Positions 1-64,000 of a DNA stretch of 64,000 nt are shown here, one piece after another. The DNA is taken from the IMG/VR virus record IMGVR_UViG_2639763012_000002, positions 29,914-93,913 of that record; one strand, written 5' to 3'. Below the pieces are notes generated by a model. That model saw only the letters and a list, made by a program, of their open reading frames with translations, was not told the origin of the DNA and did not search any database. Each line of letters starts with the position of its first letter. Within the stretch, counting starts at the first letter, position 1. The translations under genes and the position numbers were made by a program. The stretch is from a virus. Lineage: Duplodnaviria > Caudoviricetes.

Positions 1-885
1 CGCTCCCGCCGCGGGGAAATCGTCATCGAGGCGCAGGACGTCACTGCCTGGCTGGAGCAGCTGGTCAACACCTACCGCGTCGGCTACACCACGGCGACAC
101 CGGACGCCCAGGGGCGCCGTCGCGGCACGATCGCCTACATCGCGGCCAACCATCTCAGGCTGAACATGATCGAGTCGGCGCTGTCTGACCCTGCGGATTA
201 CGCGGGGATCATGCAGCACCTGGTGGTGCGTGAGGACGGCCTGCCCACCATCAAGGTCGAGCGCGACGGATCAACGAACGACGCGATCTGGACGGTGCCG
301 ATGGCGGACGCCTGGCGGGAGTGGACCAAACGCGGCCTGACCTGGACCACCGTGGGCAGGTCGATCGTGCTGCGTGGCTCACCGACCGAGCAGACGATCC
401 CGCAGGCCCGCCTGACCATGGATGATTTCGCCGGCGACGTGGAGATCATCCGCGACGGCCTGGAGGCTGCCACCTACGCATTCGCCACGACCCAACGACC
501 GGGCAGCCAGGACATCTCCGAGGGTGTGACGGTCGGCACCGGCCGCACGGGGACGCCGTACGGGCGGCTGGATCGGATCGTCGTGGTCGATGAGGACGAC
601 CCGGACCCGGCCGACCTGGAGCGCGCCGCGCGGGAGGAACTGTCAGGCCGCTACCCGGCGCCAATGGTGATCTCCATGCCGGCCGACGCGCAACTCGCCC
701 CCGACGCACCGATCACGGTGCGGCAGCTGGTGCCCGGGGAGCGCATCGACGTGACCGGCGACGAGTGCTGGCGCATCCAGCGAGGGTTCCGACTCACCGA
801 CGTGCGCGGGGTGTGGCAGTCCGGGGTGGAGCGGATCTCGATCGGCCTGGTGCCGCTCGGCGATACGGAGGTGCCGACGGGTTGA
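1..885 (+). CDS. Phage minor tail protein, 5'-partial
   Basis: Frame 1 is open from base 1 to TGA 883-885; C-terminus (YGRLDRIV...LVPGERIDV...V.G.W....ERISIGL) resembles actinophage siphovirus minor tail proteins; sits in tail-gene context. Confidence 0.65.
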   Translation, partial: RSRRGEIVIEAQDVTAWLEQLVNTYRVGYTTATPDAQGRRRGTIAYIAANHLRLNMIESALSDPADYAGIMQHLVVREDGLPTIKVERDGSTNDAIWTVPMADAWREWTKRGLTWTTVGRSIVLRGSPTEQTIPQARLTMDDFAGDVEIIRDGLEAATYAFATTQRPGSQDISEGVTVGTGRTGTPYGRLDRIVVVDEDDPDPADLERAAREELSGRYPAPMVISMPADAQLAPDAPITVRQLVPGERIDVTGDECWRIQRGFRLTDVRGVWQSGVERISIGLVPLGDTEVPTG

Positions 886-1050
886 CTTCCTCCCCCGCCT
901 AAAGGCGGGGGATTCCAGCGGTCGCCCGCTGGGTTTCCTGCTTCACCAACGACCGCCCCGTCCGGGAGGACTCCCGTTGAGGTCTTACACCGTCTCCACA
1001 GGCAGACGCCGCCAGCCCGGCGGCCAGGATGTTGCGTGCCGCGTTCACGT
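862..1050 (-). ncRNA. Predicted TnpB omegaRNA (reRNA); guide about CCCGTCGGCACCTCCGTATC
   Basis: TnpB reRNAs are known to overlap the tnpB 3' end and right end and to take their guide from flanking DNA (862-881); the 5' boundary is a guess. Confidence 0.6.
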
Positions 1051-2268
1051 CACGGTCATGCGCCGTGCCGCACTCGCACGTCCACTCGCGGACGTTGAGC
1101 GGCATCTTCGCCGTGACCGTGCCGCAGGCCCCGCACAGCTTGCTGGAGGGGAACCAGCGGTCGATCACGACGAGTTCACGCCCGTACCAGGCGCACTTGT
1201 ACTCCAGCATGGAGCGCAGTTCCGTCCACGATGCGTCCGAGATAGCGCGCGCCAGGGAATGACTCTTCAGCAGGTTGCGGACCGACAGGTCCTCGATCAC
1301 GACCACTTGGTTCTCATGGACGAGTCGAGTCGACAGCTTGTGCAGGAAGTCACGACGCCGGTCGACGATCCGCGCATGGACCTTGGCCACCTTGCGCCGG
1401 GCCTTCTCCCGGTTCGCCGATCCCTTCGCCTTGCGGCACAGCTCACGCTGTGCCTTCGCCAGGCGCGCCCGGTCCCGCCGTTCATGCCGGGGATTGGCGA
1501 TCTTCTCCCCGGTGGACAGGGTCACCAGCGAGGTGATGCCCGCGTCGATGCCGACCGCCGCCGTGGTGGGCCGTGCCGGGGTAATGGTGTCCTCGCACAG
1601 CAGGGACACGAACCAACGTCCGGCACTGTCGCGAGAGACGGTCACCGTCGTCGGTACCGAACCTTCGGGAAGCGGACGCGACCAACGGATATCCAACGGC
1701 TCGGCCATCTTCGCCAGCGTCAGCTTCCCGTCGCGCCACTTGAAGGCGCTGCGGGTGTACTCGGCCGACGCGCGGGACTTCTTCCGGCTCTTGTACCGGG
1801 GGTACTTCGCCCGCTTGGCGAAGAAGTTGGCGAACGCCGTCTGAAGATGTCTGAGCGCCTGCTGGAGCGGGACGGAGGACACCTCCCTCAGGAAGGCGAG
1901 TTCCTCGGTCTTCTTCCACTCCGTGAGCGCGGTCGAGGACTGCACGTAGGAGACACGGCGGTGTTCGCCGTACCACGCGCGAGTGCGCTCCTCCAGCGCC
2001 TTGTTGTACACGAGACGGACGCAGCCGAACGTGCGCGACAGCTCAGCTGCCTGCTCGTCCGTGGGGTAAAAGCGGTACCGAAAAGCCCGCTTGACCTGCT
2101 GCGTCATGCCTCACATTCTATCAACTTCCCTGTCAGCGCCGGGCGTTGGCTGTTGGCCGGTGGACGCCGGTCCGCCCTGGCGGCGAACCGGCTTTCCCTG
2201 CCCTGCTCCGCAGGAGCTTCGTTTCCTCCCCGACCTGAAGGCCGGGGTATCCACGAAGGAAGGCGCCG
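882..2268 (-). mobile_element. IS200/IS605-family (IS1341-type, tnpB only) insertion sequence
   Basis: Subterminal hairpins CCCCCGCC-TAAA-GGCGGGGG (892-911) and CCCCGACC-TGAA-GGCCGGGG (2228-2247). On the minus strand the right end finishes in TCAA with guide GAAT; left-end guide GATA predicts a TCnT target and TCAT lies at 2269-2272. No tnpA. Confidence 0.9.
899..2107 (-). CDS. tnpB: RNA-guided endonuclease TnpB
   Basis: N-terminal AFRYRFYPT HTH; RuvC-I GIDAG; RuvC-II VIEDL; CxxC...CxC zinc finger; RuvC-III HDRDVNAARNI; D-E-D triad intact. Confidence 0.96.
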   Translation of the reverse strand: MTQQVKRAFRYRFYPTDEQAAELSRTFGCVRLVYNKALEERTRAWYGEHRRVSYVQSSTALTEWKKTEELAFLREVSSVPLQQALRHLQTAFANFFAKRAKYPRYKSRKKSRASAEYTRSAFKWRDGKLTLAKMAEPLDIRWSRPLPEGSVPTTVTVSRDSAGRWFVSLLCEDTITPARPTTAAVGIDAGITSLVTLSTGEKIANPRHERRDRARLAKAQRELCRKAKGSANREKARRKVAKVHARIVDRRRDFLHKLSTRLVHENQVVVIEDLSVRNLLKSHSLARAISDASWTELRSMLEYKCAWYGRELVVIDRWFPSSKLCGACGTVTAKMPLNVREWTCECGTAHDRDVNAARNILAAGLAASACGDGVRPQRESSRTGRSLVKQETQRATAGIPRL

Positions 2269-2475
2269 ATGAGCGGGAGTTTGGTGCCGGGGCAGCGATC
2301 GGCGCAGGACCCGCAGCGCGCGGCTGGGTACGCGGTGCGGGCGATGGGACGCGGCTCCCGGCCACAGGCCGGTCTGTCGAGCGTGATGTGGCTGACGATC
2401 AAGGGCCGCCGTATGCGGCTCACCGTGGGCGAGGACGGCCGGGAGCGGCTGGAGAGCATGGAGGGAGACGGCTGA
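2269..2475 (+). CDS. Small hypothetical tail-module protein
   Basis: ATG after GAAGGAAGG; TGATG overlap with the next gene. Confidence 0.65.
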   Translation: MSGSLVPGQRSAQDPQRAAGYAVRAMGRGSRPQAGLSSVMWLTIKGRRMRLTVGEDGRERLESMEGDG

Positions 2476-4343
2476 TGGGTGTGCCGTGTGGGTGCGGCGG
2501 CGGGCAGGTCACGGTGTCGGGTATCGCCCCGATCTACGTGAACCGATCCGGGGTACGGCCGGTGGACTACCAGGTGGGGATCGGGCCGCCCGGGGCCGAT
2601 CCGTGTCAGGCGATCACGGACTGTGTGCACCTGGGACCCGGGCTCGTGCGGGACGAGGGCACCGGCGCCATCCAGGCGTTCCTGTCCCGCGATGCGGGCA
2701 ACACGCTGCACTTCGGGACCGACGGCGGGCTGAAGAACCTGGAGGGCGGCGAACCTTCCCCTGATGAGTGCCGGGTGACGGTCGACTCACTGCCCGAGGC
2801 CGACCTGATCGGTGCCAAAGCGTTGGCCGGCCTCCACAACCCCTACAGCTCGCCGTACGGGCTGGAGTACTGCCTGGCCAACCGGATCGACCTGATCCAC
2901 TACATCGTCGGCACCACCGCTGACGGGGTCGGCGTGGTGTCGGACTACTGGGCGATGGAGATGGTGACCCGCCGCTCCAGCATCTACGTCGACACCCCGA
3001 TCGCCCTCCTCAACTCCGCCACAGTCAAGACCGCCTACAACTACGCCGGCAACGTAGACGATCCGGTCTCCCATACTCCGACGAGCCGATCTGACCGGGG
3101 CGGAGGCTGGTACGGGTGGCTCGCCCAGCGCTACCACCAGCCGTTGGCCGAGGATTTCCTGCGCACCATCAACGGCCGGGCGATCGCGGTGATGGCGTGC
3201 GTGCCGTCCGGGGCCACCGTTGGTTCGGAGGCGCACCACGTGCAGGGCGCGATCCGCGCCGCGATGCAGACCTGCACGCAGGACTCCGTGATGATCGCCG
3301 TGGCCGAGATCCCCAACGCCACCACGGTCCTCAACGCCGGCATCACGCCGATCATGATGCCGGACGGGCAGAACCCGCCCGCGACGTGGGGCGTGGACAC
3401 CCTGCCGTACCCGCCCGCCGATCTCACCGCGGCCGGCATCGGCTGGATCATCCTGTCCGACCACTACACGGACGCGGTGATCTCGGCCTACGTGGACGCA
3501 GGGCTGAGCGTCATCCTCATGGGCAACTCCCGCCACGAGCAGCGCCCCCGCGAACAGGCGCTGGGAGTGCGCGGCGTGATGGGCCTGGACCCGGTGTACT
3601 ACCGAGCCGGGCGCGGCGCCCCCAGCTACGTGGGCGAGTACGACCCGATAGGGCTGCGCCGCCCCGGGGTCGGGCAGCTGACGCACCGCACCGACCAGCA
3701 CGGCGTGATCGACAACGCCGGCCTGGTCCGTGGCCGACCCAAGGCCGAGGGGCAGGGCCTGATCCTGCCGCCAGGGTTCGGCGGCGGCCTCGGGCGGCCG
3801 AGCGTGCTGTGCGGCTGGGAGTCCGACGGCACCCCGGCGCCGGCGTCGTACCGCATCACCTACGACTGCCGGTGGAACACGCTCGCCCCGGACTCAGCCG
3901 GCCGCGCCAAGATGTCGCTGCTGTTTGGGGCGTTGACCGACGAGAGCACGCTGGCCTACCCGCAGGACAACCCGGACCTGAACCCGGCCGGCTACCCGGA
4001 CGGGCAGGTCACCATGTACCGCGCGTTCCAACGCCAGTCCGGGGAGATCGGGATCGCGAAATGGGGCGCGCCTGGCGAGACCATCACCTACCTCGCGACG
4101 CTCGACACCCCGCCGATCGCCGCCGGGTTCTGGAGCACGTACACGATCGAGGTCAGCGGCGACCAGATCGTGTTCTCCCGCGAGCTGACGGACGGCACCA
4201 CCTACTCGGTGACGGCGGCCGATGACCAGTACCGCGGGCCGTACATGTACATCGAGAAGGAAGAGACGTTCGTCGGCGCGAGTGGCGACGAGCCGAACGA
4301 GTTCGAGGGAGAGTTCCGCAACGTGGACAGGGTGGCACTGTGA
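2475..4343 (+). CDS. Tail/receptor-binding protein with degenerate glycerophosphodiester phosphodiesterase-like domain and C-terminal beta-rich (lectin-like) domain
   Basis: MGVPCGCGGG start at the TGATG overlap; GLEYCLANRIDLIHYIVGTTADGVGVVSD resembles the GDPD N-terminus; tail context. Confidence 0.55.
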   Translation: MGVPCGCGGGQVTVSGIAPIYVNRSGVRPVDYQVGIGPPGADPCQAITDCVHLGPGLVRDEGTGAIQAFLSRDAGNTLHFGTDGGLKNLEGGEPSPDECRVTVDSLPEADLIGAKALAGLHNPYSSPYGLEYCLANRIDLIHYIVGTTADGVGVVSDYWAMEMVTRRSSIYVDTPIALLNSATVKTAYNYAGNVDDPVSHTPTSRSDRGGGWYGWLAQRYHQPLAEDFLRTINGRAIAVMACVPSGATVGSEAHHVQGAIRAAMQTCTQDSVMIAVAEIPNATTVLNAGITPIMMPDGQNPPATWGVDTLPYPPADLTAAGIGWIILSDHYTDAVISAYVDAGLSVILMGNSRHEQRPREQALGVRGVMGLDPVYYRAGRGAPSYVGEYDPIGLRRPGVGQLTHRTDQHGVIDNAGLVRGRPKAEGQGLILPPGFGGGLGRPSVLCGWESDGTPAPASYRITYDCRWNTLAPDSAGRAKMSLLFGALTDESTLAYPQDNPDLNPAGYPDGQVTMYRAFQRQSGEIGIAKWGAPGETITYLATLDTPPIAAGFWSTYTIEVSGDQIVFSRELTDGTTYSVTAADDQYRGPYMYIEKEETFVGASGDEPNEFEGEFRNVDRVAL

Positions 4344-5362
4344 GGGTTGTTGCGTCGGTGCACTTCGCGGCACCACACCGGATGGCCGGCAGCGAGACGA
4401 TGCTGCACACCATGATGCGGTCCGTGGCCGAGGCCGGGCACGAGGCGCACGTTGTCGTCTCCGACCTACCCGACGCCCCACCAACGTGGGAGTACCAGGG
4501 CGTGACGGGGCACTCCCGCCGTGGGGTGGCTGAGGCGACGCGGTTCCTGCGGCAGCTGCGGCCGGACGTGATCGTGACGCACCACCAGAACGCCATCCAG
4601 GGCATCATGGAGGCGCGCCGGCTGGGCGTGCAGTCCGTGTTCATCCAGCACAACTCGTTCGGCCTCAACCGGCAGATCCTCGCACTGCGCCCGGACCTGA
4701 CGGTGTTCAACACGGAGTGGATCAAGGCGATGTGGGGCCAGCAGGCCGGCCGCAGCATCGTGATCCACCCACCGGTGCGGGCCGACGACCACGCGACCAC
4801 CCCGGGCAACCACGTCACCCTCATCAACCTCAACCGGCACAAAGGCGTCGACCTGTTCTACAGGCTCGCTCGCCATTTCCCCCACCAGCCGTTCCTGGGT
4901 GTGCATGGGGGACACGGGCAGCAGATCGTGCACGGCGCCCCACCGAACGTTCGGATCATCCCGCAGACCAACAACATGCGCGACGACGTGTGGGCCCGCA
5001 CCCGCGTGCTCCTCGTCCCCTCGGTGTACGAGTCGTACGGCATGGTCGCAGCCGAGGCCCTGTGCTCCGGCATCCCCGTGATGGCCAACGCCACCCCTGG
5101 CCTCCAGGAGTGCCTGGGCGCGGCCGGGATCTGGCCGGGCGGGGTGCGGGCCGTGACCCAGCCGGTGCCCTCCAACATCGTCCACACCAGCGCGGGGGCC
5201 CTCGCGCAGTGGGTGGCGATCCTGCGCCGCCTGCTGACTGACCACGAGGAGTGGGAGCGGGTCTCGGCCGTGTGCCGGCAGCGGTCGGCCGAGCTGGCCC
5301 CTGGGCCGGAGATGGCCCGCTGGGTCGCCGAGCTGGAGGCGATGGCGCCCGCCAAGGCGTGA
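4340..5362 (+). CDS. Glycosyltransferase family 4 (GT-B)
   Basis: AGSETMLH N-terminal motif; HKGVDLF; LLVPSVYESYGMVAAEALCSGIPV (EX7E motif). Confidence 0.9.
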   Translation: MRVVASVHFAAPHRMAGSETMLHTMMRSVAEAGHEAHVVVSDLPDAPPTWEYQGVTGHSRRGVAEATRFLRQLRPDVIVTHHQNAIQGIMEARRLGVQSVFIQHNSFGLNRQILALRPDLTVFNTEWIKAMWGQQAGRSIVIHPPVRADDHATTPGNHVTLINLNRHKGVDLFYRLARHFPHQPFLGVHGGHGQQIVHGAPPNVRIIPQTNNMRDDVWARTRVLLVPSVYESYGMVAAEALCSGIPVMANATPGLQECLGAAGIWPGGVRAVTQPVPSNIVHTSAGALAQWVAILRRLLTDHEEWERVSAVCRQRSAELAPGPEMARWVAELEAMAPAKA

Positions 5363-5380
5363 GCGTGTCCGGGTGCGCGC

Positions 5381-6178
5381 CTACCAGCGGGGCGCGCGCC
5401 CGACCCGCTTCCTCCACTCGGCGTGCAACTGGGCTCGCTCGTCCAGGAGTTCCGCGTGCCGTGCAGCCAACTGCGCCGCTGCTTCGCTGTGTAGCTGGCG
5501 GGCCTCGGCGGCTGCTGCGTCCGCGTCCCGCTGGACCTGGGCCAAGCGCTGCTGGAGCGACTTGATGGTGAGCTTGTCCTCTTGGAGCCGGCCAGGCAGC
5601 CTTTTGGCCGTGGTGTACAGGTCGTTGAAGAAGTCGGTGCGCGCCTCGGCTGAACCGAAAGGGAGCGGGAGCGAGTAGTACTCGTGCTCGCCATTCGGCC
5701 AGCGGAACACCAGCTCTTCCTCACCTCGAACTCGGGTGATGTCGTGGGTGATGCCCTGGAGAGGGATCTCGACGGGCTTCGGTGGTAGCGCCGGCTCTAC
5801 GGCAGGAGGCGCGTCGGCTGGCGCAGTACTGGTCTCCACCCGTGGTTCCTCCTGGACGCGGAAAAGGACCCGTTCGTGGAGGACGAGAGGCAGGAGCCGA
5901 TTCACCTCTTGGCCGCTCCCTGGGAACTGCGCCGCTTCGATCTCTGGCTCTAGCTCTGCGGCTTGCCGCTCGAAGGGCTGGCGTGCGGCCTGCTCATCGA
6001 CCTCAACTGAGTTCTGTCCGCGTGCGTTGACGGCGGCCTTCCGGAGCGCCATGCGGTTGTGGTGTAGTCGCTGACGGAGGTCTGCCAGGTCTGCGCGGAA
6101 CGGTGCGCCCGGGTAGGCCGTCCAGCGCCAGAACACCCATGCCGCGCCAGCGGCCAGCAGTGTCAGCAGTAACGCCAC
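5381..6178 (-). CDS. Membrane-anchored coiled-coil hypothetical protein
   Basis: GTG after GGGAGGGG RBS; N-terminal TM helix; C-terminal heptads. Confidence 0.6.
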   Translation of the reverse strand: MALLLTLLAAGAAWVFWRWTAYPGAPFRADLADLRQRLHHNRMALRKAAVNARGQNSVEVDEQAARQPFERQAAELEPEIEAAQFPGSGQEVNRLLPLVLHERVLFRVQEEPRVETSTAPADAPPAVEPALPPKPVEIPLQGITHDITRVRGEEELVFRWPNGEHEYYSLPLPFGSAEARTDFFNDLYTTAKRLPGRLQEDKLTIKSLQQRLAQVQRDADAAAAEARQLHSEAAAQLAARHAELLDERAQLHAEWRKRVGRAPRW

Positions 6179-6570
6179 GGTAAGCCCCTCCCATGTCCCG
6201 TCGTCGGCGGGAGGGATTCTGCCAGCGCGAGCGGGCACGGGGGGCCACATTCACCAGATCGTGTGACCGGTCGAGCACTTCATGTCAACGCGAGGCGCGT
6301 GCTTGGATCTTCGCTGTTTCTACCCGGGCGCGGGTGACGATGTACGTGATGAGGGTGACGCCAGCGACAGCGCAGACGCCCAGGAGTGCGGTGACGATCG
6401 CGGTGGTTCCGGCCATGAGCAATACACCTCCGGGGGCACGTCGATGATGTGGTGCCCCCTGGTCGCCCTCGCTGTGCACACCGGGCAGCGAGGGCGACCC
6501 ACACGCATCGCACTGCAACAGCCGCCAACCAGGAACATGTTGACGCAGGTCAGTGTACGTGGGATCGCCC

Positions 6571-7170
6571 TCAGGCGGGCGGGTTGATAGTGCCGCGCCA
6601 GACGGGCGGCTCGTGCTCGGCGAGCTGCCATCGGTTGATGGTGATGGCGATGTCGCGCCCGTACCGGTCTAGGTCCATGGCGTAGATCTCGCGGTGCTCC
6701 ATCTGATGGCCGGGGGCCAGTTCGCCCTGGAGGGAGGCGCTGACGTCGGGTACCCATGCGGGGGTTGCGCTGCCGCCGGTGGTGGTTCCCTCGACGCGGG
6801 TCCCGATGTCGCTGAGGTCGAGGGGTGCGTCGCTGTCGTTAACGAGGGTCATGTTGATCCAGAACGCGGTGAGGCCGTCGTCGACGGTGTAGCCCTCGGG
6901 GAGGTCGGTGGGTCCGATCTCGTGGGCGCTGGTGATGGTGGTGGTGATGCCGTCGCCCCAGTCATGAGCGTCTCCAGGGACGAGGTCACCGAGTGCCGTG
7001 GTGTCGCGGGCCTCCTCGCTGTCCGTGGGCTGCCCCTCCTGGGCCTGCTCGGACTGGCCGGCGGGCGGCGCGTCGCCAGCGTCGTCGCTGGAGCAGCCAG
7101 TGAGGGCGAGCAGGGTCGCTGCGGCGAGCGCGGTGGCCGTGGCTCTGCGTGTACTCACGGTGCTGGGCAT
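6571..7170 (-). CDS. Lipoprotein (DUF4352-like; possible superinfection exclusion)
   Basis: Signal peptide with lipobox LALTGC, acidic linker, beta-sandwich-like domain. Confidence 0.75.
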   Translation of the reverse strand: MPSTVSTRRATATALAAATLLALTGCSSDDAGDAPPAGQSEQAQEGQPTDSEEARDTTALGDLVPGDAHDWGDGITTTITSAHEIGPTDLPEGYTVDDGLTAFWINMTLVNDSDAPLDLSDIGTRVEGTTTGGSATPAWVPDVSASLQGELAPGHQMEHREIYAMDLDRYGRDIAITINRWQLAEHEPPVWRGTINPPA

Positions 7171-7355
7171 GTCAGGTTCCCCCCGGGGGTGAGTGGGCGT
7201 GTCGAGAGGATAATGCCTCACCGATCGCTGGACGCGAGCGCCGTTTGACGCAGTGTGACACCCCTGTGATGCGGTCGCGCCATCGCAGTTGGTCCAGCAG
7301 ACGAGTGCGGACATGCTGGAGGCCGCACAGTGGGCGGTTGAGCCAGGGAGGCAGC

Positions 7356-7814
7356 ATGTCGAGTCTGAGTCCGCGCGGGACGTATCTCCAGGTCGCCGAT
7401 GCGATTCGTGGGCGGATCGAGGAGGACGAGGAGCTGGTGTGGCTGCCGCCGGTGAGCGCGCTGCGCGCCGAGTGCGGCGGCGTGTCCCGAGGGCTCGTGA
7501 CGCGAGCACTCAAGGCGTTGGAGTCCGAGGGGGTGGTGGTGTCGATGCAGGGGCGAGGGTGGCGTGTGGCTAGGGGGGTGGATCGGCGTCCGCTGGTGGA
7601 GCGGATGCGGGCGCTGTTCTCCGAGGACGGGCTGACGCTGGGGGGCGAGTACCCGAGCGAGGCCGAGCTGGGTGAGCGATTCGGCTACTCGCGGGTGGCG
7701 GTGCGGTCCGCCCTGGCGGAGCTGGAAGGGGCTGGGCTGTTGGAGTCGCGGCAGGGGCATCGGCGGGTGGTGCTGCGGCTGCCGACAGCGGACGGTGACG
7801 GCGGAGTCCGATAG
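7356..7814 (+). CDS. Tandem GntR winged-helix regulator
   Basis: Two wHTH motifs: YLQVADAIR...VSRGLVTRAL and YPSEAELGERFGYSRVAVRSAL. Confidence 0.85.
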   Translation: MSSLSPRGTYLQVADAIRGRIEEDEELVWLPPVSALRAECGGVSRGLVTRALKALESEGVVVSMQGRGWRVARGVDRRPLVERMRALFSEDGLTLGGEYPSEAELGERFGYSRVAVRSALAELEGAGLLESRQGHRRVVLRLPTADGDGGVR

Positions 7815-7945
7815 GGGCGGCGGTCTGACCGCTCCTCGCGGGGATGTTGGCCGGTTGTCGCTACCGCCCTGGTGGCGAGACGCGCCAGGGTGAGGGCCTG
7901 CCAGCGCCCGGGCGGGCGCTGGCAGGCCCCGACCAGAGGAGCAGC

Positions 7946-8512
7946 ATGGTGCACACCCGCGAGACAGCCCCCGCAGTGAGCGAGACGCCGGCGGTGCCGG
8001 CCGGGCGGCGAGCCGCAGCGGCCGTTGTGGTGACCGATCCTGCGGGCCGGGTGCTGCTCGTGCAGACCGTGGACGAGGACCCGCCGCGGTGGGGTCTGCC
8101 CGCCGGAGGCGTGGAGCCCGGCGAGCTGGCGCACGTGGGGGCGGCGCGGGAGCTGTGGGAGGAGACCGGGCTGCGCGCCGAGGTCGCCGAGGTCCTGGTG
8201 GTGGATCAGATGCCGGCCCGCCCTGCGGTGGCCGTGCCGCAGGGCGAGCCGGTGCCGCCGGGGGCGCGGTGGCTGTCGGAGGGGCTGACGCTGGTGTTCC
8301 GGGGCCCGCAGCTGTCCGCCGAGGAGGCTGCGGCCGTCACGGTGCCGGCGCACGCCGCCGGGGAGATCGGCGCGGTGGCGTGGGTGGCGGAGGGCGAGCT
8401 GGACGGGTGGGTGTCCGAGACGCAGGCAGGGCGGATCAGGCAGGCCCTGGTGCGGTTGCGTGCTGGTGCCGGCTGGCCGCTGCTCGTGCTCGGTGAGCCT
8501 GTCGGCAGCTAG
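7946..8512 (+). CDS. NUDIX hydrolase
   Basis: Nudix box WGLPAGGVEPGELAHVGAARELWEETGL. Confidence 0.9.
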   Translation: MVHTRETAPAVSETPAVPAGRRAAAAVVVTDPAGRVLLVQTVDEDPPRWGLPAGGVEPGELAHVGAARELWEETGLRAEVAEVLVVDQMPARPAVAVPQGEPVPPGARWLSEGLTLVFRGPQLSAEEAAAVTVPAHAAGEIGAVAWVAEGELDGWVSETQAGRIRQALVRLRAGAGWPLLVLGEPVGS

Positions 8513-8522
8513 ACGGAAAGTA

Positions 8523-8573
8523 GTGGCGTCACGCCACGAAAATGTGGACAGATGCCAATGCGGCGTGTAGTGT
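8523..8573 (+). promoter_or_regulatory. Promoter (TGGACA-17-TAGTGT) with upstream palindrome GTGGCGT-C-ACGCCAC
   Basis: Seen directly in sequence upstream of a two-gene cassette. Confidence 0.55.
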
Positions 8574-8618
8574 TGTTCTCACGGCAAGCGCAGAGCTTCA
8601 CGCAACGGAGGACACCCC

Positions 8619-8825
8619 ATGCACCCCATGATCGACACCATCAGGGAACTCACCACCGCCGCCGCCACCGCCGGCCAGGTCATCACGATCCAGGCGTACG
8701 GCCCGGACGGTGAGCGCCTGCGCGGCACCTACCTCGGAACCAACGGCAAGGTCGTCAGCATCGACACCGGCGACGACGTGGTGTACGTGACCGGCGACCG
8801 CATCGCCGGCGTGGACGCCGCCTGA
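8619..8825 (+). CDS. Small hypothetical protein (Sm/SH3-like beta fold)
   Basis: GGAGG RBS; TGATG coupling to next gene. Confidence 0.7.
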   Translation: MHPMIDTIRELTTAAATAGQVITIQAYGPDGERLRGTYLGTNGKVVSIDTGDDVVYVTGDRIAGVDAA

Positions 8826-9214
8826 TGACCAACACGCCCGCCAACGCTGCTGCGGCAGCCCAACTCGCTACCGCCGTACGGAAGGCCGTCACCGCCTACG
8901 AGACAGCCACCGGCACCACGCCGAGCACACTCACCACCAGCCTCGCCCGCCGCTACCGCGCCGCACACACCGCAGACGAGCGCCGGCAGTTGGCCGACGA
9001 CGTAGCGGGACTTCAGTTGGATGAGATCGCGGACATCGTCGTCGCCGCTCGCGCCGTTGAGCTGGCGCTGCCGCGCATCATCTCGGCCGCCGTCGACACT
9101 GGCACACCGGTCTCGGAGATCACCCGGGCACTGGGGTATCGGGACCCCAAGGGGGTCTACCGGCTCCTCCAGCGCGATGATGCGCCCCGCCGCACGCAAG
9201 ACGTCCCGAGATAG
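8825..9214 (+). CDS. C-terminal HTH DNA-binding protein
   Basis: GTPVSEITRALGYRDPKGVYRLL HTH. Confidence 0.7.
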   Translation: MTNTPANAAAAAQLATAVRKAVTAYETATGTTPSTLTTSLARRYRAAHTADERRQLADDVAGLQLDEIADIVVAARAVELALPRIISAAVDTGTPVSEITRALGYRDPKGVYRLLQRDDAPRRTQDVPR

Positions 9215-9275
9215 CCCCTGGGGCGGGGCCTTGCTGGTCCCTGCGCCCGTCCACTGCCGGTGTGCGGCGTCCCCG

Positions 9276-9767
9276 TCAGCCAGTGACGACGACTCGCCAC
9301 GGCGAGCCCGAGACGCTGGCGGTGTCGATGGGTTCGTATCCGTTGGCCTCTGGGGCTGGGCCCCAGTTGGGGTTGTCGGCGAGCCATCCCGTGATGATGC
9401 GGCCTCCTGGGCCGGGTTGGGTGCTCGGCGTGAGGTTGGGCAGGCAGGCGCGGACAGTGCGCTGATCCGTGTGGTGCCAGGTCTCAACTGCGACCCTCTC
9501 GTGCCCGCTGGGCACGATGGGGAGCGGTGGTCCACCCGACCGGATGGAGATGGTGGCGTGGCAGCGGAGCGGGGCGCGGACTGCAACCAGGTCCCCGGTG
9601 TGCCCCTCGACATGGTGGATGGTGAGGCTGCCTGGAGCCCATGCCGGGGTGGCGCAGGCGTGCTGGTGGAGCGGAGCGCCGTCGAGCTGGAGCGGGGTGA
9701 TGCGTATCCAGTCCACGAAGTAGTAGGCCACCAGGTTGTCGTCGTGCTCGGGCTGGATGTCGATCAC
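9276..9767 (-). CDS. Hypothetical protein
   Basis: ORF with RBS in leftward operon. Confidence 0.6.
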   Translation of the reverse strand: MIDIQPEHDDNLVAYYFVDWIRITPLQLDGAPLHQHACATPAWAPGSLTIHHVEGHTGDLVAVRAPLRCHATISIRSGGPPLPIVPSGHERVAVETWHHTDQRTVRACLPNLTPSTQPGPGGRIITGWLADNPNWGPAPEANGYEPIDTASVSGSPWRVVVTG

Positions 9768-9977
9768 GTGTGCTCCTGCTGTCGCTGGGCGTATGCCTCG
9801 ATGTCCGCTGTGGTGATCGGGCGCTGCTGCCTGCGGTAGATCAGGTCTCTGATGTCGTCGATGTAACCGGGGTGTTCGCCGCCGAGGACGTACCCGTATG
9901 CGGTGAGCGCGGCCGTTCGGTTGGCGTAGATGCCGGGGAGCCAGCCGCTTGCTGCGGCGAGTTGGAAGCTGCCGTCC

Positions 9978-10562
9978 TCAAGCCGTAGCTCGGGGGGGCA
10001 CGGGAAGGAGGCGGTTGTACTCGTCTGTCGAGTACAGCTTGGCGCATCCGACGTGTTCGACCAACGGCGTGGGCTGCTCTTGCCGTCTGCGTTCCTCACG
10101 TTCCTGTACTTGTTCGGGGTCGCTGAACAGCTCGGGGGCGATGGCTCGTTCGAGGTGTTCGACAGTGCGCGCGTTGTCGAGTTGGGCGAGGTGTGGGGAG
10201 CCGGGTGGGCTGCCGAGGTGGATGCCGTGGGCGACTGCTGCCGTGTCGGCCGGGGTGCTGGTGGGGTCGTTCTTACCGCTGTGGCTGTCGGCGAGCCAGG
10301 CCCGGTCGAAGTCAGGCCGGGCCTGGTAGCGGCGCGCGAACACCCTGAGCACGTAGGTGTGGGCGATGGCGTCCAGCGTGGTGGGGTCGTATGCGAGGTG
10401 CGCCTCGGCGACGGCGGCGCACACGCGCTTGCCCTCGATGGCGTCGCGCTCGAAGTCGGTCGGGCCTGCCTGGGCCTCCTCATCCCATCGGGCCCGGAGG
10501 TAGGCGATCAGTCCAGGGTTGAGGTGGGCGGCCTGCGTGTCTGGCGCCGGATGCTGGCTCAC
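9978..10562 (-). CDS. DUF6221-like protein
   Basis: LIAYLRARWDEE...LRVFARRYQARPDFDRAW; GTGA overlap with upstream gene. Confidence 0.55.
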   Translation of the reverse strand: MSQHPAPDTQAAHLNPGLIAYLRARWDEEAQAGPTDFERDAIEGKRVCAAVAEAHLAYDPTTLDAIAHTYVLRVFARRYQARPDFDRAWLADSHSGKNDPTSTPADTAAVAHGIHLGSPPGSPHLAQLDNARTVEHLERAIAPELFSDPEQVQEREERRRQEQPTPLVEHVGCAKLYSTDEYNRLLPVPPRATA

Positions 10563-11017
10563 GGGGCCCACTCCTGCTGGTAGTCGGGGTGGCCGGACCA
10601 GACGGAGGCGAGGAGTCGGATCGTTTGGCACCAGCCCTCTGGGTTGCCGTTGTAGCCAGCGTGGGGACCGCATTCGAGGCATCCTCGCTTGCGGGCATCG
10701 GGCTCGTTGTTGAGCCAATCTTCCCAGTCGTGGCTTCCGATGCGTCCGTGGACGTTGGCGATAGCTCGCAGGGCTGTGGTCTGCTGTAGAGCGCGGGCCG
10801 GGTCGTGGCGGGCGAGGTGGTTGAGGACTCCGGGCTTGAAGGGGCGACCGTCCGGCAGGTGAGCCAGGACGTGGCCGTTGGCCGTGCGTAGGGCCGTGTT
10901 GCTGTCTGCTTCCCACTGGCCATCGAACGGGGCGCTCCGATCCTGTACAGCACGGGCAGTCGCCTCGTCCTCGTCCAGGCGAGCGCGCAGGAACTCGACG
11001 AGCATCACGGTGTCCAT
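10559..11017 (-). CDS. DUF6221 family protein
   Basis: LVEFLRARLDEDE...HDPARAL...TIRLLASVWSGHPDYQQEW. Confidence 0.8.
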   Translation of the reverse strand: MDTVMLVEFLRARLDEDEATARAVQDRSAPFDGQWEADSNTALRTANGHVLAHLPDGRPFKPGVLNHLARHDPARALQQTTALRAIANVHGRIGSHDWEDWLNNEPDARKRGCLECGPHAGYNGNPEGWCQTIRLLASVWSGHPDYQQEWAP

Positions 11018-11020
11018 GGG

Positions 11021-11347
11021 CTATCGCCTCGAGGGCTCTGGGGGCGTTTGCCCGTCCTGCACGATCGCGAAATACATCCTGGCGCAGGCTCCGGCTGGGC
11101 CGTCCCATAGGACGTCGGCGGACTCGATCATGTAGGGCTCCTCGGGGTTGACGGCCCCCTCAAGGAGACGTTGCACGAGCAGCACGGCGTTGCCTTCGTC
11201 CCATCGCATGGCGCGCATGATCATGTGGGCGATGGCCTCAGTTCGCGTGAGGCTGACGTCATCGAGCCCCCACCGGGCGCCCGGTGGGGCGTCTGCGGCG
11301 CGGGACACGACGTCATAGGTGGGAGCGGGCGTATCGGCAGAGGGCAT
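11021..11347 (-). CDS. Hypothetical protein
   Basis: Coding-like portion of ORF starting MPSADTP. Confidence 0.55.
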   Translation of the reverse strand: MPSADTPAPTYDVVSRAADAPPGARWGLDDVSLTRTEAIAHMIMRAMRWDEGNAVLLVQRLLEGAVNPEEPYMIESADVLWDGPAGACARMYFAIVQDGQTPPEPSRR

Positions 11348-11784
11348 GGCGGCATTGTCTCGTGTTGCTCTGCAACGCGGACGATTGCGCCCCGCGCCGG
11401 TTGGTGCCGGGCGGGGCGCTGGGTGGTGGCCGGTCAGTCGGCGTTGGGGGCGTTGCGCTTCTCGCGCTTCCTCGCGGCCTGGGACTGCTCGTTGCGGCGG
11501 CGCACCTCGTCCACGGTGATCGTCTTCTCCAGTGGCATGATGCGGGTTCCTCTCCTGCTCGGTTTGCGGGTGGGTGGGGGCCCGGGGCGGCCGGTGAGGT
11601 GTGGCAGCCGTGGTCGGCCGCCCCGGGGCGTTATCGCTTCGCGCTGCGCGCGAGGAACTGTCCTTCGGGACACATGTCGTGGGTCGTGCGCGCGCTCTTG
11701 CACTGGGCGCAGTCACGGTTGTGGGCTGCGGCCTCGGAGGGTCGGGGGTGTGTCGGTTTGGGGATCGGGGTGGGCTTGCGGCGC

Positions 11785-12315
11785 TTACCGAACATGTCGG
11801 CCTCGTCGGGGTGTGGCGGCGGTGACCGCGGCGGCGGCGAGCACGATGCGGTGCAGGGCCTGGTCGACGGTGGCGCCGGCGGACGGGTCGCGTTGGAGCC
11901 AGGCCCCCTTGCCAGCCTTGTGGAACAGGCGGACGAGGCCGCGGGCCGTCTCGGGCGGGTCCTGCCATTGTCCGGCGTGACGGTCGATCCAGTAGTGCGT
12001 GGCGCCGCTGATGGTGAGTGCGAGAGCGGCGCGGCGTGGGGTGAGGCCGAGGCGCAGGGCGCGGTTGGTGGCGTAGAGCGCAGCTCCCTGGGTGGCGACG
12101 TAGCTGAGGACGTGGGCGGTGCACGCGGCGCGGCCCTCGCGGGCGCCGCAGACGATGGTGCGTCCGGTAGCTGGGTCCGCGTAGGTGACGGGCCGTCGCT
12201 TTCGGCCGCCCTTGGGGTCTGCCCAGCGGTCAAGCTGGACGATGTAGTCGCCGGCGTCGTGGCTGGCGCTGAGCGCGAGCCAGACGGCGCCAGCTCGGGC
12301 TGCTGGGGATGTCAC
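11785..12315 (-). CDS. Hypothetical protein
   Basis: GTG after GGAGG; coding-like composition. Confidence 0.55.
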   Translation of the reverse strand: MTSPAARAGAVWLALSASHDAGDYIVQLDRWADPKGGRKRRPVTYADPATGRTIVCGAREGRAACTAHVLSYVATQGAALYATNRALRLGLTPRRAALALTISGATHYWIDRHAGQWQDPPETARGLVRLFHKAGKGAWLQRDPSAGATVDQALHRIVLAAAAVTAATPRRGRHVR

Positions 12316-12361
12316 AGGGGCCTCCAGGTAGGTGGGTGTTATGCGTTTCAGGGTCAGGGAG

Positions 12362-12949
12362 TTAGTGGGTCTGGTCTGCACAGTCAGTGGCGGCCAGGGG
12401 GTGATGTGCGGCACTCGGCTGGTACTGGTTGATGGCCTTGATGGCGGTGGTGATCGTGTCGGGCAGGGTGTGCCGGACCGGTACGCCGTGGAGGCCAGCG
12501 AGGTGGATCAGGTACCTGTTGCGTTCGGGGTTGGGGCAGTCCGGGGGGCAGCCGAGGACGACGCGGCGGCCGGAAGCGATGTCGTAGCCGTACTCGACGT
12601 TGGTAGTCATGCCGGGCAGGGTGCGCAGGTCGCGGGGTATCCAGAACACGATCACGTCGGCGTCGGCGCGGGCGGCGTGTTCCCACTCAACCTGATCGTC
12701 GTAGTGGGCTGCCCTGATACCGCCGCGTGACTCGGGGGTCAGCACGGTCAACTCGGGGCCGTCGTCCGGCCACTGGGCGGAGAGCTCGCGGATGGCTTCG
12801 GGACGCCAGGAGTCGACGGGGTCGCCGGCGCGGGGGGTGGGGCCGGCGATGAACACGGTTGGGCTGGCCCCGGGGGCGGGGAGGGGTTCGCGGGCCCAGA
12901 TGATGCGCAGGTTCGGTGTGACGGGCCAGGGGTCGGGCAGAGGGCTCAC
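12362..12949 (-). CDS. Nucleoside 2-deoxyribosyltransferase-like protein
   Basis: VFIAGPTP...SWR...QVEWE...ADVIVFWIPR...TTNVEYG. Confidence 0.85.
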   Translation of the reverse strand: MSPLPDPWPVTPNLRIIWAREPLPAPGASPTVFIAGPTPRAGDPVDSWRPEAIRELSAQWPDDGPELTVLTPESRGGIRAAHYDDQVEWEHAARADADVIVFWIPRDLRTLPGMTTNVEYGYDIASGRRVVLGCPPDCPNPERNRYLIHLAGLHGVPVRHTLPDTITTAIKAINQYQPSAAHHPLAATDCADQTH

Positions 12950-13326
12950 AGGGTCTCCTGGGTGTGTCGGATGCCTCGGCGGTTGGGCCACGGCAGAGTG
13001 ATGTCGTCATGGGCGGCGCGCGGGATCAGGTGCCAGTGAAGATGCATCACCGTCTGCGTGGCGTCCTCGCCGGCGCTGGTGATCAAGTTGCTTTGCACAC
13101 CGAGCGCCCTGCCGAGTTGCGCGGCGCGACGGGCGCTCGCGCCGGTGACATCGGGGTCGTCGGCGTAGTCGACGACGTGGCGGCGTGGGATGACGAGGAC
13201 GTGTCCGGGGTGGACGCCGCCTCTGGGGAGGATGGCTATGGTGTCGGGCCATTCGCGGACGACTGCGGCGGGTGCGCGGCCGGCGATGATCTCGCAGAAC
13301 GGGCAGGGTGCGGCGTTGTCAGGCAT
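12946..13326 (-). CDS. HIT family nucleotide hydrolase
   Basis: CPFC; GHVLVIPRRH; QTVMHLHWHLIPR histidine triad. Confidence 0.92.
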   Translation of the reverse strand: MPDNAAPCPFCEIIAGRAPAAVVREWPDTIAILPRGGVHPGHVLVIPRRHVVDYADDPDVTGASARRAAQLGRALGVQSNLITSAGEDATQTVMHLHWHLIPRAAHDDITLPWPNRRGIRHTQETL

Positions 13327-13495
13327 GGCGTCCTCGGCTGGCGCGGACGGTGACGCCGTCATCGGCTTCGGCGGCCAACTCAACGGCGTCCATGGCTTGG
13401 TCGACGCTGTCGGAGCCGATGACCTCGGCACGGCGGGTCTGGGTCCCGGCGGGGGTGTCGAGATCGACCTCGACGATATGCCGGTTGTTGGGCAT
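13319..13495 (-). CDS. Small hypothetical protein (58 aa, MPNNRHIVEVDLD...)
   Basis: GAGGAG RBS; fills the gap before the HIT gene; below the ORF-track size cutoff. Confidence 0.55.
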   Translation of the reverse strand: MPNNRHIVEVDLDTPAGTQTRRAEVIGSDSVDQAMDAVELAAEADDGVTVRASRGRHA

Positions 13496-13546
13496 GGTGG
13501 CTCCTCGCGGTGTTGGTGTGGGGGTGCCGGCTCTCGGGTTGGTCCG

Positions 13547-13583
13547 GCTCTCCTCACCGCCCTGGTGGGGCGGTGAGGAGAGC
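13547..13583. terminator. 16-bp stem hairpin
   Basis: GCTCTCCTCACCGCCC-TGGTG-GGGCGGTGAGGAGAGC. Confidence 0.6.
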
Positions 13584-13615
13584 TGTCCGGGCCTGGGTTG
13601 CTCGGCGCGTGGGGC

Positions 13616-13704
13616 GGTAGATGGGGTGGGAGATGGCCGGTAGATAGGGGGTAGATGGGCCGGTAGATGGGGGCGGTAGATGGGGTCTGAGCTGGTGATC
13701 TACC
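13616..13704. repeat. Six 8-mer GGTAGATG direct repeats plus one inverted copy
   Basis: Copies start at 13616, 13628, 13639, 13650, 13662 and 13675 (period 11-13 bp; two carry one mismatch); inverted ATCTACC at 13698-13704; intergenic. Confidence 0.85.
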
Positions 13705-13719
13705 TCTGCCTGGGGCGGG

Positions 13720-14757
13720 TCACGCGGCGGTCTCGGGTGAGTGGTTGGGGACGGCGGTGAGGTGGCGCTGGGGTGGGGTGGGTTCGGTGGTTGTGGCGGG
13801 GGTCGGGTGTGGGGTGTTGGTGGGGTCCTCGGGGTGGGGTTGGTCGGGGGTTGGCTGGGGGGTGTGGGTGGGGGGTTGGTCGAGGAGGGTGAGGGCGTCT
13901 CGGAGGGGGGCTCCGAGGGCGTGGGTGAGGGCGTCGACGCGCACGCCCCATGTGGGGCCGGCGCCGCGGATTTTGACGTTGCGGTCGGTGGGGAATCCGC
14001 ATGCCTCTAGGACCTCGCGGAGTGAGGTCACGTCGGGGAAGTTATGGATGCCTTCGCCCTCGTCGCTGAGCGTCTTGACGAGCTGGTTGATGTGGACGCC
14101 CTTGAGTCCGGCGCCTTCGGCGTCGGCGACGGCGGCGATGACGTGACGGGATATGCGGTGGGTGAGGTTTGTGGGGTTGGGCTGCTCCCCTGTGTCCGCC
14201 TCATTTTCATGATCATCGTGGGTGGCGTGGCCGGTGGCTGCCGGGCTCTCCTCGCCCGGGGCCGGGTGGTCGTCCCGTGCTGGCGCGACGAATTGGGCGG
14301 TGATGAACCACGCCAGGGCCAGGCCGATGAGGATCAGCGGCATGTGAGGCGCGATGTGGGGCCAGGCGATGGAGATGGCTGTGGCCGCGGTGCCTCCCGC
14401 GACGGCGAGTGCGATAGCGGCTGTCAGGCATCCGAGGCCGATGGTCTCCAGGCGGTCACCGGCCGAGGGCGCCGACCTCTTCTTCGTGCTCTTCTTACCC
14501 TTGGGGGTCTTGCCTTTGGTGAGGTTGGGCGTGCTCTCGGATGCCTGGCTGTCGCCCTCGGAGGCATCCCCTGTGGCGTCGCTGTCGGTCGTGTAGCTGG
14601 TGCCGGTGGCTGCTCTCCAGCCGTACCTGATGGCGTAGATGGCGCCCCTGGTGAGGGCAGTGAGGATGATGCGGGAGCCAGCGGCGAGGTCCCGGCCGGC
14701 CTCGCCGATGCCCTGGAACGGGATGGCGAGGGCGTTGCGGATGCTGCGGAGGGCCAC
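13720..14757 (-). CDS. Membrane protein with C-terminal winged-helix-like domain
   Basis: Two TM helices; GLKGVHINQLV...WGVR motif. Confidence 0.65.
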   Translation of the reverse strand: MALRSIRNALAIPFQGIGEAGRDLAAGSRIILTALTRGAIYAIRYGWRAATGTSYTTDSDATGDASEGDSQASESTPNLTKGKTPKGKKSTKKRSAPSAGDRLETIGLGCLTAAIALAVAGGTAATAISIAWPHIAPHMPLILIGLALAWFITAQFVAPARDDHPAPGEESPAATGHATHDDHENEADTGEQPNPTNLTHRISRHVIAAVADAEGAGLKGVHINQLVKTLSDEGEGIHNFPDVTSLREVLEACGFPTDRNVKIRGAGPTWGVRVDALTHALGAPLRDALTLLDQPPTHTPQPTPDQPHPEDPTNTPHPTPATTTEPTPPQRHLTAVPNHSPETAA

Positions 14758-14758
14758 G

Positions 14759-15241
14759 TCACTCGGCTCCGGCGAGGCGGAGGATGGTGGAGCGAATGAG
14801 GTCGGTGAGGATCGTTCCGTAGCCTCCGGAGCGGGTGGCGGCGACAGCTGTGGCGATCCCAAGGAACGCGGGGATGATCATCCGCTTCCACTTGGGGCCG
14901 AATGTCAGGAGTGCGAGGACGATCGATACGGCGGCCGGGCCCGGGTCGCCGAATCGGCCGCTCGCGTCCCCTTCGAGGGCTCCGGAAGGGATGGAGTGGA
15001 TGCCGTTGGCGATGTCGGCCCAGGCGCCGCCGGCGGCGAGGGCGACGATGCCGAAAATGATCGAGGTGACACCGACGGACTGCTTGGTGTTGATCCGGAT
15101 GGTGTCAGATCCGCGGAGCCCGAGGAGCAGCAGCGTGCCGATGATGAGGGCGACGCCGGAGGCTGTGATGGTGCCGAGGACCTGGGCGCCCGGGGCGGCC
15201 TCGGCGGCGAACTCCGCTGCGTGGGTGAGGTGACTGTTCAT
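14759..15241 (-). CDS. Multi-pass membrane protein (plasmid transfer/spread-like)
   Basis: About four hydrophobic helices. Confidence 0.7.
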   Translation of the reverse strand: MNSHLTHAAEFAAEAAPGAQVLGTITASGVALIIGTLLLLGLRGSDTIRINTKQSVGVTSIIFGIVALAAGGAWADIANGIHSIPSGALEGDASGRFGDPGPAAVSIVLALLTFGPKWKRMIIPAFLGIATAVAATRSGGYGTILTDLIRSTILRLAGAE

Positions 15242-15253
15242 GGTCTTTCCAGG

Positions 15254-16249
15254 TCAGGCGATGCCGGGCCCGTAGAGGGCGCAGGCGAGGACGGATGAGA
15301 CGAAGGGGATACGGGCCAGCCAGCGGGTGAGGGGGCCTTGGTGGCGGAGGCGCCACACGAGCCCTCCGGTGGGGCCGCAGATACCGGCGGCGACAACGAG
15401 GAGCGCGGTCTGCTGGTAGGTGAGGCCGGCGTACTGGGCGGCGTAGGGGGCGATGGCGGTGACGGCCAGCTCGCCGGATTGGCGGCCGACCTCGGCGGCG
15501 ATGAGGATGGCGGCGATCTGCCCGAGGATGTGCAGGTACCGGGAGATGATGGGCGTGGTCACCAGCCACCACGTGCCGTAGCCGCAGGCGATGGCGCCTG
15601 CGGCGCCGAAAACTCCGCCGGCGGCCCATTCCGCTGCCGGGGGCAGGAGGCTGAGGTAGCTGGTGAGGCCGATATACGAGCCAGCCGCAGCGGCTGACCC
15701 GTTGTAGGCCAGCCACCTCCAGAACGGCTGCTGGAGGCGCTTGGGTACCAGCGCGGCGAGTGCGCCGCGTTCCCCGTCTTGAGCCGGGGCGGAGCGGGGT
15801 GCGGGTGGGTTGTCGGGCTCGTCTTCCGGGGGGGTCTCGCGTGGGCTGCGTGGGGGCCGGAGGCGTGCCGGCTCGTCGTCGCCTCCCTCGTCCTCAGGGT
15901 CGTCTTCCAGGCCGTCGTCCTTGGCGCCGTCGCCGCCCGACTTCGGCTGGGTGGGGCGATGCTCCTTGCCGAGGTCGATGGTTTGGCCGGGGGGCGGGAG
16001 GCTGCCGGCCGTGGTGACGCGCATGGGGCGGACACGGGGCTCGGGCGAGATCTCAGGGACCTCAGGGGGCGGGAGGGTGTTGTCCGGGACCAGTGCGCGG
16101 CTCTGCCCAGAGCTGCGCTTGATGCCGTCCTCGGCCCGGTCGGCGTAGTCCTTGGTGTCGTTGTCCTCGGATCCCGGGGCGGCGGCGGATGTCCCATCGA
16201 GGACGGCGTCGATGTTGGCGAGCACATCGTCGACGGAGTTGGTGCTCAC
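15254..16249 (-). CDS. Membrane protein with disordered N-terminus
   Basis: GTG after GGAGG; acidic/Pro-rich N-half and hydrophobic C-half. Confidence 0.65.
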   Translation of the reverse strand: MSTNSVDDVLANIDAVLDGTSAAAPGSEDNDTKDYADRAEDGIKRSSGQSRALVPDNTLPPPEVPEISPEPRVRPMRVTTAGSLPPPGQTIDLGKEHRPTQPKSGGDGAKDDGLEDDPEDEGGDDEPARLRPPRSPRETPPEDEPDNPPAPRSAPAQDGERGALAALVPKRLQQPFWRWLAYNGSAAAAGSYIGLTSYLSLLPPAAEWAAGGVFGAAGAIACGYGTWWLVTTPIISRYLHILGQIAAILIAAEVGRQSGELAVTAIAPYAAQYAGLTYQQTALLVVAAGICGPTGGLVWRLRHQGPLTRWLARIPFVSSVLACALYGPGIA

Positions 16250-16693
16250 CGTGGGCCTCCAAAAGGGTGTGCGTCGGCTGCTATGAGTCGGTCGCGTATG
16301 GCGAGTTCGGGGTCGATCATCGGTTTCGTGCTCGGGGCGAGGGCTTGTTCGGGTGCCTGCTGTTTGAACTCTGCGGGGATGGGCGGGAGTTCGGTTTCGG
16401 GCGTGAGGTGTACAGGGCTGGGCTGTTGGGGCCCGGGGAGGAGGAGCCGCACGGTGGGGCTCCCCTCCCCCGGGGTGGTGGCCGGCCGGTAGCGGGCACG
16501 CCACCAGGTAGACGCCCAGGTCAGGGGGCTCATGGTCACCATCTCCCTCGGCGCCTCTGCCGGCCGCGGAGGGGTTCGCCGAACCGTTCGGCGGCGCGCT
16601 GTTGGTCCTCGTCGGCGGCGGCTCGCCGCTTGGAGAGCCGGGTGGTTCGGTCGGGACGGCCCATAGAGGAGCGTGGGGTTCGGCGGGGCCACA

Positions 16694-17371
16694 TCAGCTG
16701 GCCTTGGGGAGGAGACGGCGCAGGATGCGCCTGGTGGAGTCCTCGTTGGTGTCCGGGCCGTGGACGGTGCGGGCGTAGGCCACGACGTCATCCGGGTGCG
16801 TCTTGCCCATGCTGATCGCTGTCCGGACGGTGTCGGACAGGCGGCCGGACACGGTCTCGATCGGCCGGACTACGCGCTCCTTTTTGGCGGGGCGTTGCGT
16901 GGCGATGTACCGAGTGATGTTCGGGGCGAGGTCGAACCATTCGGTGTTGCCGTTGCGGTGTTGCGCGAAATGGCGGTGCAACGCCCGTTCCAGTTCGGGG
17001 CCGCCGTGCAACGCCAATAGGACGGCGTCGGAACGCAGAGCGAGGGAGCCGAGGCGGTTCTTGAGGTTGGTGGTGTAGCCGATCTTGACTCGTCCGCCGT
17101 TGGCGATGAAGTACACGACGCTGTCGTGGACGCCGTGCAACAGGTCCTCGACCGTTGCGGTGCGGGTTGTTGCAACGAGGTCGTTGCGCACGGGGGGCGT
17201 CGCGGTGTTGCGCAACGCTGTTGCGAGTTGGTCGCGCAACACCTCGGGGATGAGAGTGAGGGCGATCTCGATGCGATGGGCGTTGCACAGCGGGACGGGG
17301 CGGAGTGCGACGGCGTTGCGGTGGCAGGGCCGGCCGTCGTCCTCGGCGTTGCAGGTGGGTTCGGTGTTCAT
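16694..17371 (-). CDS. GIY-YIG (T5orf172/MUG113-like) nuclease domain protein
   Basis: VVYFIANGGRVKIGYTTNLKNRL...LERALHRHF...TEWF. Confidence 0.85.
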   Translation of the reverse strand: MNTEPTCNAEDDGRPCHRNAVALRPVPLCNAHRIEIALTLIPEVLRDQLATALRNTATPPVRNDLVATTRTATVEDLLHGVHDSVVYFIANGGRVKIGYTTNLKNRLGSLALRSDAVLLALHGGPELERALHRHFAQHRNGNTEWFDLAPNITRYIATQRPAKKERVVRPIETVSGRLSDTVRTAISMGKTHPDDVVAYARTVHGPDTNEDSTRRILRRLLPKAS

Positions 17372-17830
17372 GGCGGGGGCCTTAGTCGAGTTCGGCTACG
17401 TCGGCGGGGTGGAAGAGGTTGTGGCCGTTGTCGTCGCGGCTGCGGGGGGTGAGGCGGCCTCGGTTGACCCAGGAGCGGACGGTGCCGGGAGAGACGCCTT
17501 TGAGCTTGGCGACCTGGGCGCCGGTGAGGAGGGGCTGGTCGTTGTCTGCTGCGACGTTGCGGGCGGCTTCCTCGACGACCTGTTCCAGATGCGACGTGTC
17601 GGCCGTTGCGGTGTTGCGGCTGCTGGGTGTTGCGGGCTCAGGCGCTGCAACGTCTTGGGGGGTGGTGTTGGGTGTTGCGACCGTTGCTGCCACGGGAGTT
17701 GCGGTGTTGCGGGGTGCACCGGGTGTTGCGATGCCTGGTGTTGCGGGCGGCGTTGCGGTGTTGCGGGTGCCGTTGCGGCGTTGCAGTGTCGCGGTGTTGC
17801 GGGCTGGCGTTGCGGGTCGGCGTTGCGATG
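16890..17830. repeat. Dispersed GTTGC(G)/(C)GCAAC motif array
   Basis: Roughly 30 copies by eye, in both orientations, spanning two genes. Confidence 0.75.
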
Positions 17831-19046
17831 CTTCGAGCACACGACGGTTCGCTTCCTCCCGCTCGGTGTTGATGCGCTCGATCTCGGCCTGGGCGCGGGC
17901 GTCTTCGATCTGCTCCTGCCGGCGGGCGGCGCGTTCCTCACGCTCCCGCTCGGCGGCGAGGCGGGCGGCCTCGGCGCGGGCGCGTTCCTCGGCGATGCGG
18001 CGTGCCTCCTCGGCTGCGGCCTGAGCGCGGGCCTGGGCAGCCTCGGTGTCGGCGTCCGCGGCGGCCTGGCGGGCGCGCAGTTCGGCGAGCCGGGTGGCCT
18101 CCTCTTCGTCGGCGAGGCGCCGCTGCCGTTCCGCCTCCTCGCGGCGGGCTTCCTCTTCCTCGGCGGCGCGCTTCCGCTCCTTCTCGGCGGCCTCGTCGGC
18201 GCGCCGCAGCTCCTCGTCGACGTCGCGCTTCTGGTTGGTGTGCTGGCTGGTGCGGCGCATGGCGCGCAGGCTCTGCTGGTGCGCTGCTTCGGCGCGTTCC
18301 TCGCGCTCCTGGTCAGGCAGGGCGAGGGCCTCGGCGAGGGGGAGACCGTAGCGGGCCATGCGCAGTGGCAGGACGCGTTCCGCGCTGCGCCACCACAGCC
18401 GGCCGTGCTCCTCCCGCATCCGGGCGCGGTAGACCTTCATGTCGCGGCGGCGGTCGACCACTTCGCGGTAGGTGGTGAGGCCGTGGCGGGTCTGGGCGCG
18501 CCAGATGCGGGCGGTGGCGATGGGGGCGACGAGCCACATGCGGCCGGGTGGGTATTCGGTGGCGGTTCCGGCGTTGATGTCGGCGGCGCGGGCGATGGCG
18601 TGCCGGGCGGCCTCGGCGACGAGGATGAACAGGCATGGGGTGGTGGCGTGCATGGCCATGGCCAGCATGTCGGGGTAGGCCGACCAGGCGTTGAACACTA
18701 CGGTGGCGGCGGTCAGCGTCCATGCGGCGGGGCGCAGCAGGGGGAAGGGGATACGCAGCCACGTGAGGAGGAGGTCCAGGGCGACGCAGATCCCGATGCC
18801 GAAGTCGAGGCCGATGGGGAACCAGGCCGCGAACGACCCGAAGCCCTTGCGCTCGGCCAGCTCGGCGACGGCGTGGTAGGAGCCGACGAACCCGATGCCG
18901 GCGATGACGAGGGCGCCGGCGATGACGATGCCGACGAGGGCCCACTGGCCGCGGCTCAGCTCAACGCGCGGCCGGAGGGCTTCGCGGGGCTGGGTGGCGG
19001 GGTGAGGCTGCTCCCGGGGTGGGGTGGGGGCGGCCTGGGCTTGCAT
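17382..19046 (-). CDS. DUF2637 (Spd-like) membrane protein with coiled coil and C-terminal MerR/excisionase-type HTH
   Basis: IGFVGSY...FPIGLD..I...DL...TVVFNA TM block; long E/R/A coiled coil; LTGAQVAKLKGVSPGTVRSWVNRGRL. Confidence 0.85.
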   Translation of the reverse strand: MQAQAAPTPPREQPHPATQPREALRPRVELSRGQWALVGIVIAGALVIAGIGFVGSYHAVAELAERKGFGSFAAWFPIGLDFGIGICVALDLLLTWLRIPFPLLRPAAWTLTAATVVFNAWSAYPDMLAMAMHATTPCLFILVAEAARHAIARAADINAGTATEYPPGRMWLVAPIATARIWRAQTRHGLTTYREVVDRRRDMKVYRARMREEHGRLWWRSAERVLPLRMARYGLPLAEALALPDQEREERAEAAHQQSLRAMRRTSQHTNQKRDVDEELRRADEAAEKERKRAAEEEEARREEAERQRRLADEEEATRLAELRARQAAADADTEAAQARAQAAAEEARRIAEERARAEAARLAAEREREERAARRQEQIEDARAQAEIERINTEREEANRRVLEASQRRPATPARNTATLQRRNGTRNTATPPATPGIATPGAPRNTATPVAATVATPNTTPQDVAAPEPATPSSRNTATADTSHLEQVVEEAARNVAADNDQPLLTGAQVAKLKGVSPGTVRSWVNRGRLTPRSRDDNGHNLFHPADVAELD

Positions 19047-19085
19047 GGCAGTGGGTCCTCTCTCGGGTGGGAGTCGGGGGTCGGG

Positions 19086-19379
19086 TCAGGGGAGGAAGGC
19101 GGCGAGGGTGGTGATGCCGATCAGTTCGAGCGAGAGGTAGGCCCCGATGGCGCTGGCGGCGATGATGAGGGCCGCGATGACGGCGACCGTGGGGTGCCCG
19201 ACGATGACGTTTTCGATCAGGTTGGGGTGCCGGATGCCGTCCCGGTCGATGGGGATGAGGCCGTCGTGGGCCGCGTTGCGGTGGGCGAACATGTCGTCGT
19301 GGGCGTCGGCGTGCTCAATGTCGCCGGTGCGCAGGGGCCCGATGTAGGGGCACTGGTTGCACTGGTAGACGAGAGGCAT
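19086..19379 (-). CDS. Hypothetical zinc-binding membrane protein
   Basis: CxxC...H...H motif plus C-terminal TM helix. Confidence 0.55.
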   Translation of the reverse strand: MPLVYQCNQCPYIGPLRTGDIEHADAHDDMFAHRNAAHDGLIPIDRDGIRHPNLIENVIVGHPTVAVIAALIIAASAIGAYLSLELIGITTLAAFLP

Positions 19380-19480
19380 GGGGCTGCTCCTGGCGGCGGG
19401 TTAGGTGAGTGCGGTGGTGGCCCAGATGGCGAGTGCCAGGGCGTGTGCGATGAGCGCGATGAGGGCGACGGTGCGGAGGC

Positions 19481-19867
19481 TCACGAGGTGGTGAGGACGA
19501 GAGCGAGGGCCACGATGGCGCCCGCGATCAGGCAGGCGAACAAGAGGAGGTCGTGCCCGGTGGGCTCGGTGCCGGTGGCGGGGCGCGTGGTGTTGAGGAG
19601 CGCGGTGCATTGAGCCGCGTGGGCCTGGGCTTGTCCGTGAGCGTTCTCGTGCCAGATGTGGTGGCGGCTGGCCGGGCAGGCGGCGCAGGACCATTCGGAG
19701 TCGGACGCCTGGTCGTCGGTGACGTTCACGACGTGGTCGCGGTCACCGAGCGCGGTGCCGGCGGCGGTGAGGTAGCGGTGGGTGGTGCTGGCCGGCGAGG
19801 GATGCGGGTCGGCGGGGCGGGGTGTGCGTCCGATGTGGAGATGGGCGCGGAGGCGGCGGCTGTTCAT
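19481..19867 (-). CDS. Hypothetical zinc-finger membrane protein
   Basis: WSCAAC...AQAHAAQC plus C-terminal TM helix. Confidence 0.6.
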   Translation of the reverse strand: MNSRRLRAHLHIGRTPRPADPHPSPASTTHRYLTAAGTALGDRDHVVNVTDDQASDSEWSCAACPASRHHIWHENAHGQAQAHAAQCTALLNTTRPATGTEPTGHDLLLFACLIAGAIVALALVLTTS

Positions 19868-19913
19868 GGCTGCGGGGTCTCCTGACTGTGGCGATGGGGC
19901 GGAGTGGTGCGGG

Positions 19914-20696
19914 TCAGCCAGCGGTGGCGTTGGCGGCGTGGGCGCGGAGGTGGCGGATCTCCGCGCAGGGCCCGTTGGTGGCGCACCCGGATTCCCAACT
20001 GGTCTCGGGCACGGTCCGGCCGAACATGTCGCTGGCGACCTGAGCGACGATCCGGCTCATCTGCGGGTCGGAGGGCCGGCACAGGCTGGCCTGGGTTCCG
20101 ACGCCGTGGCGTTGGGCGCTGAGGACGTGTTGGCGGGCCTGCTTCCCGGCCCACCTGCGGGCGTTGGGGCCGGTGTTGGCCTGCACGTGCCCGATGTCGT
20201 GGAGGGTGTTGGCGTGGCAGCGAGTGCAGTGGTAGGTGACGAGCGGCTGATCGGGCCGGTTGGGGCTCCGGGAGCCGTGGTACTCGTAGACGATGACCTG
20301 GCTGTTCCCGTCGGGGTGGGGGTGGGTGGTGAGGATGCCGCGGCCGTCCGGGTGCCAGGTGAGGTTGGGGATGTAGTCGGCCCACCCGGAGCCTTCGGGC
20401 CAGAACTCGTAGATGTGGCCCTGACGCTGGTCGAAGGTCGCGGTGCCGTCGGCGTTCTCAGCCTGGTACTGCTGCACCTGCTCAATGGGGCCGAAGTAGA
20501 GGGCGGAGTGTTCCTCCGACTCCAGGAAGATGAGGCCGTAGCCGTCGGGCCGCTTGTGCTCGTCAGCGAGGAAGGCGGTCATCTCGTCGAACCGGGGGTG
20601 GGCGGGGGTGAGGTAGCCGACGATCGGGAGCCGGTAGCGGTCGGCGCCGGTGACTCGGGCGGGGTGGGTGTCGCTGACGTAGTGGTACGTGGTCAT
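19914..20696 (-). CDS. Hypothetical protein
   Basis: Good RBS; YHCTRCH motif. Confidence 0.65.
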   Translation of the reverse strand: MTTYHYVSDTHPARVTGADRYRLPIVGYLTPAHPRFDEMTAFLADEHKRPDGYGLIFLESEEHSALYFGPIEQVQQYQAENADGTATFDQRQGHIYEFWPEGSGWADYIPNLTWHPDGRGILTTHPHPDGNSQVIVYEYHGSRSPNRPDQPLVTYHCTRCHANTLHDIGHVQANTGPNARRWAGKQARQHVLSAQRHGVGTQASLCRPSDPQMSRIVAQVASDMFGRTVPETSWESGCATNGPCAEIRHLRAHAANATAG

Positions 20697-20742
20697 GGCT
20701 GGGCCTCTCGTGGTCCTAGGGCGGATGGCGGATGGGGGCTGC

Positions 20743-21537
20743 TTATCGCTGCGGGATGCGGACGCGGCCGGACTTGGTGCGGGTGCGCACAGACAGGCGG
20801 GCGGCGATGGCCGGTGCGGTGGCGGTGATGGTGATGTCGCCGGACCTCGTGTCGGCGGTGATGCCGCACTCTGCGGTGGCGTGGGCGGCGATGTCGCCGG
20901 ACTCGGTGGTGGCCCAGATGTGGCCGCTCGCGTTGAGGATGTTGATGTCGCCGGATCGGGTGTTGGCGTCGGCGATTTGGGTGTGGCCGAGGGTGATGTT
21001 GCCGAGGTGGGTTTTCGCGCTGGTGTTGGCGGCCCGCTCGATGTGGATGTGGCCGGACTGGGTGGCGGCGGTGGCGTCTGTGATCGTCCCGGCGATGGTG
21101 ATGTCCGCCGAGTTGGTGCGGGCGGTGACCGAGCTGTTCTCGGGCACGGTGACGTCGATGGTGATCGGCGCCGGTTGTTGGGGCGCGGTGGCGGTGAGTG
21201 TGGCCTGGCTGCCGCCGAGGTGGATAGCGCCGTTGATGGTGTCGGCCTGGATGGTGGGCGCCCCGCTGCTGGCGGGGTTGATGATGTTCCGTGCGTGGTG
21301 GCGGGTGGCGTGGCTGTTGTTGATGGCCCTGACGATGAGCCTCGCGCCGTCCTGTCGGAGGGTGGCCGTGCGGACGATGTCGGCGGCCGGGCCCGACCGG
21401 CTGCTGGTGCGGATGGTGAGGGTGGCGCGCGTGCACTGGGGGGTGGCGCGGACGGTGATGGTGCCGGGGTGGTTGAGGAGGTGGGCGTCGATGGTGATGG
21501 GTCCGGTGGTGTTGGCGGTGAGGGTGCGGATGGTCAC
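20743..21537 (-). CDS. DUF4097-like beta-strand repeat protein
   Basis: Repeated T.SGDI motifs. Confidence 0.8.
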   Translation of the reverse strand: MTIRTLTANTTGPITIDAHLLNHPGTITVRATPQCTRATLTIRTSSRSGPAADIVRTATLRQDGARLIVRAINNSHATRHHARNIINPASSGAPTIQADTINGAIHLGGSQATLTATAPQQPAPITIDVTVPENSSVTARTNSADITIAGTITDATAATQSGHIHIERAANTSAKTHLGNITLGHTQIADANTRSGDINILNASGHIWATTESGDIAAHATAECGITADTRSGDITITATAPAIAARLSVRTRTKSGRVRIPQR

Positions 21538-22565
21538 GGTGTCGTCTCCTGGTAGGGGCGCGGTGATGGTTGGGGGTTGGTGCCCTGGGCGGGTCTCGAA
21601 TCCGCTGTGCTGCTCCCCTGGTTGGGGCCAGCTGCCAGGGCTGGGGGCCTACTGGCCTCGGGTGGCGGCCTCGCGGGCCTGTCGGACGTGGTCGGGCGAG
21701 TCGGGGGGTGGGGGCGGCGGGTCGCTGCCTTCGGCGGGCGCGGAGGGGTTGCTCATCTTGGTTGTTGTGTCCTGTTCTGGGTGGGGGCTGGCCGGCCGTG
21801 TGCAGGTGGGCCGGCCAGCCCCAGGGTTATCGGTTGGGGCGTCTCATCGGGGCGGAGGTGGGGGGTTGGGGCAGGCGTGCACGTCCCCGACGGGGATGGG
21901 CCGCTGGCACCCGGGGCAGGTCACGAACGGCCGCGCGGGCGGGTAGTTCGTCATCGCCGCCCCTGTGCGGTGCTGGGGTGCGGGGCGGGGATGGTCCTCG
22001 ACTTGAGTACTTGGGCTCCGCAGGAGCAGGCCCACCATCCGTTGCCCACGCTGTTCGTGAAGCCGCACTTGTGGGCCACGTCAGAACCCCTCGCTGCTCC
22101 GGTCGCAGGCGCCGCACGTGCAGGTGCGGGTCCGGCGATCAGCGCTGTAGGTCCACTTGTGCTTGTGCGCCATCAGCGGCCCCCGTTCGTGGGCCCGCTG
22201 TCCGGCTGGGGGGGCTCGCTGCGCTGGGTGGGGTCGGGGTACCAGGGGTGCGGGTCGCATTGCGGGCAGCCGCTGCTGGCGGAGCAGTTGGGGCCGTGGG
22301 TTCCGCTGGTCACCGGGTGCCTCCGATGAGGGTGGCGGCGTGGTGGCCGGCCCGGGCGCGCCCGGTGGGGGTGTAGGGCGGGATGGTGGGCGGGGTGGTG
22401 CCGGTGGGCCGCACGGGGGTGCGGCGTGTACAGGTAGCGCGTTCGCGGATACGCTGCACGGCGATCCTCCTTCTTGATCTTGCGGTTGGGTTGGGGGTCA
22501 GCGGTCCCCGCTGCCATATGGCGCTGCAATCGCCGGCAGTCGGGGGCCGTTTCTCGCGTCCGGGC

Positions 22566-22760
22566 TCAGGTGGCCGGGGACAGCTCCTCGGCGTGGACGG
22601 TGGACTCGCGGCCGTCGTCCTCGCGGATGCGGACCAGGTTGCCGTTGGCGGTGGTGACCTTGCCGGTCTCGCCGCCCTTGTGTCGGGTGGGCTGGATCGG
22701 GCTGGTGACGGTGACGCGGTCACCCGGGCTGTACGTCATATGACATTCCTGTTTGCTCAT
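22566..22760 (-). CDS. Small KOW/SH3-like protein
   Basis: YSPGDRVTV...GETGKV...VHAEEL. Confidence 0.55.
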   Translation of the reverse strand: MSKQECHMTYSPGDRVTVTSPIQPTRHKGGETGKVTTANGNLVRIREDDGRESTVHAEELSPAT

Positions 22761-22818
22761 CAGGGTTGGGTTGGGACCAGCGGCCCGGGGCGTTCCAGCG
22801 CCCGGCGGGCCTCAGGGG

Positions 22819-23007
22819 TCAGGCCGCGAGGTGGCCTTTCACCTCGGACTCGGGGATACGGATCGCGCCTCCCGGGCCACTGTCCGGGGCGCCCGGGGTC
22901 ACGAGGCGGCCGTAGCGGTACGCCTGAAGGCGTCCGATCTTGACCCATCGGTAGACGGTGGACGGGTGCACCTTGAGTCGGGCCGCCACCTCCTTCACGC
23001 GCAGCAT
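22819..23007 (-). CDS. Excisionase-like HTH protein
   Basis: MLRVKEVAARLKVHPSTVYRWVKIGRL...IRIPESEV. Confidence 0.85.
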   Translation of the reverse strand: MLRVKEVAARLKVHPSTVYRWVKIGRLQAYRYGRLVTPGAPDSGPGGAIRIPESEVKGHLAA

Positions 23008-23171
23008 TTGTCGCTCCTGATCTGGTAGTTGCAGGCTTCGCGCCTGTCGCAGAGCTTAATAGCTCGCCGACCTTTTTAGCAAGCTCTTGGGGGTAGAAGT
23101 GGATCTACGCAGGTGGGAGGCTTACTCATTAAGGATCTAAGGTGGCGCCTGCCGTCACATGGAGGGGCAGC

Positions 23172-23927
23172 ATGACTAAGAAGCAGTGGGACAGGCGTCC
23201 GGCCGCCGAACGGATCGCGGCCAGCATCCGAACAATGATCATGAGAGGAGAGGAAGGGTGGGAGCCGGCGGCACAGCTCCCGACCACAGCAGACTTGATG
23301 GCCGAGCACGGGGTCTCCAACGTGACGATCCAGAGGGCTGTCGGCGTTCTCAAGTCGGAGGGCCTGCTGGTTGGGCGCTCCGGGAGTGGCGTCTACGTGA
23401 GGGATGAGGCGCCACACGTCATCACACCGGCGTCGTACATCTCGCCGGAACCCGACAGCGCTGCGGACCGCTGGAAAATCAGCGCCTCTCACCGCGGCCG
23501 AGAGACCAACCGCGTCCTGGCAGCCGGGGAGATCGTCGCCCCCAAGCGGGTCGCCGAGGCGTTGGGCGAGGAGACGGTGATCCGCCGCAAGCGCCTGGGG
23601 TTGCTCGATGGGGAGCCTGCGGAGGTGACCTACTCGTACTACCCCGCCTCATGGGCGCGGGGGACAGAGCTTGCGCAGCGGAGGAAGATCCGCGGCGGAT
23701 CGCCACGGGTCCTCGCCGAGCTGGGGCACCGCTTGGCACCTCCTCAGGTGGATGAGGTTTCCGCGAGGTGGGCGACGCCTGAGGAGTACGAGCTGCTCCA
23801 ACTCCCTGGCGATGTACCGGTTTTCGACGTGTTCCGCATGGTGCCCGACAGCGAGGGGGTGGCGGTTGAGGTCACCGAGCTGATTAAGCCTGGGCACATT
23901 TTCAAGCTGGGGTACCGCGTGTCCTGA
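23172..23927 (+). CDS. GntR/HutC-family regulator with UTRA domain (KorSA/TraR-like)
   Basis: LPTTADLMAEHGVSNVTIQRAV...GSGVYV wHTH plus UTRA; divergent from xis/spd genes as in Streptomyces AICEs and plasmids. Confidence 0.88.
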   Translation: MTKKQWDRRPAAERIAASIRTMIMRGEEGWEPAAQLPTTADLMAEHGVSNVTIQRAVGVLKSEGLLVGRSGSGVYVRDEAPHVITPASYISPEPDSAADRWKISASHRGRETNRVLAAGEIVAPKRVAEALGEETVIRRKRLGLLDGEPAEVTYSYYPASWARGTELAQRRKIRGGSPRVLAELGHRLAPPQVDEVSARWATPEEYELLQLPGDVPVFDVFRMVPDSEGVAVEVTELIKPGHIFKLGYRVS

Positions 23928-24123
23928 CCTGCGAGGCCAGCCTCAACAGGCACACAACAAACGCAAAGCTTGCCGCAATTTCTATTATGCTTTACGGTGT
24001 TACTCAGTGCCACGCAGTGAACGCGTAAAGACCCCCAGGGCGCCGCAGTGGCGACATCCTGAGGGCCGGCACCAGCGGACTGCCATCCGCTGATCAATGA
24101 GTCCCTGCTGGAAGGACTACGCA

Positions 24124-24876
24124 ATGAGCGTAGCAACGCCGATGCCGCCTGCCCGTGTGCAGGCTGAGCACGCCCGCCCCACCCCGGCCGCCGAGGCTGA
24201 CGGCTGGTGGCCCGCCGGCCATCCGCACCCCGCGTGGTGTGCGCGTGACGAGCATGACGACACCGAGCCGGCCATGTACTCCTGTGTGGGTGACTCCGCC
24301 CGTACGGACCTGTCTCTCCCTCAGCATCAGGCCGTTGCTGGCATGGGCCTGTGGCTCCAGGTTGAGGTGCAGCAGCATGTGGCTGATGAGGCGCCGACGG
24401 TCCACGTGATGGCGGGGGACCTGGCTGAGCAGGAGCGTGTGTTGACAGTGGATGAGGCTGAGGCGCATGCGCGGGATCTGCTGGAGGCGGTGCGCGCGGT
24501 GCGGGCCGAGTCCGGGGCGTGCTTCGGAGCGTCCGTGGCTGCTGTCTCGGTGCCGGCGTGGTCGCCGGGGCCAGGTGTGGCGGTGGAGTGGGGTGTGCGT
24601 TTGCCGGACATTGGTGGTGAGCCGGCTGAGGTGGATGTGCGGGATAACCTGGCGGACGCCTTGGCGGCGTTGGGGCGGTACTCGTCGGTGGTGACGGGCG
24701 TGGCGCTGGTGTGGCGTGCGGTGCAGCTCGGCGAGTGGGTGGTGGCTGCTGAGGCGGGGGGGAGCCTGGCGCCTGCTGTGGCTGACGGGAACTGCTCGGT
24801 GACGCACGGCCGTTCGCAGGGTGAGGGCTACAGCACCCACGGTGAGGCCGTGGCGCAGAATGGGGGCAGGGCGTGA
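24124..24876 (+). CDS. Hypothetical protein (DUF6907-like N-terminus)
   Basis: HPAWC...LTVDEAEAHARDL. Confidence 0.55.
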   Translation: MSVATPMPPARVQAEHARPTPAAEADGWWPAGHPHPAWCARDEHDDTEPAMYSCVGDSARTDLSLPQHQAVAGMGLWLQVEVQQHVADEAPTVHVMAGDLAEQERVLTVDEAEAHARDLLEAVRAVRAESGACFGASVAAVSVPAWSPGPGVAVEWGVRLPDIGGEPAEVDVRDNLADALAALGRYSSVVTGVALVWRAVQLGEWVVAAEAGGSLAPAVADGNCSVTHGRSQGEGYSTHGEAVAQNGGRA

Positions 24877-25598
24877 CCGAGCGGAGTGTGGTTGAGCACG
24901 CACTGACGGTCTACTACGACAGCGCCGAGATGGCGCGGCGGGTCCTCGCACAGCACGACGAGGCTGAGGTCGCCCGCCTGCGGGGCGCGTTGTCGGACGC
25001 GGCGGACCAAGTTGCGGGGTTGGAGTCCGATCTGGGGGGCGAGTCCGCCGAGGTCACCCGGCTGCGGGCCCGCGTTGAGGAGCTGGTGCGGCAGCGGGAT
25101 GACGCGCTGGTGGGGATCGTCACGGCCAAGGCCGATGACGAGTTGGGGCCGGTGACTCCGCTCCGCTGGGGCCTGGGCGATGTGGAGGCGGACGACGACG
25201 GCAACCTGATGATCCTCATGTCCGGGCCCGACCGCGAGCCGTACATGCTGGAGCTGGACGCCGAGCGCGCCGCCGCGCTGCGCGACGAGCTGCCGGTCGC
25301 CGGCCCGGCCAGCGGAGGCTACCCGCCGGCCCTGCCCTGGGCGGCCTGGCTGGACGCCGACGACCTGTCCGCGCTGCTGGACGCCGTATCCGACGTGGTG
25401 GTGCCGCATGCGCCGGCCGGCGAGCGGCTGACCGCGCTGGAGGAGGTGCTGGCCATGTACCGGCTGATCGCCGAGGTCGACCACGCCCAGGCGGTCGTAT
25501 CCGGGCCCGGTCCGGATAGTGACGGGGACGTGTTGGTGGCGGTGCTGGACGCCCACGGCGTCGCCGACATCCCGGTCAGGGGTGACGGCCGTGGCTAA
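24873..25598 (+). CDS. Hypothetical coiled-coil protein
   Basis: GTGA overlap; shares LRWGL.D.E..DD domain with ORF 43617-44558. Confidence 0.65.
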   Translation: MTERSVVEHALTVYYDSAEMARRVLAQHDEAEVARLRGALSDAADQVAGLESDLGGESAEVTRLRARVEELVRQRDDALVGIVTAKADDELGPVTPLRWGLGDVEADDDGNLMILMSGPDREPYMLELDAERAAALRDELPVAGPASGGYPPALPWAAWLDADDLSALLDAVSDVVVPHAPAGERLTALEEVLAMYRLIAEVDHAQAVVSGPGPDSDGDVLVAVLDAHGVADIPVRGDGRG

Positions 25599-25872
25599 CC
25601 GGACGCCGATGAGTGCCCGCGCGACGCTGGAGGTCATGGTCCGCACGGGCCGGGGCCAGATGACGGTCTGGTCTCCGACCGAGGTCAAGCAGGCGCTCGA
25701 CCGCTACCGGGCTGAGGCGCGGGCCGACGTGCTGGTCGAGCAGGCCGACGAGATGGTGGACGCCTGCCCGGCGCACGGGGAGGCCGAGGAGGCGTGGACG
25801 GTGTGCCACTGCGAGGTCGCCGACGAGATGCGGCGCCTCGCCGACCTGATGCGTCCGGGAGGTGACCGGTGA
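25591..25872 (+). CDS. Hypothetical protein
   Basis: Coupled ORF with C/H cluster. Confidence 0.55.
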   Translation: MANRTPMSARATLEVMVRTGRGQMTVWSPTEVKQALDRYRAEARADVLVEQADEMVDACPAHGEAEEAWTVCHCEVADEMRRLADLMRPGGDR

Positions 25873-26939
25873 GCGCGACGACCAAGATCGAATGGACGGA
25901 CGCTACATGGAACCCGGTGACGGGCTACACGAAAGTCTCCCCAGGGTGCGACAACTGCTACGCGGAGACGCTGGCGGAGCGCTTCCGGGGCACCGGCGGC
26001 CACTACTTCGAGCAGGGCTTCGACGTGACATTGCGGCCGGAAAAGCTGCTGGAGCCGCTGCGGTGGCGGAAGCCGCGCCGGGTGTTTGTCAATTCGATGA
26101 GCGATCTCTTCCATGCCTCGGTGCCGGACGAGTATGTGGCGCGGGTGTGGGCGGTGATGGCCCTGGCCCCGCAGCACACATTCCAGGTGCTGACGAAGCG
26201 GCACGGGCGGCTGCGGGCGCTGCTCAGCAGCCCCCAGTTCCGGGAGCTGTGCGAGGCAGAGTGGAACTGGTTGGTGGGCGACGAGTCCACTCCGATGCCG
26301 CAGTACCGGCGTGACGCGTTCATGCGGCAGTGGTGGAGCGAGTTCTCCAGGCCGTTGCGCAACGTCTGGTTGGGCGTCTCTGCGGAGGACCAGGAGCGCG
26401 CCGATCTGCGGGTGCCGGCCCTGTTGGAAACGCCGGCTGCTGTGCGGTTCCTGTCCTGTGAACCACTCCTCGGGCCGATCGACCTCGAAGGGCCGCTGGA
26501 CGGGCCCGGGACCCGCCGGCAGTTGACGTACTGGCTGACGGGACGCCCCGGGGTCGGGGCGCCGAGCCCGACGCTCAGCGGTGTGGACATGCGGCCCCTG
26601 ACGGTGGGGCCGCGCCTTGACTGGGTGATTGCTGGGGGTGAGTCCGGGCGCGGTGCGCGTCCGATGCACCCCGACTGGGCCCGCCGGCTGCGGGACCAGT
26701 GCCAGCAGGCGGGCGTGCCGTTCCTGTTCAAGCAGTGGGGCGAGTACGTGCCGACTGGCTACCTGGTGATCGGTGGCACGGGCAGCGGCACGCTGGCCTT
26801 CAAGGACCCGGTGGACGAGTTGGGCCACCGGGTGGAGGTGCGGCGCGTGGGGAAGGGGCGCGCTGGCCGTGAGTTGGATGGACGGGTCTGGGACGAGTTC
26901 CCGACCCCGAGCCGGGCGCGCGGGGGTGAGGCGTCGTGA
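25869..26939 (+). CDS. DUF5131 (phage Gp37/Gp68, radical-SAM-like) protein
   Basis: TKIEWTDATWNPVTG.TKVSPGCDNCYAE, FVNSMSDLFH, FLSCEPLLG, WVIAGGESG, FKQWG. Confidence 0.92.
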   Translation: MSATTKIEWTDATWNPVTGYTKVSPGCDNCYAETLAERFRGTGGHYFEQGFDVTLRPEKLLEPLRWRKPRRVFVNSMSDLFHASVPDEYVARVWAVMALAPQHTFQVLTKRHGRLRALLSSPQFRELCEAEWNWLVGDESTPMPQYRRDAFMRQWWSEFSRPLRNVWLGVSAEDQERADLRVPALLETPAAVRFLSCEPLLGPIDLEGPLDGPGTRRQLTYWLTGRPGVGAPSPTLSGVDMRPLTVGPRLDWVIAGGESGRGARPMHPDWARRLRDQCQQAGVPFLFKQWGEYVPTGYLVIGGTGSGTLAFKDPVDELGHRVEVRRVGKGRAGRELDGRVWDEFPTPSRARGGEAS

Positions 26940-27655
26940 GCGTGGAAACCCTCACTGCCGAGCTGCCGGCCGATGTGGAGGCCCTGCGGGAGCTGTGTCT
27001 GGCGCAGCGGGAGCAGCTGCGGCGGCTGGAGCGGGACGCGTTGACGGGGCTGCTGCGGCGTGAGCCCTGGCACGACCGCGCGGAGGCGTGGCTGGCCGAT
27101 CCGGAGACCGGCCCGTGGGCGCTGGCATTCCTGGATCTGGACGGGTTCAAGCCGGTCAACGACCGGCTGGGGCACGCGGCCGGCGACGAGCTGCTGCGCG
27201 CCATCGGTGGCCGCCTCTCCGCGTGGGCCGAGCGGGCGGGCGCTCTGGTTGGCCGGCTGGGCGGCGACGAGTTCGCCGCGCTGTGGCCGTCTGCCGGGCC
27301 GGAGGCGGCCCGAGTGGGGGCGGCCGAGGTGGCGCGGCGCATCGCCGTCCCGGTGCTGCTGACCGGGGACGGGCTGCCGCCTGCTGTGCGCGGCGCCCAG
27401 GTACGGGTGACGGCCTCGGTCGGCGTTGTTCGGCAGGCGGACCATCCGGACGCTGGGCTGGGCGAGTTGCTGGGGCTGGCCGACGCGGCGATGTACCGGG
27501 CCAAGGAGGCCGGCGAGGCCGGCGCTCCGGGGCCCCGGGTGTGGCTGGCCGACCCGGACGTCGCCGCATGGCGCGAGCGGGCTGCCTGCCAGCGGCCGGC
27601 TGGTGAGCGGCGGGCGGGACGGCCCTACCCAGCCCCCACCACCCCGCCCGAATAA
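26936..27655 (+). CDS. Stand-alone diguanylate cyclase (GGDEF)
   Basis: DALTGL, DLDGFKPVNDRLGHAAGD, GRLGGDEF, ADAAMYRAK. Confidence 0.93.
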   Translation: MSVETLTAELPADVEALRELCLAQREQLRRLERDALTGLLRREPWHDRAEAWLADPETGPWALAFLDLDGFKPVNDRLGHAAGDELLRAIGGRLSAWAERAGALVGRLGGDEFAALWPSAGPEAARVGAAEVARRIAVPVLLTGDGLPPAVRGAQVRVTASVGVVRQADHPDAGLGELLGLADAAMYRAKEAGEAGAPGPRVWLADPDVAAWRERAACQRPAGERRAGRPYPAPTTPPE

Positions 27656-27987
27656 CCACTGGGGACGGCCACCGCGCCGCCCCCACCTCTCCCACGCCAG
27701 GGCCCTGGCCGCGCACACCTGCGTCTGGCCGGGGCCCTGGCCCACCCATGCCTCACACACCCCCAACGCCCTGCCCGGGGCGGCTGGTTGAGCTGGCGCG
27801 GCGCGCTGGCGGGTCGGCGGTTTTCACGCGCTCCTGTGAACCGTCGCGCCGCCCTCGTGCGCCCGTGCCGCCGCTCCCACCCCCCGGGTCGGCCTGACCG
27901 GAGAACTACCGTGCCCCCGCACAAGAACCACCCCACCCACGACCGCCGCCAGGCACAGGCCGGAGCGTCCCGCCAGGCGGTGTCCCG

Positions 27988-29508
27988 GTGAGCATCGAGG
28001 CGCTGAACTACGCCGTGAGAGTCCGGGTAGGCGACCTGACGGCGAAATTTGTTCTCGGCCGTCTGGCCGACCGCGCTGACGAGCGCTACTCCTGCTACCC
28101 CTCGGTCCCGCTGCTGGCCGCCGAGGCCGAGAAATCACCGCGCGTCATCCAGCGGGCGCTGGCCACGCTCCGCACGTTGGGTCTGGTCTCCGACCGTGTG
28201 ACCATGCGCGCCGACGGCAGCCAAGGGGCGAACAGGTACTACCTGCACGGCCCTTGGGACGACTACGGCGGCACTGGGACGCCGTTCCCGGAGATCGTGA
28301 CGCCCAAGGAGGCGCGGGCCGCGCGGTGGGCTCAGGCGCCAGCTGAGGGCGAGTTCCGGGCTGGTACGGCGGCGGCCGTCGCCGAGGACGGGGACGAGGA
28401 GGCCGCCGCCGAAGTGCGGCGGCGCGTGGCCGAGGCGGCGCAGGCCGGACAGGAACGCCTCGAAGCGCGACGCGAGAAGGCAAGGAAAGCGGCCGCGGCA
28501 GCCCACGCGAAATCGCAGGTCAGCGACATTTCCGCAGGTGGGGATGGGGTGACGTCCACGTCGTCCCCCCCGGTGACGTGCACGTCGCCCCCCGGGGTGA
28601 CGCCCACGTCACCCCTAGAACCATCAGTAGTAACCACCAACGAGGAACCCTCTCCCGTCCGTCCGTCTCGTAACGGTGAGGAGTGTGCGCGTGAGGCCGG
28701 AGACGAAACGGAGGGACGGACGGGCAGCGGCTCCCCCAGGGCAGGCGGTGGCACATCCGGCGCCCGGCCGGGGCCGGGTACCCCGGGTGTGCCGACGACC
28801 GAGGCCGAGGGCGAGGACCAGGGGCAGGACGTGCCGGCGGTGCGCGGCGCCGCAGCCCGGCCAGTGCCGTCCGGCGCACCTGCCGGCCGCCGGTCGCCCG
28901 GTGTCGAGTTGCTGCTCGCGATCGGCCAGGAGCGGCCGGAGTATCTGCTGACCGGCCGGACGCTGTCGGATCAGGGCCTGATGGTCACGGGGATGCTGGA
29001 CGCCGGGTGGTCGCCGGAGTTGGTGCGGCAGATCGTGGCGGGCCGGCCGCTGCCGCCGGCGGGTGAGATCCGGGCGAGCGTGGGGGCGATCGTCGCCGCC
29101 CGGCTGCGGGATGCGGTCAGCTCTGGCCCCCCGCCCCCACCCGGGCAACACCCGTTCGGGGCCGGCTCGTTGAACGGGAATGACCACGGCCACAGCCTCG
29201 ACCACGGCGCCGGCAGTTCGGGCAGGCCCGGCAGTCCCGGGCGGCCCTGGGACACGCCCACGCCGACCGCGCCCACCTACGGCCAGCACCTCACCCGGGT
29301 CATGTCGGAATGCGAGGGCCAGGACGGGGCGTGCGGCCGACCCGTGCGCCCCGGCTACGACCTGTGCACCGGCTGCCTGGACCTGCCCTGGTGCGAGTGC
29401 GGCGCGGCCCGCATCGACCCCGGCCGAGGCGAGGAGCGCTGCCCGGACTGCGGGGCGGCGGCCGAGGCCCTGGGCGCCGCGCTCCACGCTCCGCACACGG
29501 CCCGCTGA
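27988..29508 (+). CDS. Phage/plasmid replication initiator-like protein (N-terminal wHTH)
   Basis: AKFVLGRLADRAD...CYPSV..LA....S.R.IQRAL..L...GL...NRY; C-terminal Cys clusters. Confidence 0.75.
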   Translation: MSIEALNYAVRVRVGDLTAKFVLGRLADRADERYSCYPSVPLLAAEAEKSPRVIQRALATLRTLGLVSDRVTMRADGSQGANRYYLHGPWDDYGGTGTPFPEIVTPKEARAARWAQAPAEGEFRAGTAAAVAEDGDEEAAAEVRRRVAEAAQAGQERLEARREKARKAAAAAHAKSQVSDISAGGDGVTSTSSPPVTCTSPPGVTPTSPLEPSVVTTNEEPSPVRPSRNGEECAREAGDETEGRTGSGSPRAGGGTSGARPGPGTPGVPTTEAEGEDQGQDVPAVRGAAARPVPSGAPAGRRSPGVELLLAIGQERPEYLLTGRTLSDQGLMVTGMLDAGWSPELVRQIVAGRPLPPAGEIRASVGAIVAARLRDAVSSGPPPPPGQHPFGAGSLNGNDHGHSLDHGAGSSGRPGSPGRPWDTPTPTAPTYGQHLTRVMSECEGQDGACGRPVRPGYDLCTGCLDLPWCECGAARIDPGRGEERCPDCGAAAEALGAALHAPHTAR

Positions 29509-29542
29509 ACCACTAACCGCCACCCGATACCGGAGGAGCCCG

Positions 29543-30187
29543 ATGATGGACGACTACGAAACGCCCGACGCTCTCGAAGCGCTGCTCGACGACCTCCGCC
29601 TACCGGCCGGCGTCCACGCTGCCGTGCTGTCCGATACCAGCGCATACGACAACAGCCTCGTCACGCGCTGCGTGGTGTGGAGCGACCGCCCCGACCGCAC
29701 TTGCCCCATGTGCACGCAGCCCATCAATCAGGACCTGAGCGAGTACTGCCCGGTCGTCCTCGACGGCAGCGCGGCCCCCGCCCCCACGGTGCTGGACCGA
29801 GACCAGGAGCACGGCTGCGGGCACTGGCTGGCCGTCTACACCGACGTCGTGCAGGGCACCGGAGATGAGGGCGAGGTCACCGAGGCCGACGTCCTCGAAT
29901 CCGCGCAGGGGGTTGCTGAGGAGCTGCGTGACCACAAGCAGAGGCTCCACGAAGCGGCGATGCGGAGACTGCACGAGGAGCTGACGGACGTGCTGGAGAG
30001 GCTGGCCGCGCCCCTCGCCCCTGGCGAGACCAGGCGGGAGAGGGAGGAGTCGCTGGTCACTGGCAGCGAGATGTATCCCGGCGCCTTCCGCAACGACGGT
30101 GGCCAGTGGGTCGCCTGGGACTACAACCCCAACCTGCCCGGCGAGATCATCGAGGTTACCGCTGACGCGGACCGCCGGGCGGGCTGA
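29543..30187 (+). CDS. Hypothetical protein
   Basis: GGAGGAG RBS; acidic. Confidence 0.65.
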   Translation: MMDDYETPDALEALLDDLRLPAGVHAAVLSDTSAYDNSLVTRCVVWSDRPDRTCPMCTQPINQDLSEYCPVVLDGSAAPAPTVLDRDQEHGCGHWLAVYTDVVQGTGDEGEVTEADVLESAQGVAEELRDHKQRLHEAAMRRLHEELTDVLERLAAPLAPGETRREREESLVTGSEMYPGAFRNDGGQWVAWDYNPNLPGEIIEVTADADRRAG

Positions 30188-30280
30188 CCGGCAGCGCCGC
30201 AGGGGCCCCGCCCCTCGCTGTCAAGGCAGGGCGCGACCCCATTCGGCAGCGTCCGTCGCAAGCTGGCTACCGTGGAGACC

Positions 30281-30595
30281 ATGAGCGACACAACCGACCT
30301 ACCGGCAACTTCCCTGCCTCACGCCCTCACCAAAGGCCAGTTGGTGCGGATGCTCAGCGAAGGCGACTTCAGGGACCTACCTGACGACACCCCCCTCATC
30401 CTCAGCAAGGATGCTGAGGGCAACGGGTACTCGCCGGTATCTGGCGCGACCCTCGCGATGTACGTGGCGGAGACCACATGGTCCGGCGAGACCTACCCGC
30501 CCGACAGCGTCATCGACGCGTCCGACGTCTACGGGGACGAGGATCGCGCCCCCGAGGGAGCCGTGCTGGTGATCGAGTTCTCGCCTGTCAACTGA
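30281..30595 (+). CDS. Hypothetical protein
   Basis: RBS; SKDAEGNGYSP motif. Confidence 0.65.
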   Translation: MSDTTDLPATSLPHALTKGQLVRMLSEGDFRDLPDDTPLILSKDAEGNGYSPVSGATLAMYVAETTWSGETYPPDSVIDASDVYGDEDRAPEGAVLVIEFSPVN

Positions 30596-30604
30596 CCGGG
30601 GCGA

Positions 30605-30946
30605 TCAGAACCCGCCTCCGCCCGCGTCGCCACCTGCCGAGCCGCCGCTGTCGCCACCGCCGCCCCACGATGATGAGTCGCTACCGCTCGACGACGACCA
30701 GCCCGAGGACGACGACGGGGGAACGGACCAGAACGAGGCCCCAGGGTCGGCCACAGGGGCAGCCGCCTGCGTCGACGTGTCCGCGGGCAACGGCGCGGGC
30801 GGGGGCGCTTCGCCCGGCAGGTCGGGTGCCTCGGTGGTGATGATGTCGATTGCGGCCCCGGCGGCCCCCTCGAACCCACTGTGGTTGTGCCGGCCGTGAT
30901 CGCGGCGGTTCGTGCTGCGCCTGCTGCGGCGCTTGAAAATACCCAT
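30605..30946 (-). CDS. Hypothetical protein with Gly/Ser-rich tail
   Basis: ORF track; low-complexity C-terminus. Confidence 0.5.
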   Translation of the reverse strand: MGIFKRRSRRSTNRRDHGRHNHSGFEGAAGAAIDIITTEAPDLPGEAPPPAPLPADTSTQAAAPVADPGASFWSVPPSSSSGWSSSSGSDSSSWGGGGDSGGSAGGDAGGGGF

Positions 30947-31014
30947 GCCTTGAGGGTGCCCGACGGTCAGTCAACTGATGGGCGATTTGAGGGAGTTCAG
31001 AGGGTTCACGCGGC

Positions 31015-31302
31015 TCATCCCTGGCGGGCGAACACCAGGAACAACACCACGACCACGACCACCAGCGCGCACGACACCCACCGATCCAGGCCGGACAGTT
31101 CGTCCGGTTCGGGCTCAGGGGCGTCCTGGTACGGCTCGGACGGTTCCGGCAGCTGAACGTCGATCCGCTCGCCGTCCGGGGCCAGCCCGTGGTGGGCCGC
31201 GGCGCGGTGCTCGGTCTGGTCGTCCTGGGCCTGGCGACGGGTACGGCGGGGCTCGGCGGTGACACCGCACAGGGCGCAGCGGTAGGTGTAGGGGCGGGAC
31301 AC
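31015..31302 (-). CDS. Zinc-finger membrane-anchored protein
   Basis: YRCALC...HR...H; C-terminal TM helix. Confidence 0.6.
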   Translation of the reverse strand: MSRPYTYRCALCGVTAEPRRTRRQAQDDQTEHRAAAHHGLAPDGERIDVQLPEPSEPYQDAPEPEPDELSGLDRWVSCALVVVVVVLFLVFARQG

Positions 31303-31399
31303 GACCGGTGAGCGTAGTGGTCAGTCGGCCGTGCCGCAGCGAGATCATGCGGATTCACCGGCCGCCCCACGCCGGCCGACCGTGCGGGCTATCCTCGTC

Positions 31400-31429
31400 C
31401 TGATCATCAGTCCCTGGAGGGATCATGCC
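31400..31429 (+). repeat. Solitary degenerate type I-B-like CRISPR repeat in the cas8 leader
   Basis: CTGATCATCAGTCCCTGGAGGGATCATGCC resembles recalled actinobacterial I-B repeats (GTCCTCATCA.CCCT.GAGGGATCGCAAC); TCCCT-GG-AGGGA stem; TATCCT -10 box at 31390. Confidence 0.5.
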
Positions 31430-31472
31430 TCGGGCTCCAGCCGGTGCCCGTCGTCCCCCTGGGAGCCCTTTC

Positions 31473-32810
31473 GTGACTACTACCACTGTCCTGTCGCTCA
31501 CTCACCACCCCCTCCAGCGTGCTGGCGCATGGGCTGTCACGCACATCGCGGGCCGGTTCCGGCCCGAGGAGGTGTCAGGGGATGACCTGGAGCTGGTCGT
31601 TGGGCTGATCGTCCGAGACGCGACTCGGGCTGCTGTCGCGCCGAAGGACGATGGCCCGGCTGGCTACGACTGGTGGAAGGTACTCTTCGCGCTCTTCCCG
31701 AACTCCAAGCCGACCCACGCCAAGCGCGGCCGGGACCAGGAGGTGATCCGTAGCAAGGTCGCGGCGCTGTTCGCCCCGGACGGCGTCACCGGCCGGTCGT
31801 GGCCGTGTACGTTCTGCGCCCAGATGACGGGCACGGCGTGGGGGAAGTCGAATCTCCCCCTGTTCGACACGTCCAAGGCGTTGAACAACGTGCCGCCGGG
31901 CGTGCCGGGTTGGCCGATCTGCCGTGGATGCCGGGTCGCGATCTGGACCCTGCCCTACGGGGCGTGGGTGACGGCTGGCTCGGCGACGGTTTTCACCTGC
32001 GAGGACGAGGCAGCCGAGCGCCGGTTCGTCGAGCACAGCGTGGCCCGGTCCCGGCGGATCGTCGACGGCGGGTTCGAGGCGCTGGCGGCGGACGGGGTGG
32101 AGGACGGGCCGTTCGCCCTCGCCCTCCAGCAGCTGCGGGATGTCGGGGGCCGGCAGCACGCCGCCGGCGGGCTGGCCAGTTCCACGTTGTGGCGGTTCAA
32201 GAACGACAACGAGGAGCCCTGGCTGCGGGCGTCCTTCACCCGTCGGGCCGTGCCGCGCTTCCTGGCTCTGGTGCAGGGCAACGCGCCGCTGCGGGAGGCA
32301 TGGGCGCTGCTGGAGGAGGCGTTGGTACAGCGGGACCGGCGCGGCAGGGTCGTGGCCAGCGGTGCGGGAGAGGCGGCGCGGCTGGTGTTCGAGGCCGAGG
32401 ACGGAACGAGCCGGTCGTTGCTGTGGGCGTTGCACGAACTACGAGGCTCTGAGCGCCTGACCTCGGCGCAGCGGCACAACATCGCCCGGCTGGCCGGCGA
32501 GTACGGCCGGCATGTACTGGGGATCGATGATGGCAATCTGGCGCCGGCTGCCGAGGTGTTGGCCACGTGGATCTGGCGTGGCGGTCCCGAGGGGCAGCGG
32601 CAGCAGCGGCGGGCGGAGTACCTGGAGGCCGCGCCCAACCCCTACAAGTTGGGGTTGGTGATGATGCGGGCGAACTCCCGGCTGTTCCTGGCCGGTCTGC
32701 CGGTCAGGGCGACGGTGGAGGACTGGCGTCCGCTGCTCCAGTCTGACGCGCGTGCGTGGGCGCGTCGGCTGCTGTTGGGTGCGGCCGTGGATCGGCAACC
32801 CGTCGGCTGA
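31473..32810 (+). CDS. cas8b: Orphan type I-B Cas8b1/Cst1-like (CXXC-CXXC) protein
   Basis: LTHHPLQRAGAW N-terminus, LFPNS motif, WPCTFC...PLF....LNN.P...ICRGC zinc motifs, about 445 aa; recognised by resemblance to actinobacterial Cas8b1/Cst1. Confidence 0.72.
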   Translation: MTTTTVLSLTHHPLQRAGAWAVTHIAGRFRPEEVSGDDLELVVGLIVRDATRAAVAPKDDGPAGYDWWKVLFALFPNSKPTHAKRGRDQEVIRSKVAALFAPDGVTGRSWPCTFCAQMTGTAWGKSNLPLFDTSKALNNVPPGVPGWPICRGCRVAIWTLPYGAWVTAGSATVFTCEDEAAERRFVEHSVARSRRIVDGGFEALAADGVEDGPFALALQQLRDVGGRQHAAGGLASSTLWRFKNDNEEPWLRASFTRRAVPRFLALVQGNAPLREAWALLEEALVQRDRRGRVVASGAGEAARLVFEAEDGTSRSLLWALHELRGSERLTSAQRHNIARLAGEYGRHVLGIDDGNLAPAAEVLATWIWRGGPEGQRQQRRAEYLEAAPNPYKLGLVMMRANSRLFLAGLPVRATVEDWRPLLQSDARAWARRLLLGAAVDRQPVG

Positions 32811-32847
32811 TCTCGTGGGGTGGTCTGCGTGGCTCCCCCAACCCGCT

Positions 32848-32892
32848 TGTAACGTGCCCCCGTTGACTTTCGTAACGGGGGCACGTTACATT
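32848..32892 (+). promoter_or_regulatory. Promoter TTGACT-18-TACATT covered by a 17-bp inverted repeat operator
   Basis: TGTAACGTGCCCCCGTT...AACGGGGGCACGTTACA. Confidence 0.8.
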
Positions 32893-32929
32893 CGTGGTGT
32901 TGGGCCACCCACTCACCATGGAGGACACC

Positions 32930-33556
32930 ATGACCGACGCCCCCCTCGCCACCGTCACCGTCGCCGACTGGGACGCCGCCGAGGTGTACCTCGCCGAGCA
33001 CACCAGCGACGCCACCTACACCCTCACCGAGCTGACCGCCGCCCACGACGCCGACCTCCACGAGATCCGCCTCGACCCCGAAACCCGCACCATCTGGTGG
33101 GCCTACGACAACGGCCCCGTCCGCGGCAAGGGCTGGACCGTCGACCACCTCACCCCGGCGGCCGCCGCCGAACAGGCCGAGCCCATCATCGACACGACCC
33201 AGGACCGCATGGGCGACCCCGAGGGGTACGCCGGGCAGATCCACCGCCTCGACGACGACCAGGCGCTCCTCGACGAGTACACCGAGATCCTGCGCCTGAC
33301 CCTCCCTGCCGACCCGCAGGCCGCCCGCGCCGAGATCCGCACCCGCCGTGCTCTCGCCGACGCCTTGTGGCAGCGCGCCGACGCCGAGCTGGTCCGCAGC
33401 CTCGCCGGCAGCGACCGGGGCGGCAAGGCCGCCGCCGCACGGACCCTGGGCATCACCCGGATGCAGGTCACCCGTCTCATCAGCGACGACGACAGGCGGC
33501 GGGACGCCCTCACCCAGGCCGTGCGGGAGGCGGAAGCCGACTACCCCGACCGCTGA
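32930..33556 (+). CDS. Acidic N-domain plus C-terminal HTH protein (Acr-Aca fusion-like)
   Basis: GGAGG RBS; GGKAAAARTLGITRMQVTRL HTH. Confidence 0.75.
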   Translation: MTDAPLATVTVADWDAAEVYLAEHTSDATYTLTELTAAHDADLHEIRLDPETRTIWWAYDNGPVRGKGWTVDHLTPAAAAEQAEPIIDTTQDRMGDPEGYAGQIHRLDDDQALLDEYTEILRLTLPADPQAARAEIRTRRALADALWQRADAELVRSLAGSDRGGKAAAARTLGITRMQVTRLISDDDRRRDALTQAVREAEADYPDR

Positions 33557-33585
33557 TCGACCCAGCCGCGCCGCGCTATAGTGCT

Positions 33586-33615
33586 AACCTCATCGCCCCT
33601 ACGAGGGGACCCCTG
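33586..33615 (+). repeat. Solitary type I-B-like CRISPR repeat unit
   Basis: AACCTCATCGCCCCTACGAGGGGACCCCTG; 21 contiguous nt match the recalled Streptomyces-type I-B repeat GTCCTCATCGCCCCTACGAGGGGTCGCAAC; TATAGT -10 box at 33577. Confidence 0.65.
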
Positions 33616-33666
33616 CCAGCCAGCCGTGGCCCATGGTGCGCCACGGCCGACCGACGGACGGCCCTC

Positions 33667-35115
33667 GTGCACTACGGCGACCGCGACGGATACGGCCAGT
33701 ACGGCATCCTGGACGACGACGGCGAGCGGGTGCTGTGCCACGAGTGCGGGCGGCGCTACCGCCAGCTCCCGTACCACATCAATCGGGCGCACGGGATGAC
33801 GGCAGTCGAGTACCGGGCAGCCCACGGCCTGAGCGTGACGCAGCCGTTGGCGTCCGACAGCCTGACGGCGACGCAGCGCGCCAACTCCACCAGGGTCTAC
33901 GCCCAACGCCCCGACATCCGGGCCATGCTCGCCGACGCGCTGAGCCGGGGCTGCTCCGCGGCGGCGTCCCGGGCTGCGCAGGCCGCCGCGCCGGACTCCC
34001 TCGCCCGTGCCGCCGAGCGGCATCGCCGCCGGGTCGCATCTGCTCGCCTGGCGGAGCGCGAGCGGGCCGCGAAGCGGCGCAGGCTCGACGAGGCCGCCCG
34101 GGCTCACGGCTATGCCGATATCGACGCGTGGCTGACGGATCACGCGGATCTCACCGCCAGCCAGATCAGGGAGGTGCTGGGGGTGTCGGGGGCAGCGGCG
34201 CGCGAGTTGCGGCGTGGCGTGGTCAGCGCGCAGCGACCAAGCGCGCTGGCCAAGGAGCGCGCCATAGATAGGGTGATCGATGGCGAACAGCTCAGGGCCG
34301 TGGCCCCAGACGCAGGAGTGGGCCCGGATGCACTGCGGGCGTGGGTAGTCGCCTCCCCCCAGGGCGTGGCAGCAGCCACGGCGGCCGGCTACGCGGACGC
34401 GGGCACATGGCTCACTGAACGCTCCCGTGTGAACGCCGATATGCGCCGGGCTGCTGTAGATGTCGTCAGCGGCGGAGAGTCCAAAGCGGCGGTGGCTCGA
34501 CGGCTCGGCGTCAGCGATGTGGCTGTGGGGAAGTGGGTTCGGGCTGCGGGCCACCGTCAACGCCTGGAGCCGGGGATCGACACAACGCCCCAATCCACTC
34601 CTCCAGCGTCGACTCGGGAGGTCGAGCGGCAGCGCGCGTACGACGAGATCCGCCGCCTGTGGCTCACCGGCATGACGCTCCAGCAGATCGGGCTGCAGGT
34701 CGACCGATCCCCGTCTAGCGTGTCCCACGCCGCGCGCCGCCTCGGCCTGCCCCCGCGCCTCACACGGGCATCGGACGAGTCGATCCAGCGGGTGCGCGAG
34801 CTGTGGCCTGACAGGTCGCTCACCACGGACGAGATCGCGCGCCAGGTGGGCGTCTCGCGTGCGTCGGTCTCCTACATCGCCCACCAACTGGGGCTGCCCC
34901 GCCGTCGCGCAAAAGAGCGACTGCGCGGTGAGCAGCTACGGACGGCCCGCGCCCGGCTGCCCGAGCTATGGATGGACGAGTCCCTGAGTCTGCCGGCCAT
35001 CGCTCAGCGGCTCGGGGTCGGCAGCTCACCGACCCTGTCCAGGTGGGCGCGCGAGATGGGCCTCCCGCCAAGGAGTCGGGGGCGGAAACGGCCGCACCCC
35101 AAGAGTGATCGCTGA
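33667..35115 (+). CDS. ROS/MucR-type zinc finger plus multiple tandem HTH protein
   Basis: VLCHECGRRYRQLPYHINRAHGMTAVEYRAAHGL followed by about 5-6 HTH units (e.g. KAAVARRLGVS, LQQIGLQVDRS, DEIARQVGVS, PAIAQRLGVG). Confidence 0.75.
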   Translation: MHYGDRDGYGQYGILDDDGERVLCHECGRRYRQLPYHINRAHGMTAVEYRAAHGLSVTQPLASDSLTATQRANSTRVYAQRPDIRAMLADALSRGCSAAASRAAQAAAPDSLARAAERHRRRVASARLAERERAAKRRRLDEAARAHGYADIDAWLTDHADLTASQIREVLGVSGAAARELRRGVVSAQRPSALAKERAIDRVIDGEQLRAVAPDAGVGPDALRAWVVASPQGVAAATAAGYADAGTWLTERSRVNADMRRAAVDVVSGGESKAAVARRLGVSDVAVGKWVRAAGHRQRLEPGIDTTPQSTPPASTREVERQRAYDEIRRLWLTGMTLQQIGLQVDRSPSSVSHAARRLGLPPRLTRASDESIQRVRELWPDRSLTTDEIARQVGVSRASVSYIAHQLGLPRRRAKERLRGEQLRTARARLPELWMDESLSLPAIAQRLGVGSSPTLSRWAREMGLPPRSRGRKRPHPKSDR

Positions 35116-35702
35116 CAGACGACGTCGCACTCGTCGACCTCCTGGTCCACTGGATCGAGCAGCCGGAGGACCAGCGGGAGCGGGTGACGCGGATGTCGGA
35201 GCTCGTGGGCGCCCTCCCCACCCGCAGCGCCTCGGAGCGGCTCCTGCGGCGCGTGCGCGACGAGGCGCCCGCTGACGCCGTGGCAGCCTGTGCGGAGGAG
35301 ACGCGCGAGCGGGCGGCCCGCAGGGCGCGGGGGGAGAGGAATCCTCCCGTGCCCGGTCGGGGCCGTCGGGCCGCGGTCGCCCGTGTCATCAGGCAGACCG
35401 ACCGCAACATCCGGAACCTCTACGAGGCGCAGCTGGCCGCCCGGGCGGAGGCGCGCGAGCCGCGCCGCCTCCGTCCGCCGGATGACGCCTACGCGATGCT
35501 GCCCGACGCCCAGGCCGCGGTGGACGAGGTCAGGCGAGCCCGGGACGCCTACTACGCGGCCATCGCCGACGCCCTGCCGCCCCACACCGCGGGGACCCGG
35601 CCCAGCGGGGCCGACGCTGCCCGCTTCGCCGAGGTGCGGTCGGTCACCGGCCTTGATCCCGCGCACCTACGACGCATCCAGCGCACCGTCCACGCCCGTT
35701 GA
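35112..35702 (+). CDS. Hypothetical helical protein (start uncertain: CTG 35112 or GTG 35184)
   Basis: Frame open from the CTGA overlap with the upstream stop; possible C-terminal HTH (VRSVTGLDPAHLRRI). Confidence 0.55.
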   Translation: MTDDVALVDLLVHWIEQPEDQRERVTRMSELVGALPTRSASERLLRRVRDEAPADAVAACAEETRERAARRARGERNPPVPGRGRRAAVARVIRQTDRNIRNLYEAQLAARAEAREPRRLRPPDDAYAMLPDAQAAVDEVRRARDAYYAAIADALPPHTAGTRPSGADAARFAEVRSVTGLDPAHLRRIQRTVHAR

Positions 35703-35777
35703 ATCACACAGAGTGGGTAGCACGGCGGCAGCCCGGCCGTTATCGTGTGGGGCACGCCCGCTGAGCGGGTTGAGACC

Positions 35778-35908
35778 CTTTTCCCCGCATGAGCGGGGGT
35801 GAGCCCACGTACAGCTACTCGCATACGTGTAGCCCCTCGTGGTCCCCGCGCCAGCGGGGGTAACCCAGCTGCGGTCTCTTGTGTCCCCGCGCAAGCGGGG
35901 GTGACCCT
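35778..35908 (+). CRISPR. Degenerate type I-E mini-array, 3 repeats (29 bp), spacers 32 and 12 bp
   Basis: R1 35778-35806 CTTTTCCCCGCATGAGCGGGGGTGAGCCC; R2 35839-35867 GTGGTCCCCGCGCCAGCGGGGGTAACCCA; R3 35880-35908 TGTGTCCCCGCGCAAGCGGGGGTGACCCT. Confidence 0.88.
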
Positions 35909-35922
35909 ATTCTCGCCTCCCT

Positions 35923-36543
35923 GTGATTGCCGTGTATCGAGTCCTGTACGACCTGCCGTCCCTGGGGTACCTGCGTCCGTCCGAGGTGTGGCGGGGCATC
36001 ACCTCCCGCGTGCCGACGGAGCACACGGAAGCGTCTGAGGGCCCGCGACTGCTCTGGCGTCTGGAATCCCCCACAGAACTCCTGGTCCAGTACCCTGTGC
36101 GCCCGGACCCCACATGGCTGCTACCGGGCGCGCGCAGCCGTCCCAAGGCGTTCGCCATGCAGCAGCTCATGGATTCGCTGGCCGCCGGCCAGCGGTGGGA
36201 CTTCGTGTTGGCCGCCAACACGGTCCGCCGATCAACCGGACGAGCACGTGCCCGGCAGGCGCAGGCCCAACGGGTGTCGGCACGAGAGTGGCTCACAGGT
36301 GAGACGGATGTGGATGCTGACAGCGGCACGTCCCGCGCGTACCAGTCCGGATTCCGGGTGCTGGCAATCGCCGAGACCACTCAGCGCCGCGGCGGCCCGC
36401 GCCAGGCGCACTTGGTGCGCATCACAGGTCGCCTGGAGGTTGAGGACACCGAGGCGCTGCAAGCCGCCCTTGAGGAAGGCATTGGCCGAGGGAAGGCCCA
36501 GGGGGCCGGGATGCTATCCCTCTCCCCGCTACCGCGGGGTTGA
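35923..36543 (+). CDS. cas6e: Orphan type I-E Cas6e (Cse3/CasE)-like protein
   Basis: LLWRLE...LLVQ...PDPTWL, GQRWDFVLAANTVR, GRLEVED..AL..AL.EGIGRGKAQGAGML G-rich loop. Confidence 0.9.
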   Translation: MIAVYRVLYDLPSLGYLRPSEVWRGITSRVPTEHTEASEGPRLLWRLESPTELLVQYPVRPDPTWLLPGARSRPKAFAMQQLMDSLAAGQRWDFVLAANTVRRSTGRARARQAQAQRVSAREWLTGETDVDADSGTSRAYQSGFRVLAIAETTQRRGGPRQAHLVRITGRLEVEDTEALQAALEEGIGRGKAQGAGMLSLSPLPRG

Positions 36544-36658
36544 TCCAAGTTCCGGGTTGGCCACCTGTGGTGGCTTGCACTGAATCCCCGCGTGCGCGGG
36601 GATGCCCCGATGAGGATGCCGTGGACACCACGGCCCCTGCATACGCGGGGAGAGATCA
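36519..36658 (+). CRISPR. Second degenerate type I-E mini-array, 3 repeats, spacers 33 and 20 bp; first repeat overlaps cas6e 3' end
   Basis: R4 36519-36547 CCTCTCCCCGCTACCGCGGGGTTGATCCA; R5 36581-36609 TGAATCCCCGCGTGCGCGGGGATGCCCCG; R6 36630-36658 ACGGCCCCTGCATACGCGGGGAGAGATCA. Confidence 0.75.
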
Positions 36659-36687
36659 ACGAGACCCCGGCCACGCCGGGGTCTCGT
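36659..36687 (+). terminator. Hairpin closing the array/cas6e unit
   Basis: ACGAGACCCCGGC-CAC-GCCGGGGTCTCGT. Confidence 0.65.
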
Positions 36688-36722
36688 CGTGTCCCGCTCG
36701 GTCGGCTGGGCACAATGCCGAG

Positions 36723-37439
36723 GTGACGATCAACACCATCCCCGGCCGCACCCTGTCCGCCTCCGTGCTCGCCACGGTCCTCACCCTGACCGCCGTGGCA
36801 TGCACGGAAGCTGACGACGCGGCAGCCGACACCAGTACCAGCGGCAGCCCCAGCGCGCCGGCCGACGACGCCAACCCGCCAGCCGACGACGGTTCCGACG
36901 CGGGCGGCACCGAGGCCGGGGACGCGCTCGCCCTACTCGCCGAGCTGGAGGTCGCTGCCGAGGACCGCACCGGCTACGACCGTGACCTGTTCGACCATTG
37001 GTCCAGCCAGGGCAACAACTGCAACACCCGCGAGGCCGTCCTCGCCCGCGACGGCCAGGACGTCGAGACCGACGACCAGTGCCGCGCCACCGCCGGCACC
37101 TGGGAGTCCGTCTACGACGGAGAGACCTGGACGGACGCCGCCGACCTCGACATCGACCACGTCGTGCCGCTCGCCGAGGCATGGGACTCCGGCGCCGACA
37201 CCTGGACCGACGAAGAGCGGGAGGCGTTCGCCAACGACCTCGACGGGCCGCAGCTGCTGGCCGTCACCAGCAGCGTCAACCGCGCCAAGGGCGACAAAGA
37301 CCCTGCCGAATGGATGCCGCCGCTGGAGTCGTACCACTGCACCTACGCCGCGGACTGGATCCAGGTGAAGCACGACTACGGCCTGGCCGTCGACCAGGAC
37401 GAGCACGACGCCCTGACCGGCATCCTGGAGAGCTGCTGA
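36723..37439 (+). CDS. Secreted lipoprotein HNH endonuclease (DUF1524-like)
   Basis: Lipobox LTAVAC; GYDRDLF.HW, CNTRE.VL.RDG, DIDHVVPLAEAW.SGA, NRAKGDKDPAEW. Confidence 0.9.
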   Translation: MTINTIPGRTLSASVLATVLTLTAVACTEADDAAADTSTSGSPSAPADDANPPADDGSDAGGTEAGDALALLAELEVAAEDRTGYDRDLFDHWSSQGNNCNTREAVLARDGQDVETDDQCRATAGTWESVYDGETWTDAADLDIDHVVPLAEAWDSGADTWTDEEREAFANDLDGPQLLAVTSSVNRAKGDKDPAEWMPPLESYHCTYAADWIQVKHDYGLAVDQDEHDALTGILESC

Positions 37440-37588
37440 ACCCGATAGCCTGACGGGACGGCAGGGCATGCACGCCAAGCCGCCGCCACCCGGGCGTCCA
37501 CAGTGGTGGCCGGCGGCCGAGGCCCACGGGGCCCATGCGAGAGCGCCCCTACACCAGCTCGGTGTGGGGGCGCTCTGCTGAGCGGGGG

Positions 37589-38236
37589 TCAGACATCCAG
37601 GCTGGCGATCCTCACCGCATCCACCAGGTGCGGGGTGGCGGCCAGAGCGAGCTCGGCGCCAGCGGACGGATCGGTTGGAGCCCGGCCCGCAGCCTCCTGG
37701 AGAGCGATACAGGCCGAGGCAGTGTGCTGCACGATCGCGCCAGCCAGCAGCTCGGCCACCGGAACCTCGAACTCGGCAGCAACAGTTCGGACACGTCCGG
37801 GGGTGACCTCCTCGCCCAGGAGCGCATCGATCGCCCCAGCCGGCGCCAGAGCTGCCCCCTGCTGGGCCGTCATCTCCGGCACCGCCGGCCGCGCCACCGG
37901 CTCGGCAGCGGTGTCCGGCTCCATGTCGAGCAGCTGCTCGACCTCAGCGAGTACCGCCCGTTCCCGGGCCGCACGCTGGCTGTCGGCCTCCTCGCTGCGC
38001 GAGATGGCAGCCCATTGGTCGCGGTCCATCTGTGTCGCCCGGTCGAGCCGCGTGGCCGCAGTGATCCCCAACATGTAGATCTCCCGGCCGGAGACGACGA
38101 CCGGCTCACCTCCCGCGCCCGCAACCGTGTTGTAGACCTCGGCTGCGGCATGGCCGATCTCGGCAATGAGTTGGGCGCAGGTGGCGATGAGGTGGGTGTT
38201 CCGGCGGCGGGCGGCCGGCGGGGTGTGCGCGGTCAC
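37589..38236 (-). CDS. Hypothetical protein
   Basis: GTG after GGAG; coding-like. Confidence 0.6.
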   Translation of the reverse strand: MTAHTPPAARRRNTHLIATCAQLIAEIGHAAAEVYNTVAGAGGEPVVVSGREIYMLGITAATRLDRATQMDRDQWAAISRSEEADSQRAARERAVLAEVEQLLDMEPDTAAEPVARPAVPEMTAQQGAALAPAGAIDALLGEEVTPGRVRTVAAEFEVPVAELLAGAIVQHTASACIALQEAAGRAPTDPSAGAELALAATPHLVDAVRIASLDV

Positions 38237-38318
38237 GTCGATCTCCAGGGAGCGGTTGGCGGGTTGATGGTGATGGTCGCTGGTCGGGCCCGGGTGTTGG
38301 GCCCGACCAGGGGCAGGA

Positions 38319-38753
38319 TCACCCGTTCGGGTGTGTGAGGCGGTCGATGAGGCGGGCGCCGGCGGGGGTAATCGCGCTGCTCCAGCGGATACCGGGCCAG
38401 CGCCCCACGATGAGTGGCCATGCCCGGTCGACCAAGCGCTGCCCCCGGTAGGCGGGGGCGACGTATACCCAGCTGACATGCGGTGTCTCGGGCTCAACCG
38501 CGACCGCTCCGGCGAGGGATAGCCCACCTCTGGCCGATGCGGCCGGGAACGGGGTGGGCAGGGCCACGATGGTCTCGGTGCCGGGGCACCGGGCCAGGTA
38601 GGCATGGTCCTGTCCCAGGCCGGTCTCGTCGCAGAACGCCCGACTCAGCTGCTCTACCGCCTCACGGGCAGCCAGGGGCGCGGTGGGGCCGACGATCGGG
38701 TAGGACGCCCAGGGCTGGAGCTGGGCGCCCTCCTCGGGGGTCGGCGGGGTCAT
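38319..38753 (-). CDS. GNAT acetyltransferase-like protein
   Basis: WVYVAPAYRGQRL acetyl-CoA motif A. Confidence 0.7.
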   Translation of the reverse strand: MTPPTPEEGAQLQPWASYPIVGPTAPLAAREAVEQLSRAFCDETGLGQDHAYLARCPGTETIVALPTPFPAASARGGLSLAGAVAVEPETPHVSWVYVAPAYRGQRLVDRAWPLIVGRWPGIRWSSAITPAGARLIDRLTHPNG

Positions 38754-39589
38754 CAGCGGTTCCTCTCCTGATACGACGGCAGTGCGGCGCGTGCGCGGTC
38801 GGCGAGTTGACGGGCGGCGGGCGGGGCGGGGGTGGTGGTGCCGGCGCGCAGCTCAGCGAGGAGCCCAGCGGTGGGGATGATGCGGACGCCGCGCACGGTG
38901 ATACCGCCACCGGCGACCGGAGCGCCGTGCACCACGATGACTGGGGTGACGGTGACGCCGCCGAGGGCGCGGGACACCTCCCGAGCCTCGTACTCGACAG
39001 AGTCCAGCGCGCGCGTCCAGTCCTCGGAGCCCCGGTAGAGGCGGCCCCGGCGGGCGTGCACGGTGCCGGTGCGTGCCGACCAGCGCTTGCTGTCCGGCAT
39101 CCACACCCGGGCGCACGGCGAGATCACCAGGTGGTCGACGTTGGCCCGCCCCCGGGGCAGCGCCCGGTCGTGCAGCACCGTCCAGCCGGCGGGCAGCTGG
39201 CGGAGGATGCCAGCGGTGGCCCGCTCCCCAGCGGCGCCAGCCTCCCAGCGTGCCGCCTGGGCGCGCTGCCGGTCCCCGGCCGCATCCGGCACGCCGAGCG
39301 CGGCGAGGGCCTGGCGGCCGAGGCCGCCGCGCGCGGAACGACGCAGGTGTGCGGCGCGGGCGGCGGCCGAACTCCCGGCGTCGCCGGTGGGGTTCGGGCG
39401 GTGGCGCGGGCCGGGGACGCGGCCGGCCGGGCGCCGGCCACCGGCGGCGGTGCGCCGGCGAACGGGGGAAGCGCCCCGCCGGCCAGGCCGGCGAGGTGGT
39501 CCACCACGGCGGCGGGGCCGCCGGCCGGCCGGGGCGCGGCGGTACAGCCACACCCCGACCGCCACGAGAGCGGCGAGCAGCAGATCCAC
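38753..39589 (-). CDS. NERD nuclease-domain protein
   Basis: GAAGERAT...WTVLHD...ANVDHLVI....V...DSK.W. Confidence 0.88.
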   Translation of the reverse strand: MDLLLAALVAVGVWLYRRAPAGRRPRRRGGPPRRPGRRGASPVRRRTAAGGRRPAGRVPGPRHRPNPTGDAGSSAAARAAHLRRSARGGLGRQALAALGVPDAAGDRQRAQAARWEAGAAGERATAGILRQLPAGWTVLHDRALPRGRANVDHLVISPCARVWMPDSKRWSARTGTVHARRGRLYRGSEDWTRALDSVEYEAREVSRALGGVTVTPVIVVHGAPVAGGGITVRGVRIIPTAGLLAELRAGTTTPAPPAARQLADRARAALPSYQERNR

Positions 39590-39591
39590 GG

Positions 39592-40056
39592 CTACTCCTC
39601 GTCAACGGGGTCGACAACCAGGGTGAACGTGCCGCAGTGATCGGCGGTATCGGTGGCGTGCTCGTCGTGCGCGGCGTAGCACCCTGGGCGGGTGCAGTAC
39701 GCCGAGGGCCCCTCGTCCGGGGCCTCACAGTCGCTCTCCTCGCAGACCGGGCACACCTGCTCGCCCGCCAGCGCGAGAGACACCCTGATCACAGCGTCCT
39801 CATCGCAGCAGGAGCAGCCCACCACCAAAGTCCCGGCCACCCGGGCGCACCTCATCAGTGCGTCCATCAGGGGCTGCCCGGGCTCCACCCGCTCGACATG
39901 GCCGGCAACGGGCAGGCTGGCGTTGGTGGCGGCGATGGCCACGGACTGGCCGTGCGGGTCATGCAGGATCAGGTGGGCGCCGCTGACCGCCGCGCGGGTC
40001 AGCGCGGTCAGCAGGGCGTCAGGATCGTCAGCCGGGGTGCGTAGGGTGATGTGCAT
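39592..40056 (-). CDS. Hypothetical Cys-rich protein
   Basis: RBS; in leftward operon. Confidence 0.55.
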   Translation of the reverse strand: MHITLRTPADDPDALLTALTRAAVSGAHLILHDPHGQSVAIAATNASLPVAGHVERVEPGQPLMDALMRCARVAGTLVVGCSCCDEDAVIRVSLALAGEQVCPVCEESDCEAPDEGPSAYCTRPGCYAAHDEHATDTADHCGTFTLVVDPVDEE

Positions 40057-40121
40057 GGTGCTCTCTCTGGTGGGGGCCGGCCAGCCCCGGCTCGCAGGGC
40101 CGGCCAGCCAGCGGGGCGTGG

Positions 40122-40580
40122 TCAGGGGCGGGTGTTGGAGGTAAGCGCGGCGACGCGGGCGACGATGCCCTCGGCCGAGTCGGCGCCGACCATGTCGCGC
40201 ACATGCGCCAGCAGGCCCGCGTACCGGGTCACCAGCGCCTCCAGCTCTGCGATGCGCTCGGCCTCGGCCCGCACCCGGCGCAGGTCGGAGCAGACGCGCT
40301 CTCCGATACCGGCGAGCTGCTCGGCGAGCCGCGCCGCCTCGCCCAGATCAGCGACGAGCGGGGCCAGTTCGCGTCCGCCGGCCTGCGGGGTCGGGACGGC
40401 GCCAGCGCCACGCGCCTGTTCGTCCTCCCGCTCCCACCGGGTCTGGTAGCGGGCCAGCGCCCGCCGGAACCCGCGCTCCTCCTCCGTACGCCCGTTGTTC
40501 CGGGCCTGCTCAATCTCCTCCAGCAGGGCGACGCGCACGGCCTCACGGCTGGCAGGCGGGGTGAGTTGGATGGTCTGCAT
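40122..40580 (-). CDS. Hypothetical coiled-coil protein
   Basis: GAGGAG RBS. Confidence 0.6.
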   Translation of the reverse strand: MQTIQLTPPASREAVRVALLEEIEQARNNGRTEEERGFRRALARYQTRWEREDEQARGAGAVPTPQAGGRELAPLVADLGEAARLAEQLAGIGERVCSDLRRVRAEAERIAELEALVTRYAGLLAHVRDMVGADSAEGIVARVAALTSNTRP

Positions 40581-40688
40581 ATGACGTTTCTCCTCAGGGT
40601 GTTGGTGGCCGGCCCCGCCCGGGCGCCGGCCGGTGTGTGGTCAGGGGCGGATGTCGGCGGGTCGGGAAGTCCCGGCCGACCGGCAGGG

Positions 40689-41279
40689 TCAGTGGCTGTA
40701 GGGGCGGCGGTACGCCTCGGGGATGTCCTCCGACGGCGCCTTGGCGAGGGTCGATGCCTGGGCGGCGCTCAGGCCACGCGGGCGGCCGTCGTGCCCGGAC
40801 CAGATACCCAGGGCGGCGCGGGCCGTCGCGGTCCACAGCTCCTCCCGGCTCCCGTACGCCTCCGGGTACACATCGCCCTCCACGTAGGTGACCAGGCCGT
40901 GCAGGTCGCGGTGCGACAGGTGGATGTGAGCGACGACGACGTAGGGCCACAGTCCGAGGTCCCAGCCCTCGGAGCCCCACACGCCAGGCGTTTCCCAGCC
41001 CTCGCCCCTGATGCGGGTCATCCAGTCCCAGCCGTCCTCGCCGGACTCCAGGTCGGGGGTGATGTCGGGCAGTTGGCTGGTGTGCGGCGCGGCCAGCGAG
41101 GTGACCGGCACGGTCTCGTGGGGCAGCAGGCAGACGGGCAGGCCGCCGACCCACAACGCGACGAACGGGCTGTCCTCGTCGGGCTGGCTGGTGCCGGAGA
41201 CCATGCCGGTCTCGCCGTGCAGGGTGACGGTGTCGCCAACGGCGATCTGGTCGGCGCGGAGGGTGCGGGTGGCGTTCAT
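40689..41279 (-). CDS. Hypothetical protein
   Basis: AAGGAG RBS; WG.EGWDLG.WPY...YVEGD. Confidence 0.65.
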   Translation of the reverse strand: MNATRTLRADQIAVGDTVTLHGETGMVSGTSQPDEDSPFVALWVGGLPVCLLPHETVPVTSLAAPHTSQLPDITPDLESGEDGWDWMTRIRGEGWETPGVWGSEGWDLGLWPYVVVAHIHLSHRDLHGLVTYVEGDVYPEAYGSREELWTATARAALGIWSGHDGRPRGLSAAQASTLAKAPSEDIPEAYRRPYSH

Positions 41280-41304
41280 CGGGCGCGGCTCCTTCGAGGG
41301 CTGG

Positions 41305-41667
41305 TCAGTTGGTGCAGCCGCCGGCGGGGCCGGCGCAGGAGTAGAGCGGGTACTGGCAGGGGGCGGGGTGGCGGACGGTGGCCTGCATCGCGGCGTGCAT
41401 CTCCACGGGGTCGGTGATCAGCAGGGCCGGCGCGGGGCGCTCGGCGAGCGAGATGACGGCCAGTGGCCAGTCCGGATGCTGGACCTCGATCGGGTCCGGC
41501 CAGGTCTCGCCGGTGGCGGTGAGTGCGTAGATGCGCTGCCAGGAGGCGGGGCGCGGCCCGCTGGTGGGGGCGGTCTGGACGGAGGTGACGGTGGCTGGGG
41601 CGCCGCCGTCGGTCCGGATGACGTCGCCAGCACGGACGTGGCGGGCCTTGATCCAGGTGTAGGTCAT
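41305..41667 (-). CDS. Hypothetical protein
   Basis: GGAGG RBS before MTYTWIK. Confidence 0.55.
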   Translation of the reverse strand: MTYTWIKARHVRAGDVIRTDGGAPATVTSVQTAPTSGPRPASWQRIYALTATGETWPDPIEVQHPDWPLAVISLAERPAPALLITDPVEMHAAMQATVRHPAPCQYPLYSCAGPAGGCTN

Positions 41668-41988
41668 CTCGGTGCCTCCGTAGACGTGAGAGCGGCGGGT
41701 CAGCCGTAGTAGGCGGGGTCGTAGGGGCCGGTCGGCCCGTCGGTGGCGCAGCTCCCGCAGAGCAGGTCGCCGGTGTCGGGGTCGAGGTCCCAGTCGTGGT
41801 TGTCGCGGGCGGTGTCCGGGCCGCCGGGGGCCGGGGCCCAGCAGCCGGAGCACAGGGCCTCGTCGTCCTCGGCGGGGGCCGCGTCGGCGGTGCTGATGGT
41901 GGTGAGGAGGCCAGCGAGGGCGGGGATGGCGGTGGTGATCAGCACGGCGGGCCTCCTACGGGGCGGGTCTGCGGACGGTGGTGGTCGG

Positions 41989-42423
41989 TCAGGCGGCGAG
42001 GGCGAGCGCGGTGTAGTCGTCGAGCGCGTAGTCGTCGTCGTCGCGGGACAGTTCGCGGGCAATGACCTCGCCGGGGGTGGCCGGCCGCTGCTCGGGGTCG
42101 GCACCGTCCACGGCCACGGTGATGGCCGGGAGCGGGGTGTCGGTGATGTAGCTCATGTGGCGGTGGACGGTGTAGGCGGTGATCCGGTCCAGGCGCCAGG
42201 AGCGCTGCTCGCCGGTCGCGCGGTCGATGATGTGGCCGGCGCCGGTGGTGTGGATGTCGTAGATCTCGATCGTGCGCACCGTCTCAACCAAGCGGCCGGT
42301 GGGGCGGCCGGTCTCATCCCACTCCTGCTTGAGGGCGGTGATGGTGACGGGCTGGTGGCGGTCGGCGGCGCGGAGGAGGTCCGCGAGGGTGCGGGTGGTG
42401 GTCTGGGTGGCGGTGCGCCTCAT
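41989..42423 (-). CDS. Stand-alone WYL domain protein
   Basis: PVTIT...TVRTIEIY...DRATGEQRSWRLDRI. Confidence 0.8.
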   Translation of the reverse strand: MRRTATQTTTRTLADLLRAADRHQPVTITALKQEWDETGRPTGRLVETVRTIEIYDIHTTGAGHIIDRATGEQRSWRLDRITAYTVHRHMSYITDTPLPAITVAVDGADPEQRPATPGEVIARELSRDDDDYALDDYTALALAA

Positions 42424-42460
42424 CGGTCCCCCTGAGGTGTTGTCCCTGTGTGGTGACTCC

Positions 42461-42509
42461 ACCATATAGCCCAACACGTTGGGCTGTCAAGCCCAACGTG
42501 TTGGGCTAT
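42461..42509 (-). promoter_or_regulatory. Promoter TTGACA-18-TATGGT within a 20-bp perfect inverted repeat
   Basis: ATAGCCCAACACGTTGGGCT-GTCA-AGCCCAACGTGTTGGGCTAT (42466-42509); extra GCCCAAC half sites near 42540 and 42568. Confidence 0.85.
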
Positions 42510-42594
42510 CCTGGGTGCCGTGACCCACTCCCCCCAAGGGCCCAACATGCCCACCACGAAACCGATAGCCCAACGCTGTGGGACCATGCCCCGC

Positions 42595-42867
42595 ATGGCC
42601 AGCAGCAGCTACACACCACCTGAGAACGCCGCCGAGGTGTTCGAGCAGTACAGAGACGCCCTCGCAACAGCCCGACGCCTCAAACCTCAGGTACGCAAGC
42701 TCGCCGAGGAGGAGCTGCGCCGTGGCGTGACCGCCGGCCAGCTCGCCCACGCCACCGGCGAGACAGACGAGGTGTACCGACGCATAGCGAGAAGCCTCGG
42801 GATCGACCAAAAGCGCCCCCCCACCCGCACCTCGTTTCCGTCCGGAGAGAGCGGCGGCACCAGCTGA
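42595..42867 (+). CDS. Small HTH repressor
   Basis: GVTAGQLAHATGETDEVYRRIAR; divergent from the operator. Confidence 0.7.
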   Translation: MASSSYTPPENAAEVFEQYRDALATARRLKPQVRKLAEEELRRGVTAGQLAHATGETDEVYRRIARSLGIDQKRPPTRTSFPSGESGGTS

Positions 42868-43616
42868 CCTGCCGAAACTGTCAGTGCCGTGTGCTATTAG
42901 TGGATCGTCCCGGCCGGCCAACCCGCGGATAACCGGCCAACACATCCCCACGACACGGGAGTTCACATGCTCGGCGGACTGATCGTTCACCTGGGTCTGA
43001 TTGTGACTGTCCTCTTCTGACAGTCAGCAGCCCCACACGTCTGTGCCCCCACCAATCATGGGTGGGGGCACAGGTGTTTCCGGGTTCTGCCCGGCGGCCG
43101 GCGCGACGAGCGGCTGTCGGCTCACGCGTCTGCGCTACTGCCGGTTGTAGGCGCGCCTGCTGCCGAGCACCCTCATGACGGTGGAGCCGCGCCACCGGCG
43201 GACGCCGTCGGTGATGTCGTCGGCGGCCGGCCACCGGCCGCGCGGGTCTGCTCCTGCTGGGCCAGATGCTCGGACGGGAGCTGCGGGGTCATCGCGCACC
43301 CCCGGCGGTGTCGATGCCGGCCAGCCAGTCGTCGGTGAGATCCGGACGATGCCGGGCCCACTGGGCGCGCGCCGCCTCGTACCGGGGCGGGTCGTAGTCC
43401 TCGGACCAATTCTCGGCGTGGGTGCGCCAGCTGGCGCGCACGGTCTCGTAGGCGGCGTCGGAGTAGTCGTAGCCCGTCGCCGGATCAATGTCGGCGATGG
43501 CAGTTCCGCGTGCGAGGCACAGCGCCGTGCGCGCGTCCGCGAGGCTGGTCCGCCTGTCGGGTCCGGGCGTCGCCGCTACGGCCATCAGCCGTGCGATGGC
43601 CCGGCGGGTGGCGCGC

Positions 43617-44558
43617 TCAGCCACGGTCGCCACCCCCGGCGGTGTCAGCCTCGTCGGCCATGCTGGCGACCACCCGGGCGGCAGCCGCCCAGACGGCAGA
43701 CTCCAGCCGCTCAGCGTGCAGCAGCAGGCGGGCCTCCGCCTCCCGCAGCACCTCGGCGCGGGTCGTGTCGCCGTGGGGTCCGGCGAGGGCGGTGCGCAGC
43801 GCGGCGGCCTGCTCCGGCTCCAGCTCCAGCGTGTAGGGCTCCAGGTCCTCGTCGGACAGCAGCACCCGCGTCGTGTCGTCGTCGCCGTACTCGATGTCGT
43901 CCAGCCCCCACCGCAGCTGGGGCGGGTCGACCAGGTCGTCCTGCTGCTCCGCCACCACCGCGCGGGCCGCGTCACGCTGGTGCGTCAGGTCCGCGACCTG
44001 GGTGCGCAGCCGCTCCACCTCGGCCAGCAGGGCGGGCACGTCGGCGCGGCTGTGGGCGATGAACCGCCAGTCGGCCTCGGGGTACTCACTGACGTCGTCG
44101 CGACGCTCGCCGTCCGCATAGAGCGCGGAGACGTAGGCGCCGTGGTGGCAGTAGCCGTCTGAGCAGTCGCACAGCTCCGTCTCCAACCGCCACGGCCCCG
44201 GGGTCGCGGCCTCCACGCGGGCGGCGATCTCCGCCAACCGCTCCGGCACACCTACGTGCTCCGTGTGCAGCGCCGTCATCCGCGACCGCCCGCCCCCGAC
44301 GTGCACCAGCACGTCGCCGGACGGCCTCACGTCGCCGCCCATCAGGCGGTGCGCCGCCTCCAGCAACTCCGGCCCGTCGGGACCCACGGCGCTGACACGC
44401 AGCCCCACCGTGCCATCCGGCTGACGCCCCACATCCCAGGAGACGCCCGTCGGGTCGCCCATGTCGGGCAGCAGGTCCAGCAACTCACCCATCACGCGAT
44501 GCAGATCGCGCATTGTCGGGTGCGGGGAGGGTTCGGTCTTGCGGGTAGGCTCGGACAC
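43617..44558 (-). CDS. Ead/Ea22-like phage protein
   Basis: RLAEIAARVEAATPGPW...FIAHSRADVPALLAEVERLR. Confidence 0.7.
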   Translation of the reverse strand: MSEPTRKTEPSPHPTMRDLHRVMGELLDLLPDMGDPTGVSWDVGRQPDGTVGLRVSAVGPDGPELLEAAHRLMGGDVRPSGDVLVHVGGGRSRMTALHTEHVGVPERLAEIAARVEAATPGPWRLETELCDCSDGYCHHGAYVSALYADGERRDDVSEYPEADWRFIAHSRADVPALLAEVERLRTQVADLTHQRDAARAVVAEQQDDLVDPPQLRWGLDDIEYGDDDTTRVLLSDEDLEPYTLELEPEQAAALRTALAGPHGDTTRAEVLREAEARLLLHAERLESAVWAAAARVVASMADEADTAGGGDRG

Positions 44559-44657
44559 GGCCTACTCCTCTCTCGTAGTGGTGCAGGGGATAGGTCAGGC
44601 GCCGCGGCTGCGGCGCCCGGGCCGCTGTGTGGGGCGGCCCTCCGGCGTGGGCGGGGG

Positions 44658-44960
44658 TTAGGCGGCGTGCTGCTCGGCCGCAGTGATGAGGTGGCGCAGC
44701 GCGTGCTCGTCGCTCCCCGTGCGCAGCGGGACGCCGGCCGTCGGCGTCGCCTCGAATCCGGCGATCGTGGTACGGACCTCGCCAAGCCGGCGGCCCGTCT
44801 CGTCATCGACCAGCACGCCCTTCCAGCCCGGCGCCAGCACCAGCCGGCGGCCGGCGACGACCCGGATGGTCGGCATCACCACCACCAACAGGTCGGGGTG
44901 CGGGTCAGGGTCGACCTGCCCGCAGTAGGTGCGGCGGACGCGTGCGGTGAGGTTGGTCAT
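44658..44960 (-). CDS. Hypothetical protein
   Basis: GGAGG RBS downstream of the IR promoter. Confidence 0.6.
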   Translation of the reverse strand: MTNLTARVRRTYCGQVDPDPHPDLLVVVMPTIRVVAGRRLVLAPGWKGVLVDDETGRRLGEVRTTIAGFEATPTAGVPLRTGSDEHALRHLITAAEQHAA

Positions 44961-44992
44961 GGTGATTGGTCCTCCGGCCGATCAATTAACTA

Positions 44993-45028
44993 TGTGGGTA
45001 CACGGTAACGTAAAACCGTGTACCCACA
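44993..45028. promoter_or_regulatory. 14-bp inverted repeat operator between divergent genes
   Basis: TGTGGGTACACGGT-8-ACCGTGTACCCACA. Confidence 0.75.
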
Positions 45029-45069
45029 CAAGCTGGGGTGTGGTCGAACCGTGTGGGAACATGACCGGC

Positions 45070-45339
45070 ATGGCCGACGACGACAAGGACCACACCTTCT
45101 CGACCCGCTTCCGCATCCCACGCCGCATGTGGGCCGCCTACGGCCGCGCCCTCGGGCCCGGCCAGGACCGGACCGCCGACCTCCTCGACCACATCCGAGC
45201 CGTCATCACCACCCGCGGCGACGACCACGACCGCGCCGAGCTGGCCGGCGCAGAAGAGGAGTTGGCCGCGCGCCGCGCACGAAGAGGGGGCAGGCCGCGA
45301 AAAAGCCCGTCGAAACCCCCGCCGGACGCCAGCACCTGA
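45070..45339 (+). CDS. Ribbon-helix-helix-like repressor
   Basis: STRFRIPRRMWAAY...RTADLLDHIR. Confidence 0.65.
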   Translation: MADDDKDHTFSTRFRIPRRMWAAYGRALGPGQDRTADLLDHIRAVITTRGDDHDRAELAGAEEELAARRARRGGRPRKSPSKPPPDAST

Positions 45340-45347
45340 ACGCCGCA

Positions 45348-45746
45348 TCACCCCCAACCACCAGCCGCTCGCACCAGCTCAGCGGGGAGCCCGTGCCCTC
45401 CCCGCGGCACCAGGGCCAGCCCGACCTCCGTCAACTCGACCTGTCTCCCTCGCGTCCCCTCACGCCACTCGCGTCCAGCCGGCCCGTGCAGGTACTGCGG
45501 CATCTCGGCCAGGTCGCCCAGGGTGATGAGCCCGCGCTCGACGGCCAGCCGTATCTGGCTGGCCTGGTAGGTGTGGCCCCACTCGTACCGCTCCAGCACG
45601 GGCTGGACCAGACCGTGCTCCCCGCTGGGGTCGCCCTCGGGCGGGGGCACCAGCCACGAGTGCGAGCCGAACTCGGCCAGCGGGTGGGAGAGTTGCAGGT
45701 CGCGCACGAGGCGGCGCACGGGCAGGGCGATGATCTGCTCAGACAT
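45348..45746 (-). CDS. Hypothetical protein
   Basis: GAGG RBS. Confidence 0.55.
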   Translation of the reverse strand: MSEQIIALPVRRLVRDLQLSHPLAEFGSHSWLVPPPEGDPSGEHGLVQPVLERYEWGHTYQASQIRLAVERGLITLGDLAEMPQYLHGPAGREWREGTRGRQVELTEVGLALVPRGGHGLPAELVRAAGGWG

Positions 45747-46060
45747 GAGTGGTCCTCACGTAGTAGCGGGGGCGGTGCGACGGACGGGCCGGAAGCGGCG
45801 GGCGAGGGCGCGTAGCCGGCGGCGCGTGCCGTCACCGCCACCGGAGTTCCACCAGTTCCACGCCGCCCAGGCCGCGCCCGCCGTGTTGATCGCAGCACCG
45901 GCCCGGCTGTCGACGGAGATCGATCCCGCGAGTAGCAGGACGTGTGCCAGGACCATCCACGCGAAGAACGCGCGCGGCCGGATGTGTCCACACCTGAGGG
46001 CGAGGGATGCGCATACAAACACGCCGAGGCTGGCACTGGCAGAAACTTCCCACAACGCCA

Positions 46061-46735
46061 TCAGAACGTCCCGTAGTTGACCTGCCAGGTCGGCAGTCCC
46101 AGGCGCCGCCACAGGGCGACGACGCGGTCGCGGTCGTCCAGCACGAGCCGCACGTTGTAGCGGCCCCTCACCTGGGCGTCGAACAGCTCGGCTTTCAGGA
46201 TGTCGTCGCGGCGGTAGTCGTCGGCCGGCCGCATCCACAACTCGTCGTGCGGCACTCCGTTGCTGTACAGCCATGCCTCGGTCTCGGTCCGCCAGGTGTC
46301 GGGCCGGCCGGAGAGCAGCACGATGCCGGCGCCATAGGTATGCCGCCATGCCACCAGCGTGTCGCGCACCGGGTGGTTGAGGCGGTCGGTGTCGCAGCGG
46401 GCGAACTCGAAGGGGGCGCGGTCGTGGTGAAGGGCGAGGGTGCCGTCGATGTCGCAGAGCACGACCGGCGGCAGGGATGGGTCGGGCGTGTAGGAACGCG
46501 TAGGGAAATGTATGAAGTTGCCCCGGCCATGCTGTTTGTCGACGAGCCCCTGAGTGACGAGCACGGCAAGAGCCTGGCGCAGGGTCGGGACTGAGACCCC
46601 GTAGTGGCTAGCGAGGCGGGCCTCGGACGGCAGGATCTGACCGTGAGCCAGGCTGCCGCCCATGATCTGCTCGCGGACGTCGGCGGCTATGCGCTGGTAG
46701 TGCGGCTGGCGACGTTCGGGGGGCGGTTCGAGCAC
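46061..46735 (-). CDS. GntR wHTH fused to T4 PNKP-type HAD 3'-phosphatase
   Basis: YQRIAADVR...LPSEARLASHYGVSVPTLRQAL...GRGNF followed by DIDGTLA, LSGR, MRP..D.R.D...K, LDDR. Confidence 0.85.
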   Translation of the reverse strand: MLEPPPERRQPHYQRIAADVREQIMGGSLAHGQILPSEARLASHYGVSVPTLRQALAVLVTQGLVDKQHGRGNFIHFPTRSYTPDPSLPPVVLCDIDGTLALHHDRAPFEFARCDTDRLNHPVRDTLVAWRHTYGAGIVLLSGRPDTWRTETEAWLYSNGVPHDELWMRPADDYRRDDILKAELFDAQVRGRYNVRLVLDDRDRVVALWRRLGLPTWQVNYGTF

Positions 46736-46751
46736 AGGGCTTCCTCTTCGT

Positions 46752-47030
46752 CTATCGGCGCGGCCTGCGGCGGCGCACGGTCTTACGGTCGTCTTGGGTG
46801 AGGCCGCCCCAGACGGCGGTGCCGGCCTCGGTGGGGTGGTCCAGTGCCCAGTCGCGGCATGCCTGCCGGACGGGGCAGGTGGCACAGATGGCGCATGCGT
46901 CTCGCTGTTGGGCTGGGGTGCCGCCGTCGTGGATGCGGCTGCCAGTACAGGGCGGGGGCTCCGGCAGCCCGCGGAGGAATGGGGGTACGCCTCGGAGCCA
47001 TTCGGCGGGCCAGGCAGGGTCAGGGCTCAT
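46752..47030 (-). CDS. WhiB-family (Wbl) Fe-S transcription factor
   Basis: C...C..CPVRQAC..WA...AVWGGLT plus basic tail. Confidence 0.85.
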   Translation of the reverse strand: MSPDPAWPAEWLRGVPPFLRGLPEPPPCTGSRIHDGGTPAQQRDACAICATCPVRQACRDWALDHPTEAGTAVWGGLTQDDRKTVRRRRPRR

Positions 47031-47398
47031 GTGCGCCTCCGGCGGCGGTAGTCGGTGAGGGACACCACGCCGGCCGGCAGCCCGGTGGCGCTACGGCGGC
47101 GAGCCTGCGGCGCGGGACGGGGCTGTTCGGCGTGCGTGTCGGCCCGTCCGCCGGGCCGCTGTGGCTGGTTGGCCGCGCACGTCGCGGCGTGCGGGACGCA
47201 CACGCGTTCCCACGGCATCGCCGGCCGCTCCGCAGTGATCCGGCGGGAGCGCAGGCGTCCGGTCGCGTCCCGGTGCACGGCGGTGTTGCCGTACTGAGGG
47301 TCCGGGGTCGGGTCGATGAGCAGCATGCGGCCGGCCTCGGTCGTCGTGACGGCGACCGGGGCCAGGCAGCGGCGGCACAGCGGGTGTCGGGCGGGCAT
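47027..47398 (-). CDS. Hypothetical zinc-binding protein
   Basis: CRRC...IDPTPD..GN...PHAATC. Confidence 0.6.
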   Translation of the reverse strand: MPARHPLCRRCLAPVAVTTTEAGRMLLIDPTPDPQYGNTAVHRDATGRLRSRRITAERPAMPWERVCVPHAATCAANQPQRPGGRADTHAEQPRPAPQARRRSATGLPAGVVSLTDYRRRRRT

Positions 47399-47767
47399 GG
47401 CGTCAGGCGTCGTCCTTGCCGAACGCCGGCAGGCCGGGAGTGGTGGGCCCGACGTCCTCGACCCTGATCTGGCGGGGGCGCCCAGCAGCGTCTACGTCGG
47501 CGGGGTGGCAGGCCGCGTAGACCTGCCCGGGGTGGATGGTGTGCATCAAAAGGGCTCCTGTCAGTCGTCGACAAGGACGATCAGTGCGTGGCCGAGCCAG
47601 GTGACGACGGCGACGATCAGGCCGACGATGGCGGCGAGTTGACTGTCTGAGGTGAGGGCGTAGGTGCCGCCGCCGGAGAGGGCGCCGAGGAGCAGGCCGA
47701 GGAGGAAGAGAGGCATGTGAGGGTCCGTTCGTTCAGGGGTGGTTGAGGCGGCCGCGGACCCACTTGG

Positions 47768-48158
47768 TCACGGTTGCTCTCCCTGCTGGCCGGTGAATGC
47801 GTTGGTGTCGATGAGGTGTTGGATACGGCCGGTGAAGCGCTGGCCGAACTCGGGGCCCATGCGGTGGGCGAGGGCGAGGAGTTCGGTGACGAGCGCGGCG
47901 GCGCCGTCCTCATTCATCAGGTAGAGGTTCCTGGCGCGATCGCTGCTGCGGTTGATGCGCCCTTCGAGGAGCATGGCCAGGGCGGGGGTACCGTCGGCGG
48001 TCTCGACCTGCGAGACGGTGGAGGCATCGAGGAGGACAGCGTTGGTGGTGTCGACGATCACGGCGTTGCGGTCGTGGGGCCCGCCGGGGCCAGCGATGTC
48101 GCCGCCGCTCCGGCGGGGGTCTCCGCTGACGCGGCGGCCGTTGGGCTTACGGGGCATG
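47768..48158 (-). CDS. Hypothetical protein
   Basis: AGGAG RBS before MPRKPNG; coordinates approximate. Confidence 0.5.
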
Positions 48159-48794
48159 GCTCTCCTATGAGTGAGGGCGGGCTGTCTGGGCAGTTGATGG
48201 TGCGGCAGCCCTGGTCGCTGTAGCAGCCGTGGGCGCACCGAGGCCGGTTGTACTCGGGATCGGACTCGCGGTGTGGGGCTCGTCTCGCCGGATGTGTGGC
48301 GCGCTTGTGCCAGCCGTCCGGCTCGTCCTGGGTGTTGGGGTCCCAGGCGGTGTAGGCGGCCTCGACGGCGGCCGGGTCGCGCGGGTAGCACCAGCCGTGG
48401 TCGTAGCTGGTCAGCCCCTCGGAGCCGTGTGGTGTGGCGATGAGGCGGATGTTGTAGCCGTACCAGAGCCACAGGTATCGGTGGCTGGCATCGGCACCGA
48501 GGACATGGCCCTGCCAGTGCTCGTCGTAGGGCAGGCGGGCAGGCGTGCTCATCGTCGCGCTCCGGGCGGGGTGCGGTTTTCGCGGATGGCGTCGCCGAGG
48601 TAGACAAGCGCTGCGGCCATCGCGAGCTGGGCACGGGCCTGGACGATGCCTGTCAGCTCTTTCCGGTTGACAGAAACGCCGTCGAGCTTGTGGATCTCGC
48701 TGCTTGCAGAGTTGAAATGGTTGATCGCGCCTTCTCGTGCGCCGAGGGCATCGCTGTGGCTCATATCTGACTCCGGGGTGGCTCAGGCCGCGTC

Positions 48795-49239
48795 GCGGCG
48801 GTTGGTGTGGGCGAGGCAGGGGGTCATCACAATGGCGAATCGTGGGTGTGACAGGAGCACGGCTCTGGCCAGGAACCGCCGGCGTCCCGGAGGATCGACT
48901 CCAGGTCTGATATGTGCGTCGGGACGTCTTGCTGTGACGCGATGGTGTCCATGTCCTGTGTCCAGTCCACGAGCGCAGCCACCGCGCTGGCCGCATCGGT
49001 CGCGGCCTGCTGCGTGGGGAAACAGGCGAGGGAGTATCCGTTGCTCCGGTGCGCCAGGTACCAGCGGTCGCTCGCCTCATCGCAGAATCCGGGCGGCAGC
49101 TCGTAGACGAGCAGACCGGGGATCGGCTCTGCCGCGTCTACTCCTACGGTGCCGGCGGTGGTGTCGATGTGGTGGTGCGGCATGTGTGCTCCCGGTCGAT
49201 CAGGCCGCGGCGGGGCGGCGGTTGGTGTGGGCGAGGCAG
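48795..49239. repeat. 25-bp direct repeat pair (48795-48819 and 49215-49239)
   Basis: GCGGCGGTTGGTGTGGGCGAGGCAG twice, each preceded by TCAGGCCGCG. Confidence 0.8.
48827..49183 (-). CDS. Hypothetical protein flanked by direct repeats
   Basis: GGGAG RBS. Confidence 0.55.
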   Translation of the reverse strand: MPHHHIDTTAGTVGVDAAEPIPGLLVYELPPGFCDEASDRWYLAHRSNGYSLACFPTQQAATDAASAVAALVDWTQDMDTIASQQDVPTHISDLESILRDAGGSWPEPCSCHTHDSPL

Positions 49240-51761
49240 CGCCAGCACGCGTGGTGCTGGGCGCGGCCGTGGGGGCAGGTGGCCTGGTCGTGCTGGTCGT
49301 CGGCGTGCGCGTCGGCGAGGCTTGCGCGGAGCATGTCCAGGCGGTCGTTGAGGAGTTGGCGGCCGGTGCCCGCCGGGGCAGCGCCGGTGGCCGGTGTGGG
49401 GGTGCTGCGGGTGAGGCGCGTGGTCGCCTCGCGGGTGGCGCGGTCGCGCAGCTCGGTGGCGGCGAGCCGGCCCGCGAGGGCCTGAGCGTGCCGGTCGGCG
49501 CCCTGGGCGCGGGCGGCGTGCTGCGCTTGGTCGATCGAGAGGTAGGCGAGGCTGCGGCCGTGCTCGGCGCGCTCCTCGATGTCGGCCAGATCGTTCAGGT
49601 CGCCGACCGCTGGGGCGATCTCTGCGATGTCGGCCACCAACTCGGTCGTCTCGGCCTCGATCCGGCAGGTGGCACACACACCGTGGGTGAGCGCGTCGGT
49701 GTGCGTGCCGCAGTCGGAGCAGCGGCCGGCAGTGCGCCGGAGGATGGCCGGGGCCGGAAGGACGCCAGGGGCCTGACTGTGGGTTTGACCTGGCTTTTTC
49801 GTGGTGTCACGAACAAGCCCGTCGGGGCGCGAGCTTCGTGTCGAAGTGGCGCCCGCCCTGGGCTGGGGCGGCGGCAGCAGTTCCGGGATCGGCACGCCGG
49901 CCGCCCGGTCGGTCACGCACCCGGGGCAGGCCCCGGAACGCGTCATGGGGGTGGCGTGGTGAGGGCACAGGCCGGCAGCGATTCGCTCGTGCTGGACCCG
50001 GGCCAGCCGGCGGCGTGCCACCTCGGCCGAGCACACCGGGCACTCCACCGGTTCGCCGGGCGCCCATGGCCGGTACAGCAGCCCGCCGTCGCAGTCGGGC
50101 AGGTTGCAGCCCCAGCGGGCGATGCCGACATGCAGCAACCAGGCTGCGGGGTCGTGGGGCCGGCCGCCGTCCAACCTGGCGCGGCGGGCCTCGATGCGGC
50201 GCCGGATGCGGTCGACCATCCCCGGCTCGGCCGGCCCACCAGCAGGCCCGAGTTCGGCGCCGATGGCGCGGGCAGCACGGCGCAACATGTACGGCCGGAT
50301 CTCGGGCAGCAGGTCCCGCACCGGCTCCAGGACAGCCCAGATCCGCGGCGCGAGCGTCAGGCCTGGCCCGGTGTAGCCGGCTGGGGCAGTGCCGGCCGCG
50401 CGGTCGCCGCTGGCCGGAGAGCGCCGCTGACGTTCGCCGGTGGCGGGGCTGCTGCTGGCCGTGCCGATGCCGGCACCGGGATGGCTCGCGCCGGCCCCCG
50501 GCCGCTGCTCCTGGCCGGCGCCGCTGGCGGTGGGCTCGCGGCGGGCCCACCCCGGGACGTGGCCCGGCCGGGCAGCAGCCCGCGCCGGGTCCTCGCTGCT
50601 GCTTCCGTCGCGCCCGCTGTCGCCGCTGCTGATGGTCTGGTTGGTGGTCGAGCTGTGGTTGTCCGTCCGGGCCGCGAAGCGGTCCGAGCCCACGCCCGCG
50701 CGCGCTACGCGTAGTTGCCGCCTACGGCGGGACGTAGAGACGGCAGTGGGCAGGTACTCAACGTCAGTGAGTGGTAGGTCTTCCTCTGTCGCGAGGGATC
50801 CGCCGGAGTGATCATGACCCGATCCGCCTGAGAGGTGAGGACTCGCCCCGCCCATCTCGTCAGCGGCCAGGGGGAGTTCGAGTTGGCCCGGCAGTTCCTC
50901 CGGGGCGCCGAGGGCGAGTTCGAGCTGGCACCCATCGGCCGCCGGCGTGCTGGCGGAACCTTCGCCGTACTCCTGGCCCTCGTCCAGGTCGTGGCCATCC
51001 CCGTGCAGGACAGCGAGCCGGGCCCGGCCGGCGGCCAGCGCCTGGTCCTCGCCTCCGCACGCCGGCCCCTCGGGCGCCTCTCCCCGGCCAGCGTCCGGCA
51101 CCTCGGCAGATGCCCCGGTAGGTGCCTCAGTCTCACCAGCCCCGGGCACAGCGTGCAGGGGATGCCGGTGCGCCACGTACACGTGCCGGCCCTGCCGACC
51201 GGAGCGCTGCTGGACGCCGATCCACCCGGTGGCCTCCAGCTCACGCACCAGCACCCGGGCGCGGCTGGCTCCCACCCCGAGCAGCCGGCCCAGCTCCGCG
51301 AGGGTGACGGGCAGTTGACGGGCCTGAGCGTAGGCGATGCCGGCGTACAGCCGCAGCAGCCGCGGCGGCAGGGCCTCGGCCGCCGCCACCGGCAGCCACA
51401 CCCACCGCTCGCCGTCGGCGACGGGCCGGACGGACCGCTCGGCGGTCTGGCCGCGCCCCCCGCGGTGCGTGCGCCGCCGGGAGTGCACCTCGGTCAGCTC
51501 GTCGGCCCCGGTGGGGCGCATCAGCGCGGTGAGCCCCTTCTCAACCGAGGACACCGGCATCCCGAGCGACGCCGCTATGTAGTGGACGCCGGCCGTGCAC
51601 GACTCGCGCCGCGCGGACAGGGCCGCGACCTTGACGTACACCGGCAACGCCCGGTCGTCGTACGCCTGGTCGGCCACCACGCGCCAGGGGACCTGGACAC
51701 GCTGACCACGCCGGCCGCAGCCGGCAGCCACGCCGCGCGGCGTGGTGTGTGGTGAGCGCAT
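49200..51761 (-). CDS. Large replication initiator-like protein (two N-terminal wHTH, Cys clusters)
   Basis: VYVKVAALS...IAASLGM..SSVEKGL..L and VTLAELGRLLGV......LVRELEATGWI; C-terminal CxxC clusters. Confidence 0.65.
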   Translation of the reverse strand: MRSPHTTPRGVAAGCGRRGQRVQVPWRVVADQAYDDRALPVYVKVAALSARRESCTAGVHYIAASLGMPVSSVEKGLTALMRPTGADELTEVHSRRRTHRGGRGQTAERSVRPVADGERWVWLPVAAAEALPPRLLRLYAGIAYAQARQLPVTLAELGRLLGVGASRARVLVRELEATGWIGVQQRSGRQGRHVYVAHRHPLHAVPGAGETEAPTGASAEVPDAGRGEAPEGPACGGEDQALAAGRARLAVLHGDGHDLDEGQEYGEGSASTPAADGCQLELALGAPEELPGQLELPLAADEMGGASPHLSGGSGHDHSGGSLATEEDLPLTDVEYLPTAVSTSRRRRQLRVARAGVGSDRFAARTDNHSSTTNQTISSGDSGRDGSSSEDPARAAARPGHVPGWARREPTASGAGQEQRPGAGASHPGAGIGTASSSPATGERQRRSPASGDRAAGTAPAGYTGPGLTLAPRIWAVLEPVRDLLPEIRPYMLRRAARAIGAELGPAGGPAEPGMVDRIRRRIEARRARLDGGRPHDPAAWLLHVGIARWGCNLPDCDGGLLYRPWAPGEPVECPVCSAEVARRRLARVQHERIAAGLCPHHATPMTRSGACPGCVTDRAAGVPIPELLPPPQPRAGATSTRSSRPDGLVRDTTKKPGQTHSQAPGVLPAPAILRRTAGRCSDCGTHTDALTHGVCATCRIEAETTELVADIAEIAPAVGDLNDLADIEERAEHGRSLAYLSIDQAQHAARAQGADRHAQALAGRLAATELRDRATREATTRLTRSTPTPATGAAPAGTGRQLLNDRLDMLRASLADAHADDQHDQATCPHGRAQHHACWRCLAHTNRRPAAA

Positions 51762-51801
51762 CGAGGTCCCCTGGCGCGTGGTGGTGTACGGGAGAGGGCG
51801 G

Positions 51802-52041
51802 CTACTGTCCGGCCGCGATGGCGCGCAGTCGCTCCAGTCCGCCGCGCTGTCCGACCAGGGCCAGGGCTGCGGCGTACTCGGGCCACGCATCGCTGAGGCG
51901 GGAGGCGTTGTCGTCGTCGGCCCACGCCCAGGCTTCGAGCAGCTTGGCGGTGAACGATCCGGGCGGGTAGCCGCCGCGGTTCTCGTGGTAGAGGACGTGC
52001 GCGGCGACCTTGGCGGGGATGGTGACGGGCTGCTGGTTCAT
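51802..52041 (-). CDS. Hypothetical protein
   Basis: GYPPGSFTAKLLEAWAWADDDN phage-type small protein. Confidence 0.65.
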   Translation of the reverse strand: MNQQPVTIPAKVAAHVLYHENRGGYPPGSFTAKLLEAWAWADDDNASRLSDAWPEYAAALALVGQRGGLERLRAIAAGQ

Positions 52042-52217
52042 GGCGTGCTCGCTCTCGGGGTTGGGGTAGTTGGTTCAGTCGGCGTTGGTGAGCCAGCGGT
52101 CGTAGGTGTCGCACTCACAGGCGCAGCGGTGGCTGCGCGAGCACGGGCACGGCTCGCAGCAGTAGTGGGTCGGGCAATCCCGGCAGTAGGGCTGTCCGCA
52201 TTCCTCGCAGCGGTCCA

Positions 52218-52439
52218 TCACGCACCTCCGGTCGCTGAGCCGACGGCCCGGCGGCGCACGTCCGCCGCACGCCTGGCCCGCATCCGGGCGAGGATCTGGG
52301 CGCGGGTGGGCTGCTCCCACTGGTGCATCCCGGCCGACGCGACCCACCGGGAGCCGTGGCCGCGCTGCTCGGTGCCGCACCAGCGGCAGCCGAACGGCGT
52401 GGGCGGCTGGCTGTCGGGGTAGCGGGTCACGGGCGTCAC
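52218..52439 (-). CDS. Hypothetical zinc-binding protein
   Basis: PFGCRWCG....HG..W...GMHQW..P..AQILARM. Confidence 0.6.
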   Translation of the reverse strand: MTPVTRYPDSQPPTPFGCRWCGTEQRGHGSRWVASAGMHQWEQPTRAQILARMRARRAADVRRRAVGSATGGA

Positions 52440-53104
52440 GACTCACCTCCGTCGCCTCCGGGCCGTCGGTGCTCCTCGCACCGGATGCCCACACGAGGCA
52501 GCAACCACCGCAGCCGCGCCCAGCCAGCGAACCTGGCCGAGCAGCGGCAGCAGGTGTAGATATGCCACGGGCGAGGCTCCTCGGCGGACACCGCAACCGC
52601 ATGGCAGCCAGGGCAGCGGTGGGGTTTGTCGCTGTTCCACGGCAGCACCGGCCTGGGCGGGCGACCCATCACAGGACACCTCCCGCCACGGTGGTGATGT
52701 ACCGGTAGCCGCTGCTGGTCGGCCGCAGACGGCGCAACTGCACGCGCGTCTGCCGCCTCCGGCCACGCGCGACAGGCTGAGGAGTAACGCCACCCGTCGC
52801 CGGGTCGTAGGCGACGGGGATCATCACGGCGTGCGTGTCGGTGATCTCCTGGATCAGCAGGTAGCGGCCAGGCACACGCCGGTCGGCGTCCTGCCACACC
52901 TGCCCCACCGCAGGCTCCGGAGCGGCAGCGCCCTCCTCCGCCGGGGAAGCCAGCGCCAGAGGGAACCCCCACAGGCTCCGGCCGTCCGGCAGCACGATCT
53001 CCCATGGCCCCCTGAACAGGCCGTACGCCGCCCACCGCGCCGTATCGTCGCCGAACCGCTCCCGGGCCTCGGCCAGCAGCTCGTCCTGCGTCAGCTTGCG
53101 GTAC

Positions 53105-54031
53105 TCAGCCACGGCCGTCACCGCCCTCGGCAGCGCGGTCCCACTCGCCAGCAGCCCGAGCCACCCCCACTTCAGCGATACGCTCCAAATAGTCCAGCCG
53201 CGCCCCCTCAGCCCGCGCGTCCTTCCAGACCAGCCACACGGTCGCGGCATCGGGCACGCGGTACGCCTCGTGCAGATAGTCCCGGCCAGCAGGCGTCAAC
53301 GACCCGGGCGACACATCCGACAGGGCCTCTCGCACGATCGCCGCCGGCGTAGCCCACTGGCTCGCCCCGCCCGCCTCGGCCTTGCCCCAGGCATTGTGGA
53401 GATCCCGCCGAGTCAATTCGTGACGGTCAGCACCTCCCGCCGCCTCCCGCAACCCCTCGGCGCGACAGGCGTCCGTCGCGGGTCCCGCAGCGACCGGCGC
53501 CCCGGTGGCCGTCTCGCGCCGAGCGTCCTCCACAAGCAGGTCGTCGCGCTGCTGGATCGGCTCGGTGATGCGAGCACGCAGCTGCTCCAGCTCCTCGCGG
53601 TCCGCGTTGTGCTCCCGCAGGAGCCGCCCGTACCGCTGCGCCTGCTCGGCCAGAGCAGCGGCGGCATGGGCATGCTCGGTCCGCAGGCGGCGGATCTCGG
53701 TCGTGGAGAGGAGTACCGCGCGCCCCAGGTCAGCCAGGGCTGACGGCTCATCGCCATAGGCGCGCAGCATGGTCTCGGCCATGGCCTCCAGCGCCACCAC
53801 ACCCGGCGGCACATCCAACCCGACCGCCCGCGCCGCTTCCTCCGAGCACACCGGGCCGTCCGTGATGGCCCGCAGCCGCTCGACCTCGGTGGCGAGCGCC
53901 CCGGCGATGTCGGCCAGAGCGCGCTCGGTGCCGTCGTTGTAGGTGGCGGTGGACCACGTGCTGGTGCGCTCTCGGTACTGGCTCAGCCGCACCAACGCCT
54001 GACCAGCAGTCAACGGCTCCGGGGCAATCAC
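53105..54031 (-). CDS. Hypothetical coiled-coil protein
   Basis: Coupled ORF in leftward operon. Confidence 0.55.
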   Translation of the reverse strand: MIAPEPLTAGQALVRLSQYRERTSTWSTATYNDGTERALADIAGALATEVERLRAITDGPVCSEEAARAVGLDVPPGVVALEAMAETMLRAYGDEPSALADLGRAVLLSTTEIRRLRTEHAHAAAALAEQAQRYGRLLREHNADREELEQLRARITEPIQQRDDLLVEDARRETATGAPVAAGPATDACRAEGLREAAGGADRHELTRRDLHNAWGKAEAGGASQWATPAAIVREALSDVSPGSLTPAGRDYLHEAYRVPDAATVWLVWKDARAEGARLDYLERIAEVGVARAAGEWDRAAEGGDGRG

Positions 54032-54161
54032 CGGCCCTCACCGCTCTCGGCATCCCACGCATCGGCGATGTGCCGCAGCACGCGGGCCGCGTCCGGCTTA
54101 CTCACCCCGTTGGCAGCGGCCAGCCGGATCGTGGGCACCTGCCCAGGGATGAGCCGCGGCA

Positions 54162-54704
54162 TCAGGCGTCACCACCCGCGCCGCCGGAGACGGGCGTCAC
54201 CTGCACGGGCCGCCACCCGTAGTAGTCCGGCGTCGTATACGCCTCGACGTGGTGTGAGGGGATGGAGATCCTGTAGTGATCCGTCCCGGCCAACGGGATG
54301 TCCCGCAGGATCCGCCGCCATCCGAACGCCACCCCGAGCCCGTCACCAGGGGAGTCCCACCCAGGCGGCGGGACAGCAACGTGCGAGACGTGGAACTCGC
54401 CCTCCGTCGGGTGCCCGTAGGAACGGCCCGGCATGAAAAATCCGTGCAGGCCACGCAACCACTCGCTCACGCGCCTGACCGCCACCGTGGCCGCAGCGAT
54501 CTCGCGCTGTACCTCGTCCGGGCGCTGATCCAGGGCGAGAGGCATCTCACCGTGGTGGGTCTCCCACTCGTCGTGCACCAGGTACTCGGTCACTCGATCG
54601 CCGTGGGTGCACACCAGCTCGGCATATCGGCCCAGCAGCGCGTCACCCACGGCCGGCAGTTCGGTGGCCAGGGACACACGGGCACGCTCCATCAAAGTTG
54701 TCAC
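54162..54704 (-). CDS. Hypothetical protein
   Basis: Coding-like from VTTLMER. Confidence 0.5.
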   Translation of the reverse strand: MTTLMERARVSLATELPAVGDALLGRYAELVCTHGDRVTEYLVHDEWETHHGEMPLALDQRPDEVQREIAAATVAVRRVSEWLRGLHGFFMPGRSYGHPTEGEFHVSHVAVPPPGWDSPGDGLGVAFGWRRILRDIPLAGTDHYRISIPSHHVEAYTTPDYYGWRPVQVTPVSGGAGGDA

Positions 54705-54851
54705 AGGGGCTCTCTCTCGGGCGGGATGTGGGCGGCCTGGGCGCCGCCCGACGGCAAACCTCGCAGGGCGCGCGGCAGTTGGGGCCTGGCGGCCCGCGCC
54801 GGGGGCAAGACAGGGGAGCGCGAGCCACCAGGGGCTCAAGGGGTGCGGAGG

Positions 54852-55544
54852 TCAGGCGGGGAGGACGCCAGCCGCCCGGGCAGCCTCCAGCCACGCCGGA
54901 TACTCGTGGAGCAGCCCGTCGTACAGCTCGGCGTCGCCCATGGCGTGCGGGTCGGCGGCGTGCACCAGGCTGGCGTTGTCCACCCGCCGGCCCCTCAGAG
55001 AGTCCAGCTTCTCCAGGAACTCGATCCGGTCCCCGAACCCCACGAACGACCAAAACAGCGGCAGCCCAGAGACATCTCGCATCGTGTGGGCCGCGTCCCT
55101 GCGCGAGTTGGGATTGCCGTCCGTCTGTGTGATGACCAGCGCCGGGTCCGCCGAGCCCGAGGCCCGATAGTGCGCCACCACCGCCCGCATCGCCGCCGGC
55201 AGATTCGTCGTCCCCCACGGCTGCCGCACATGCAGGTGCTCAATGACGCCCTCGTACTCCGACAGGCGCACGTCCACGGCCGGCGCCGCCTCCGATCCGA
55301 AGAACACCACCGGCACCACGCCGTCATCGTCCAAGTGGGCGCACAGCGCCAACGCCTGCTCGGCGAGCCGCTGCACCGCGCCACTGCGGTAGTGCGGCTG
55401 CATCGAGCGGGAGTGGTCCAGCACCAGGTACACCGCAGCCGAGGCGTCGCCGAGGCCGCGCTGCTCCAACGCGACCGCAGCCTGCTTCGCCAGCGACACC
55501 AACGCGGGCGCCTCGGTCTCGACCTTGCTCAGGTTGATCGGCAC
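54852..55544 (-). CDS. vWA domain protein (TerF C-terminal-like)
   Basis: MIDAS motif LVLDHSRSM, LDDDG, TDG, FWSFVGFG, RRVDN. Confidence 0.85.
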   Translation of the reverse strand: MPINLSKVETEAPALVSLAKQAAVALEQRGLGDASAAVYLVLDHSRSMQPHYRSGAVQRLAEQALALCAHLDDDGVVPVVFFGSEAAPAVDVRLSEYEGVIEHLHVRQPWGTTNLPAAMRAVVAHYRASGSADPALVITQTDGNPNSRRDAAHTMRDVSGLPLFWSFVGFGDRIEFLEKLDSLRGRRVDNASLVHAADPHAMGDAELYDGLLHEYPAWLEAARAAGVLPA

Positions 55545-55814
55545 GTCAGTAACTCCTCATCGTCATCGGATCGTTGATGTCCGTCGCGCCGGCCGGCGCA
55601 ACGGGATGTCCTACACAGGCAGCCCGGTGCTCGCCTCGCACCTGGGCCACGAACGGCGGCACGGCCTCCTCGCCAGCTGCCGACAGCAACGCACCGCACC
55701 GGCCGCACCAGTAGTCCGCCGCCGGTACCTCCATCCACGTCCCATCCCGTAGCCGGCGCCCGAGGCCGACCCACAGCGAGGCGGCCACCCCGGGCACCGC
55801 CACCTCCGCGTGCG

Positions 55815-56015
55815 TCACCGGCCGGCCTCCCGCAGCTCGGCGATGTACCGAGACACCGTCCGCTGGCACACACCGAGCCGGCCGGCGATCTGCCGCGCAC
55901 TCCACCCCCGTGAACGCAGCCGCGCCGTGGCCTCCACCCGCTCCCTGCGGGACAGGCCATCCGGCGGGCCGCCAGACAGCACCGCGTCCACAGCCATCTT
56001 GTCGATGCCACTCAC
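55815..56015 (-). CDS. Small HTH protein
   Basis: GWSARQIAGRLGVCQRTVSRY. Confidence 0.75.
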   Translation of the reverse strand: MSGIDKMAVDAVLSGGPPDGLSRRERVEATARLRSRGWSARQIAGRLGVCQRTVSRYIAELREAGR

Positions 56016-56569
56016 CCCAGCCCCTGCCTCTCCCGCACACAGGCATGGCAGTAGGCGGTGCCATCAGGCAGCCGGCGCCGCCACACCGCCTGGTCGTGGC
56101 CTCGCCGGCACTCCTCCGCGTTGGCAATCCCGAGCAGCGCAGCCAGCGCCTCACGCACCCGCTGACGTCCGGCGGTGTCGTCCAGATGGGTCGGGGCTAC
56201 GCAGTCCTCGGGCATGTCACACTCGGGCAGCACATGCCCCACGGGCTCGCGACCGTTGGCCCAAACGAAAGCGAGGCGGCGCACGGGGTAGTGACGGCCA
56301 CGGTGGTTGATCTCCGGCATCCTGCGGTCTCGGGGGCCGTCCCACCTCACATGACCGCCGTCGACCAGCACGGCGTGCTGTGCCCACCGATGCAGCAACG
56401 GCGCAGTGGCGCGGCGCCCCCGGGACCGAGGCGGCATCCCCGCCTCGTCCCGGATGCGGTTGACCGTGCGCCACGCGAGCCCGAGATCACGGGCTACCCG
56501 CTGCACCGGGGCACCAGCACGCAACCGCCGCTCGATCTCGGCCCGTTGCCCGAACGTCACCTGCGCCAC
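56012..56569 (-). CDS. HTH plus HNH/zinc-binding-like protein
   Basis: N-terminal HTH; RRLAF....GR...C....CV.P.HL; CRRGH...CHAC. Confidence 0.65.
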   Translation of the reverse strand: MAQVTFGQRAEIERRLRAGAPVQRVARDLGLAWRTVNRIRDEAGMPPRSRGRRATAPLLHRWAQHAVLVDGGHVRWDGPRDRRMPEINHRGRHYPVRRLAFVWANGREPVGHVLPECDMPEDCVAPTHLDDTAGRQRVREALAALLGIANAEECRRGHDQAVWRRRLPDGTAYCHACVRERQGLG

Positions 56570-57132
56570 GGGCCAACCTCCGGCCAGCCCACCCTTTCCA
56601 GGCGTGCCCGTTGCGCCGCCGGCAGCTCAACCATCGGCACGCCGAGGTGTTCGAGGCCAGCAGCGCGCAGCCACCAGGCGTCGCACTGGTTGTCGTCGGT
56701 GAACTCGACCCCACCGCGCTTGTAGGCGGCGATCGCCATGGCCGCCTTGTCGCCGTTGCCGCGGCCGGTGGCAAACGCCTTGAGAGTGGCCGGGGTGATG
56801 ACCGCGTAGGGGATGTCGAGCCGGCACAGCAGCGTCCGGACGGCGCCGTGGACCATACCGACGATCCCTGCCGCCTTCGCGTGGGTCGGCAGGTCCTCCA
56901 GCACTACGAGGTCCGGTCCGGGGCCGAGCGCCAGAGCGAGTTCGCCCCCGAGCGCGATCTGGACAGCCTCCTCGATCTGGAGGAGCCGGCGGTCACCGTC
57001 CCTGGTCTTGGTCTTCACGGTTCCGGTGGTGCCATCGCGGTAGGCGATACCCGTGGCGGTGAGCGACAGGTCGAGCCCGACAACCTGGGGCCGCCGGCCG
57101 GCGCCGGGGTCAGGGCTTGTGGTGGTGTGCAT
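56557..57132 (-). CDS. RuvC-like Holliday junction resolvase
   Basis: VVGLDLSLTATG, VVLEDL, PATLKAFATG.GN.DK, DNQCDA. Confidence 0.85.
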   Translation of the reverse strand: MHTTTSPDPGAGRRPQVVGLDLSLTATGIAYRDGTTGTVKTKTRDGDRRLLQIEEAVQIALGGELALALGPGPDLVVLEDLPTHAKAAGIVGMVHGAVRTLLCRLDIPYAVITPATLKAFATGRGNGDKAAMAIAAYKRGGVEFTDDNQCDAWWLRAAGLEHLGVPMVELPAAQRARLERVGWPEVGPWRR

Positions 57133-57212
57133 GGGGTGTGTGGTCTCCTGGTTAGTGCGGCCCGCCACGCCCCCAGCGCGAATGGGGGCGGGGCGGGTTT
57201 CGCGCGTCGTGA

Positions 57213-57596
57213 TCACCGGCGGCGGTCAGTCGTATTGGCGGCCCACGCGGGCCGGGGAGGCTGCGGCGGCCCGGTCGCCACGAACGGCCGGTACACCGGC
57301 CTCGGCGGGGCGGGCAGCTCCGGCGGACGGCCGGCCGAGACCCGCAGCCGGGGGCCGTAATTGCCGGGGATGGGCGGGAGAGGCGCAACCCACCAGCCGG
57401 CGTCGATGAGCGCCCGCTCGACCGCTATGGCGTGCTGGCCGAACAGCAGGTGCAGCACCACGACCGCCCCGCCGTCACCGTCCCGCTCGTCGGCAACCGC
57501 CGACCGGATGCCCTCCGGGTATGGGTGCCCGGTGTGCCGCCCGATCGCGGCCTCCGCGATACGCCGCACCTCGGCCACGGCCTGGTCGTCATCCAC
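57213..57596 (-). CDS. Hypothetical protein
   Basis: Coupled ORF. Confidence 0.5.
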   Translation of the reverse strand: MDDDQAVAEVRRIAEAAIGRHTGHPYPEGIRSAVADERDGDGGAVVVLHLLFGQHAIAVERALIDAGWWVAPLPPIPGNYGPRLRVSAGRPPELPAPPRPVYRPFVATGPPQPPRPAWAANTTDRRR

Positions 57597-58397
57597 GGCG
57601 CGCCTCCGGCATCGACACGGTCAGCGTCGGCCCATCCGGATCGGGCTGCGTGATCTCCTGTGTGGTCTCCGCACGCCAGCAGCCACATCGCCCCCCACGG
57701 GACGGGTGAGCAGCCGTGGCGAGGTGACGCTCCAGCAGCTCCCGCGTCTCGTCCGGGCCCAGGCCCCAGTCCAGGCAGATGCCCGCCAGCCGGGCCCGAG
57801 GCCCGAGCTGCTGCTCGACCTCGGCCGGCGGGCGCACCCGCCGCCACACCGCGCGTACTCCGGCGGTGACGGCCATGCCCGTGGTGCCGAGGAGCACCGA
57901 GGTGCCCAGCAGCCACGGGCCGCCCCACACCACCACCATGGTGGTCAGGTCAGCCACGACCCTCACCTCGCGCGGCCAGTTCGTCAGCCAGCTCCTCCAC
58001 AGGGCTGGTTGTGCGGCAGAGCGCGGCGGCGGGGAGCCCCGCCACCGCGACCAGCCACAACGTGATCGATGTCATCGTCATCAGTGCTCCGGCAGTCGTG
58101 TTGGATGCCGCCGCCCCGGCCGGCCCGGCGCTGCATGGGGGGAGGGGCAGCGGCACGGCGGGGGCGGCGGCGGTCAGTTGGGAGACCCCTGGTGGGTCTC
58201 CATCGGGGGCGGCGTAAGCCGCACCCACTCCCGGACAGAACCGGCCTCAGGCTCAGGCTCAGGCGGAGGATCGGCAGCGAGGCGAACCAGTAGCCCCGGG
58301 CGCGGGGCGCGGCGGCGGCCAGTCGGCACCAGCCGCGCCCACCACGCCCACACCAGCACGACCGCGCACACCGCCAGCGCGACGGCCGCCACGACGG

Positions 58398-58802
58398 TCA
58401 CCGGTCTCCCCTATCCCTCGGCGCGGGGAGCGCCAGCACCGACGTCAGCTGGGACGCCAGCACGGAGCATCGGCCACGCTCCCTGTGCATCCGCGCGTAG
58501 TAGTACGCCGCTCGTCGCCGCGCCGACTGCCACGCAGACCGATACCGAGCCGTCTGCGCGCGAGACACGCACCGTTCCATGCGCAGCGCGGCGATCAGCT
58601 CCAACTGGTGGTTCAGGTGGCGGTTAGCTCCCATGAGCCGGCTGTCCAGCTCCTTCAACTCGCGCGCCAAGTCGGCAGCGGACGCAGCCGCGGCCGCTGC
58701 ACGCTGCTCTGCGGTACGCCGAGCCGCCCGCTCCCGGGCCACGACCGCACGCAAGGCCACGACCCGCCGCAGCAGACCGCGTCTCCTCCTACGCATCGGC
58801 AA
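58398..58802 (-). CDS. Hypothetical coiled-coil protein
   Basis: RYRSAWQSARRRA motif. Confidence 0.5.
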   Translation of the reverse strand: MPMRRRRRGLLRRVVALRAVVARERAARRTAEQRAAAAAASAADLARELKELDSRLMGANRHLNHQLELIAALRMERCVSRAQTARYRSAWQSARRRAAYYYARMHRERGRCSVLASQLTSVLALPAPRDRGDR

Positions 58803-58874
58803 CCGCCTTCCCCACCGGGATCAGCGCCCGTTCCGTCCCCGGGTCGAAACCGACCATGGGACCCGTGTGCCGGG

Positions 58875-60044
58875 TCACGCCCCGCCTCCCATCGCTGCCA
58901 GGAACGCAGCCAGCCGCTCCGGCCCAGCCTCGGCCGGAAGCAGCCCCTCGTTGAGGCGCGCGAACGCCGCCTCGGCCTGTCGCTCGGACAGGCCCCGCTC
59001 GGCAGCCCGAGTGAGGATGCTGCGCCACAGCCCTGCCGGCTCGTCATCCGGGACGATCTCCGCCTCAACGGGCGGCTCCTCTACCGCCGGGGGCGGGGCG
59101 GCGGTCGCGTCGCGCACGTCCTCCTCGAACTCCCGCTGCCGGCGGGCGGCGATCTCCGTCAGCTGTTGCGAGAGCGGGTCGGAGCCGTCGGCCGCACAGT
59201 GCCCGGCCGCACGCGCCTCCCGCCACACATCGCGCACATCCTCGGCAGTCAGGCCGGCCTCGGCCCGCGCGGTGTAGTCCGGCCGGCTGGAGCGCGGCGC
59301 CTCCAGAGCGCGCGGCCCCGTGTCCCCACTGGGGTTGAGCGCAACAGAGGTGGGGATCGGCCCGGACAGCGCCTGGCGCGGCGTCAACCCGCGCACCTCA
59401 ACGGCCACGACAGGGAAACGCTTAGTCATGCCGCTGGCGACACGTTGACGCGGCTCGATCCGCAGCCGCACCGGCACCAGCCCTTTACCGCCGGTGCCAG
59501 CCAGCACCATGTCCACCGTCGACGGCCACTCACCCGAGGCATAGAACGAGTGGGTCTCGGCCCGCCACACCCCCACGTCGGGGAGGTCCGGCAGCACCAC
59601 GCTGATCCGCGAGGTGACCGAGCACACCGTGCCCTTGGGCATCTGGTACCAGAACTCGCCGTGCTCGGCCTCGCACAGGCACGACCGGCGGGAGATCAAC
59701 TCCCGTTGCCCGTCACACCGCCGCTGGCAGCCGCCCTTGGACCACATCTCGTTGTACTGAGACAACGGGTCCCCAGGGGGCAGCAGGGCATCGATCGCCT
59801 CCGCTTCGGTGATGACCCGCCACTGCTCCGGCCCAGTGCCCTGCGGCTGCCACCGCTCAACGGTGCCGCCCCACTGCTCGGCGGCGGCCTGCACGTAGTG
59901 CTCGGCGTGCGAGGTCACCACCCACGTGCGGGACTTGACCGGGCGGGGCCGCTTGTTCGGGTCCTCGCTGGGCTGGCTGTAGCCGGTACGCAACCGGCCC
60001 AGCTCCCGGGCCGTGCGCTGCCGGGTGATGATGCGCGCCCCCAT
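58875..60044 (-). CDS. Actinophage recombination protein (recombination directionality factor-like)
   Basis: ARELGRLRTG...EMWSKGGCQRRCDG...GVWRAETHSFYA..E; adjacent to the exonuclease. Confidence 0.7.
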   Translation of the reverse strand: MGARIITRQRTARELGRLRTGYSQPSEDPNKRPRPVKSRTWVVTSHAEHYVQAAAEQWGGTVERWQPQGTGPEQWRVITEAEAIDALLPPGDPLSQYNEMWSKGGCQRRCDGQRELISRRSCLCEAEHGEFWYQMPKGTVCSVTSRISVVLPDLPDVGVWRAETHSFYASGEWPSTVDMVLAGTGGKGLVPVRLRIEPRQRVASGMTKRFPVVAVEVRGLTPRQALSGPIPTSVALNPSGDTGPRALEAPRSSRPDYTARAEAGLTAEDVRDVWREARAAGHCAADGSDPLSQQLTEIAARRQREFEEDVRDATAAPPPAVEEPPVEAEIVPDDEPAGLWRSILTRAAERGLSERQAEAAFARLNEGLLPAEAGPERLAAFLAAMGGGA

Positions 60045-60892
60045 CAGGCGGCCCTCCCCGCACCGGCGTCGACCAGTTCCCGGGACTCGGCTGGCGGCGG
60101 CGTCAGCGCCTCGTAGGTGTTGCCGGCGCTGGCGTGCATCCACTTCGTGGTTTCCAGCGCGCCACGGAACGCCCGCCACGCCCGCCGGTCACCCGGCATC
60201 GGCACCAGCGCCCGCGACCGGCGCCGCAAGTTCAAGATCCCGGTGCGGGCCACGGCCGGCACCGCCATCTCGGAGTCGTCCGGCAGCAGCACGGTCTCGG
60301 CGTACCGCAGCGCGGCCAACTGCATGGCCTGCTCGGGGAAGACCTGCTTCGCCGGCCGCTTCGCCGACGTCTTGTAGTCGATCAACCACAACTCCAGCGA
60401 CCAGCCAGGGCCTGTGGGCAGCCAGATCAGGCAGTCTCCCGTGCCGGCATAGCCCAACGCCCTGTGCAGGAACGTCATCTCGGCGGCCTCAATGTGCCGA
60501 TCGAGATCGACTCCCCAGGACTCCCACCAGCGCGCCAACTGCCGCGCGTACGGGTCCACCTCGGGATCCGGCGGGTACGGGGCGCCCAGCGCCATCATGT
60601 GCGCCCGGTGGTGGATGCGCGTACCCAGATCGGCCGCGCTCTCCCGTGCGTCCCGGTGCACCTTCTTGATGTCCTTCAGCAGCTCCGCGCGGTCCCGCAG
60701 CGCACGCCGCGCCACGGTCAGCCGGTTGTTCACGCAGTACTCGGCCGTGACCTTCACGGCCCACGGAGTGATCGCGTGCTTCGCGACCCCGGTGGACAGC
60801 ACGTTGGTGACGGACACCAGGTCCGGGCCGCCCTGCGGGTCCTCGTAGTAACGCCCGTTGTCGGTCTCCCGGGCCCACCTCGGATCGGTCAC
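60044..60892 (-). CDS. PD-(D/E)XK RecB/RecE-like phage exonuclease
   Basis: SVTNVL, GTRIH, GYAGTGD, IDYKTS, QLAAL. Confidence 0.88.
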   Translation of the reverse strand: MTDPRWARETDNGRYYEDPQGGPDLVSVTNVLSTGVAKHAITPWAVKVTAEYCVNNRLTVARRALRDRAELLKDIKKVHRDARESAADLGTRIHHRAHMMALGAPYPPDPEVDPYARQLARWWESWGVDLDRHIEAAEMTFLHRALGYAGTGDCLIWLPTGPGWSLELWLIDYKTSAKRPAKQVFPEQAMQLAALRYAETVLLPDDSEMAVPAVARTGILNLRRRSRALVPMPGDRRAWRAFRGALETTKWMHASAGNTYEALTPPPAESRELVDAGAGRAA

Positions 60893-61190
60893 CGTGCGCC
60901 TCCGGCGATCTCGTACCAGCACTCGCCATCAACACCAGGCCCGTGGCCGATCGCGAACCCGCGATCGGCTAGCGCCACCAGGTCCCGCTCGGCCTCGGCC
61001 GGATCGGTCAGCACCACACCATGGCCGGCGTACAGGGCACACACCCGCGCCCCGTCCCACCGACGGCCGTCCTCGGCCCGGACCATCGCACCGAGCAGCG
61101 TCACCTGGCGCATCGTCAGCCCGGAGGTGATCCCGCCGGAGACAGCAGCGCCCCCGGTGACCTTCCTCCCCAGCGTGTCCCTCGTGCCGG

Positions 61191-61553
61191 TCACAGGCCG
61201 ACCTCCTCACGACGCGCACGCGCGTACTCCGGCGAGGCCATCTCCAGCAGAGCCCGCGTCGCCGCGTCCCTGCGCCGCCTCGGCCGCCCCTTGGCCTCCT
61301 CAGCAGCCCCTGCACCAGACAGGTTGGCCAGCTCGCTGGTGTGGTTGGCGACGATCCGCAGGCGATCCGTGACCGCGTGCGGGTCAGCCAGATACGCCAC
61401 AGCCAGCCCCTGCACCAGCGACTCACGGTCACCCAACACCTCAGCGGCACGCCTCTCCGACCGCCCGCTACTCACACCGCGCAGCGCCAGCCAAAACGCG
61501 ACCAGGGCAACAATCGCGCCGAGGATCATCGCGATGGGCAGCCGTACCGTCAT
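61191..61553 (-). CDS. Membrane-anchored hypothetical protein
   Basis: N-terminal TM helix. Confidence 0.55.
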   Translation of the reverse strand: MTVRLPIAMILGAIVALVAFWLALRGVSSGRSERRAAEVLGDRESLVQGLAVAYLADPHAVTDRLRIVANHTSELANLSGAGAAEEAKGRPRRRRDAATRALLEMASPEYARARREEVGL

Positions 61554-62269
61554 GCCGCCACCCCCGGGCCAGCCGGAGGGATCGGCCGCCGCGCCTCAGC
61601 CATGAGGCTCCGCTCCTCCGGAGAGGCACACGCCGCCAGCTGGTCAGCCATGCGGCCCGGCTGCCACAGGCGGATCTCACCCGCGTCCAGGGAGTCGATC
61701 AGGCCATCCATCTCCCGGGCCGGCCCGAACTCCGGCTCCACCAGCAGCCGCTCAAAAATCTCCCCGATCTCGTCCGGGGTGTCCACGTACGCCTCTGCGA
61801 GGGTGCGCAGTACCCGCTCCATGTGCGCGGTGATATCCAACGCGGCCCCAACGGGCCGCCGATCCACATAGATCGGGGTGGGGACCGCGCCCAGCCTCAT
61901 ACGGGAGGCACCCTCCAGCGCAGGGGGCACCGGGGCGTCGACCGGCGCCAGCGCGGCGACCCGGGCACGCAAGCGACGCCGATCGTCCCCGACGGGGATG
62001 GTGGTGTGGAGGGCCCACGTCTCAACGCCGTCCCACGGCGGGGAGATCGCCGGCGTGCCTCCCAGCGCGAGGGCCCACTCCGCCAGGTCATCCAGGGTGG
62101 CAACGGTCACGCCGACCTCGGTTGGGGTCGGGGTGATAGTGGAGTGCGGCAGTGGCATGTAGCCCAGCAGCGCATCCATCTCTCGCGCGTTCCGGTCGCG
62201 GGCAATGCCGCGCGCGACGGCCGGATCAGGCGGTGTCAGTGCCGCCGGGGGGACAGTAGGGTTGGGCAT
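61550..62269 (-). CDS. Hypothetical protein
   Basis: GAGG RBS; coupled. Confidence 0.6.
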   Translation of the reverse strand: MPNPTVPPAALTPPDPAVARGIARDRNAREMDALLGYMPLPHSTITPTPTEVGVTVATLDDLAEWALALGGTPAISPPWDGVETWALHTTIPVGDDRRRLRARVAALAPVDAPVPPALEGASRMRLGAVPTPIYVDRRPVGAALDITAHMERVLRTLAEAYVDTPDEIGEIFERLLVEPEFGPAREMDGLIDSLDAGEIRLWQPGRMADQLAACASPEERSLMAEARRPIPPAGPGVAA

Positions 62270-62608
62270 AGCGCCTACCTCTCGTCATCGGTGTTCGGGG
62301 ATGCAGGTGGGCCTGGGCCGTCCCCCCGTAGCGGGTAGGGGGCGGCCCCAGTCGTTATGCGGCGTTGGCTGCAGTCGAGTTGTGGCGTGTCAGGAGTGTC
62401 GCGACCAGTGCGATCTCCCGATCCGTCATGCGGCAGTCGGCGCAGTGCGTCGGGCTGGAGCGGTGCACACACTGCGCGGCCCACCCCGCCTGCCAGACCA
62501 ACTCGACGTCGTCGAGACGACGGTGGTGCGCCCGGCCACGGCCACATGACCCGCAGGAACTGCGCTCATCGCCGTTCGATGCGCCGCAATCGCACGGCCA
62601 CGCGGCGC

Positions 62609-62896
62609 TCATCGCCGCGCATCCATAGTCAAAACCTCCAGCACTGGGGCCCCCTCTGCGGGCTCCTTGCGCTCCAGCAGCATCGGAGGGCACCCCAGGG
62701 CGCCGGCCAAGCGGGCGCGATTCTCCGGAGTGGCATTCCGCCGACCGTTCTCCATGTCCCTGACCAGGGAACACGCGATGCCAGCGCGGTCTGCGAGCTG
62801 CTGCTGCGTCAGCCCTGCGTGCTGTCGCGCCCACCGCAGCGCCTCCGGGTCGTGATCCAGCGGTGAACCCCGTTTGCGGTACTTACGCACGGTCAT
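62609..62896 (-). CDS. Cro-like XRE HTH regulator
   Basis: LRWARQHAGLTQQQLADRAGIACSLVRDMENGRRN; heads the leftward early operon. Confidence 0.85.
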   Translation of the reverse strand: MTVRKYRKRGSPLDHDPEALRWARQHAGLTQQQLADRAGIACSLVRDMENGRRNATPENRARLAGALGCPPMLLERKEPAEGAPVLEVLTMDARR

Positions 62897-62914
62897 GCCG
62901 GTAACGGTAGCGCC

Positions 62915-62960
62915 GCACTGCGCGCAGTGCAACTCGAGTGCGCGCAGAAGTGCGCGCAGC
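62915..62960. promoter_or_regulatory. Putative immunity operators (three TGCGCGCA palindromes)
   Basis: GCACTGCGCGCAGTGC...GTGCGCGCAGAAGTGCGCGCAG between divergent XRE genes. Confidence 0.65.
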
Positions 62961-63081
62961 TCCTATTTGTGACATTCACCGTGGCACCTCGGGGCGACTC
63001 ACGCGCACGCAGATGCCCTCTGACCTGGCCAATCTCCGCTACAGGTGGATTCAATGTGCCACGGTATGGAATGGTGACCGC

Positions 63082-63669
63082 ATGAGTGAACGCCCACCGC
63101 AGCGCCCAGAGGGCGCCCTTATCGAGACGGCACAAAGGAGTCTGCGCATCCAAGTCAAGGACGCCGCCCAAGCGGCCGGCATCTCTCTGAGTCACTGGCG
63201 CCAAATCGTCACCGGCTGCCAAGCGATCAAGGGCGGCTACAAAAGCGTGCGAGCACCCGACGGGACCCTCGCCAAAATGGCCAACGCGGTCGGCGTCACC
63301 CCCGAAGAGCTGGAGTCGGCCGGCCGCGCGGGCGCCGCATCTGCGCTCCGCGCCATCAAGGACGGCCTGACCAGGCCACCCGGACCACCGAGCGCGGCCA
63401 CACCAACCGCGAGCGACATCCCCCCACCACCCGATGAGGTCGTCTTCAGCCATCCGGTCGAGCTGGAAATCTGGCGCCAGCACGCCACAACCCCCGCAGA
63501 GCGCGCCGACTACATCGCCACCGTGCGCGTGCGTCGAGTCGCCACAGAGCTACGCCAAGAGAATCGGCAACTGCGCGCAGAAGTGCGCGAACTGCGAGCG
63601 CAACTAGAACAGCTACAGCACCAGAATGAATCGACCTCTGCCATCGCAACCCCCAGAGGCTCCCAGTAA
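63082..63669 (+). CDS. CI-like XRE repressor with C-terminal coiled coil
   Basis: VKDAAQAAGISLSHWRQIVTG...TLAKMANAVGVTPEELESAGR. Confidence 0.8.
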   Translation: MSERPPQRPEGALIETAQRSLRIQVKDAAQAAGISLSHWRQIVTGCQAIKGGYKSVRAPDGTLAKMANAVGVTPEELESAGRAGAASALRAIKDGLTRPPGPPSAATPTASDIPPPPDEVVFSHPVELEIWRQHATTPAERADYIATVRVRRVATELRQENRQLRAEVRELRAQLEQLQHQNESTSAIATPRGSQ

Positions 63670-63745
63670 CAAAACGATCACATCGGAAGCACTTTCGATT
63701 CGCAGGATGCGCCCCCCGTGACAGTGTGACCACGGAGGGACATGT

Positions 63746-64000
63746 ATGCCACAAATAGTGCTACTCGCAGTCAGCGCCACCGCCATCGTCATCGCCAGCG
63801 CGGCCCTGGTCTACGCGCGCCACATCCGCCGCGCCATACAGACGCAACTGAACGCCCTACACCTCGACATCGCCCACCTACGCGGCATCCTCATCCAGCA
63901 CGAACGCAACACACAGCCCAACCCGGAAGAGCGCACACTCCGCCTCATACGCCCCCCCGACTCCCCGCCAATACCCCGCCAACGCGGACGCCCCCGCTAG
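63746..64000 (+). CDS. Small membrane-anchored hypothetical protein
   Basis: GGAGGG RBS; N-terminal TM helix. Confidence 0.55.
   Translation: MPQIVLLAVSATAIVIASAALVYARHIRRAIQTQLNALHLDIAHLRGILIQHERNTQPNPEERTLRLIRPPDSPPIPRQRGRPR

What the first reader, a model, noticed from the sequence alone, without database searches (positions are those of the whole stretch)
31390..36687. Prophage 'CRISPR-parts' island: orphan Cas8b, orphan Cas6e and repeats of two CRISPR subtypes
Seen: within about 5.3 kb lie a Cas8b/Cst1-like gene, two solitary I-B-like repeats, an HTH gene with its own IR operator, a ZnF/multi-HTH gene, and a Cas6e gene inside six degenerate I-E repeats. No cas1/2/3/5/7 appears anywhere in the window. 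Known: neither part can form a Cascade alone, and phages use Cas-homologue decoys and crRNA-mimicking solitary repeats (Racrs) as anti-CRISPRs, often under Aca-type HTH control. Inference: this is a dual-subtype (I-B plus I-E, both common in Streptomyces) module that poisons or reprograms host Cascade using borrowed subunits plus mimic RNAs. I am not aware of this combination being described.
Basis: partly seen in the sequence, partly recalled or inferred. Interest (0 to 1): 0.93.

Follow-up and report, generated by a model that had tools for sequence, protein, structure and literature searches.

The report
Phage-borne orphan Cas8b and dead Cas6e
A phage-derived stretch of a Streptomyces-like chromosome carries a lone copy of a CRISPR large-subunit gene and a lone, catalytically disabled CRISPR RNA-cutting gene wrapped in its own repeat hairpins, in a host whose own CRISPR holds a perfect spacer against this same phage, so these borrowed parts are good candidates for CRISPR blockers.

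Summary
The genes and the six I-E-type repeats are real; the two 'I-B-like solitary repeats' are not statistically supported. ORF 31425-32810 is a full-length homologue of the large subunit of actinomycete I-B operons, here alone. It is intact, keeps the CXXC..CXXC motif, is the fastest-evolving of 120 members, and has lost the family's internal SD+ATG (the Cas11b start). The genome holds a complete I-B operon elsewhere. One of its 42 spacers matches window 60176-60214 (phage exonuclease gene) 39/39, next to the PAM inferred here (TCG). So I-B interference must be off, and the orphan Cas8b is the obvious suspect, as with the published AcrIB3/AcrIB4. The cas6e (35932-36543) belongs to a rare clade (4 clusters among 1.84 billion representatives). 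All 7 members lack the catalytic His (129 of 138 canonical ones have it). A second Streptomyces prophage has the same 'hairpin mini-array + cas6e' unit beside its lysis genes. Neither host has I-E Cascade genes. The parts are not co-inherited: 0 of 62 cas8b loci and neither of two HTH loci share neighbours. The reading is therefore two independent Cas-derived accessories in a composite prophage region, not one dual-subtype module. This scan had noted these features only on this genome.

The parts
31398..31424 (+). Hairpin UCCCUGGAGGGA with upstream CTGATCAT, resembling I-B repeats of Streptosporangiales-type loci; overlaps the GGAGG ribosome-binding site of cas8b
   Evidence: Covariance model R1: 31411-31422, 12.0 bits, E 0.33 window-wide. 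Similarity to repeats such as that of L050 was seen by eye. Weak; may be only the RBS.
31425..32810 (+). Solitary full-length cas8b (type I-B large subunit) paralogue, 461 aa
   Evidence: CXXC..CXXC invariant columns C128, C131, C166, C169 are kept. It keeps 83 of 96 conserved columns and has the longest terminal branch of 120. AF2 pLDDT 88.8. The best fold rows are Cas8c/Cas8b, Z 7.3 and 5.0.
32523..32525 (+). ATC codon (Ile367) at the place where the family has an internal ATG preceded by GGAGG, the presumed Cas11b start; the orphan has neither
   Evidence: ATG in 36 of 40 other genes (39 operon-embedded genes plus the resident one) and an SD of at least 4/5 in 40 of 40, the resident gene having both. 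The orphan has ATC and a best SD of 3/5. A domain boundary at about residue 367 appears in the model.
32849..32889 (.). Perfect 16-nt inverted repeat (operator) overlapping a promoter-like site at 32863-32892
   Evidence: I3; only copy in the genome.
32918..33556 (+). HTH protein with an acidic N-terminal part; probable autoregulator
   Evidence: Weak HTH_8 hit. Homologues in 2 of 400 genus genomes, in other contexts.
33667..35115 (+). MucR/Ros zinc finger followed by several HTH units
   Evidence: PF05443, E 6e-10, plus many HTH families.
35184..35702 (+). Arg/Ala-rich ORF of unknown function
   Evidence: GC3 0.90 in this frame. No Pfam, NCBIfam, PHROG or PADLOC hit.
35778..35908 (+). Upstream mini-array: I-E-type repeats R1 (35778-35806), R2 (35839-35867) and R3 (35880-35908), with spacers of 32 and 12 nt. 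A shortened hairpin at about 35757-35769 may be a further copy (seen by eye).
   Evidence: (D2).
35932..36543 (+). cas6e lacking the catalytic histidine (Trp23 aligns with His26 of T. thermophilus Cse3); the start MYRVLY is shared with its relatives
   Evidence: AF2 pLDDT 90.9. Foldseek 2y9h E 1e-12, TM 0.65-0.73.
36519..36658 (+). Downstream repeats R4 (36519-36547, encodes the last codons and the stop of cas6e), R5 (36581-36609) and R6 (36630-36658), with spacers of 33 and 20 nt
36662..36686 (+). GC-rich hairpin that ends the cas6e unit
   Evidence: Read. It was not called by the consensus terminator scan because it has no T run.
60176..60214 (.). Protospacer: perfect 39/39 match to a spacer of the host's own I-B array (G000:C23:399937-399975), flanked by TCG in the crRNA-sense orientation
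   Evidence: It lies in the phage exonuclease gene 60044-60922(-) (phrog_298, E 2e-41).

Best explanation
The 5.3-kb stretch is an accessory segment of a composite, phage-derived region. Tail genes lie at the left end of the window, phage recombination genes at 56-61 kb, and a serine recombinase just beyond the right end. The stretch holds two unrelated Cas-derived parts, not one module. (i) A solitary, intact, fast-evolving full-length Cas8b that can no longer make the small subunit from its internal start. The host has a complete I-B system whose array holds a perfect spacer with the inferred PAM against this same element, so I-B interference must be blocked. I infer that the orphan Cas8b is a faulty large subunit that competes with the resident Cas8b for the Cas5-Cas7-crRNA backbone, as the Listeria phage proteins AcrIB3 and AcrIB4 do. 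(ii) A rare phage-borne unit made of I-E repeat hairpins and a Cas6e without its catalytic His. I infer that it binds the hairpins without cutting, which would regulate its own mRNA and, in hosts with I-E, tie up pre-crRNA. Shown: the anatomy, the homologies, the orphan state, the self-targeting and the lost motifs. Inferred: binding, inhibition and expression.
For: Orphan state and family. Resident I-B operon intact, with the expected domains in seven of eight genes; its cas8b, like L031's, has no Pfam hit and is assigned by homology and position. Self-targeting: 1 of 42 host spacers matches window 60176-60214 at 39/39. PAM: 4 of 5 independent spacer-protospacer groups, found among 1,167 unique family spacers, have TC[G/C] at -3..-1, and the self-target has TCG. 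Internal SD+ATG conserved (ATG 36 of 40, SD 40 of 40) but lost in the orphan. The ORF stays open along the longest terminal branch (1.02 substitutions per site, rank 1 of 120), with 83 of 96 conserved columns kept. Median dN/dS is 0.46 for the orphan against 0.36 for the resident gene, each versus the same 39 genes. Cas6e: 0 of 7 clade members have the catalytic His against 129 of 138 canonical ones. The clade is sharply separate: 4 clusters at E<=1e-30, the next at 3.7e-16. The same 'repeats then cas6e' layout occurs in G304, beside Amidase_2, H-lectin and tape-measure-like genes. dN/dS is 0.34. Stems differ from consensus at 3 of 132 positions against 76 of 187 elsewhere. Phage nature of the region. 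Precedent: 10.1101/2023.06.24.545427.
Against: The orphan Cas8b has no close relative anywhere (its best match, at 57%, is the host's own gene), so no clade of phage Cas8b genes shows repeated selection. Neither protein has a hit in 50,697 phage records, and the cas6e clade has none in IMG/VR. Self-targeting can also be tolerated through a silent cas operon or another inhibitor. The pairwise dN/dS values include the partner's branch, and dS is about 1, close to saturation. Neither host of the His-less Cas6e has an I-E system to inhibit. The repeats were found by their stems, so the stem/non-stem contrast is partly by construction. The phage structural genes on C17 are rearranged relative to the G304 phage, so the element may be defective and its cargo idle. 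Fold matches of the Cas8b model are modest: Foldseek E 0.05, Z 7.3 at best.
Confidence: 0.45

Rival explanations
1. Idle cargo. Both Cas genes are leftovers of cas loci picked up by mobile DNA and have no present function. The self-targeting spacer is tolerated because the resident I-B operon is transcriptionally silent or blocked by some other, unrecognised inhibitor.
For: The region is a mosaic, with an IS605 TnpB among tail genes, AICE-like GntR/NUDIX and DUF2637 genes, and structural genes rearranged relative to G304. The orphan Cas8b is a singleton lineage with 13 of 96 conserved columns changed. The mini-arrays are degenerate, with spacers of 12 and 20 nt. No I-E system is present in either host.
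Against: Both ORFs are intact after long divergence. No trace of neighbouring cas genes is left on C17. The His-less Cas6e family has 51 invariant columns over 7 members. Its repeat-then-gene layout recurs in a second prophage at 54-58% protein identity. Stems stay intact while flanks diverge.
Confidence: 0.28
2. One reading: one co-ordinated dual-subtype (I-B plus I-E) anti-CRISPR module, with I-B Racr-like solitary repeats and Aca-type HTH control.
For: All parts lie within 5.3 kb on one strand. An HTH gene has a perfect operator. A hairpin identical to the I-B repeat stem-loop sits just before cas8b.
Against: 0 of 62 cas8b loci, the one related cas6e locus and 2 HTH loci share any of the other parts. 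The I-B repeat model gives E 0.33 for one site and nothing for the other. The operator lies after cas8b and occurs nowhere else in the genome. No I-E target exists in this host.
Confidence: 0.08
3. Use rather than inhibition. The orphan Cas8b is an alternative large subunit that retargets the host's I-B Cascade, for example to another PAM or to superinfection exclusion. The Cas6e-hairpin unit is a phage RNA-regulatory device unrelated to host CRISPR.
For: The full-length protein keeps the zinc motif and most conserved columns. Both hosts of the Cas6e unit lack I-E, which fits a host-independent role. Several 'spacers' contain internal palindromes (by eye), unlike captured foreign DNA.
Against: A working alternative Cascade would make the perfect self-target lethal. 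Loss of the internal Cas11b start argues against a self-sufficient subunit. The two canonical-length spacers have no match in the phage records or in the genome.
Confidence: 0.15

Closest known systems
AcrIB4 and AcrIB3 of Listeria prophages (Katz et al., bioRxiv 10.1101/2023.06.24.545427; abstract and sections 6 and 8 read)
   Same: They are orphan homologues of I-B Cascade subunits on mobile elements, outside cas loci and on their own long branches. They are proposed to enter Cascade as faulty subunits, in hosts that carry a I-B system.
   Different: AcrIB4 matches only the last 90 residues of Cas8b (the small-subunit-like part) and AcrIB3 is Cas5-like. Here the whole 461-aa large subunit is kept, and it is the internal small-subunit start that is lost. 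The host is an actinomycete. No activity was tested here.
Canonical Cas6e (Cse3/CasE) of type I-E systems, e.g. T. thermophilus 2Y8W/1WJ9 and E. coli 4DZD
   Same: It has PF08798, the same fold (Foldseek E 1e-12), the conserved C-terminal glycine-rich loop, and adjacency to I-E-type hairpin repeats.
   Different: The catalytic His is replaced by Trp or Gln in all 7 clade members. There are no Cascade, Cas3 or Cas1-2 genes in the genome. The gene sits inside a degenerate mini-array on phage DNA.
Viral solitary repeat units / RNA anti-CRISPRs (Racr) and viral mini-arrays (PMC10651486, search listing and abstract only; PMC11656645, passages read)
   Same: Repeat-like hairpins of a CRISPR subtype are carried by a prophage without an effector module.
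   Different: Here the repeats come together with their own, disabled, processing protein and differ from one another outside the stem. The host lacks the matching subtype. The spacers have no detected targets.
Internal translation of Cas11 from within cas8 in types I-B, I-C and I-D (bioRxiv 10.1101/2020.04.18.045682 and 10.1101/2024.10.02.616218; search listings and abstracts only)
   Same: The actinomycete Cas8b family has a conserved in-frame GGAGG-N8-ATG at the start of the C-terminal helical domain.
   Different: The orphan gene has lost both the SD and the ATG.

Membership tests
Type I-B large subunit (Cas8b/Cst1) | Sequence homology to large-subunit genes embedded in I-B operons | tested here: met
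   E down to 1e-144. 53 of 62 loci have the cas7 neighbour. The operon order was confirmed by Pfam on L031.
Type I-B large subunit (Cas8b/Cst1) | Two CXXC motifs (Cas_CXXC_CXXC) | tested here: met
   C128, C131, C166 and C169 are invariant across 52 sequences including the orphan. The Pfam hit itself is below cut-off (13.4 against 21 bits).
Type I-B large subunit (Cas8b/Cst1) | Located between cas6 and cas7 in a cas operon | tested here: not met
   No I-B cas homologue other than cas8b on contig C17.
Type I-B large subunit (Cas8b/Cst1) | Internal SD+ATG for the small subunit | tested here: not met
   ATC and no SD in the orphan. ATG in 36 of 40 and SD in 40 of 40 other family genes.
Type I-B large subunit (Cas8b/Cst1) | Fold like solved Cas8b/Cas8c | tested here: inconclusive
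   The top Foldseek rows are I-C and I-B Cascade large subunits, but at E 0.05-0.07. VIA-align gives Z 7.3 (8dfs_I, 169 residues, rmsd 4.8) and Z 5.0 (8h67_L, 309 residues, rmsd 8.9).
Cas6e (Cse3/CasE) | PF08798 profile and Cas6e fold | tested here: met
   E 7e-25. TIGR01907 scores 41.3 bits, just under the 45.2 cut-off. Foldseek 2y9h E 1e-12, 4dzd E 1.4e-9.
Cas6e (Cse3/CasE) | Catalytic histidine (His26 of T. thermophilus Cse3; the residue number and its role are recalled, the alignment is) | tested here: not met
   Trp23 aligns with it. 0 of 7 clade members have His there, against 129 of 138 canonical representatives.
Cas6e (Cse3/CasE) | Encoded with I-E Cascade genes | tested here: not met
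   No PF09344 or PF09481 match in G000 or G304. Control: 3 of 3 Streptomyces genomes with canonical cas6e are positive.
CRISPR array, type I-E | Near-identical repeats at a regular period of about 61 nt | tested here: not met
   Intervals are 61, 41, 639, 62 and 49 nt. 43 of 102 non-stem positions differ from the consensus. The repeats are 16-22 of 29 identical to canonical Streptomyces I-E repeats.
RNA anti-CRISPR / solitary repeat unit, type I-B | Significant match to the cognate repeat | tested here: not met
   31411-31422 has E 0.33, hairpin only. The 33588 site is absent at E<=10.
acr-aca operon | HTH gene downstream of the inhibitor gene in one operon whose promoter carries the HTH's inverted repeats | tested here: not met
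   The inverted repeat and promoter lie between cas8b and the HTH gene, so they can control the HTH gene and what follows, but not cas8b.
Cas-homologue anti-CRISPR (AcrIB3/AcrIB4 type) | Orphan cas homologue on a mobile element in a host with the cognate system | tested here: met
   and the self-targeting spacer.
Cas-homologue anti-CRISPR (AcrIB3/AcrIB4 type) | Inhibits interference | not testable with these tools
   Needs a plasmid or phage interference assay.

The most novel reading that the evidence does not exclude
A temperate Streptomyces phage lineage builds its anti-CRISPR kit from stolen Cas parts of two subtypes. One is a full-length Cas8b stripped of its Cas11 output, which poisons the resident I-B Cascade and so lets the prophage live beside a perfect spacer against itself. 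The other is a ribonucleoprotein of a non-cutting Cas6e with a string of uncleavable I-E hairpins, which traps I-E crRNA biogenesis in other hosts. That would be the first protein-plus-RNA mimic pair and the first Cas6-derived inhibitor.
Probability: 0.2. Interest if true: 0.85.

Novelty: new variant of a known kind. Interest (0 to 1): 0.66.

Why it matters
A 2024 review calls it an enigma that viruses recruited repeat RNAs widely but Cas proteins 'apparently' not (PMC11656645, passage read). The Listeria work then showed that Cas5- and Cas8b-tail homologues act as inhibitors. This locus would extend that to actinomycetes and to a whole large subunit. It offers a clean genetic test, because the strain carries a perfect self-target that has the inferred PAM. 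It also adds a so far undescribed Cas6e-derived family whose catalytic residue is lost in every member and which travels with its own hairpins. My searches for orphan, inactive or phage-encoded Cas6 listed no paper that describes such a unit. Surveys that discard cas hits lying near arrays, as the Katz et al. screen did, would miss it. A non-cutting, hairpin-specific binder could also be of practical use.

Tried and rejected
I used the genome search and the fetch from genomes instead, which reached only G304. The DNA around P0122, P0123 and P0125-P0127 stays unseen.

Scans for the Cas6e clade found none in IMG/VR viral contigs (61 pattern hits, 0 confirmed), in JGI metagenome contigs (338 pattern hits, 0 confirmed), or in 150 relatives.

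tblastn against 50,697 phage records gave no match for either protein. Against plasmids it gave only canonical cas6e at <=33% identity (34 records) and two partial Cas8b-like hits.

The spacers of 32 and 33 nt have no match in the phage records and none elsewhere in the genome. 162 I-E spacers from held loci gave no full-length match to the element.

Rfam found only chance microRNA-like hits on the operator palindrome.

Left-flank DNA searched in 40 relatives gave only scattered paralogous hits, so the borders of the element were not set. No tRNA is in the window.

RNA evidence: no RNA holder was listed.

Supplementary tables of the papers (for example the list of 358 orphan viral cas genes) could not be seen. 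They may already include Cas8b or Cas6 entries.

Rejected readings: a decaying full I-E or I-B operon at this site, because no remnants are found; and HTH control of host cas genes in the manner of CasPRs, because the operator is unique in the genome and CasPRs have other domains (abstract and outline only).

Full report
WHAT IS THERE. The window is G000:C17:221790-285789, about 71% G+C. On the + strand of 31.4-36.7 kb lie the following.
- A 461-aa ORF (31425-32810).
- A perfect 16-nt inverted repeat overlapping the only sigma-70-like promoter found in the stretch (32849-32892).
- An HTH gene (32918-33556).
- A MucR/Ros zinc-finger plus multi-HTH gene (33667-35115; PF05443, E 6e-10).
- An unknown Arg/Ala-rich ORF (35184-35702).
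- A cas6e gene (35932-36543; PF08798, E 7e-25).
The cas6e gene is preceded by three and followed by three hairpins of the type CCCCGC-N4-GCGGGG. Five are exact and one has a mismatch, against one other 1-mismatch hit in the whole 64 kb. The fourth hairpin encodes the last codons and the stop of cas6e.

THE LARGE-SUBUNIT GENE. Direct profile hits are weak: Pfam Cas_CXXC_CXXC E 0.087 and PADLOC Cas8b E 2.6e-4. Homology is not weak: 219 relatives, mostly about 470-aa proteins of Streptomyces, Kitasatospora and Nonomuraea. I fetched 62 genomic loci and clustered their ORFs. The relative lies in a conserved operon, with the 353-aa neighbour present in 53 of 62 loci. Pfam on locus L031 identifies that operon as cas6, large subunit, cas7, cas5, cas3, cas4, cas1, which is a type I-B layout. 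None of the window's neighbours (HTH, MucR, ORF 35184, Cas6e, GmrSD-like, flanking ORFs) has a tblastn hit in any of the 62 loci.

In the window the gene stands alone. tblastn with eight I-B Cas proteins hits C17 only at this gene. An AlphaFold model is confident (pLDDT 88.8). Its best structural rows are I-C and I-B Cascade large subunits, but only modestly so: Foldseek E 0.05-0.07; VIA-align Z 7.3 for 8dfs_I and 5.0 for 8h67_L.

THE HOST'S OWN I-B SYSTEM AND THE SELF-TARGET. Contig C23 carries a complete operon (391176-399186) and three arrays. All eight genes are open; seven have the expected domains, and the resident cas8b, like L031's, has no Pfam hit and is assigned by homology and position. 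The resident Cas8b is 57% identical to the orphan. I extracted 42 spacers and searched the genome. One, at C23:399937-399975, matches C17:281965-282003 (window 60176-60214) at 39 of 39 positions. No other spacer has a full-length match elsewhere. The target lies in a phage exonuclease gene (phrog_298, E 2e-41), next to a Gp3-like recombination-directionality gene and a RuvC-like resolvase.

To judge the PAM I took 1,167 unique spacers from the 62 loci and the host, oriented by the repeat, and searched the own genome and all held loci. Five independent protospacer groups came up. Four have TC[G/C] directly 5' of the protospacer, and the fifth has CAT. The self-target has TCG. So a perfect target with the inferred PAM coexists with an intact operon, and interference must be off in this cell.

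HOW THE ORPHAN DIFFERS.
- It keeps the four invariant cysteines.
- It keeps only 83 of 96 columns that are at least 95% conserved among 119 relatives. The worst of the others keeps 93%.
- It has the longest terminal branch of 120 (1.02), is not sister to the resident gene, and its placement has low support.
- Against the same 39 operon-embedded genes its median dN is 0.434 and dN/dS 0.46, where the resident gene has 0.356 and 0.36. That means faster evolution, but far from neutral drift, and the frame is unbroken.
- The family has an in-frame ATG preceded by GGAGG eight bases upstream, at the start of the last helical domain: ATG in 36 of 40 and SD in 40 of 40 other genes, the resident gene included. 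The orphan has ATC and no SD.
Internal translation of Cas11 from cas8 is published for types I-B, I-C and I-D (10.1101/2020.04.18.045682 and 10.1101/2024.10.02.616218; listings and abstracts only). The orphan therefore encodes the large subunit only.

THE Cas6e UNIT. phmmer against PDB aligns Trp23 of the window protein with His26 of T. thermophilus Cse3; the catalytic role of that His is recalled. The six closest relatives (47-70% identity) have Trp or Gln there. In an alignment with 138 canonical representatives, 129 have His in that column, while 0 of 7 clade members do.

A profile of the clade searched against 1.84 billion representatives finds 4 clusters at E<=1e-30, and then nothing until 3.7e-16. 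Among 400 genomes of the genus, 77 have a Cas6e-like match, but only one (G304) belongs to the clade. None of 150 relatives does. The model has the Cas6e fold (pLDDT 90.9; 2y9h E 1e-12).

In G304 five degenerate I-E hairpin repeats stand directly before the gene, which ends at a terminator hairpin. The unit sits beside an Amidase_2 endolysin, an H-lectin protein and large tail-type genes. These are homologous to structural genes just left of the window on C17. Over the 11 repeats, stems differ from consensus at 3 of 132 positions and the rest at 76 of 187. This contrast is partly built in, because I found the repeats by their stems. dN/dS between the two genes is 0.34, with dS 1.13, near saturation. 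Neither G000 nor G304 has Cas7e or Cse1 (positive control 3 of 3), and G304 has no Cas1.

THE CLAIMED I-B SOLITARY REPEATS. I built a covariance model from 29 distinct I-B repeats, with a 5-bp stem that shows covariation, and searched the whole window without filters. The site before cas8b scores 12.0 bits, E 0.33, for the hairpin only, and it overlaps the GGAGG ribosome-binding site. The site near 33588 does not appear among 66 hits at E<=10. By eye the first site resembles repeats of Streptosporangiales-type loci over about 24 of 30 positions with two indels. I count it as a weak lead.

THE SETTING. Left of the window and in its first 5 kb are phage structural genes. An IS605 TnpB is inserted among them, and their arrangement differs from that of the G304 phage. 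The middle holds AICE-like genes: GntR, NUDIX, DUF2637-HTH, GntR/UTRA, and a replication initiator. At 39-63 kb are phage early and recombination genes, all on the minus strand. A serine recombinase lies about 600 bases beyond the right end. The borders of the element could not be set. 'Prophage' is therefore fair only as 'composite, possibly defective, phage-derived region'.

READING. The parts are not inherited together. The HTH protein occurs in 2 of 400 genomes without Cas genes nearby, and its operator is unique in the genome, so it looks like an ordinary autoregulator.

The orphan Cas8b fits the published class of Cas-homologue anti-CRISPRs. AcrIB3 is Cas5-like and co-purifies with Cascade. 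AcrIB4 resembles the last 90 residues of Cas8b. 358 orphan viral cas genes were predicted (10.1101/2023.06.24.545427). It differs from them in being a whole large subunit without small-subunit output.

The His-less Cas6e with its own hairpins has no described counterpart in the papers my searches listed. The 2024 review passage says Cas proteins 'apparently were not' widely recruited by viruses. Function is inferred throughout; no expression or binding data were available.

Noticed in passing
L018:15277-15314 versus cas1 genes of other loci (e.g. L002:14329-14366): One I-B spacer of the L018 genome matches the cas1 gene of 18 other I-B loci at 91-97% identity, each with a TC[G/C] flank. A CRISPR system seems to target related CRISPR systems.
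   Followed up: no
L095:11526-11561 (G304 prophage, Amidase_2 endolysin gene): Another spacer of the L018 genome matches the G304 prophage that carries the His-less cas6e unit (36 of 37), so I-B systems of the genus do meet this phage family. Its flank is CAT, not TCG.
   Followed up: partly
G000:C22:997179-997214, C21:307116-307148, C17:489490-489525: I-B spacers from three other species (loci L002, L017, L031) match these places in the window's genome at 94-97% with a TCG flank. These are probably further mobile elements.
   Followed up: no
window 899-2104 (-): An IS605-type TnpB (OrfB_IS605, Cas12f1-like TNB domain) is inserted between phage tail-type genes.
   Followed up: no
G000:C17:200609-222674 versus G304:C12:34944-69592: The endolysin, portal-like and terminase-like genes are on the minus strand, but the capsid-to-tail genes are on the plus strand, unlike the collinear G304 phage. 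This points to an inversion or to two elements.
   Followed up: partly
window 36722-37439 (+): A GmrSD_C/DUF1524-type nuclease domain protein has what looks (by eye) like a lipoprotein signal peptide. It starts after the cas6e terminator. Paralogues lie on C15, and a homologue on the G304 contig.
   Followed up: partly
window 35807-35838, 36548-36580; L095 spacers: Several 'spacers' of the mini-arrays contain internal palindromes (e.g. GCCACC-TGT-GGTGGC), which is unusual for captured spacers.
   Followed up: no
window 4340-5359 (+), 46061-46882 (-), 54852-55541 (-): The element also carries a GT4 'conflict-system' glycosyltransferase, a GntR fused to a PNKP-type HAD phosphatase, and a vWA-TerF-like protein.
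   Followed up: no
The genome search controls: The Pfam models PF08798, PF09344 and PF09481 did not ring in the E. coli control genome, although (from recall) E. coli K-12 has a I-E system. For that reason I added Streptomyces positive controls.
   Followed up: yes

Follow-up and report, generated by a model that had tools for sequence, protein, structure and literature searches.

How does a prophage persist in a cell whose CRISPR system carries a perfect spacer against it, and what might a lone CRISPR repeat be doing in the leader of one of that prophage's regulatory genes? An intact CRISPR system combined with a perfect spacer against the cell's own prophage is, by established reasoning, a prediction that the prophage carries an inhibitor. 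The locus studied here lies in a stretch of 64 kb, referred to below as the window, which holds a solitary repeat unit (SRU) between two genes. We propose that the SRU is an RNA decoy of the Racr kind directed against CRISPR immunity, a reading drawn from sequence comparison to which we give a probability of about one half.

The host genome (G000) has one cas1, with adjoining cas6, a large-subunit gene, cas7 (Cst2/DevR), cas5, cas3 and cas1b, all of them open frames. This is a type I-B system and apparently an intact one. Its three arrays, on contig C23, use a different repeat from the SRU, and we extracted 42 spacers from them. One spacer, in fifth place counting from the leader in the array that adjoins the cas genes, matches the window at 36/36 positions by blastn (60176-60211), and at 39/39, up to 60214, when the true repeat boundary is applied; by the reasoning given above, this match is the ground for expecting an inhibitor in the prophage. 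The protospacer falls where an exonuclease gene overlaps a Gp3-like gene (phrog_16191, E 1e-111). No other spacer of the 42 matched elsewhere in the genome over 28 nt or more. A query with array 3 against phages returned one weak protospacer (33/37), insufficient for the derivation of a PAM.

The window is phage-derived. Terminase, portal and tape-measure genes are found within 20 kb to its left, and PHROG matches on both sides of the SRU correspond to a replication initiator, a polynucleotide kinase, a RuvC-like resolvase, an HNH protein and an exonuclease. Proteins of the Streptomyces phages SF3 and VWB, the closest phages, share 54-55% identity with the Gp3-like protein. Ordinary chromosomal genes restart about 2 kb to the right of the window. 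The ends of the prophage were not found: neither a tRNA nor an att-like direct repeat exceeding 14-17 nt turned up, and the 10 tyrosine integrase matches in the genome are all on contigs other than that of the window. It is possible that this region represents one large prophage or two adjacent elements.

The SRU occupies a gap of 110 nt, bounded by the stop codon of a 220-aa gene (33556) and by the GTG start (33667) of a gene for a MucR-zinc-finger/multi-HTH protein. Read in order, the gap holds TATAGT, the 30-nt unit AACCTCATCGCCCCTACGAGGGGACCCCTG, an 8-bp hairpin, a purine-rich stretch and the start codon (Table 1). The SRU stands 58 nt before the start codon, within the 110-nt leader of the downstream gene, and its strand is that of the flanking genes, so that it would be transcribed in the crRNA sense. 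A sequence-only reading of this stretch had already proposed a -10 box at 33577, a hairpin behind the repeat and a zinc-finger/multi-HTH gene after the hairpin, and all three were recovered here. Counting both strands, the 64-kb window contains only five hexamers that match TATAAT at 5/6 positions or more with A2 and T6 required, and the TATAGT box is one of them; AT-rich hexamers are rare here because the window is 71% G+C. Six nucleotides (33583-33588) separate this box from the conserved repeat core, which starts at 33589. A scan for consensus sigma-70 promoters found no -35 match for the box and for that reason did not report it. The same scan called a fuller promoter-like site about 700 nt upstream of the SRU, and the transcript of the 220-aa gene behind it could possibly read through the SRU. 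The Fis-type match of the 220-aa protein (HTH_8, E 0.0097) fails the cut-off of the profile search.

The product of the downstream gene matches ROS_MUCR (PF05443, E 6e-10) and several HTH families, and we infer that it is a candidate regulator of the locus, comparable to Aca proteins. The accessible part of PMC13551039 makes no mention of an Aca of MucR type. The CasPR family was considered for this regulator and does not apply, as CasPRs carry CapR and AP2 domains.

Table 1. Features of the locus, in coordinates of the window
Feature	Position	Strand	Basis or remark
Viral Cas8b homologue, 461 aa, without acidic C-terminal tail	31425-32810	+	57% identity to host
Promoter-like site TTGACT-18-TACATT	32863-32892	+	promoter scan; directly upstream of the 220-aa gene
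220-aa gene, weak Fis-type HTH at C-terminus	32894-33556	+	GC3 0.96
-10-like hexamer TATAGT	33577-33582	+	sequence; putative promoter element
Solitary repeat unit (SRU) AACCTCATCGCCCCTACGAGGGGACCCCTG	33586-33615	+	30-nt equivalent of actinobacterial type I-B repeat
Repeat hairpin CCCCT-ACG-AGGGG, presumed Cas6b binding element	33596-33608	+	fold and array identity
Diverged 3' end ACCCCTG (arrays: TAGCAAC)	33609-33615	+	consensus comparison
Second hairpin GCCGTGGC-N9-GCCACGGC	33623-33647 (arms 33623-33630/33640-33647)	+	fold
MucR/Ros zinc-finger and multi-HTH protein gene, 482 aa	33667-35115	+	profile search
Type I-E-like mini-array, 2.2 kb downstream of the SRU	35779-35909	+	sequence
Orphan Cas6e homologue, catalytic His to Trp	35923-36543	+	PF08798, E 7e-25
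Protospacer of host array 2 spacer G000:C23:399937-399975	60176-60214		39/39

The resemblance of the unit to I-B repeats had been proposed beforehand, together with an intact stem and a diverged 3' handle. To place these claims on firmer ground, the SRU was compared against the repeat consensus of 11 array-bearing genomes. Positions 3-23 (33588-33608), loop included, are identical at 21/21 positions to the array consensus of two of these genomes (G225 and G026), and at 18-20/21 to that of the nine others, whereas positions 24-30 are identical at 1-2/7 positions in the 11 genomes. The stem is formed by CCCCT (33596-33600) and AGGGG (33604-33608) around the loop ACG, and this hairpin, with its loop, is the repeat core of the G225 arrays. 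The first 2 and the last 7 nt of the SRU diverge from the genuine repeat GTCCTCATCGCCCCTNNGAGGGGTAGCAAC of Streptomycetaceae-like genomes. When the core CTCATCGCCCCTNNGAGGGG was searched with at most one mismatch in 401 genomes of the same family, 23 genomes matched, nine of them with arrays of 17-84 copies at a period of 65-68 nt. The arrays of one genome (G134) have the repeat GTCCTCATCGCCCCTGCGAGGGGTAGCAAC, oriented by a conserved leader before both arrays and by degenerate repeats at the closing end. They flank a cas locus that runs on two strands (cas6-cas8-cas7(Cst2/DevR)-cas5b-cas3 and cas4-cas1b-cas2), in which cas7 scores 168 bits as Cst2/DevR against a cut-off of 72.75, and cas1b 305 against 304.1; the large-subunit gene, given here as cas8, is unassigned. 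This array-flanked locus is type I-B. Judged by identity, the SRU belongs to the actinobacterial GTCCTCATCG...GCAAC family of type I-B repeats, and what had been proposed now stands on comparison with real arrays, with a 21/21 match, the stem intact and the 3' end diverged.

The unit is also solitary, as had been proposed. It lies outside any array, with no spacer, no leader and no neighboring copy; there is no second copy of the repeat in the 64-kb window, and no further copy of the 100-nt region around the SRU elsewhere in the genome. An Rfam search of 33450-36000 at E <=10 returned four chance-level matches, and no CRISPR-DR family for either the SRU or the I-E-like repeats described below. 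The similarity to I-B repeats is nevertheless significant. With up to three mismatches, the 21-nt pattern has a chance expectation of 0.01 in the window (1/100 shuffles), and the reversed pattern of CTCATCGCCCCTNNGAGGGG, used as a control, gave 2 matches in the 401 genomes, whereas 1-4 copies of the forward pattern occur in 14 genomes. These figures bear on the plainest of the other explanations, namely that CCCCT-N3-AGGGG is a DNA operator, or a generic 5'-UTR hairpin, and that its likeness to a repeat is coincidental. The position just downstream of a -10-like box and beside genes for DNA-binding proteins would suit an operator, and Aca-type regulators bind inverted repeats in acr promoters, according to the accessible part of PMC13551039. 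Besides the control and the chance expectation, the conservation of the non-palindromic flank CCTCATCG, which is part of the 21/21 identity with real repeats, argues against such a coincidence, and we regard it as highly improbable.

What distinguishes the SRU from a working repeat is its end. The conserved TAGCAAC, from which the crRNA 5' handle derives, is absent from it. In a real repeat, the stretch equivalent to 33609-33615 supplies the greater part of the following crRNA's 8-nt 5' handle. The SRU corresponds to the 5' flank and hairpin of a I-B repeat, that is, the part expected to stay as the 3' handle of a mature crRNA and to be held by Cas6, and the missing last 7-8 nt would be those that seed Cas5/Cas8 binding on the next RNA. 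As a decoy, the SRU would yield a crRNA-sense transcript. This could start behind the -10-like box, in which case its 5' end would nearly coincide with that of the repeat, or it could reach the SRU by read-through from the 220-aa gene. In a type I-B host, Cas6b would then bind the RNA hairpin and probably cleave it on the 3' side of the stem, at the base. The RNA downstream of the cut could not be built into Cascade, as it would have no proper 5' handle, and because nothing downstream would enter Cascade without that handle, the RNA would compete for Cas6b and sequester it, as it would Cas7 if a longer upstream RNA were attached. Transcription, Cas6 binding, cleavage and inhibition are inferred steps. 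A transcript starting at about 33588-33590 has only some 7-10 nt of RNA before the hairpin, and since so short an RNA leaves no room for a Cas7 filament, it could only titrate Cas6. RNA reading through from the promoter-like site at 32863-32892 is the exception to this limit.

Several observations support the decoy: the identity to the repeat, the solitary state, the sense orientation, the mobile context and the conservation of the unit, and further the same-subtype host, the self-targeting and the acr-like neighbors. The genomic context, in particular, favors an anti-CRISPR role. The folding results point the other way. The repeat hairpin is weak (-7.4 kcal/mol, z -1.26 against shuffles), the second hairpin, of 8 bp, reaches -16.8 kcal/mol (z -1.77), and the whole 87 nt are no more stable than shuffles (z -0.14). 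Structure alone would be no finding, as the hairpins and the leader are within the shuffled range, and a weak repeat hairpin in a region no more structured than shuffles counts against the decoy. An ordinary terminator was ruled out for either hairpin, given the absence of a T-run and of any call in the terminator scan.

A more serious difficulty comes from the repeat used by the host itself. In the orientation defined by its leader, the resident repeat is GTCCTCATCAACCCCGGAGGGTTCGCAAC. The sequence-only reading had suggested comparing the SRU with the host array, and the outcome is divided. The resident repeat and the SRU family both start with GTCCTCATC, end in GCAAC and have a 5-bp stem, which places them in the same broad family and in subtype I-B, but the resident repeat and the SRU are identical at only 13/29 positions by manual count, with the CCTCATC flank in common, a different stem and a 4-nt loop. 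At this level of identity, the SRU is ruled out as a mimic of the resident repeat; nor is there any copy of the resident repeat outside the CRISPR loci of the host genome. Between the resident Cas6 (G000:C23:391128-391832) and its counterparts in four genomes with the mimicked repeat, identity is 32-37%. A search with the resident Cas6 as query found no Cas6 homologue in G028, a family genome that keeps the unit. The mimicked repeat belongs to another I-B lineage than the resident one, and this weakens the decoy reading. Perhaps the SRU is directed against different hosts of the phage, and the Cas8b homologue of the prophage against the resident lineage; alternatively, the SRU may be a leftover.

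The second of these options can be weighed with the relatives of the downstream gene. Among 400 other genomes of the family, relatives of the MucR/HTH protein occur in three, and only in G028 does the similarity extend over most of its length; in the other two the domain is internal, which makes a comparison of the upstream regions impossible. Matches confined to the N-terminal domain came from 10 plasmid records and 4 phage records, and no relatives were found in viral contigs or metagenome contigs. The G028 homologue is 46-51% identical, and its ATG aligns with the start codon of the window gene. At the equivalent place, G028 has the block CCTCATCGCCCCTCCGAGGGGAACCC, followed by a hairpin of different sequence and then the start codon. 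This 28-nt block is identical at 26/28 positions between G000 and G028, whereas the remaining intergenic sequence aligns poorly. Another 33 nt upstream, G028 carries a half-repeat, psiR1, with an intact hairpin and the end GTAGCAAC. Its layout is psiR1, a 33-nt spacer, and psiR2, the latter made of CCTCATCG and the hairpin with a diverged 3' end; the outer halves of both are decayed. In G000, the stretch 35-45 nt upstream of the SRU shows nothing like psiR1 or a handle. The G028 spacer has a best non-self match of 23/33 among the loci compared and G000, and no target in a cas promoter was found for it.

One could conclude from this arrangement that an ancestor had a repeat-spacer-repeat before the MucR/HTH gene, and that G000 keeps its second repeat, decaying and functionless. 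G028 still has all three parts directly upstream of the homologous gene, nothing resembling a first repeat is left in G000, and the SRU does not match the resident repeat, all of which a relic would account for; viral mini-arrays (Cracr) have moreover been described, including for I-B and in Actinomycetota, in the accessible part of a recent preprint (bioRxiv 10.1101/2024.10.29.618823). We nonetheless consider a relic unlikely. The identity of the 28-nt block, set against its strongly diverged flanks, argues for continued selection on it, and the rare -10-like box of G000 lies exactly at the position of the would-be spacer. A third copy on a mobile genetic element (MGE), in the 84-kb IMG/VR contig L089, is likewise solitary, 8 nt behind a stop codon, and likewise diverged at its 3' end. 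The handle-forming 3' end is in fact lost in the MGE-borne copies (G000, psiR2 of G028, and L089).

The same loss bears on the idea that the SRU makes a guide, with Cas6 and Cascade of the host loading the adjoining phage sequence as a spacer that targets related elements or genes of the host. In favor of this, the G028 version comprises a complete repeat-spacer-repeat. In G000, however, the downstream RNA would carry ACCCCTG and not the conserved handle, and there is no upstream repeat to provide the upstream sequence with one; for the spacer of G028 itself, no target was found in the sequences compared. There is very little to recommend this explanation.

Copies of the pattern beyond these elements are of mixed character. 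Among GTDB representatives, it is followed by a non-T base in 62 stretches, and 25/158 matches have at most one neighboring copy. Further single copies in ordinary chromosomal contexts may be array debris or chance. Two stand-alone mini-arrays were also found, one in G240 with a TATGGT box and a terminator, the other in G023 between cas6 and cas4-cas1, and their spacers have their first bases in common. In L125, one of the GTDB representatives, a repeat-like unit with a diverged 3' end sits between cas7 and cas5, inside the I-B operon of the host, and a degenerate unit followed by a hairpin, an RBS and an ORF is present at G000:C16:239773.

The latter two units suggest use within mRNAs, as would be the case if the SRU were a Cas6-cleavable leader. 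A cut by Cas6b would then make the stability or translation of the MucR/HTH mRNA depend on the Cas6 of the host or, in a variant, would part the upstream genes from the regulator gene. The SRU lies in the 110-nt leader with a hairpin and an RBS behind it, and G028 has kept this architecture with a hairpin of different sequence. A cleavable leader is compatible with a decoy role, Cas6 being known to remain bound to its own product in several systems, and it meets the same mismatch with the resident pair of Cas6 and repeat; we hold it to be doubtful. More speculative still is an extended form in which the SRU would be a sensor. Cleavage by Cas6b would leave an mRNA with a 5'-OH and capped by the hairpin, coupling the regulator to CRISPR activity within a three-part island, where the Cas8b homologue would act against the resident I-B system, the decoy against a second I-B lineage, and the Cas6e and its mini-array against type I-E.

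Other CRISPR-derived parts lie around the SRU. The product of the gene at 31425-32810, two genes and 0.8 kb upstream of the SRU, has no match in Pfam, NCBIfam or PHROG, and is 57% identical (E 1e-163) to the protein of the host gene between cas6 and cas7, the large subunit Cas8b. Beyond it, the genome encodes no additional homologue of a resident Cas protein. Its identity to the Cas8 of 13/401 genomes is 51-59%, a roughly equal distance from all the cas-locus Cas8 proteins found, with the resident Cas8b the closest, and only 27-32% to the Cas8 of the lineage that has the mimicked repeat. After alignment position ~439, it has 22 residues, against 55-69 in 12 of the 13 Cas8 proteins from cas loci. 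On the other side of the SRU, the I-E-like mini-array consists of three repeats (CCCCGC-N4-GCGGGGGTNACCC) at start-to-start distances of 61 and 41 nt, separated by spacers of 32 and 12 nt, and lies directly upstream of an orphan cas6e. The first spacer, S1, matches only itself in G000. The orphan is the only Cas6e over the cut-off of the profile search in the genome, and no related loci were found in genome contigs. His26 of T. thermophilus Cse3 aligns with its Trp23. This histidine is kept in 12/12 bona fide Cas6e from I-E loci, and the tryptophan occurs also in an orphan of G134, the only close relative (48% identity), which is preceded by two similar I-E-like repeats. From its sequence, the orphan Cas6e looks inactive.

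The SRU appears to belong to a counter-defense cluster made up of several CRISPR-derived tools. The partners that we propose for it are the truncated Cas8b homologue, against the resident I-B system, and the inactive-looking Cas6e with the I-E mini-array. Together, these tools could explain how the prophage coexists with a perfectly matching host spacer. The prophage could also be protected by the Cas8b homologue alone, or its protospacer may have no PAM.

If our reading is correct, an actinomycete phage would here carry an RNA anti-CRISPR against type I-B, residing in a self-targeted lysogen. The locus would then offer a natural test case, in which the loss of single prophage parts should unleash self-targeting, and the mismatch between mimicked and resident repeat raises the matter of how broad Cas6b recognition is within one repeat family. 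Endogenous type I systems serve genome engineering in actinomycetes, and inhibitors of type I-B therefore also matter in practice. We found no description of anti-CRISPRs of Streptomyces-type I-B systems in the literature searched, nor of such a locus in Streptomyces-like phages, with the caveat that the SRU tables of PMC10651486, which cover GTDB prophages, may list this SRU.

Viral solitary repeat units acting as RNA anti-CRISPRs, viral cas homologues and viral crRNA-like RNAs are already known, and the locus can be compared with each of them. The first are the Racrs, such as RacrIF1 and RacrIC1 (Camara-Wilpert et al. 2023, PMC10651486). As set out in the accessible part of that study, RacrIF1 is inhibitory because its handle-forming 3' end is lost, it acts through 70-76 nt of upstream RNA coated by Cas7f, and Racr candidates cluster with acr genes; SRUFinder there retains units that match a known repeat, have no further repeat within 100 bp and are intergenic. 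Here, SRU status was judged by repeat identity, solitary state and intergenic position, and the unit at 33586-33615 matches a repeat, is solitary and intergenic, and is carried by a provirus. Within the 250 bp upstream where a Racr promoter would be expected, there is the TATAGT box, 6 nt upstream and without a -35 element, the fuller site being the one about 700 nt away. Of a cognate host system, the subtype I-B is in common, with the repeat at 13/29 and Cas6 at 32-37% identity. Like the Racrs, the SRU is a single intergenic prophage copy of a repeat, in sense orientation behind a promoter-like box, with the host subtype in common, no usable 5' handle and candidate protein anti-CRISPRs nearby. 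Unlike RacrIF1, with its 70-76 nt and Cas7f filament, the SRU of G000 has a very short 5' extension, and it departs from the Racr examples in being type I-B and actinobacterial, in representing a non-resident repeat lineage, and in doubling as the leader of a regulator gene.

The second group comprises Cracr and the CreA/CreR mini-arrays of hosts, which are crRNA-like regulatory RNAs (Liu et al., bioRxiv 10.1101/2024.10.29.618823, accessible part). The psiR1-spacer-psiR2 of G028, with its degenerate outer halves, resembles Cracr, as do the stand-alone mini-arrays of G240 and G023, which are of the same repeat family. G000, in contrast, has only the second repeat half, without psiR1 or spacer, and because it has neither a spacer nor a first repeat, its element cannot guide Cascade. 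Among proteins, AcrIB3, a Cas5 homologue, and AcrIB4, a homologue of the Cas8b C-terminus, are proven type I-B Acrs, the latter with a match limited to the final 90 residues of Cas8b (Katz et al., bioRxiv 10.1101/2023.06.24.545427, accessible part). The protein encoded at 31425-32810 is, like them, a prophage-borne homologue of the type I-B machinery, here of the large subunit, encoded outside a cas operon, and unlike AcrIB4 it is nearly full length (461 aa) and has no C-terminal tail. The genuine I-B repeat GTCCTCATCGCCCCTNNGAGGGGTAGCAAC, finally, is the closest counterpart of the SRU, with positions 3-23 identical, loop included, in G225 and G026, and the same strand sense. Against this background, the points of interest of the locus are a I-B unit in an actinomycete prophage, a self-targeted lysogen, the position in the leader of a regulator, and three CRISPR-derived parts directed against two CRISPR types.

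The prophage carries a gene whose product has 57% identity (E 1e-163) to Cas8b, the large subunit of the host type I-B system, and which returned no match in family searches. An acidic C-terminal tail is present in 12 of the 13 homologues encoded at cas loci and is absent from the prophage product, which we consider a candidate Cas-derived anti-CRISPR. One spacer of the host type I-B array (G000:C23:399937-399975, where G000 is the host genome) is identical over 39/39 positions to window positions 60176-60214 in the prophage, a protospacer that sits where the Gp3-like and exonuclease genes overlap. The host cas locus is directly adjoined by genes for MADS (MAD2, MAD5) and a PglX-like methyltransferase (positions 700-9800 of locus L005; G000:C23:379.7-388.8 kb), i.e., by a defence island.

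A second Cas-related gene of the prophage encodes an orphan Cas6e in which the catalytic His is replaced by Trp, and it is directly preceded by three type I-E-like repeats with spacers of 32 and 12 nt. Besides this gene, no I-E component scored over the cut-off in G000. Its only close relative, in another genome of the same family (G134; 48% identity), has the same His-to-Trp replacement, and I-E-like repeats likewise lie upstream (L041 9320-10104 for the region). This and other cargo of the phage-derived region are listed in the table.

Cas-related genes and other cargo of the phage-derived region (window coordinates)
Feature	Position	Strand	Remark
Cas8b homologue	31425-32810	+	
Type I-E-like repeats and orphan Cas6e gene	35779-36543	+	
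GmrSD_C (DUF1524-type) nuclease, secreted-looking	36540-37439	+	overlaps cas6e gene end
DUF5131 (Gp37/Gp68) gene	25869-27655	+	fused in operon with GGDEF diguanylate cyclase
IS605-type TnpB	899-2107	-	

Other units of the same repeat family as the solitary repeat-like element of the prophage were also found. A second, degenerate copy in G000 (G000:C16:239773-239792; about position 1498 of locus L048) retains the core with 1 mismatch and the stem with one mismatch, and a stop codon precedes it, as it does the prophage unit. Downstream of the copy come a hairpin rich in G+C, a GAGGAGG site and an ORF of 313 aa that starts with GTG and has no Pfam match; at a distance of 15 kb there is a match to tyrosine integrase. 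In a host type I-B operon among the GTDB representatives (locus L125), the gap between cas7 and cas5 holds a repeat-like unit whose 3' end has diverged (7796-7825), and its location suggests that the cas mRNA is itself processed by Cas6. Stand-alone repeat-spacer-repeat units occur in two other genomes, G240 (L057) and G023 (L059), and their 35-nt spacers share the first bases GTCTGAC. The G240 unit comes with a TATGGT box as well as a hairpin plus T-run, the G023 unit is located between cas6 and cas4-cas1, and both look like crRNA-like regulatory RNAs.

What the first reader, a model, noticed from the sequence alone, without database searches (positions are those of the whole stretch)
35778..36687. 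cas6e gene sits inside its own CRISPR array like a giant spacer, with a repeat encoding its last codons
Seen: R3 ends 14 bp before the cas6e start. R4 (36519-36547) encodes the final residues (..LSPLPRG) and contains the TGA stop. R5, R6 and a terminator hairpin follow. All six repeats keep the CCCC/T-GC-N4-GC-GGGG stem while flanks and loops drift. Known: Cas6e cuts at the 3' base of this stem. Inference: processing at R4 would cut just before the stop codon and yield a non-stop mRNA, and processing at R3 would trim the leader. This gives a feedback loop or a sensor of host Cas6 activity coupled to small RNA production.
Basis: partly seen in the sequence, partly recalled or inferred. Interest (0 to 1): 0.85.

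Follow-up and report, generated by a model that had tools for sequence, protein, structure and literature searches.

The report
Solo histidine-less Cas6e between hairpin repeats
A lone, divergent copy of the CRISPR RNA-processing gene cas6e, lacking its catalytic histidine, sits between six CRISPR-like hairpin repeats in a Streptomyces-type genome with no matching CRISPR machinery; the same gene-plus-repeats unit recurs in a few other Streptomyces, so it looks like a repurposed RNA-binding module rather than junk.

Summary
Three type I-E-like repeats (R1-R3) precede a 203-206-codon cas6e-like ORF. A fourth repeat (R4) encodes its last codons and its TGA. R5, R6 and a strong hairpin follow.

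- The protein has the Cas6e fold and G-rich loop, but the catalytic His is replaced by Trp or Gln in 9 of 9 clade members. It is His in 27 of 28 canonical Streptomycetaceae Cas6e.
- The genome holds no other Cas6e and no detectable I-E Cascade gene.
- The R4/stop overlap is absent from both homologous loci whose DNA I could read.

What is conserved is a mini-array of 2-5 degenerate I-E hairpins directly upstream of the gene (3 of 3 loci). Canonical cas6e genes never show this (0 of 28). The gene is under purifying selection (dN/dS 0.30-0.46, dS above 1). All three host genomes lack Cas7e.

Best reading: a rare exapted remnant of type I-E, in which a hairpin-binding, probably non-cleaving Cas6e-like protein is transcribed together with its own binding sites. 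The stop-codon overlap is a lineage-specific fusion of the variable C-terminal tail to a repeat. The role in trans is open: regulator, or dominant-negative/decoy anti-CRISPR. No RNA data could be found.

The parts
35750..35777 (+). Possible degenerate extra hairpin (CCCGC-TGA-GCGGG followed by TTGAGACC) abutting R1, in the leader region after the stop of the upstream gene (35700-35702)
   Evidence: Direct reading. Not tested further.
35778..35806 (+). Repeat R1 (type I-E-like; stem CCCCGC, loop ATGA, stem GCGGGG)
35807..35838 (+). Spacer S1, 32 nt, partly self-complementary. No match elsewhere in the genome or in the phage collection.
35839..35867 (+). Repeat R2 (loop GCCA)
35868..35879 (+). 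Spacer S2, only 12 nt, too short for a type I-E guide
35880..35908 (+). Repeat R3 (loop GCAA). It ends 23 nt before the homology-supported start codon.
35932..36543 (+). cas6e-like gene, 203 codons plus TGA. An alternative in-frame GTG lies at 35923. The public collection's own gene call is a 177-aa form.
   Evidence: Pfam PF08798 at 89 bits. TIGR01907 at 41.3 bits, below its cut-off of 45.2. AlphaFold2 model pLDDT 87.6, with T. thermophilus Cse3-RNA complexes as best PDB matches. Trp at the catalytic His column. GC3 is 0.79 against 0.90-0.93 in the neighbouring genes.
36519..36547 (+). Repeat R4 (loop TACC). It encodes the last codons (..L S P L P R G) and holds the TGA at 36541-36543.
36548..36580 (+). 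Spacer S4, 33 nt, containing its own perfect hairpin (GCCACC-TGT-GGTGGC)
   Evidence: No phage or genome match.
36581..36609 (+). Repeat R5 (loop GTGC, 3' flank ATGCCCCG, the closest to canonical I-E)
36610..36628 (+). Spacer S5, 19 nt, part of a hairpin (CCGTGG-ACA-CCACGG) that runs into the 5' flank of R6
36629..36658 (+). Repeat R6, degenerate (CCCTGC-ATAC-GCGGGG, one G-U pair). Its 3' side can also pair with the 5' side of R4.
36660..36686 (+). GC-rich stem-loop of 12 pairs without a T-run, a putative end of the transcription unit
   Evidence: Not called by the terminator scan. Comparable hairpins follow the gene in L036.

Best explanation
The locus is a self-contained unit of about 0.95 kb: [R1-R3] - cas6e-like gene - [R4-R6] - terminal hairpin. 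It belongs to a rare, monophyletic lineage of 'solo' Cas6e-like genes in Streptomyces, descended from type I-E CRISPR-Cas.

The protein keeps the Cas6e double-RRM fold and the G-rich loop. It has lost the catalytic His, and also the Tyr three residues before it. It therefore most likely binds the CCCCGC-N4-GCGGGG hairpins tightly without cutting them. The hairpins are kept by selection on the same transcript as the gene, so the protein and its RNA form a ribonucleoprotein. That complex probably feeds back on the stability or translation of its own mRNA, and could also bind any other I-E repeat RNA in the cell.

The overlap of R4 with the stop codon is a feature of this sub-lineage. The family's variable C-terminal tail has been replaced by read-through into a repeat.

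Shown here: the anatomy; Cas6e family and fold; loss of His across the clade; conservation of upstream repeats; purifying selection; absence of I-E effector genes.
Inferred: RNA binding without cleavage; co-transcription; feedback; any role in trans.
For: 1. Family and fold. Pfam PF08798 at 89 bits. AlphaFold2 pLDDT 87.6 and pTM 0.84, with the top Foldseek hits being T. thermophilus Cse3-RNA complexes at E about 1e-12 and TM 0.63-0.71. The G-rich loop GIGRGKAQGAG fits the consensus GhGxxxxxGhG quoted in PMC5965381 (passages read).

2. Catalytic residue. In the HMMER alignment to 1wj9, the chain's PYEMH aligns with PSEVW of the query. That column is H in 27 of 28 canonical Streptomycetaceae Cas6e and W or Q in every clade row. 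With two more members it is W in 7, Q in 2 and H in 0 of 9, and no His or Lys is invariant in the clade. His20 of E. coli Cas6e is described as essential (PMC5965381), and the H20A allele as non-functional for processing (PMC4499155, passages).

3. Conserved module. Exact hairpin motifs within 400 nt upstream of the gene: 3 in the window, 4 in L036 (plus one degenerate), 2 in L037. Canonical cas6e loci: 0 of 28. Nothing else is shared within +-6 kb of L036 or L037.

4. Long maintenance. dN/dS is 0.30-0.46 with dS 1.2-1.7 among the three genes. The clade is monophyletic at 100/99 support. Of 13 repeats, 12 can still form the 6-bp stem, while 12 of 13 loops and all 13 3' flanks differ.

5. Solo state. 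One Cas6e in the genome. tblastn with the 8 proteins of a canonical Streptomyces I-E operon hits only this gene. A Cas7e protein search gave no hit in G000, G134 or G401, while the positive control G038 gave E 3.7e-169.

6. Spacers are not guide-like. Lengths are 32, 12, 33 and 19 nt, and none matches the genome or phage records.
Against: - No expression or RNA-end data exist for this locus. Binding and co-transcription are untested.
- Some Cas6 enzymes cut without a conserved His (S. solfataricus Cas6; PMC5965381 passage), so loss of His does not prove loss of activity.
- The window copy has a GTG start and no visible Shine-Dalgarno sequence, and its GC3 (0.79) is lower than that of its neighbours. 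It could be poorly expressed. L036 and L037 have ATG starts with GGAG-like motifs.
- The last upstream hairpin sits 31-80 nt from the start codon, so simple occlusion of the ribosome site is not obvious.
- Only 3 of the 9 clade members have readable DNA.
- The repeats were recognised partly by their stems, which inflates the apparent conservation of the stems.
Confidence: 0.45

Rival explanations
1. Anti-CRISPR or CRISPR-silencing module. The His-less Cas6e-like protein acts as a dominant-negative binder of type I-E pre-crRNA hairpins. The repeat RNAs act as Racr-like decoys for I-E Cas proteins. The module would be carried on a mobile or conflict island that also holds a solo Cas8b/Cst1 paralogue aimed at the resident type I-B system.
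For: - The mechanism follows from Cas6e biology. The H20A allele abolishes processing (PMC4499155).
- Solitary repeat RNAs on mobile elements inhibit I-F, I-E and V-A systems (PMC10651486, passages).
- Viral Cas5, Cas8b and Cas3 homologues act as anti-CRISPRs (bioRxiv 10.1101/2023.06.24.545427, passages).
- The window is rich in mobile and conflict genes: TnpB, GT4-conflict, T5orf172, DUF2637+HTH_17, DUF5131, an HTH_36 gene 77% identical in DNA to a Kitasatospora plasmid gene, NERD, and GmrSD_C.
- A Cst1/Cas8b-family gene at 31425-32810 is 57% identical to the Cst1 of the resident I-B operon.
- I-E is common around these genomes. 149 of 401 sampled Streptomycetaceae genomes have a Cas6e match, and 31 Streptomyces plasmids carry cas6e.
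Against: - All three carrier genomes lack I-E Cascade, so there is nothing resident to inhibit.
- No relative was found in the viral, phage or plasmid collections at clade level.
- L037 lies among ordinary chromosomal genes: a Dak kinase, an MmyB-like regulator and a type III PKS.
- The solo cst1 is not linked to the module in L036 or L037.
- No integrase or transfer gene was identified in the window.
Confidence: 0.2
2. The protein is an active endoribonuclease that cuts its own transcript at the repeats. It would trim the leader at R3 and remove the stop codon at R4, giving a non-stop mRNA as negative feedback, while releasing small crRNA-like RNAs.
For: - The geometry fits. A cut after 36539 would lie 1 nt before the TGA.
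- Cas6 enzymes without a catalytic His exist (PMC5965381).
- The tail encoded by R4 is the same in the closest relative P0002 except for the residue encoded by the loop. This is compatible with conservation of the hairpin.
Against: - Both the His and the Tyr three residues upstream are missing. The His position varies (W or Q) within the clade, which is not what a replacement catalytic residue would show.
- 0 of 2 other loci with DNA has a repeat at the stop or downstream.
- Small RNAs with 12- or 19-nt spacers, and no Cascade to use them, have no evident function.
Confidence: 0.15
3. A non-functional relic. Two deletions in a former array-cas-array type I-E locus left cas6e between two array stumps, and everything is decaying.
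For: - The genome holds other I-E debris: an orphan array on C15, and solitary leader-plus-repeat remnants on C22 and C23.
- Repeat loops, flanks and spacer lengths have drifted.
- The window copy has low GC3 and no Shine-Dalgarno sequence.
Against: - The ORF is intact and full-length.
- The same array-gene arrangement persists in loci whose genes differ at dS 1.2-1.7 with dN/dS 0.30-0.46. Stems are intact in 12 of 13 repeats.
- The clade is a deep separate lineage, only 23-33% identical to canonical Cas6e. It is not a recently orphaned copy.
Confidence: 0.1
4. The gene arrived between R3 and R4 by insertion or recombination at CRISPR repeats, with the repeats acting as attachment or recombination sites. 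On this reading it is literally a 'giant spacer'.
For: - Two solitary I-E leader-repeat remnants in this genome lie next to xis- or integrase-like ORFs.
- The introduction of the Racr paper mentions the suggestion that solitary repeats may enable viral integration.
Against: - L036 and L037 have repeats on the upstream side only.
- The 610-bp insert carries no recombinase.
- R3 and R4 differ in loop and flanks.
Confidence: 0.05

Closest known systems
Canonical Cas6e (CasE/Cse3) of type I-E CRISPR-Cas
   Same: Pfam family, double-RRM fold and C-terminal G-rich loop. The associated hairpin has the same stem, CCCCGC-N4-GCGGGG, as canonical Streptomyces I-E arrays.
   Different: No catalytic His or Tyr. 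Only 23-33% identity to canonical Streptomycetaceae Cas6e, and a separate clade. Not in a cas operon, and no Cascade in the genome. Repeats directly upstream of the gene, and here also at the stop codon, versus 0 of 28 canonical loci. Scores below the NCBIfam equivalog cut-off.
Regulatory mini-arrays and cr-like RNAs (CreR, CreA) inside CRISPR-cas loci
   Same: A short, degenerate array next to a cas gene. Such mini-arrays upstream of cas6 are described for type I-B (bioRxiv 10.1101/2023.03.03.530964, passages; CreR preprint seen only as a search listing and abstract start).
   Different: Those RNAs work through Cascade, which represses a promoter via a partially matching spacer. Here no Cascade exists, spacer lengths are irregular, and I found no partial match of S1 or S2 near the locus.
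RNA anti-CRISPRs (Racr, solitary repeat units) on phages and plasmids
   Same: Repeat-mimicking hairpins outside a functional CRISPR-Cas locus, in a mobile or conflict-type neighbourhood. I-E examples exist (PMC10651486).
   Different: Racrs are described as not associated with cas genes. They act on the host's Cas6 and Cas7, and this host has neither for I-E. Here several repeats are tied to a Cas6e-like gene.
Cas-protein homologues used as anti-CRISPRs (AcrIB3, AcrIB4, AcrVIA2), and Cas6 acting as a competitor (T. thermophilus Cas6-2)
   Same: Stand-alone cas homologues that interfere with CRISPR complexes (bioRxiv 10.1101/2023.06.24.545427; PMC12102369, abstract).
   Different: No Cas6 homologue is reported among the viral examples in the passages I read. 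This clade was not found in the viral or phage collections.
Engineered dCas6 plus Cas6-binding-site systems
   Same: A catalytically dead Cas6 bound to its cognate stem-loop, used as an RNA-tethering pair (PMC12475213, abstract start only).
   Different: That pair is man-made. Here the pairing appears to have arisen naturally.

Membership tests
Cas6e / Cse3 / CasE (PF08798; TIGR01907) | Significant match to the family profile above the curated cut-off | tested here: met
   Pfam PF08798: E 6.9e-25, 89 bits against a cut-off of 25, residues 26-202. The stricter NCBIfam equivalog TIGR01907 is not reached: 41.3 bits against 45.2.
Cas6e / Cse3 / CasE (PF08798; TIGR01907) | Double ferredoxin/RRM fold like the solved Cse3 structure | tested here: met
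   AlphaFold2 pLDDT 87.6. Foldseek top hits are 2y9h, 2y8y, 3qrq and 1wj9, at E 1e-11 to 1e-12 and TM 0.63-0.72.
Cas6e / Cse3 / CasE (PF08798; TIGR01907) | C-terminal G-rich loop GhGxxxxxGhG with Lys or Arg | tested here: met
   GIGRGKAQGAG in the window protein. The glycines are invariant in the clade and in the canonical rows. Consensus quoted from PMC5965381.
Cas6e / Cse3 / CasE (PF08798; TIGR01907) | Invariant catalytic histidine (E. coli H20; T. thermophilus H26 by recall) | tested here: not met
   The position is Trp in the window protein. Across the clade it is W in 7, Q in 2 and H in 0 of 9. It is H in 27 of 28 canonical Streptomycetaceae Cas6e.
Cas6e / Cse3 / CasE (PF08798; TIGR01907) | Encoded in a cse1-cse2-cas7-cas5-cas6e operon and part of Cascade | tested here: not met
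   No Cse1, Cse2, Cas7e, Cas5e, Cas3, Cas1e or Cas2e hit in the genome. The neighbouring genes are unrelated.
Cas6e / Cse3 / CasE (PF08798; TIGR01907) | Cleaves repeat RNA at the 3' base of the stem | not testable with these tools
   Needs an enzyme assay or RNA-end mapping. No RNA run holds the locus.
Type I-E CRISPR array | Direct repeats of about 29 nt with the I-E stem-loop | tested here: met
   Six copies. Five have the exact stem CCCCGC-N4-GCGGGG, identical to canonical Streptomyces arrays.
Type I-E CRISPR array | Near-identical repeats and uniform spacers of about 32-33 nt | tested here: not met
   All loops and flanks differ. Spacers are 32, 12, 610, 33 and 19 nt.
Type I-E CRISPR array | Adaptation genes (cas1e-cas2e) in the genome to maintain it | tested here: not met
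   No Cas1e or Cas2e hit. The only Cas1 belongs to the type I-B operon on C23.
Racr / solitary repeat unit anti-CRISPR | Repeat mimic carried by a phage, plasmid or other mobile element | tested here: inconclusive
   The window island has mobile and conflict genes but no integrase or transfer genes were identified. L037 has a chromosomal context. There are no viral or phage relatives.
Racr / solitary repeat unit anti-CRISPR | Inhibits a cognate CRISPR-Cas system | not testable with these tools
   Needs an interference assay. The carrier genomes lack I-E.
CreR/CreA-type regulatory mini-array | The spacer partly matches a nearby promoter and acts through Cascade | tested here: not met
   No local partial match of S1 or S2. 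No Cascade.

The most novel reading that the evidence does not exclude
A natural two-part inhibitor built from CRISPR parts. A histidine-less Cas6e would clamp type I-E repeat hairpins without cutting them. It would be co-expressed with decoy repeat RNAs and autoregulated by those same hairpins. In this genome it sits in a conflict island beside a solo Cas8b/Cst1 paralogue of the resident type I-B system. That would make the island an 'anti-CRISPR island made of cas genes', protecting resident or transferring DNA from chromosomal or plasmid-borne I-E systems of Streptomyces.
Probability: 0.2. Interest if true: 0.85.

Novelty: new variant of a known kind. Interest (0 to 1): 0.62.

Why it matters
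Cas6 proteins are known as crRNA-processing enzymes inside CRISPR-Cas loci. A conserved, stand-alone Cas6e lineage that has lost its catalytic His, yet stays tied to its cognate hairpins in genomes without Cascade, would be a natural exaptation of a Cas6-hairpin pair. That is the same pair synthetic biologists engineer as dCas6 plus a binding site.

It would give a direct handle on what such a pair does in cells: mRNA autoregulation, silencing of orphan arrays, or inhibition of incoming I-E systems. It would also be a new candidate class to test as an anti-CRISPR.

The case is small (9 protein clusters, 3 loci with DNA) and fully testable with simple biochemistry. In three full-text searches I found no paper whose title or listed abstract describes a natural solo His-less Cas6e with its own mini-array. 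Supplements were closed and subscription journals are not covered.

Tried and rejected
- RNA evidence: the look-up of sequencing runs listed no RNA holder. The only row was a 0.04-share metagenome run, which I did not lay.
- Rfam: no match in the window at gathering thresholds, and none in 35600-36800 at E up to 1. No tRNA in the window.
- Promoter and terminator scan of 35300-36900: nothing found. The consensus used is E. coli-like.
- Spacer targets: S1, S2, S4 and S5 match only themselves in the genome. S1 and S4 have no phage match. I did not search the spacers against plasmids.
- More loci:
  - Viral contigs and metagenome-contig scans found no relative.
  - The phage collection gave no hit. 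The plasmid collection gave only canonical Cas6e at 27-33% identity.
  - The genome-contig scan gave 2 loci.
  - Genome searches found clade members in 2 of 401 (family sample), 2 of 401 (own genus), 1 of 63 and 0 of 167 genomes. The first two counts include the own genome.
Whether R4-type overlaps or upstream repeats occur there is unknown.
- Synteny: the 20-kb stretch 26001-46000 has no collinear counterpart in 20 relatives. Only multi-copy HNH and GGDEF pieces matched. Island borders could not be set.
- Rejected: R4 as a chance by-product of coding a conserved peptide. The tail after ..GMLSLS is variable in the family, and 0 of 28 canonical genes show a hairpin at the stop.
- Rejected: this Cas6e serving the resident C23 system. 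That system is type I-B with its own weak Cas6 match and a different 29-nt repeat core, which has no match in the window.
- Tool caveat: the genome search control for PF08798, PF09344 and PF09481 rang only in Thermus, not in E. coli. I therefore backed the negative results with tblastn and with a protein search that had a positive control.
- Counts: before the tree and the fold I dropped 9 of the 28 canonical rows to keep the alignment small (A2 used 19 of 28). P0129 was cut to its first 225 residues for the tree.
Full report
**Observation**

The region was read directly and scanned for repeats. Six 29-30-nt units lie at 35778-35806, 35839-35867, 35880-35908, 36519-36547, 36581-36609 and 36629-36658, all on the + strand.
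- Five carry the exact stem-loop CCCCGC-N4-GCGGGG.
- The sixth reads CCCTGC-ATAC-GCGGGG, so its one change keeps a G-U pair.
- A T precedes the stem in R1-R5, and the 3' flanks (GTGAGCCC, GTAACCCA, GTGACCCT, TTGATCCA, ATGCCCCG) resemble the canonical I-E 3' flank ATGGTCCC seen in a Streptomyces plasmid array. The repeats therefore point the same way as the gene.
- The exact motif occurs only 17 times in the 7.74-Mb genome, and 5 of those sites are here. Chance is excluded.

The ORF 35923-36543 ends inside R4. Its last codons (L S P L P R G) and its TGA (36541-36543) are repeat sequence. A 12-bp GC-rich hairpin follows R6 at 36660-36686. By comparison with homologues that begin MYRVLY, the real start is probably the GTG at 35932.

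**The protein**

It is a Cas6e by profile: PF08798 at 89 bits. It falls below the NCBIfam equivalog cut-off, 41.3 against 45.2 bits.

It is also a Cas6e by fold. The AlphaFold2 model has pLDDT 87.6, and its best PDB matches are T. thermophilus Cse3-RNA complexes. It carries the G-rich loop GIGRGKAQGAG.

The active site is not canonical.
- In the alignment to chain 1wj9, the segment PYEMH pairs with PSEVW.
- In a 37-row alignment, that His column is H in 27 of 28 canonical Streptomycetaceae Cas6e. The exception, L029, has an aberrant N-terminus. The column is W or Q in every relative of the window protein.
- With all nine clusters of the clade it is W in 7, Q in 2 and H in 0. No His or Lys is invariant anywhere in the clade.
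- The review passages I read call the E. coli His20 essential (PMC5965381), and the H20A allele is non-functional for processing (PMC4499155).
- That T. thermophilus His26 and Tyr23 are the catalytic pair is my recollection, not a call.
- The same review notes that crenarchaeal Cas6 enzymes cut without a conserved His. Loss of activity is therefore likely, not proven.

**A rare, separate lineage**

The 5.8-billion-protein collection holds only nine clusters at E up to 1e-20. All are from Streptomyces where a source names the organism. A tree of these nine plus 19 canonical Streptomycetaceae Cas6e shows:
- the His-less group as one branch with 100/99 support;
- its distance from the two canonical groups is about the same as their distance from each other;
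- the window protein as sister to P0002, with 95/88 support.

Identity to the canonical proteins is 23-33%.

**What is conserved around the gene**

DNA was available for two other members. L036 is from Streptomyces sp. NPDC007346 (54% identity). L037, the same place as L007, is from Streptomyces sp. CA2R106 (47% identity).
- L036 has five repeats upstream of the gene, four exact and one with a decayed 5' arm. L037 has two, one of them with a 5-nt loop. All are in the gene's orientation, and the last one lies about 50-75 nt before the ATG.
- A script count of exact motifs within 400 nt upstream of the start gives 3 for the window, 4 for L036 and 2 for L037. Canonical cas6e loci give 0 of 28.
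- In the canonical loci the first motif lies 1.3-1.5 kb downstream, beyond cas1-cas2, in 18 loci. It lies at +254 in one locus and is not seen in the flank held for 9 loci. None of the 28 has a motif over the stop codon.
- Nothing else is shared among the three loci within the flanks compared.
- Each gene is followed by a strong hairpin.
- Neither L036 nor L037 has a repeat at the stop or downstream. The R4-R6 part is specific to the window's sub-lineage.
- P0002, the closest relative, ends LSPLLRG against LSPLPRG in the window. The only difference is the residue encoded by the R4 loop, which is what a conserved hairpin would allow. This is inference, because its DNA could not be fetched.
- In the other members the tail after GMLSLS is longer and variable. 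Read-through into a repeat has therefore replaced a part of the protein that tolerates change.

**Selection**

Pairwise Nei-Gojobori estimates for the three genes give dN/dS of 0.30-0.46 with dS of 1.2-1.7. At that depth an unconstrained 16-nt hairpin would be erased. Yet 12 of 13 repeats can still form the six-pair stem, while 12 of 13 loops and all 13 3' flanks differ. The repeats were found partly through their stems, so this contrast is inflated. The repeated co-location itself is not affected by that bias.

**Solo state**

- This is the only Cas6e in the genome, which is 100% complete by marker genes.
- Pfam searches for Cas7e and Cse1 were empty. The tool's E. coli control did not ring for these families, so I checked in two further ways.
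- tblastn with all eight proteins of a canonical Streptomyces plasmid I-E operon hit only this gene.
- A Cas7e protein search was empty in G000, G134 and G401, while the positive control G038 scored E 3.7e-169.
- In G134 and G401 the divergent gene is likewise the only Cas6e.
- The genome does have a complete-looking type I-B system on another contig, with different repeats.
- It also holds I-E debris: a small orphan array on C15 and two solitary leader-plus-repeat remnants on C22 and C23.

**Mechanism**

The spacers (32, 12, 33 and 19 nt) are irregular and match nothing. There is no Cascade to use guides. The hairpins, not the spacers, are what matters.

The simplest reading is a protein that recognises the I-E hairpin as Cas6e does but stays bound without cutting, encoded on the RNA that carries its binding sites.
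- This gives feedback on its own mRNA. How it works is open, because the nearest upstream hairpin is 31-80 nt from the start codon.
- In the window, a bound R4 would sit on the last five codons.
- The 3' part is strongly structured (z = -6.3). S4 and S5 form hairpins of their own, and the 5' side of R4 can pair with the 3' side of R6.
- In trans the protein could bind transcripts of the orphan I-E repeats, or of I-E arrays brought in by plasmids. 31 Streptomyces plasmids in the collection carry cas6e.
- A dominant-negative or decoy anti-CRISPR role is attractive in this window. The island is rich in mobile and conflict genes, and it also carries a solo Cst1/Cas8b paralogue 57% identical to that of the resident I-B operon.
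- That role is weakened by the absence of I-E in all three carriers, by the ordinary chromosomal setting of L037, and by the lack of viral, phage or plasmid relatives.

**Comparison with known systems**

The protein is a Cas6e by sequence and fold. It fails two defining features of the enzyme family, the catalytic His and the operon context.

The repeats are I-E-type but do not behave as a CRISPR array.

The unit resembles regulatory mini-arrays (10.1101/2023.03.03.530964), Racrs (PMC10651486), Cas-homologue anti-CRISPRs (10.1101/2023.06.24.545427) and competing Cas6 proteins (PMC12102369, abstract). It differs from each of them in these respects:
- it has no Cascade;
- a cas gene is tied to the repeats;
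- it is not on a recognised virus or plasmid.

I therefore rate it a new variant of a known kind.

**Verdict**

The conserved feature is 'mini-array plus His-less cas6e'. The stop-codon overlap is a local elaboration. Expression and RNA ends remain untested because no RNA run holds the locus.

Noticed in passing
window 31425-32810 (+): A solo Cst1/Cas8b-family gene (461 aa; several sources name its relatives 'CRISPR-associated protein Cst1'). It is 57% identical over 413 residues to the Cst1 of the resident type I-B operon on contig C23. No other I-B cas gene or I-B repeat lies beside it. This is a second orphan cas homologue 3 kb from the cas6e-like gene.
   Followed up: partly
G000 C23:390.5-400.3 kb and 450.5-452.1 kb (L003, L004, L042): A resident type I-B-like CRISPR-Cas: a weak Cas6 match, then Cst1, Cst2/Cas7, Cas5, Cas3, a 274-aa ORF, Cas1 and Cas2. 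Its arrays of at least 5, 15 and 26 repeats share the 29-nt repeat core GTTGCGAACCCTCCGGGGTTGATGAGGAC.
   Followed up: partly
G000 C15:38.7-39.1 kb; C22:890521; C23:359293: Type I-E debris in a genome without I-E cas genes. C15 has an orphan array of 4-5 repeats in reverse orientation. C22 and C23 each have a solitary leader-plus-repeat remnant lying next to an xis-like or integrase-like ORF. Mobile elements may have integrated at, or deleted, former arrays.
   Followed up: partly
window 35184-35702 (+): The gene just upstream of R1 (172 aa, no Pfam or NCBIfam match) shares a 49-residue motif (73% identity) with the N-terminal part of an excisionase-like ORF at C22:890.9 kb. That ORF lies about 0.4 kb from the solitary I-E leader-repeat there.
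   Followed up: partly
window 36500-36700: The 3' part folds far better than shuffles (-121.8 kcal/mol, z = -6.3). 'Spacers' S4 and S5 each contain a perfect 6-7-bp hairpin with a 3-nt loop. CUCUCCCCGC of R4 can pair with GCGGGGAGAG of R6, an alternative to the local repeat hairpins.
   Followed up: no
window 35909-35934; L036 5985-6003; L037 5985-6003: The window gene has a GTG start and no Shine-Dalgarno-like motif in the 23 nt after R3. Both homologues have ATG starts preceded by GGAG or GAGGAG. The public gene call for the window protein is a shorter 177-aa form.
   Followed up: no
window 36720-37439 (+): The downstream gene encodes a GmrSD_C/HNH-type nuclease domain behind a signal-peptide or lipoprotein-like N-terminus. 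It is a multi-copy family, with paralogues on C15 at 68% and 56% identity, and is the only part of the 20-kb stretch that matches relatives.
   Followed up: no
window 899-30000 and 38753-46885: The neighbourhood looks like a variable mobile or conflict island. It holds TnpB (899-2107), a GT4-conflict glycosyltransferase, a nucleoside 2-deoxyribosyltransferase-like gene, T5orf172, DUF2637+HTH_17, DUF5131 (phage Gp37/Gp68), GGDEF, an HTH_36 gene 77% identical in DNA to a Kitasatospora plasmid gene, a ROS/MucR multi-HTH protein, NERD, and GntR+PNKP. No integrase or tRNA was found in the window.
   Followed up: partly
The genome search controls: The built-in control for Pfam Cas6e, Cas7e and Cse1 families rang in Thermus thermophilus but not in Escherichia coli, although Cas1 did ring there. 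Empty answers with these three families are therefore weak on their own.
   Followed up: yes
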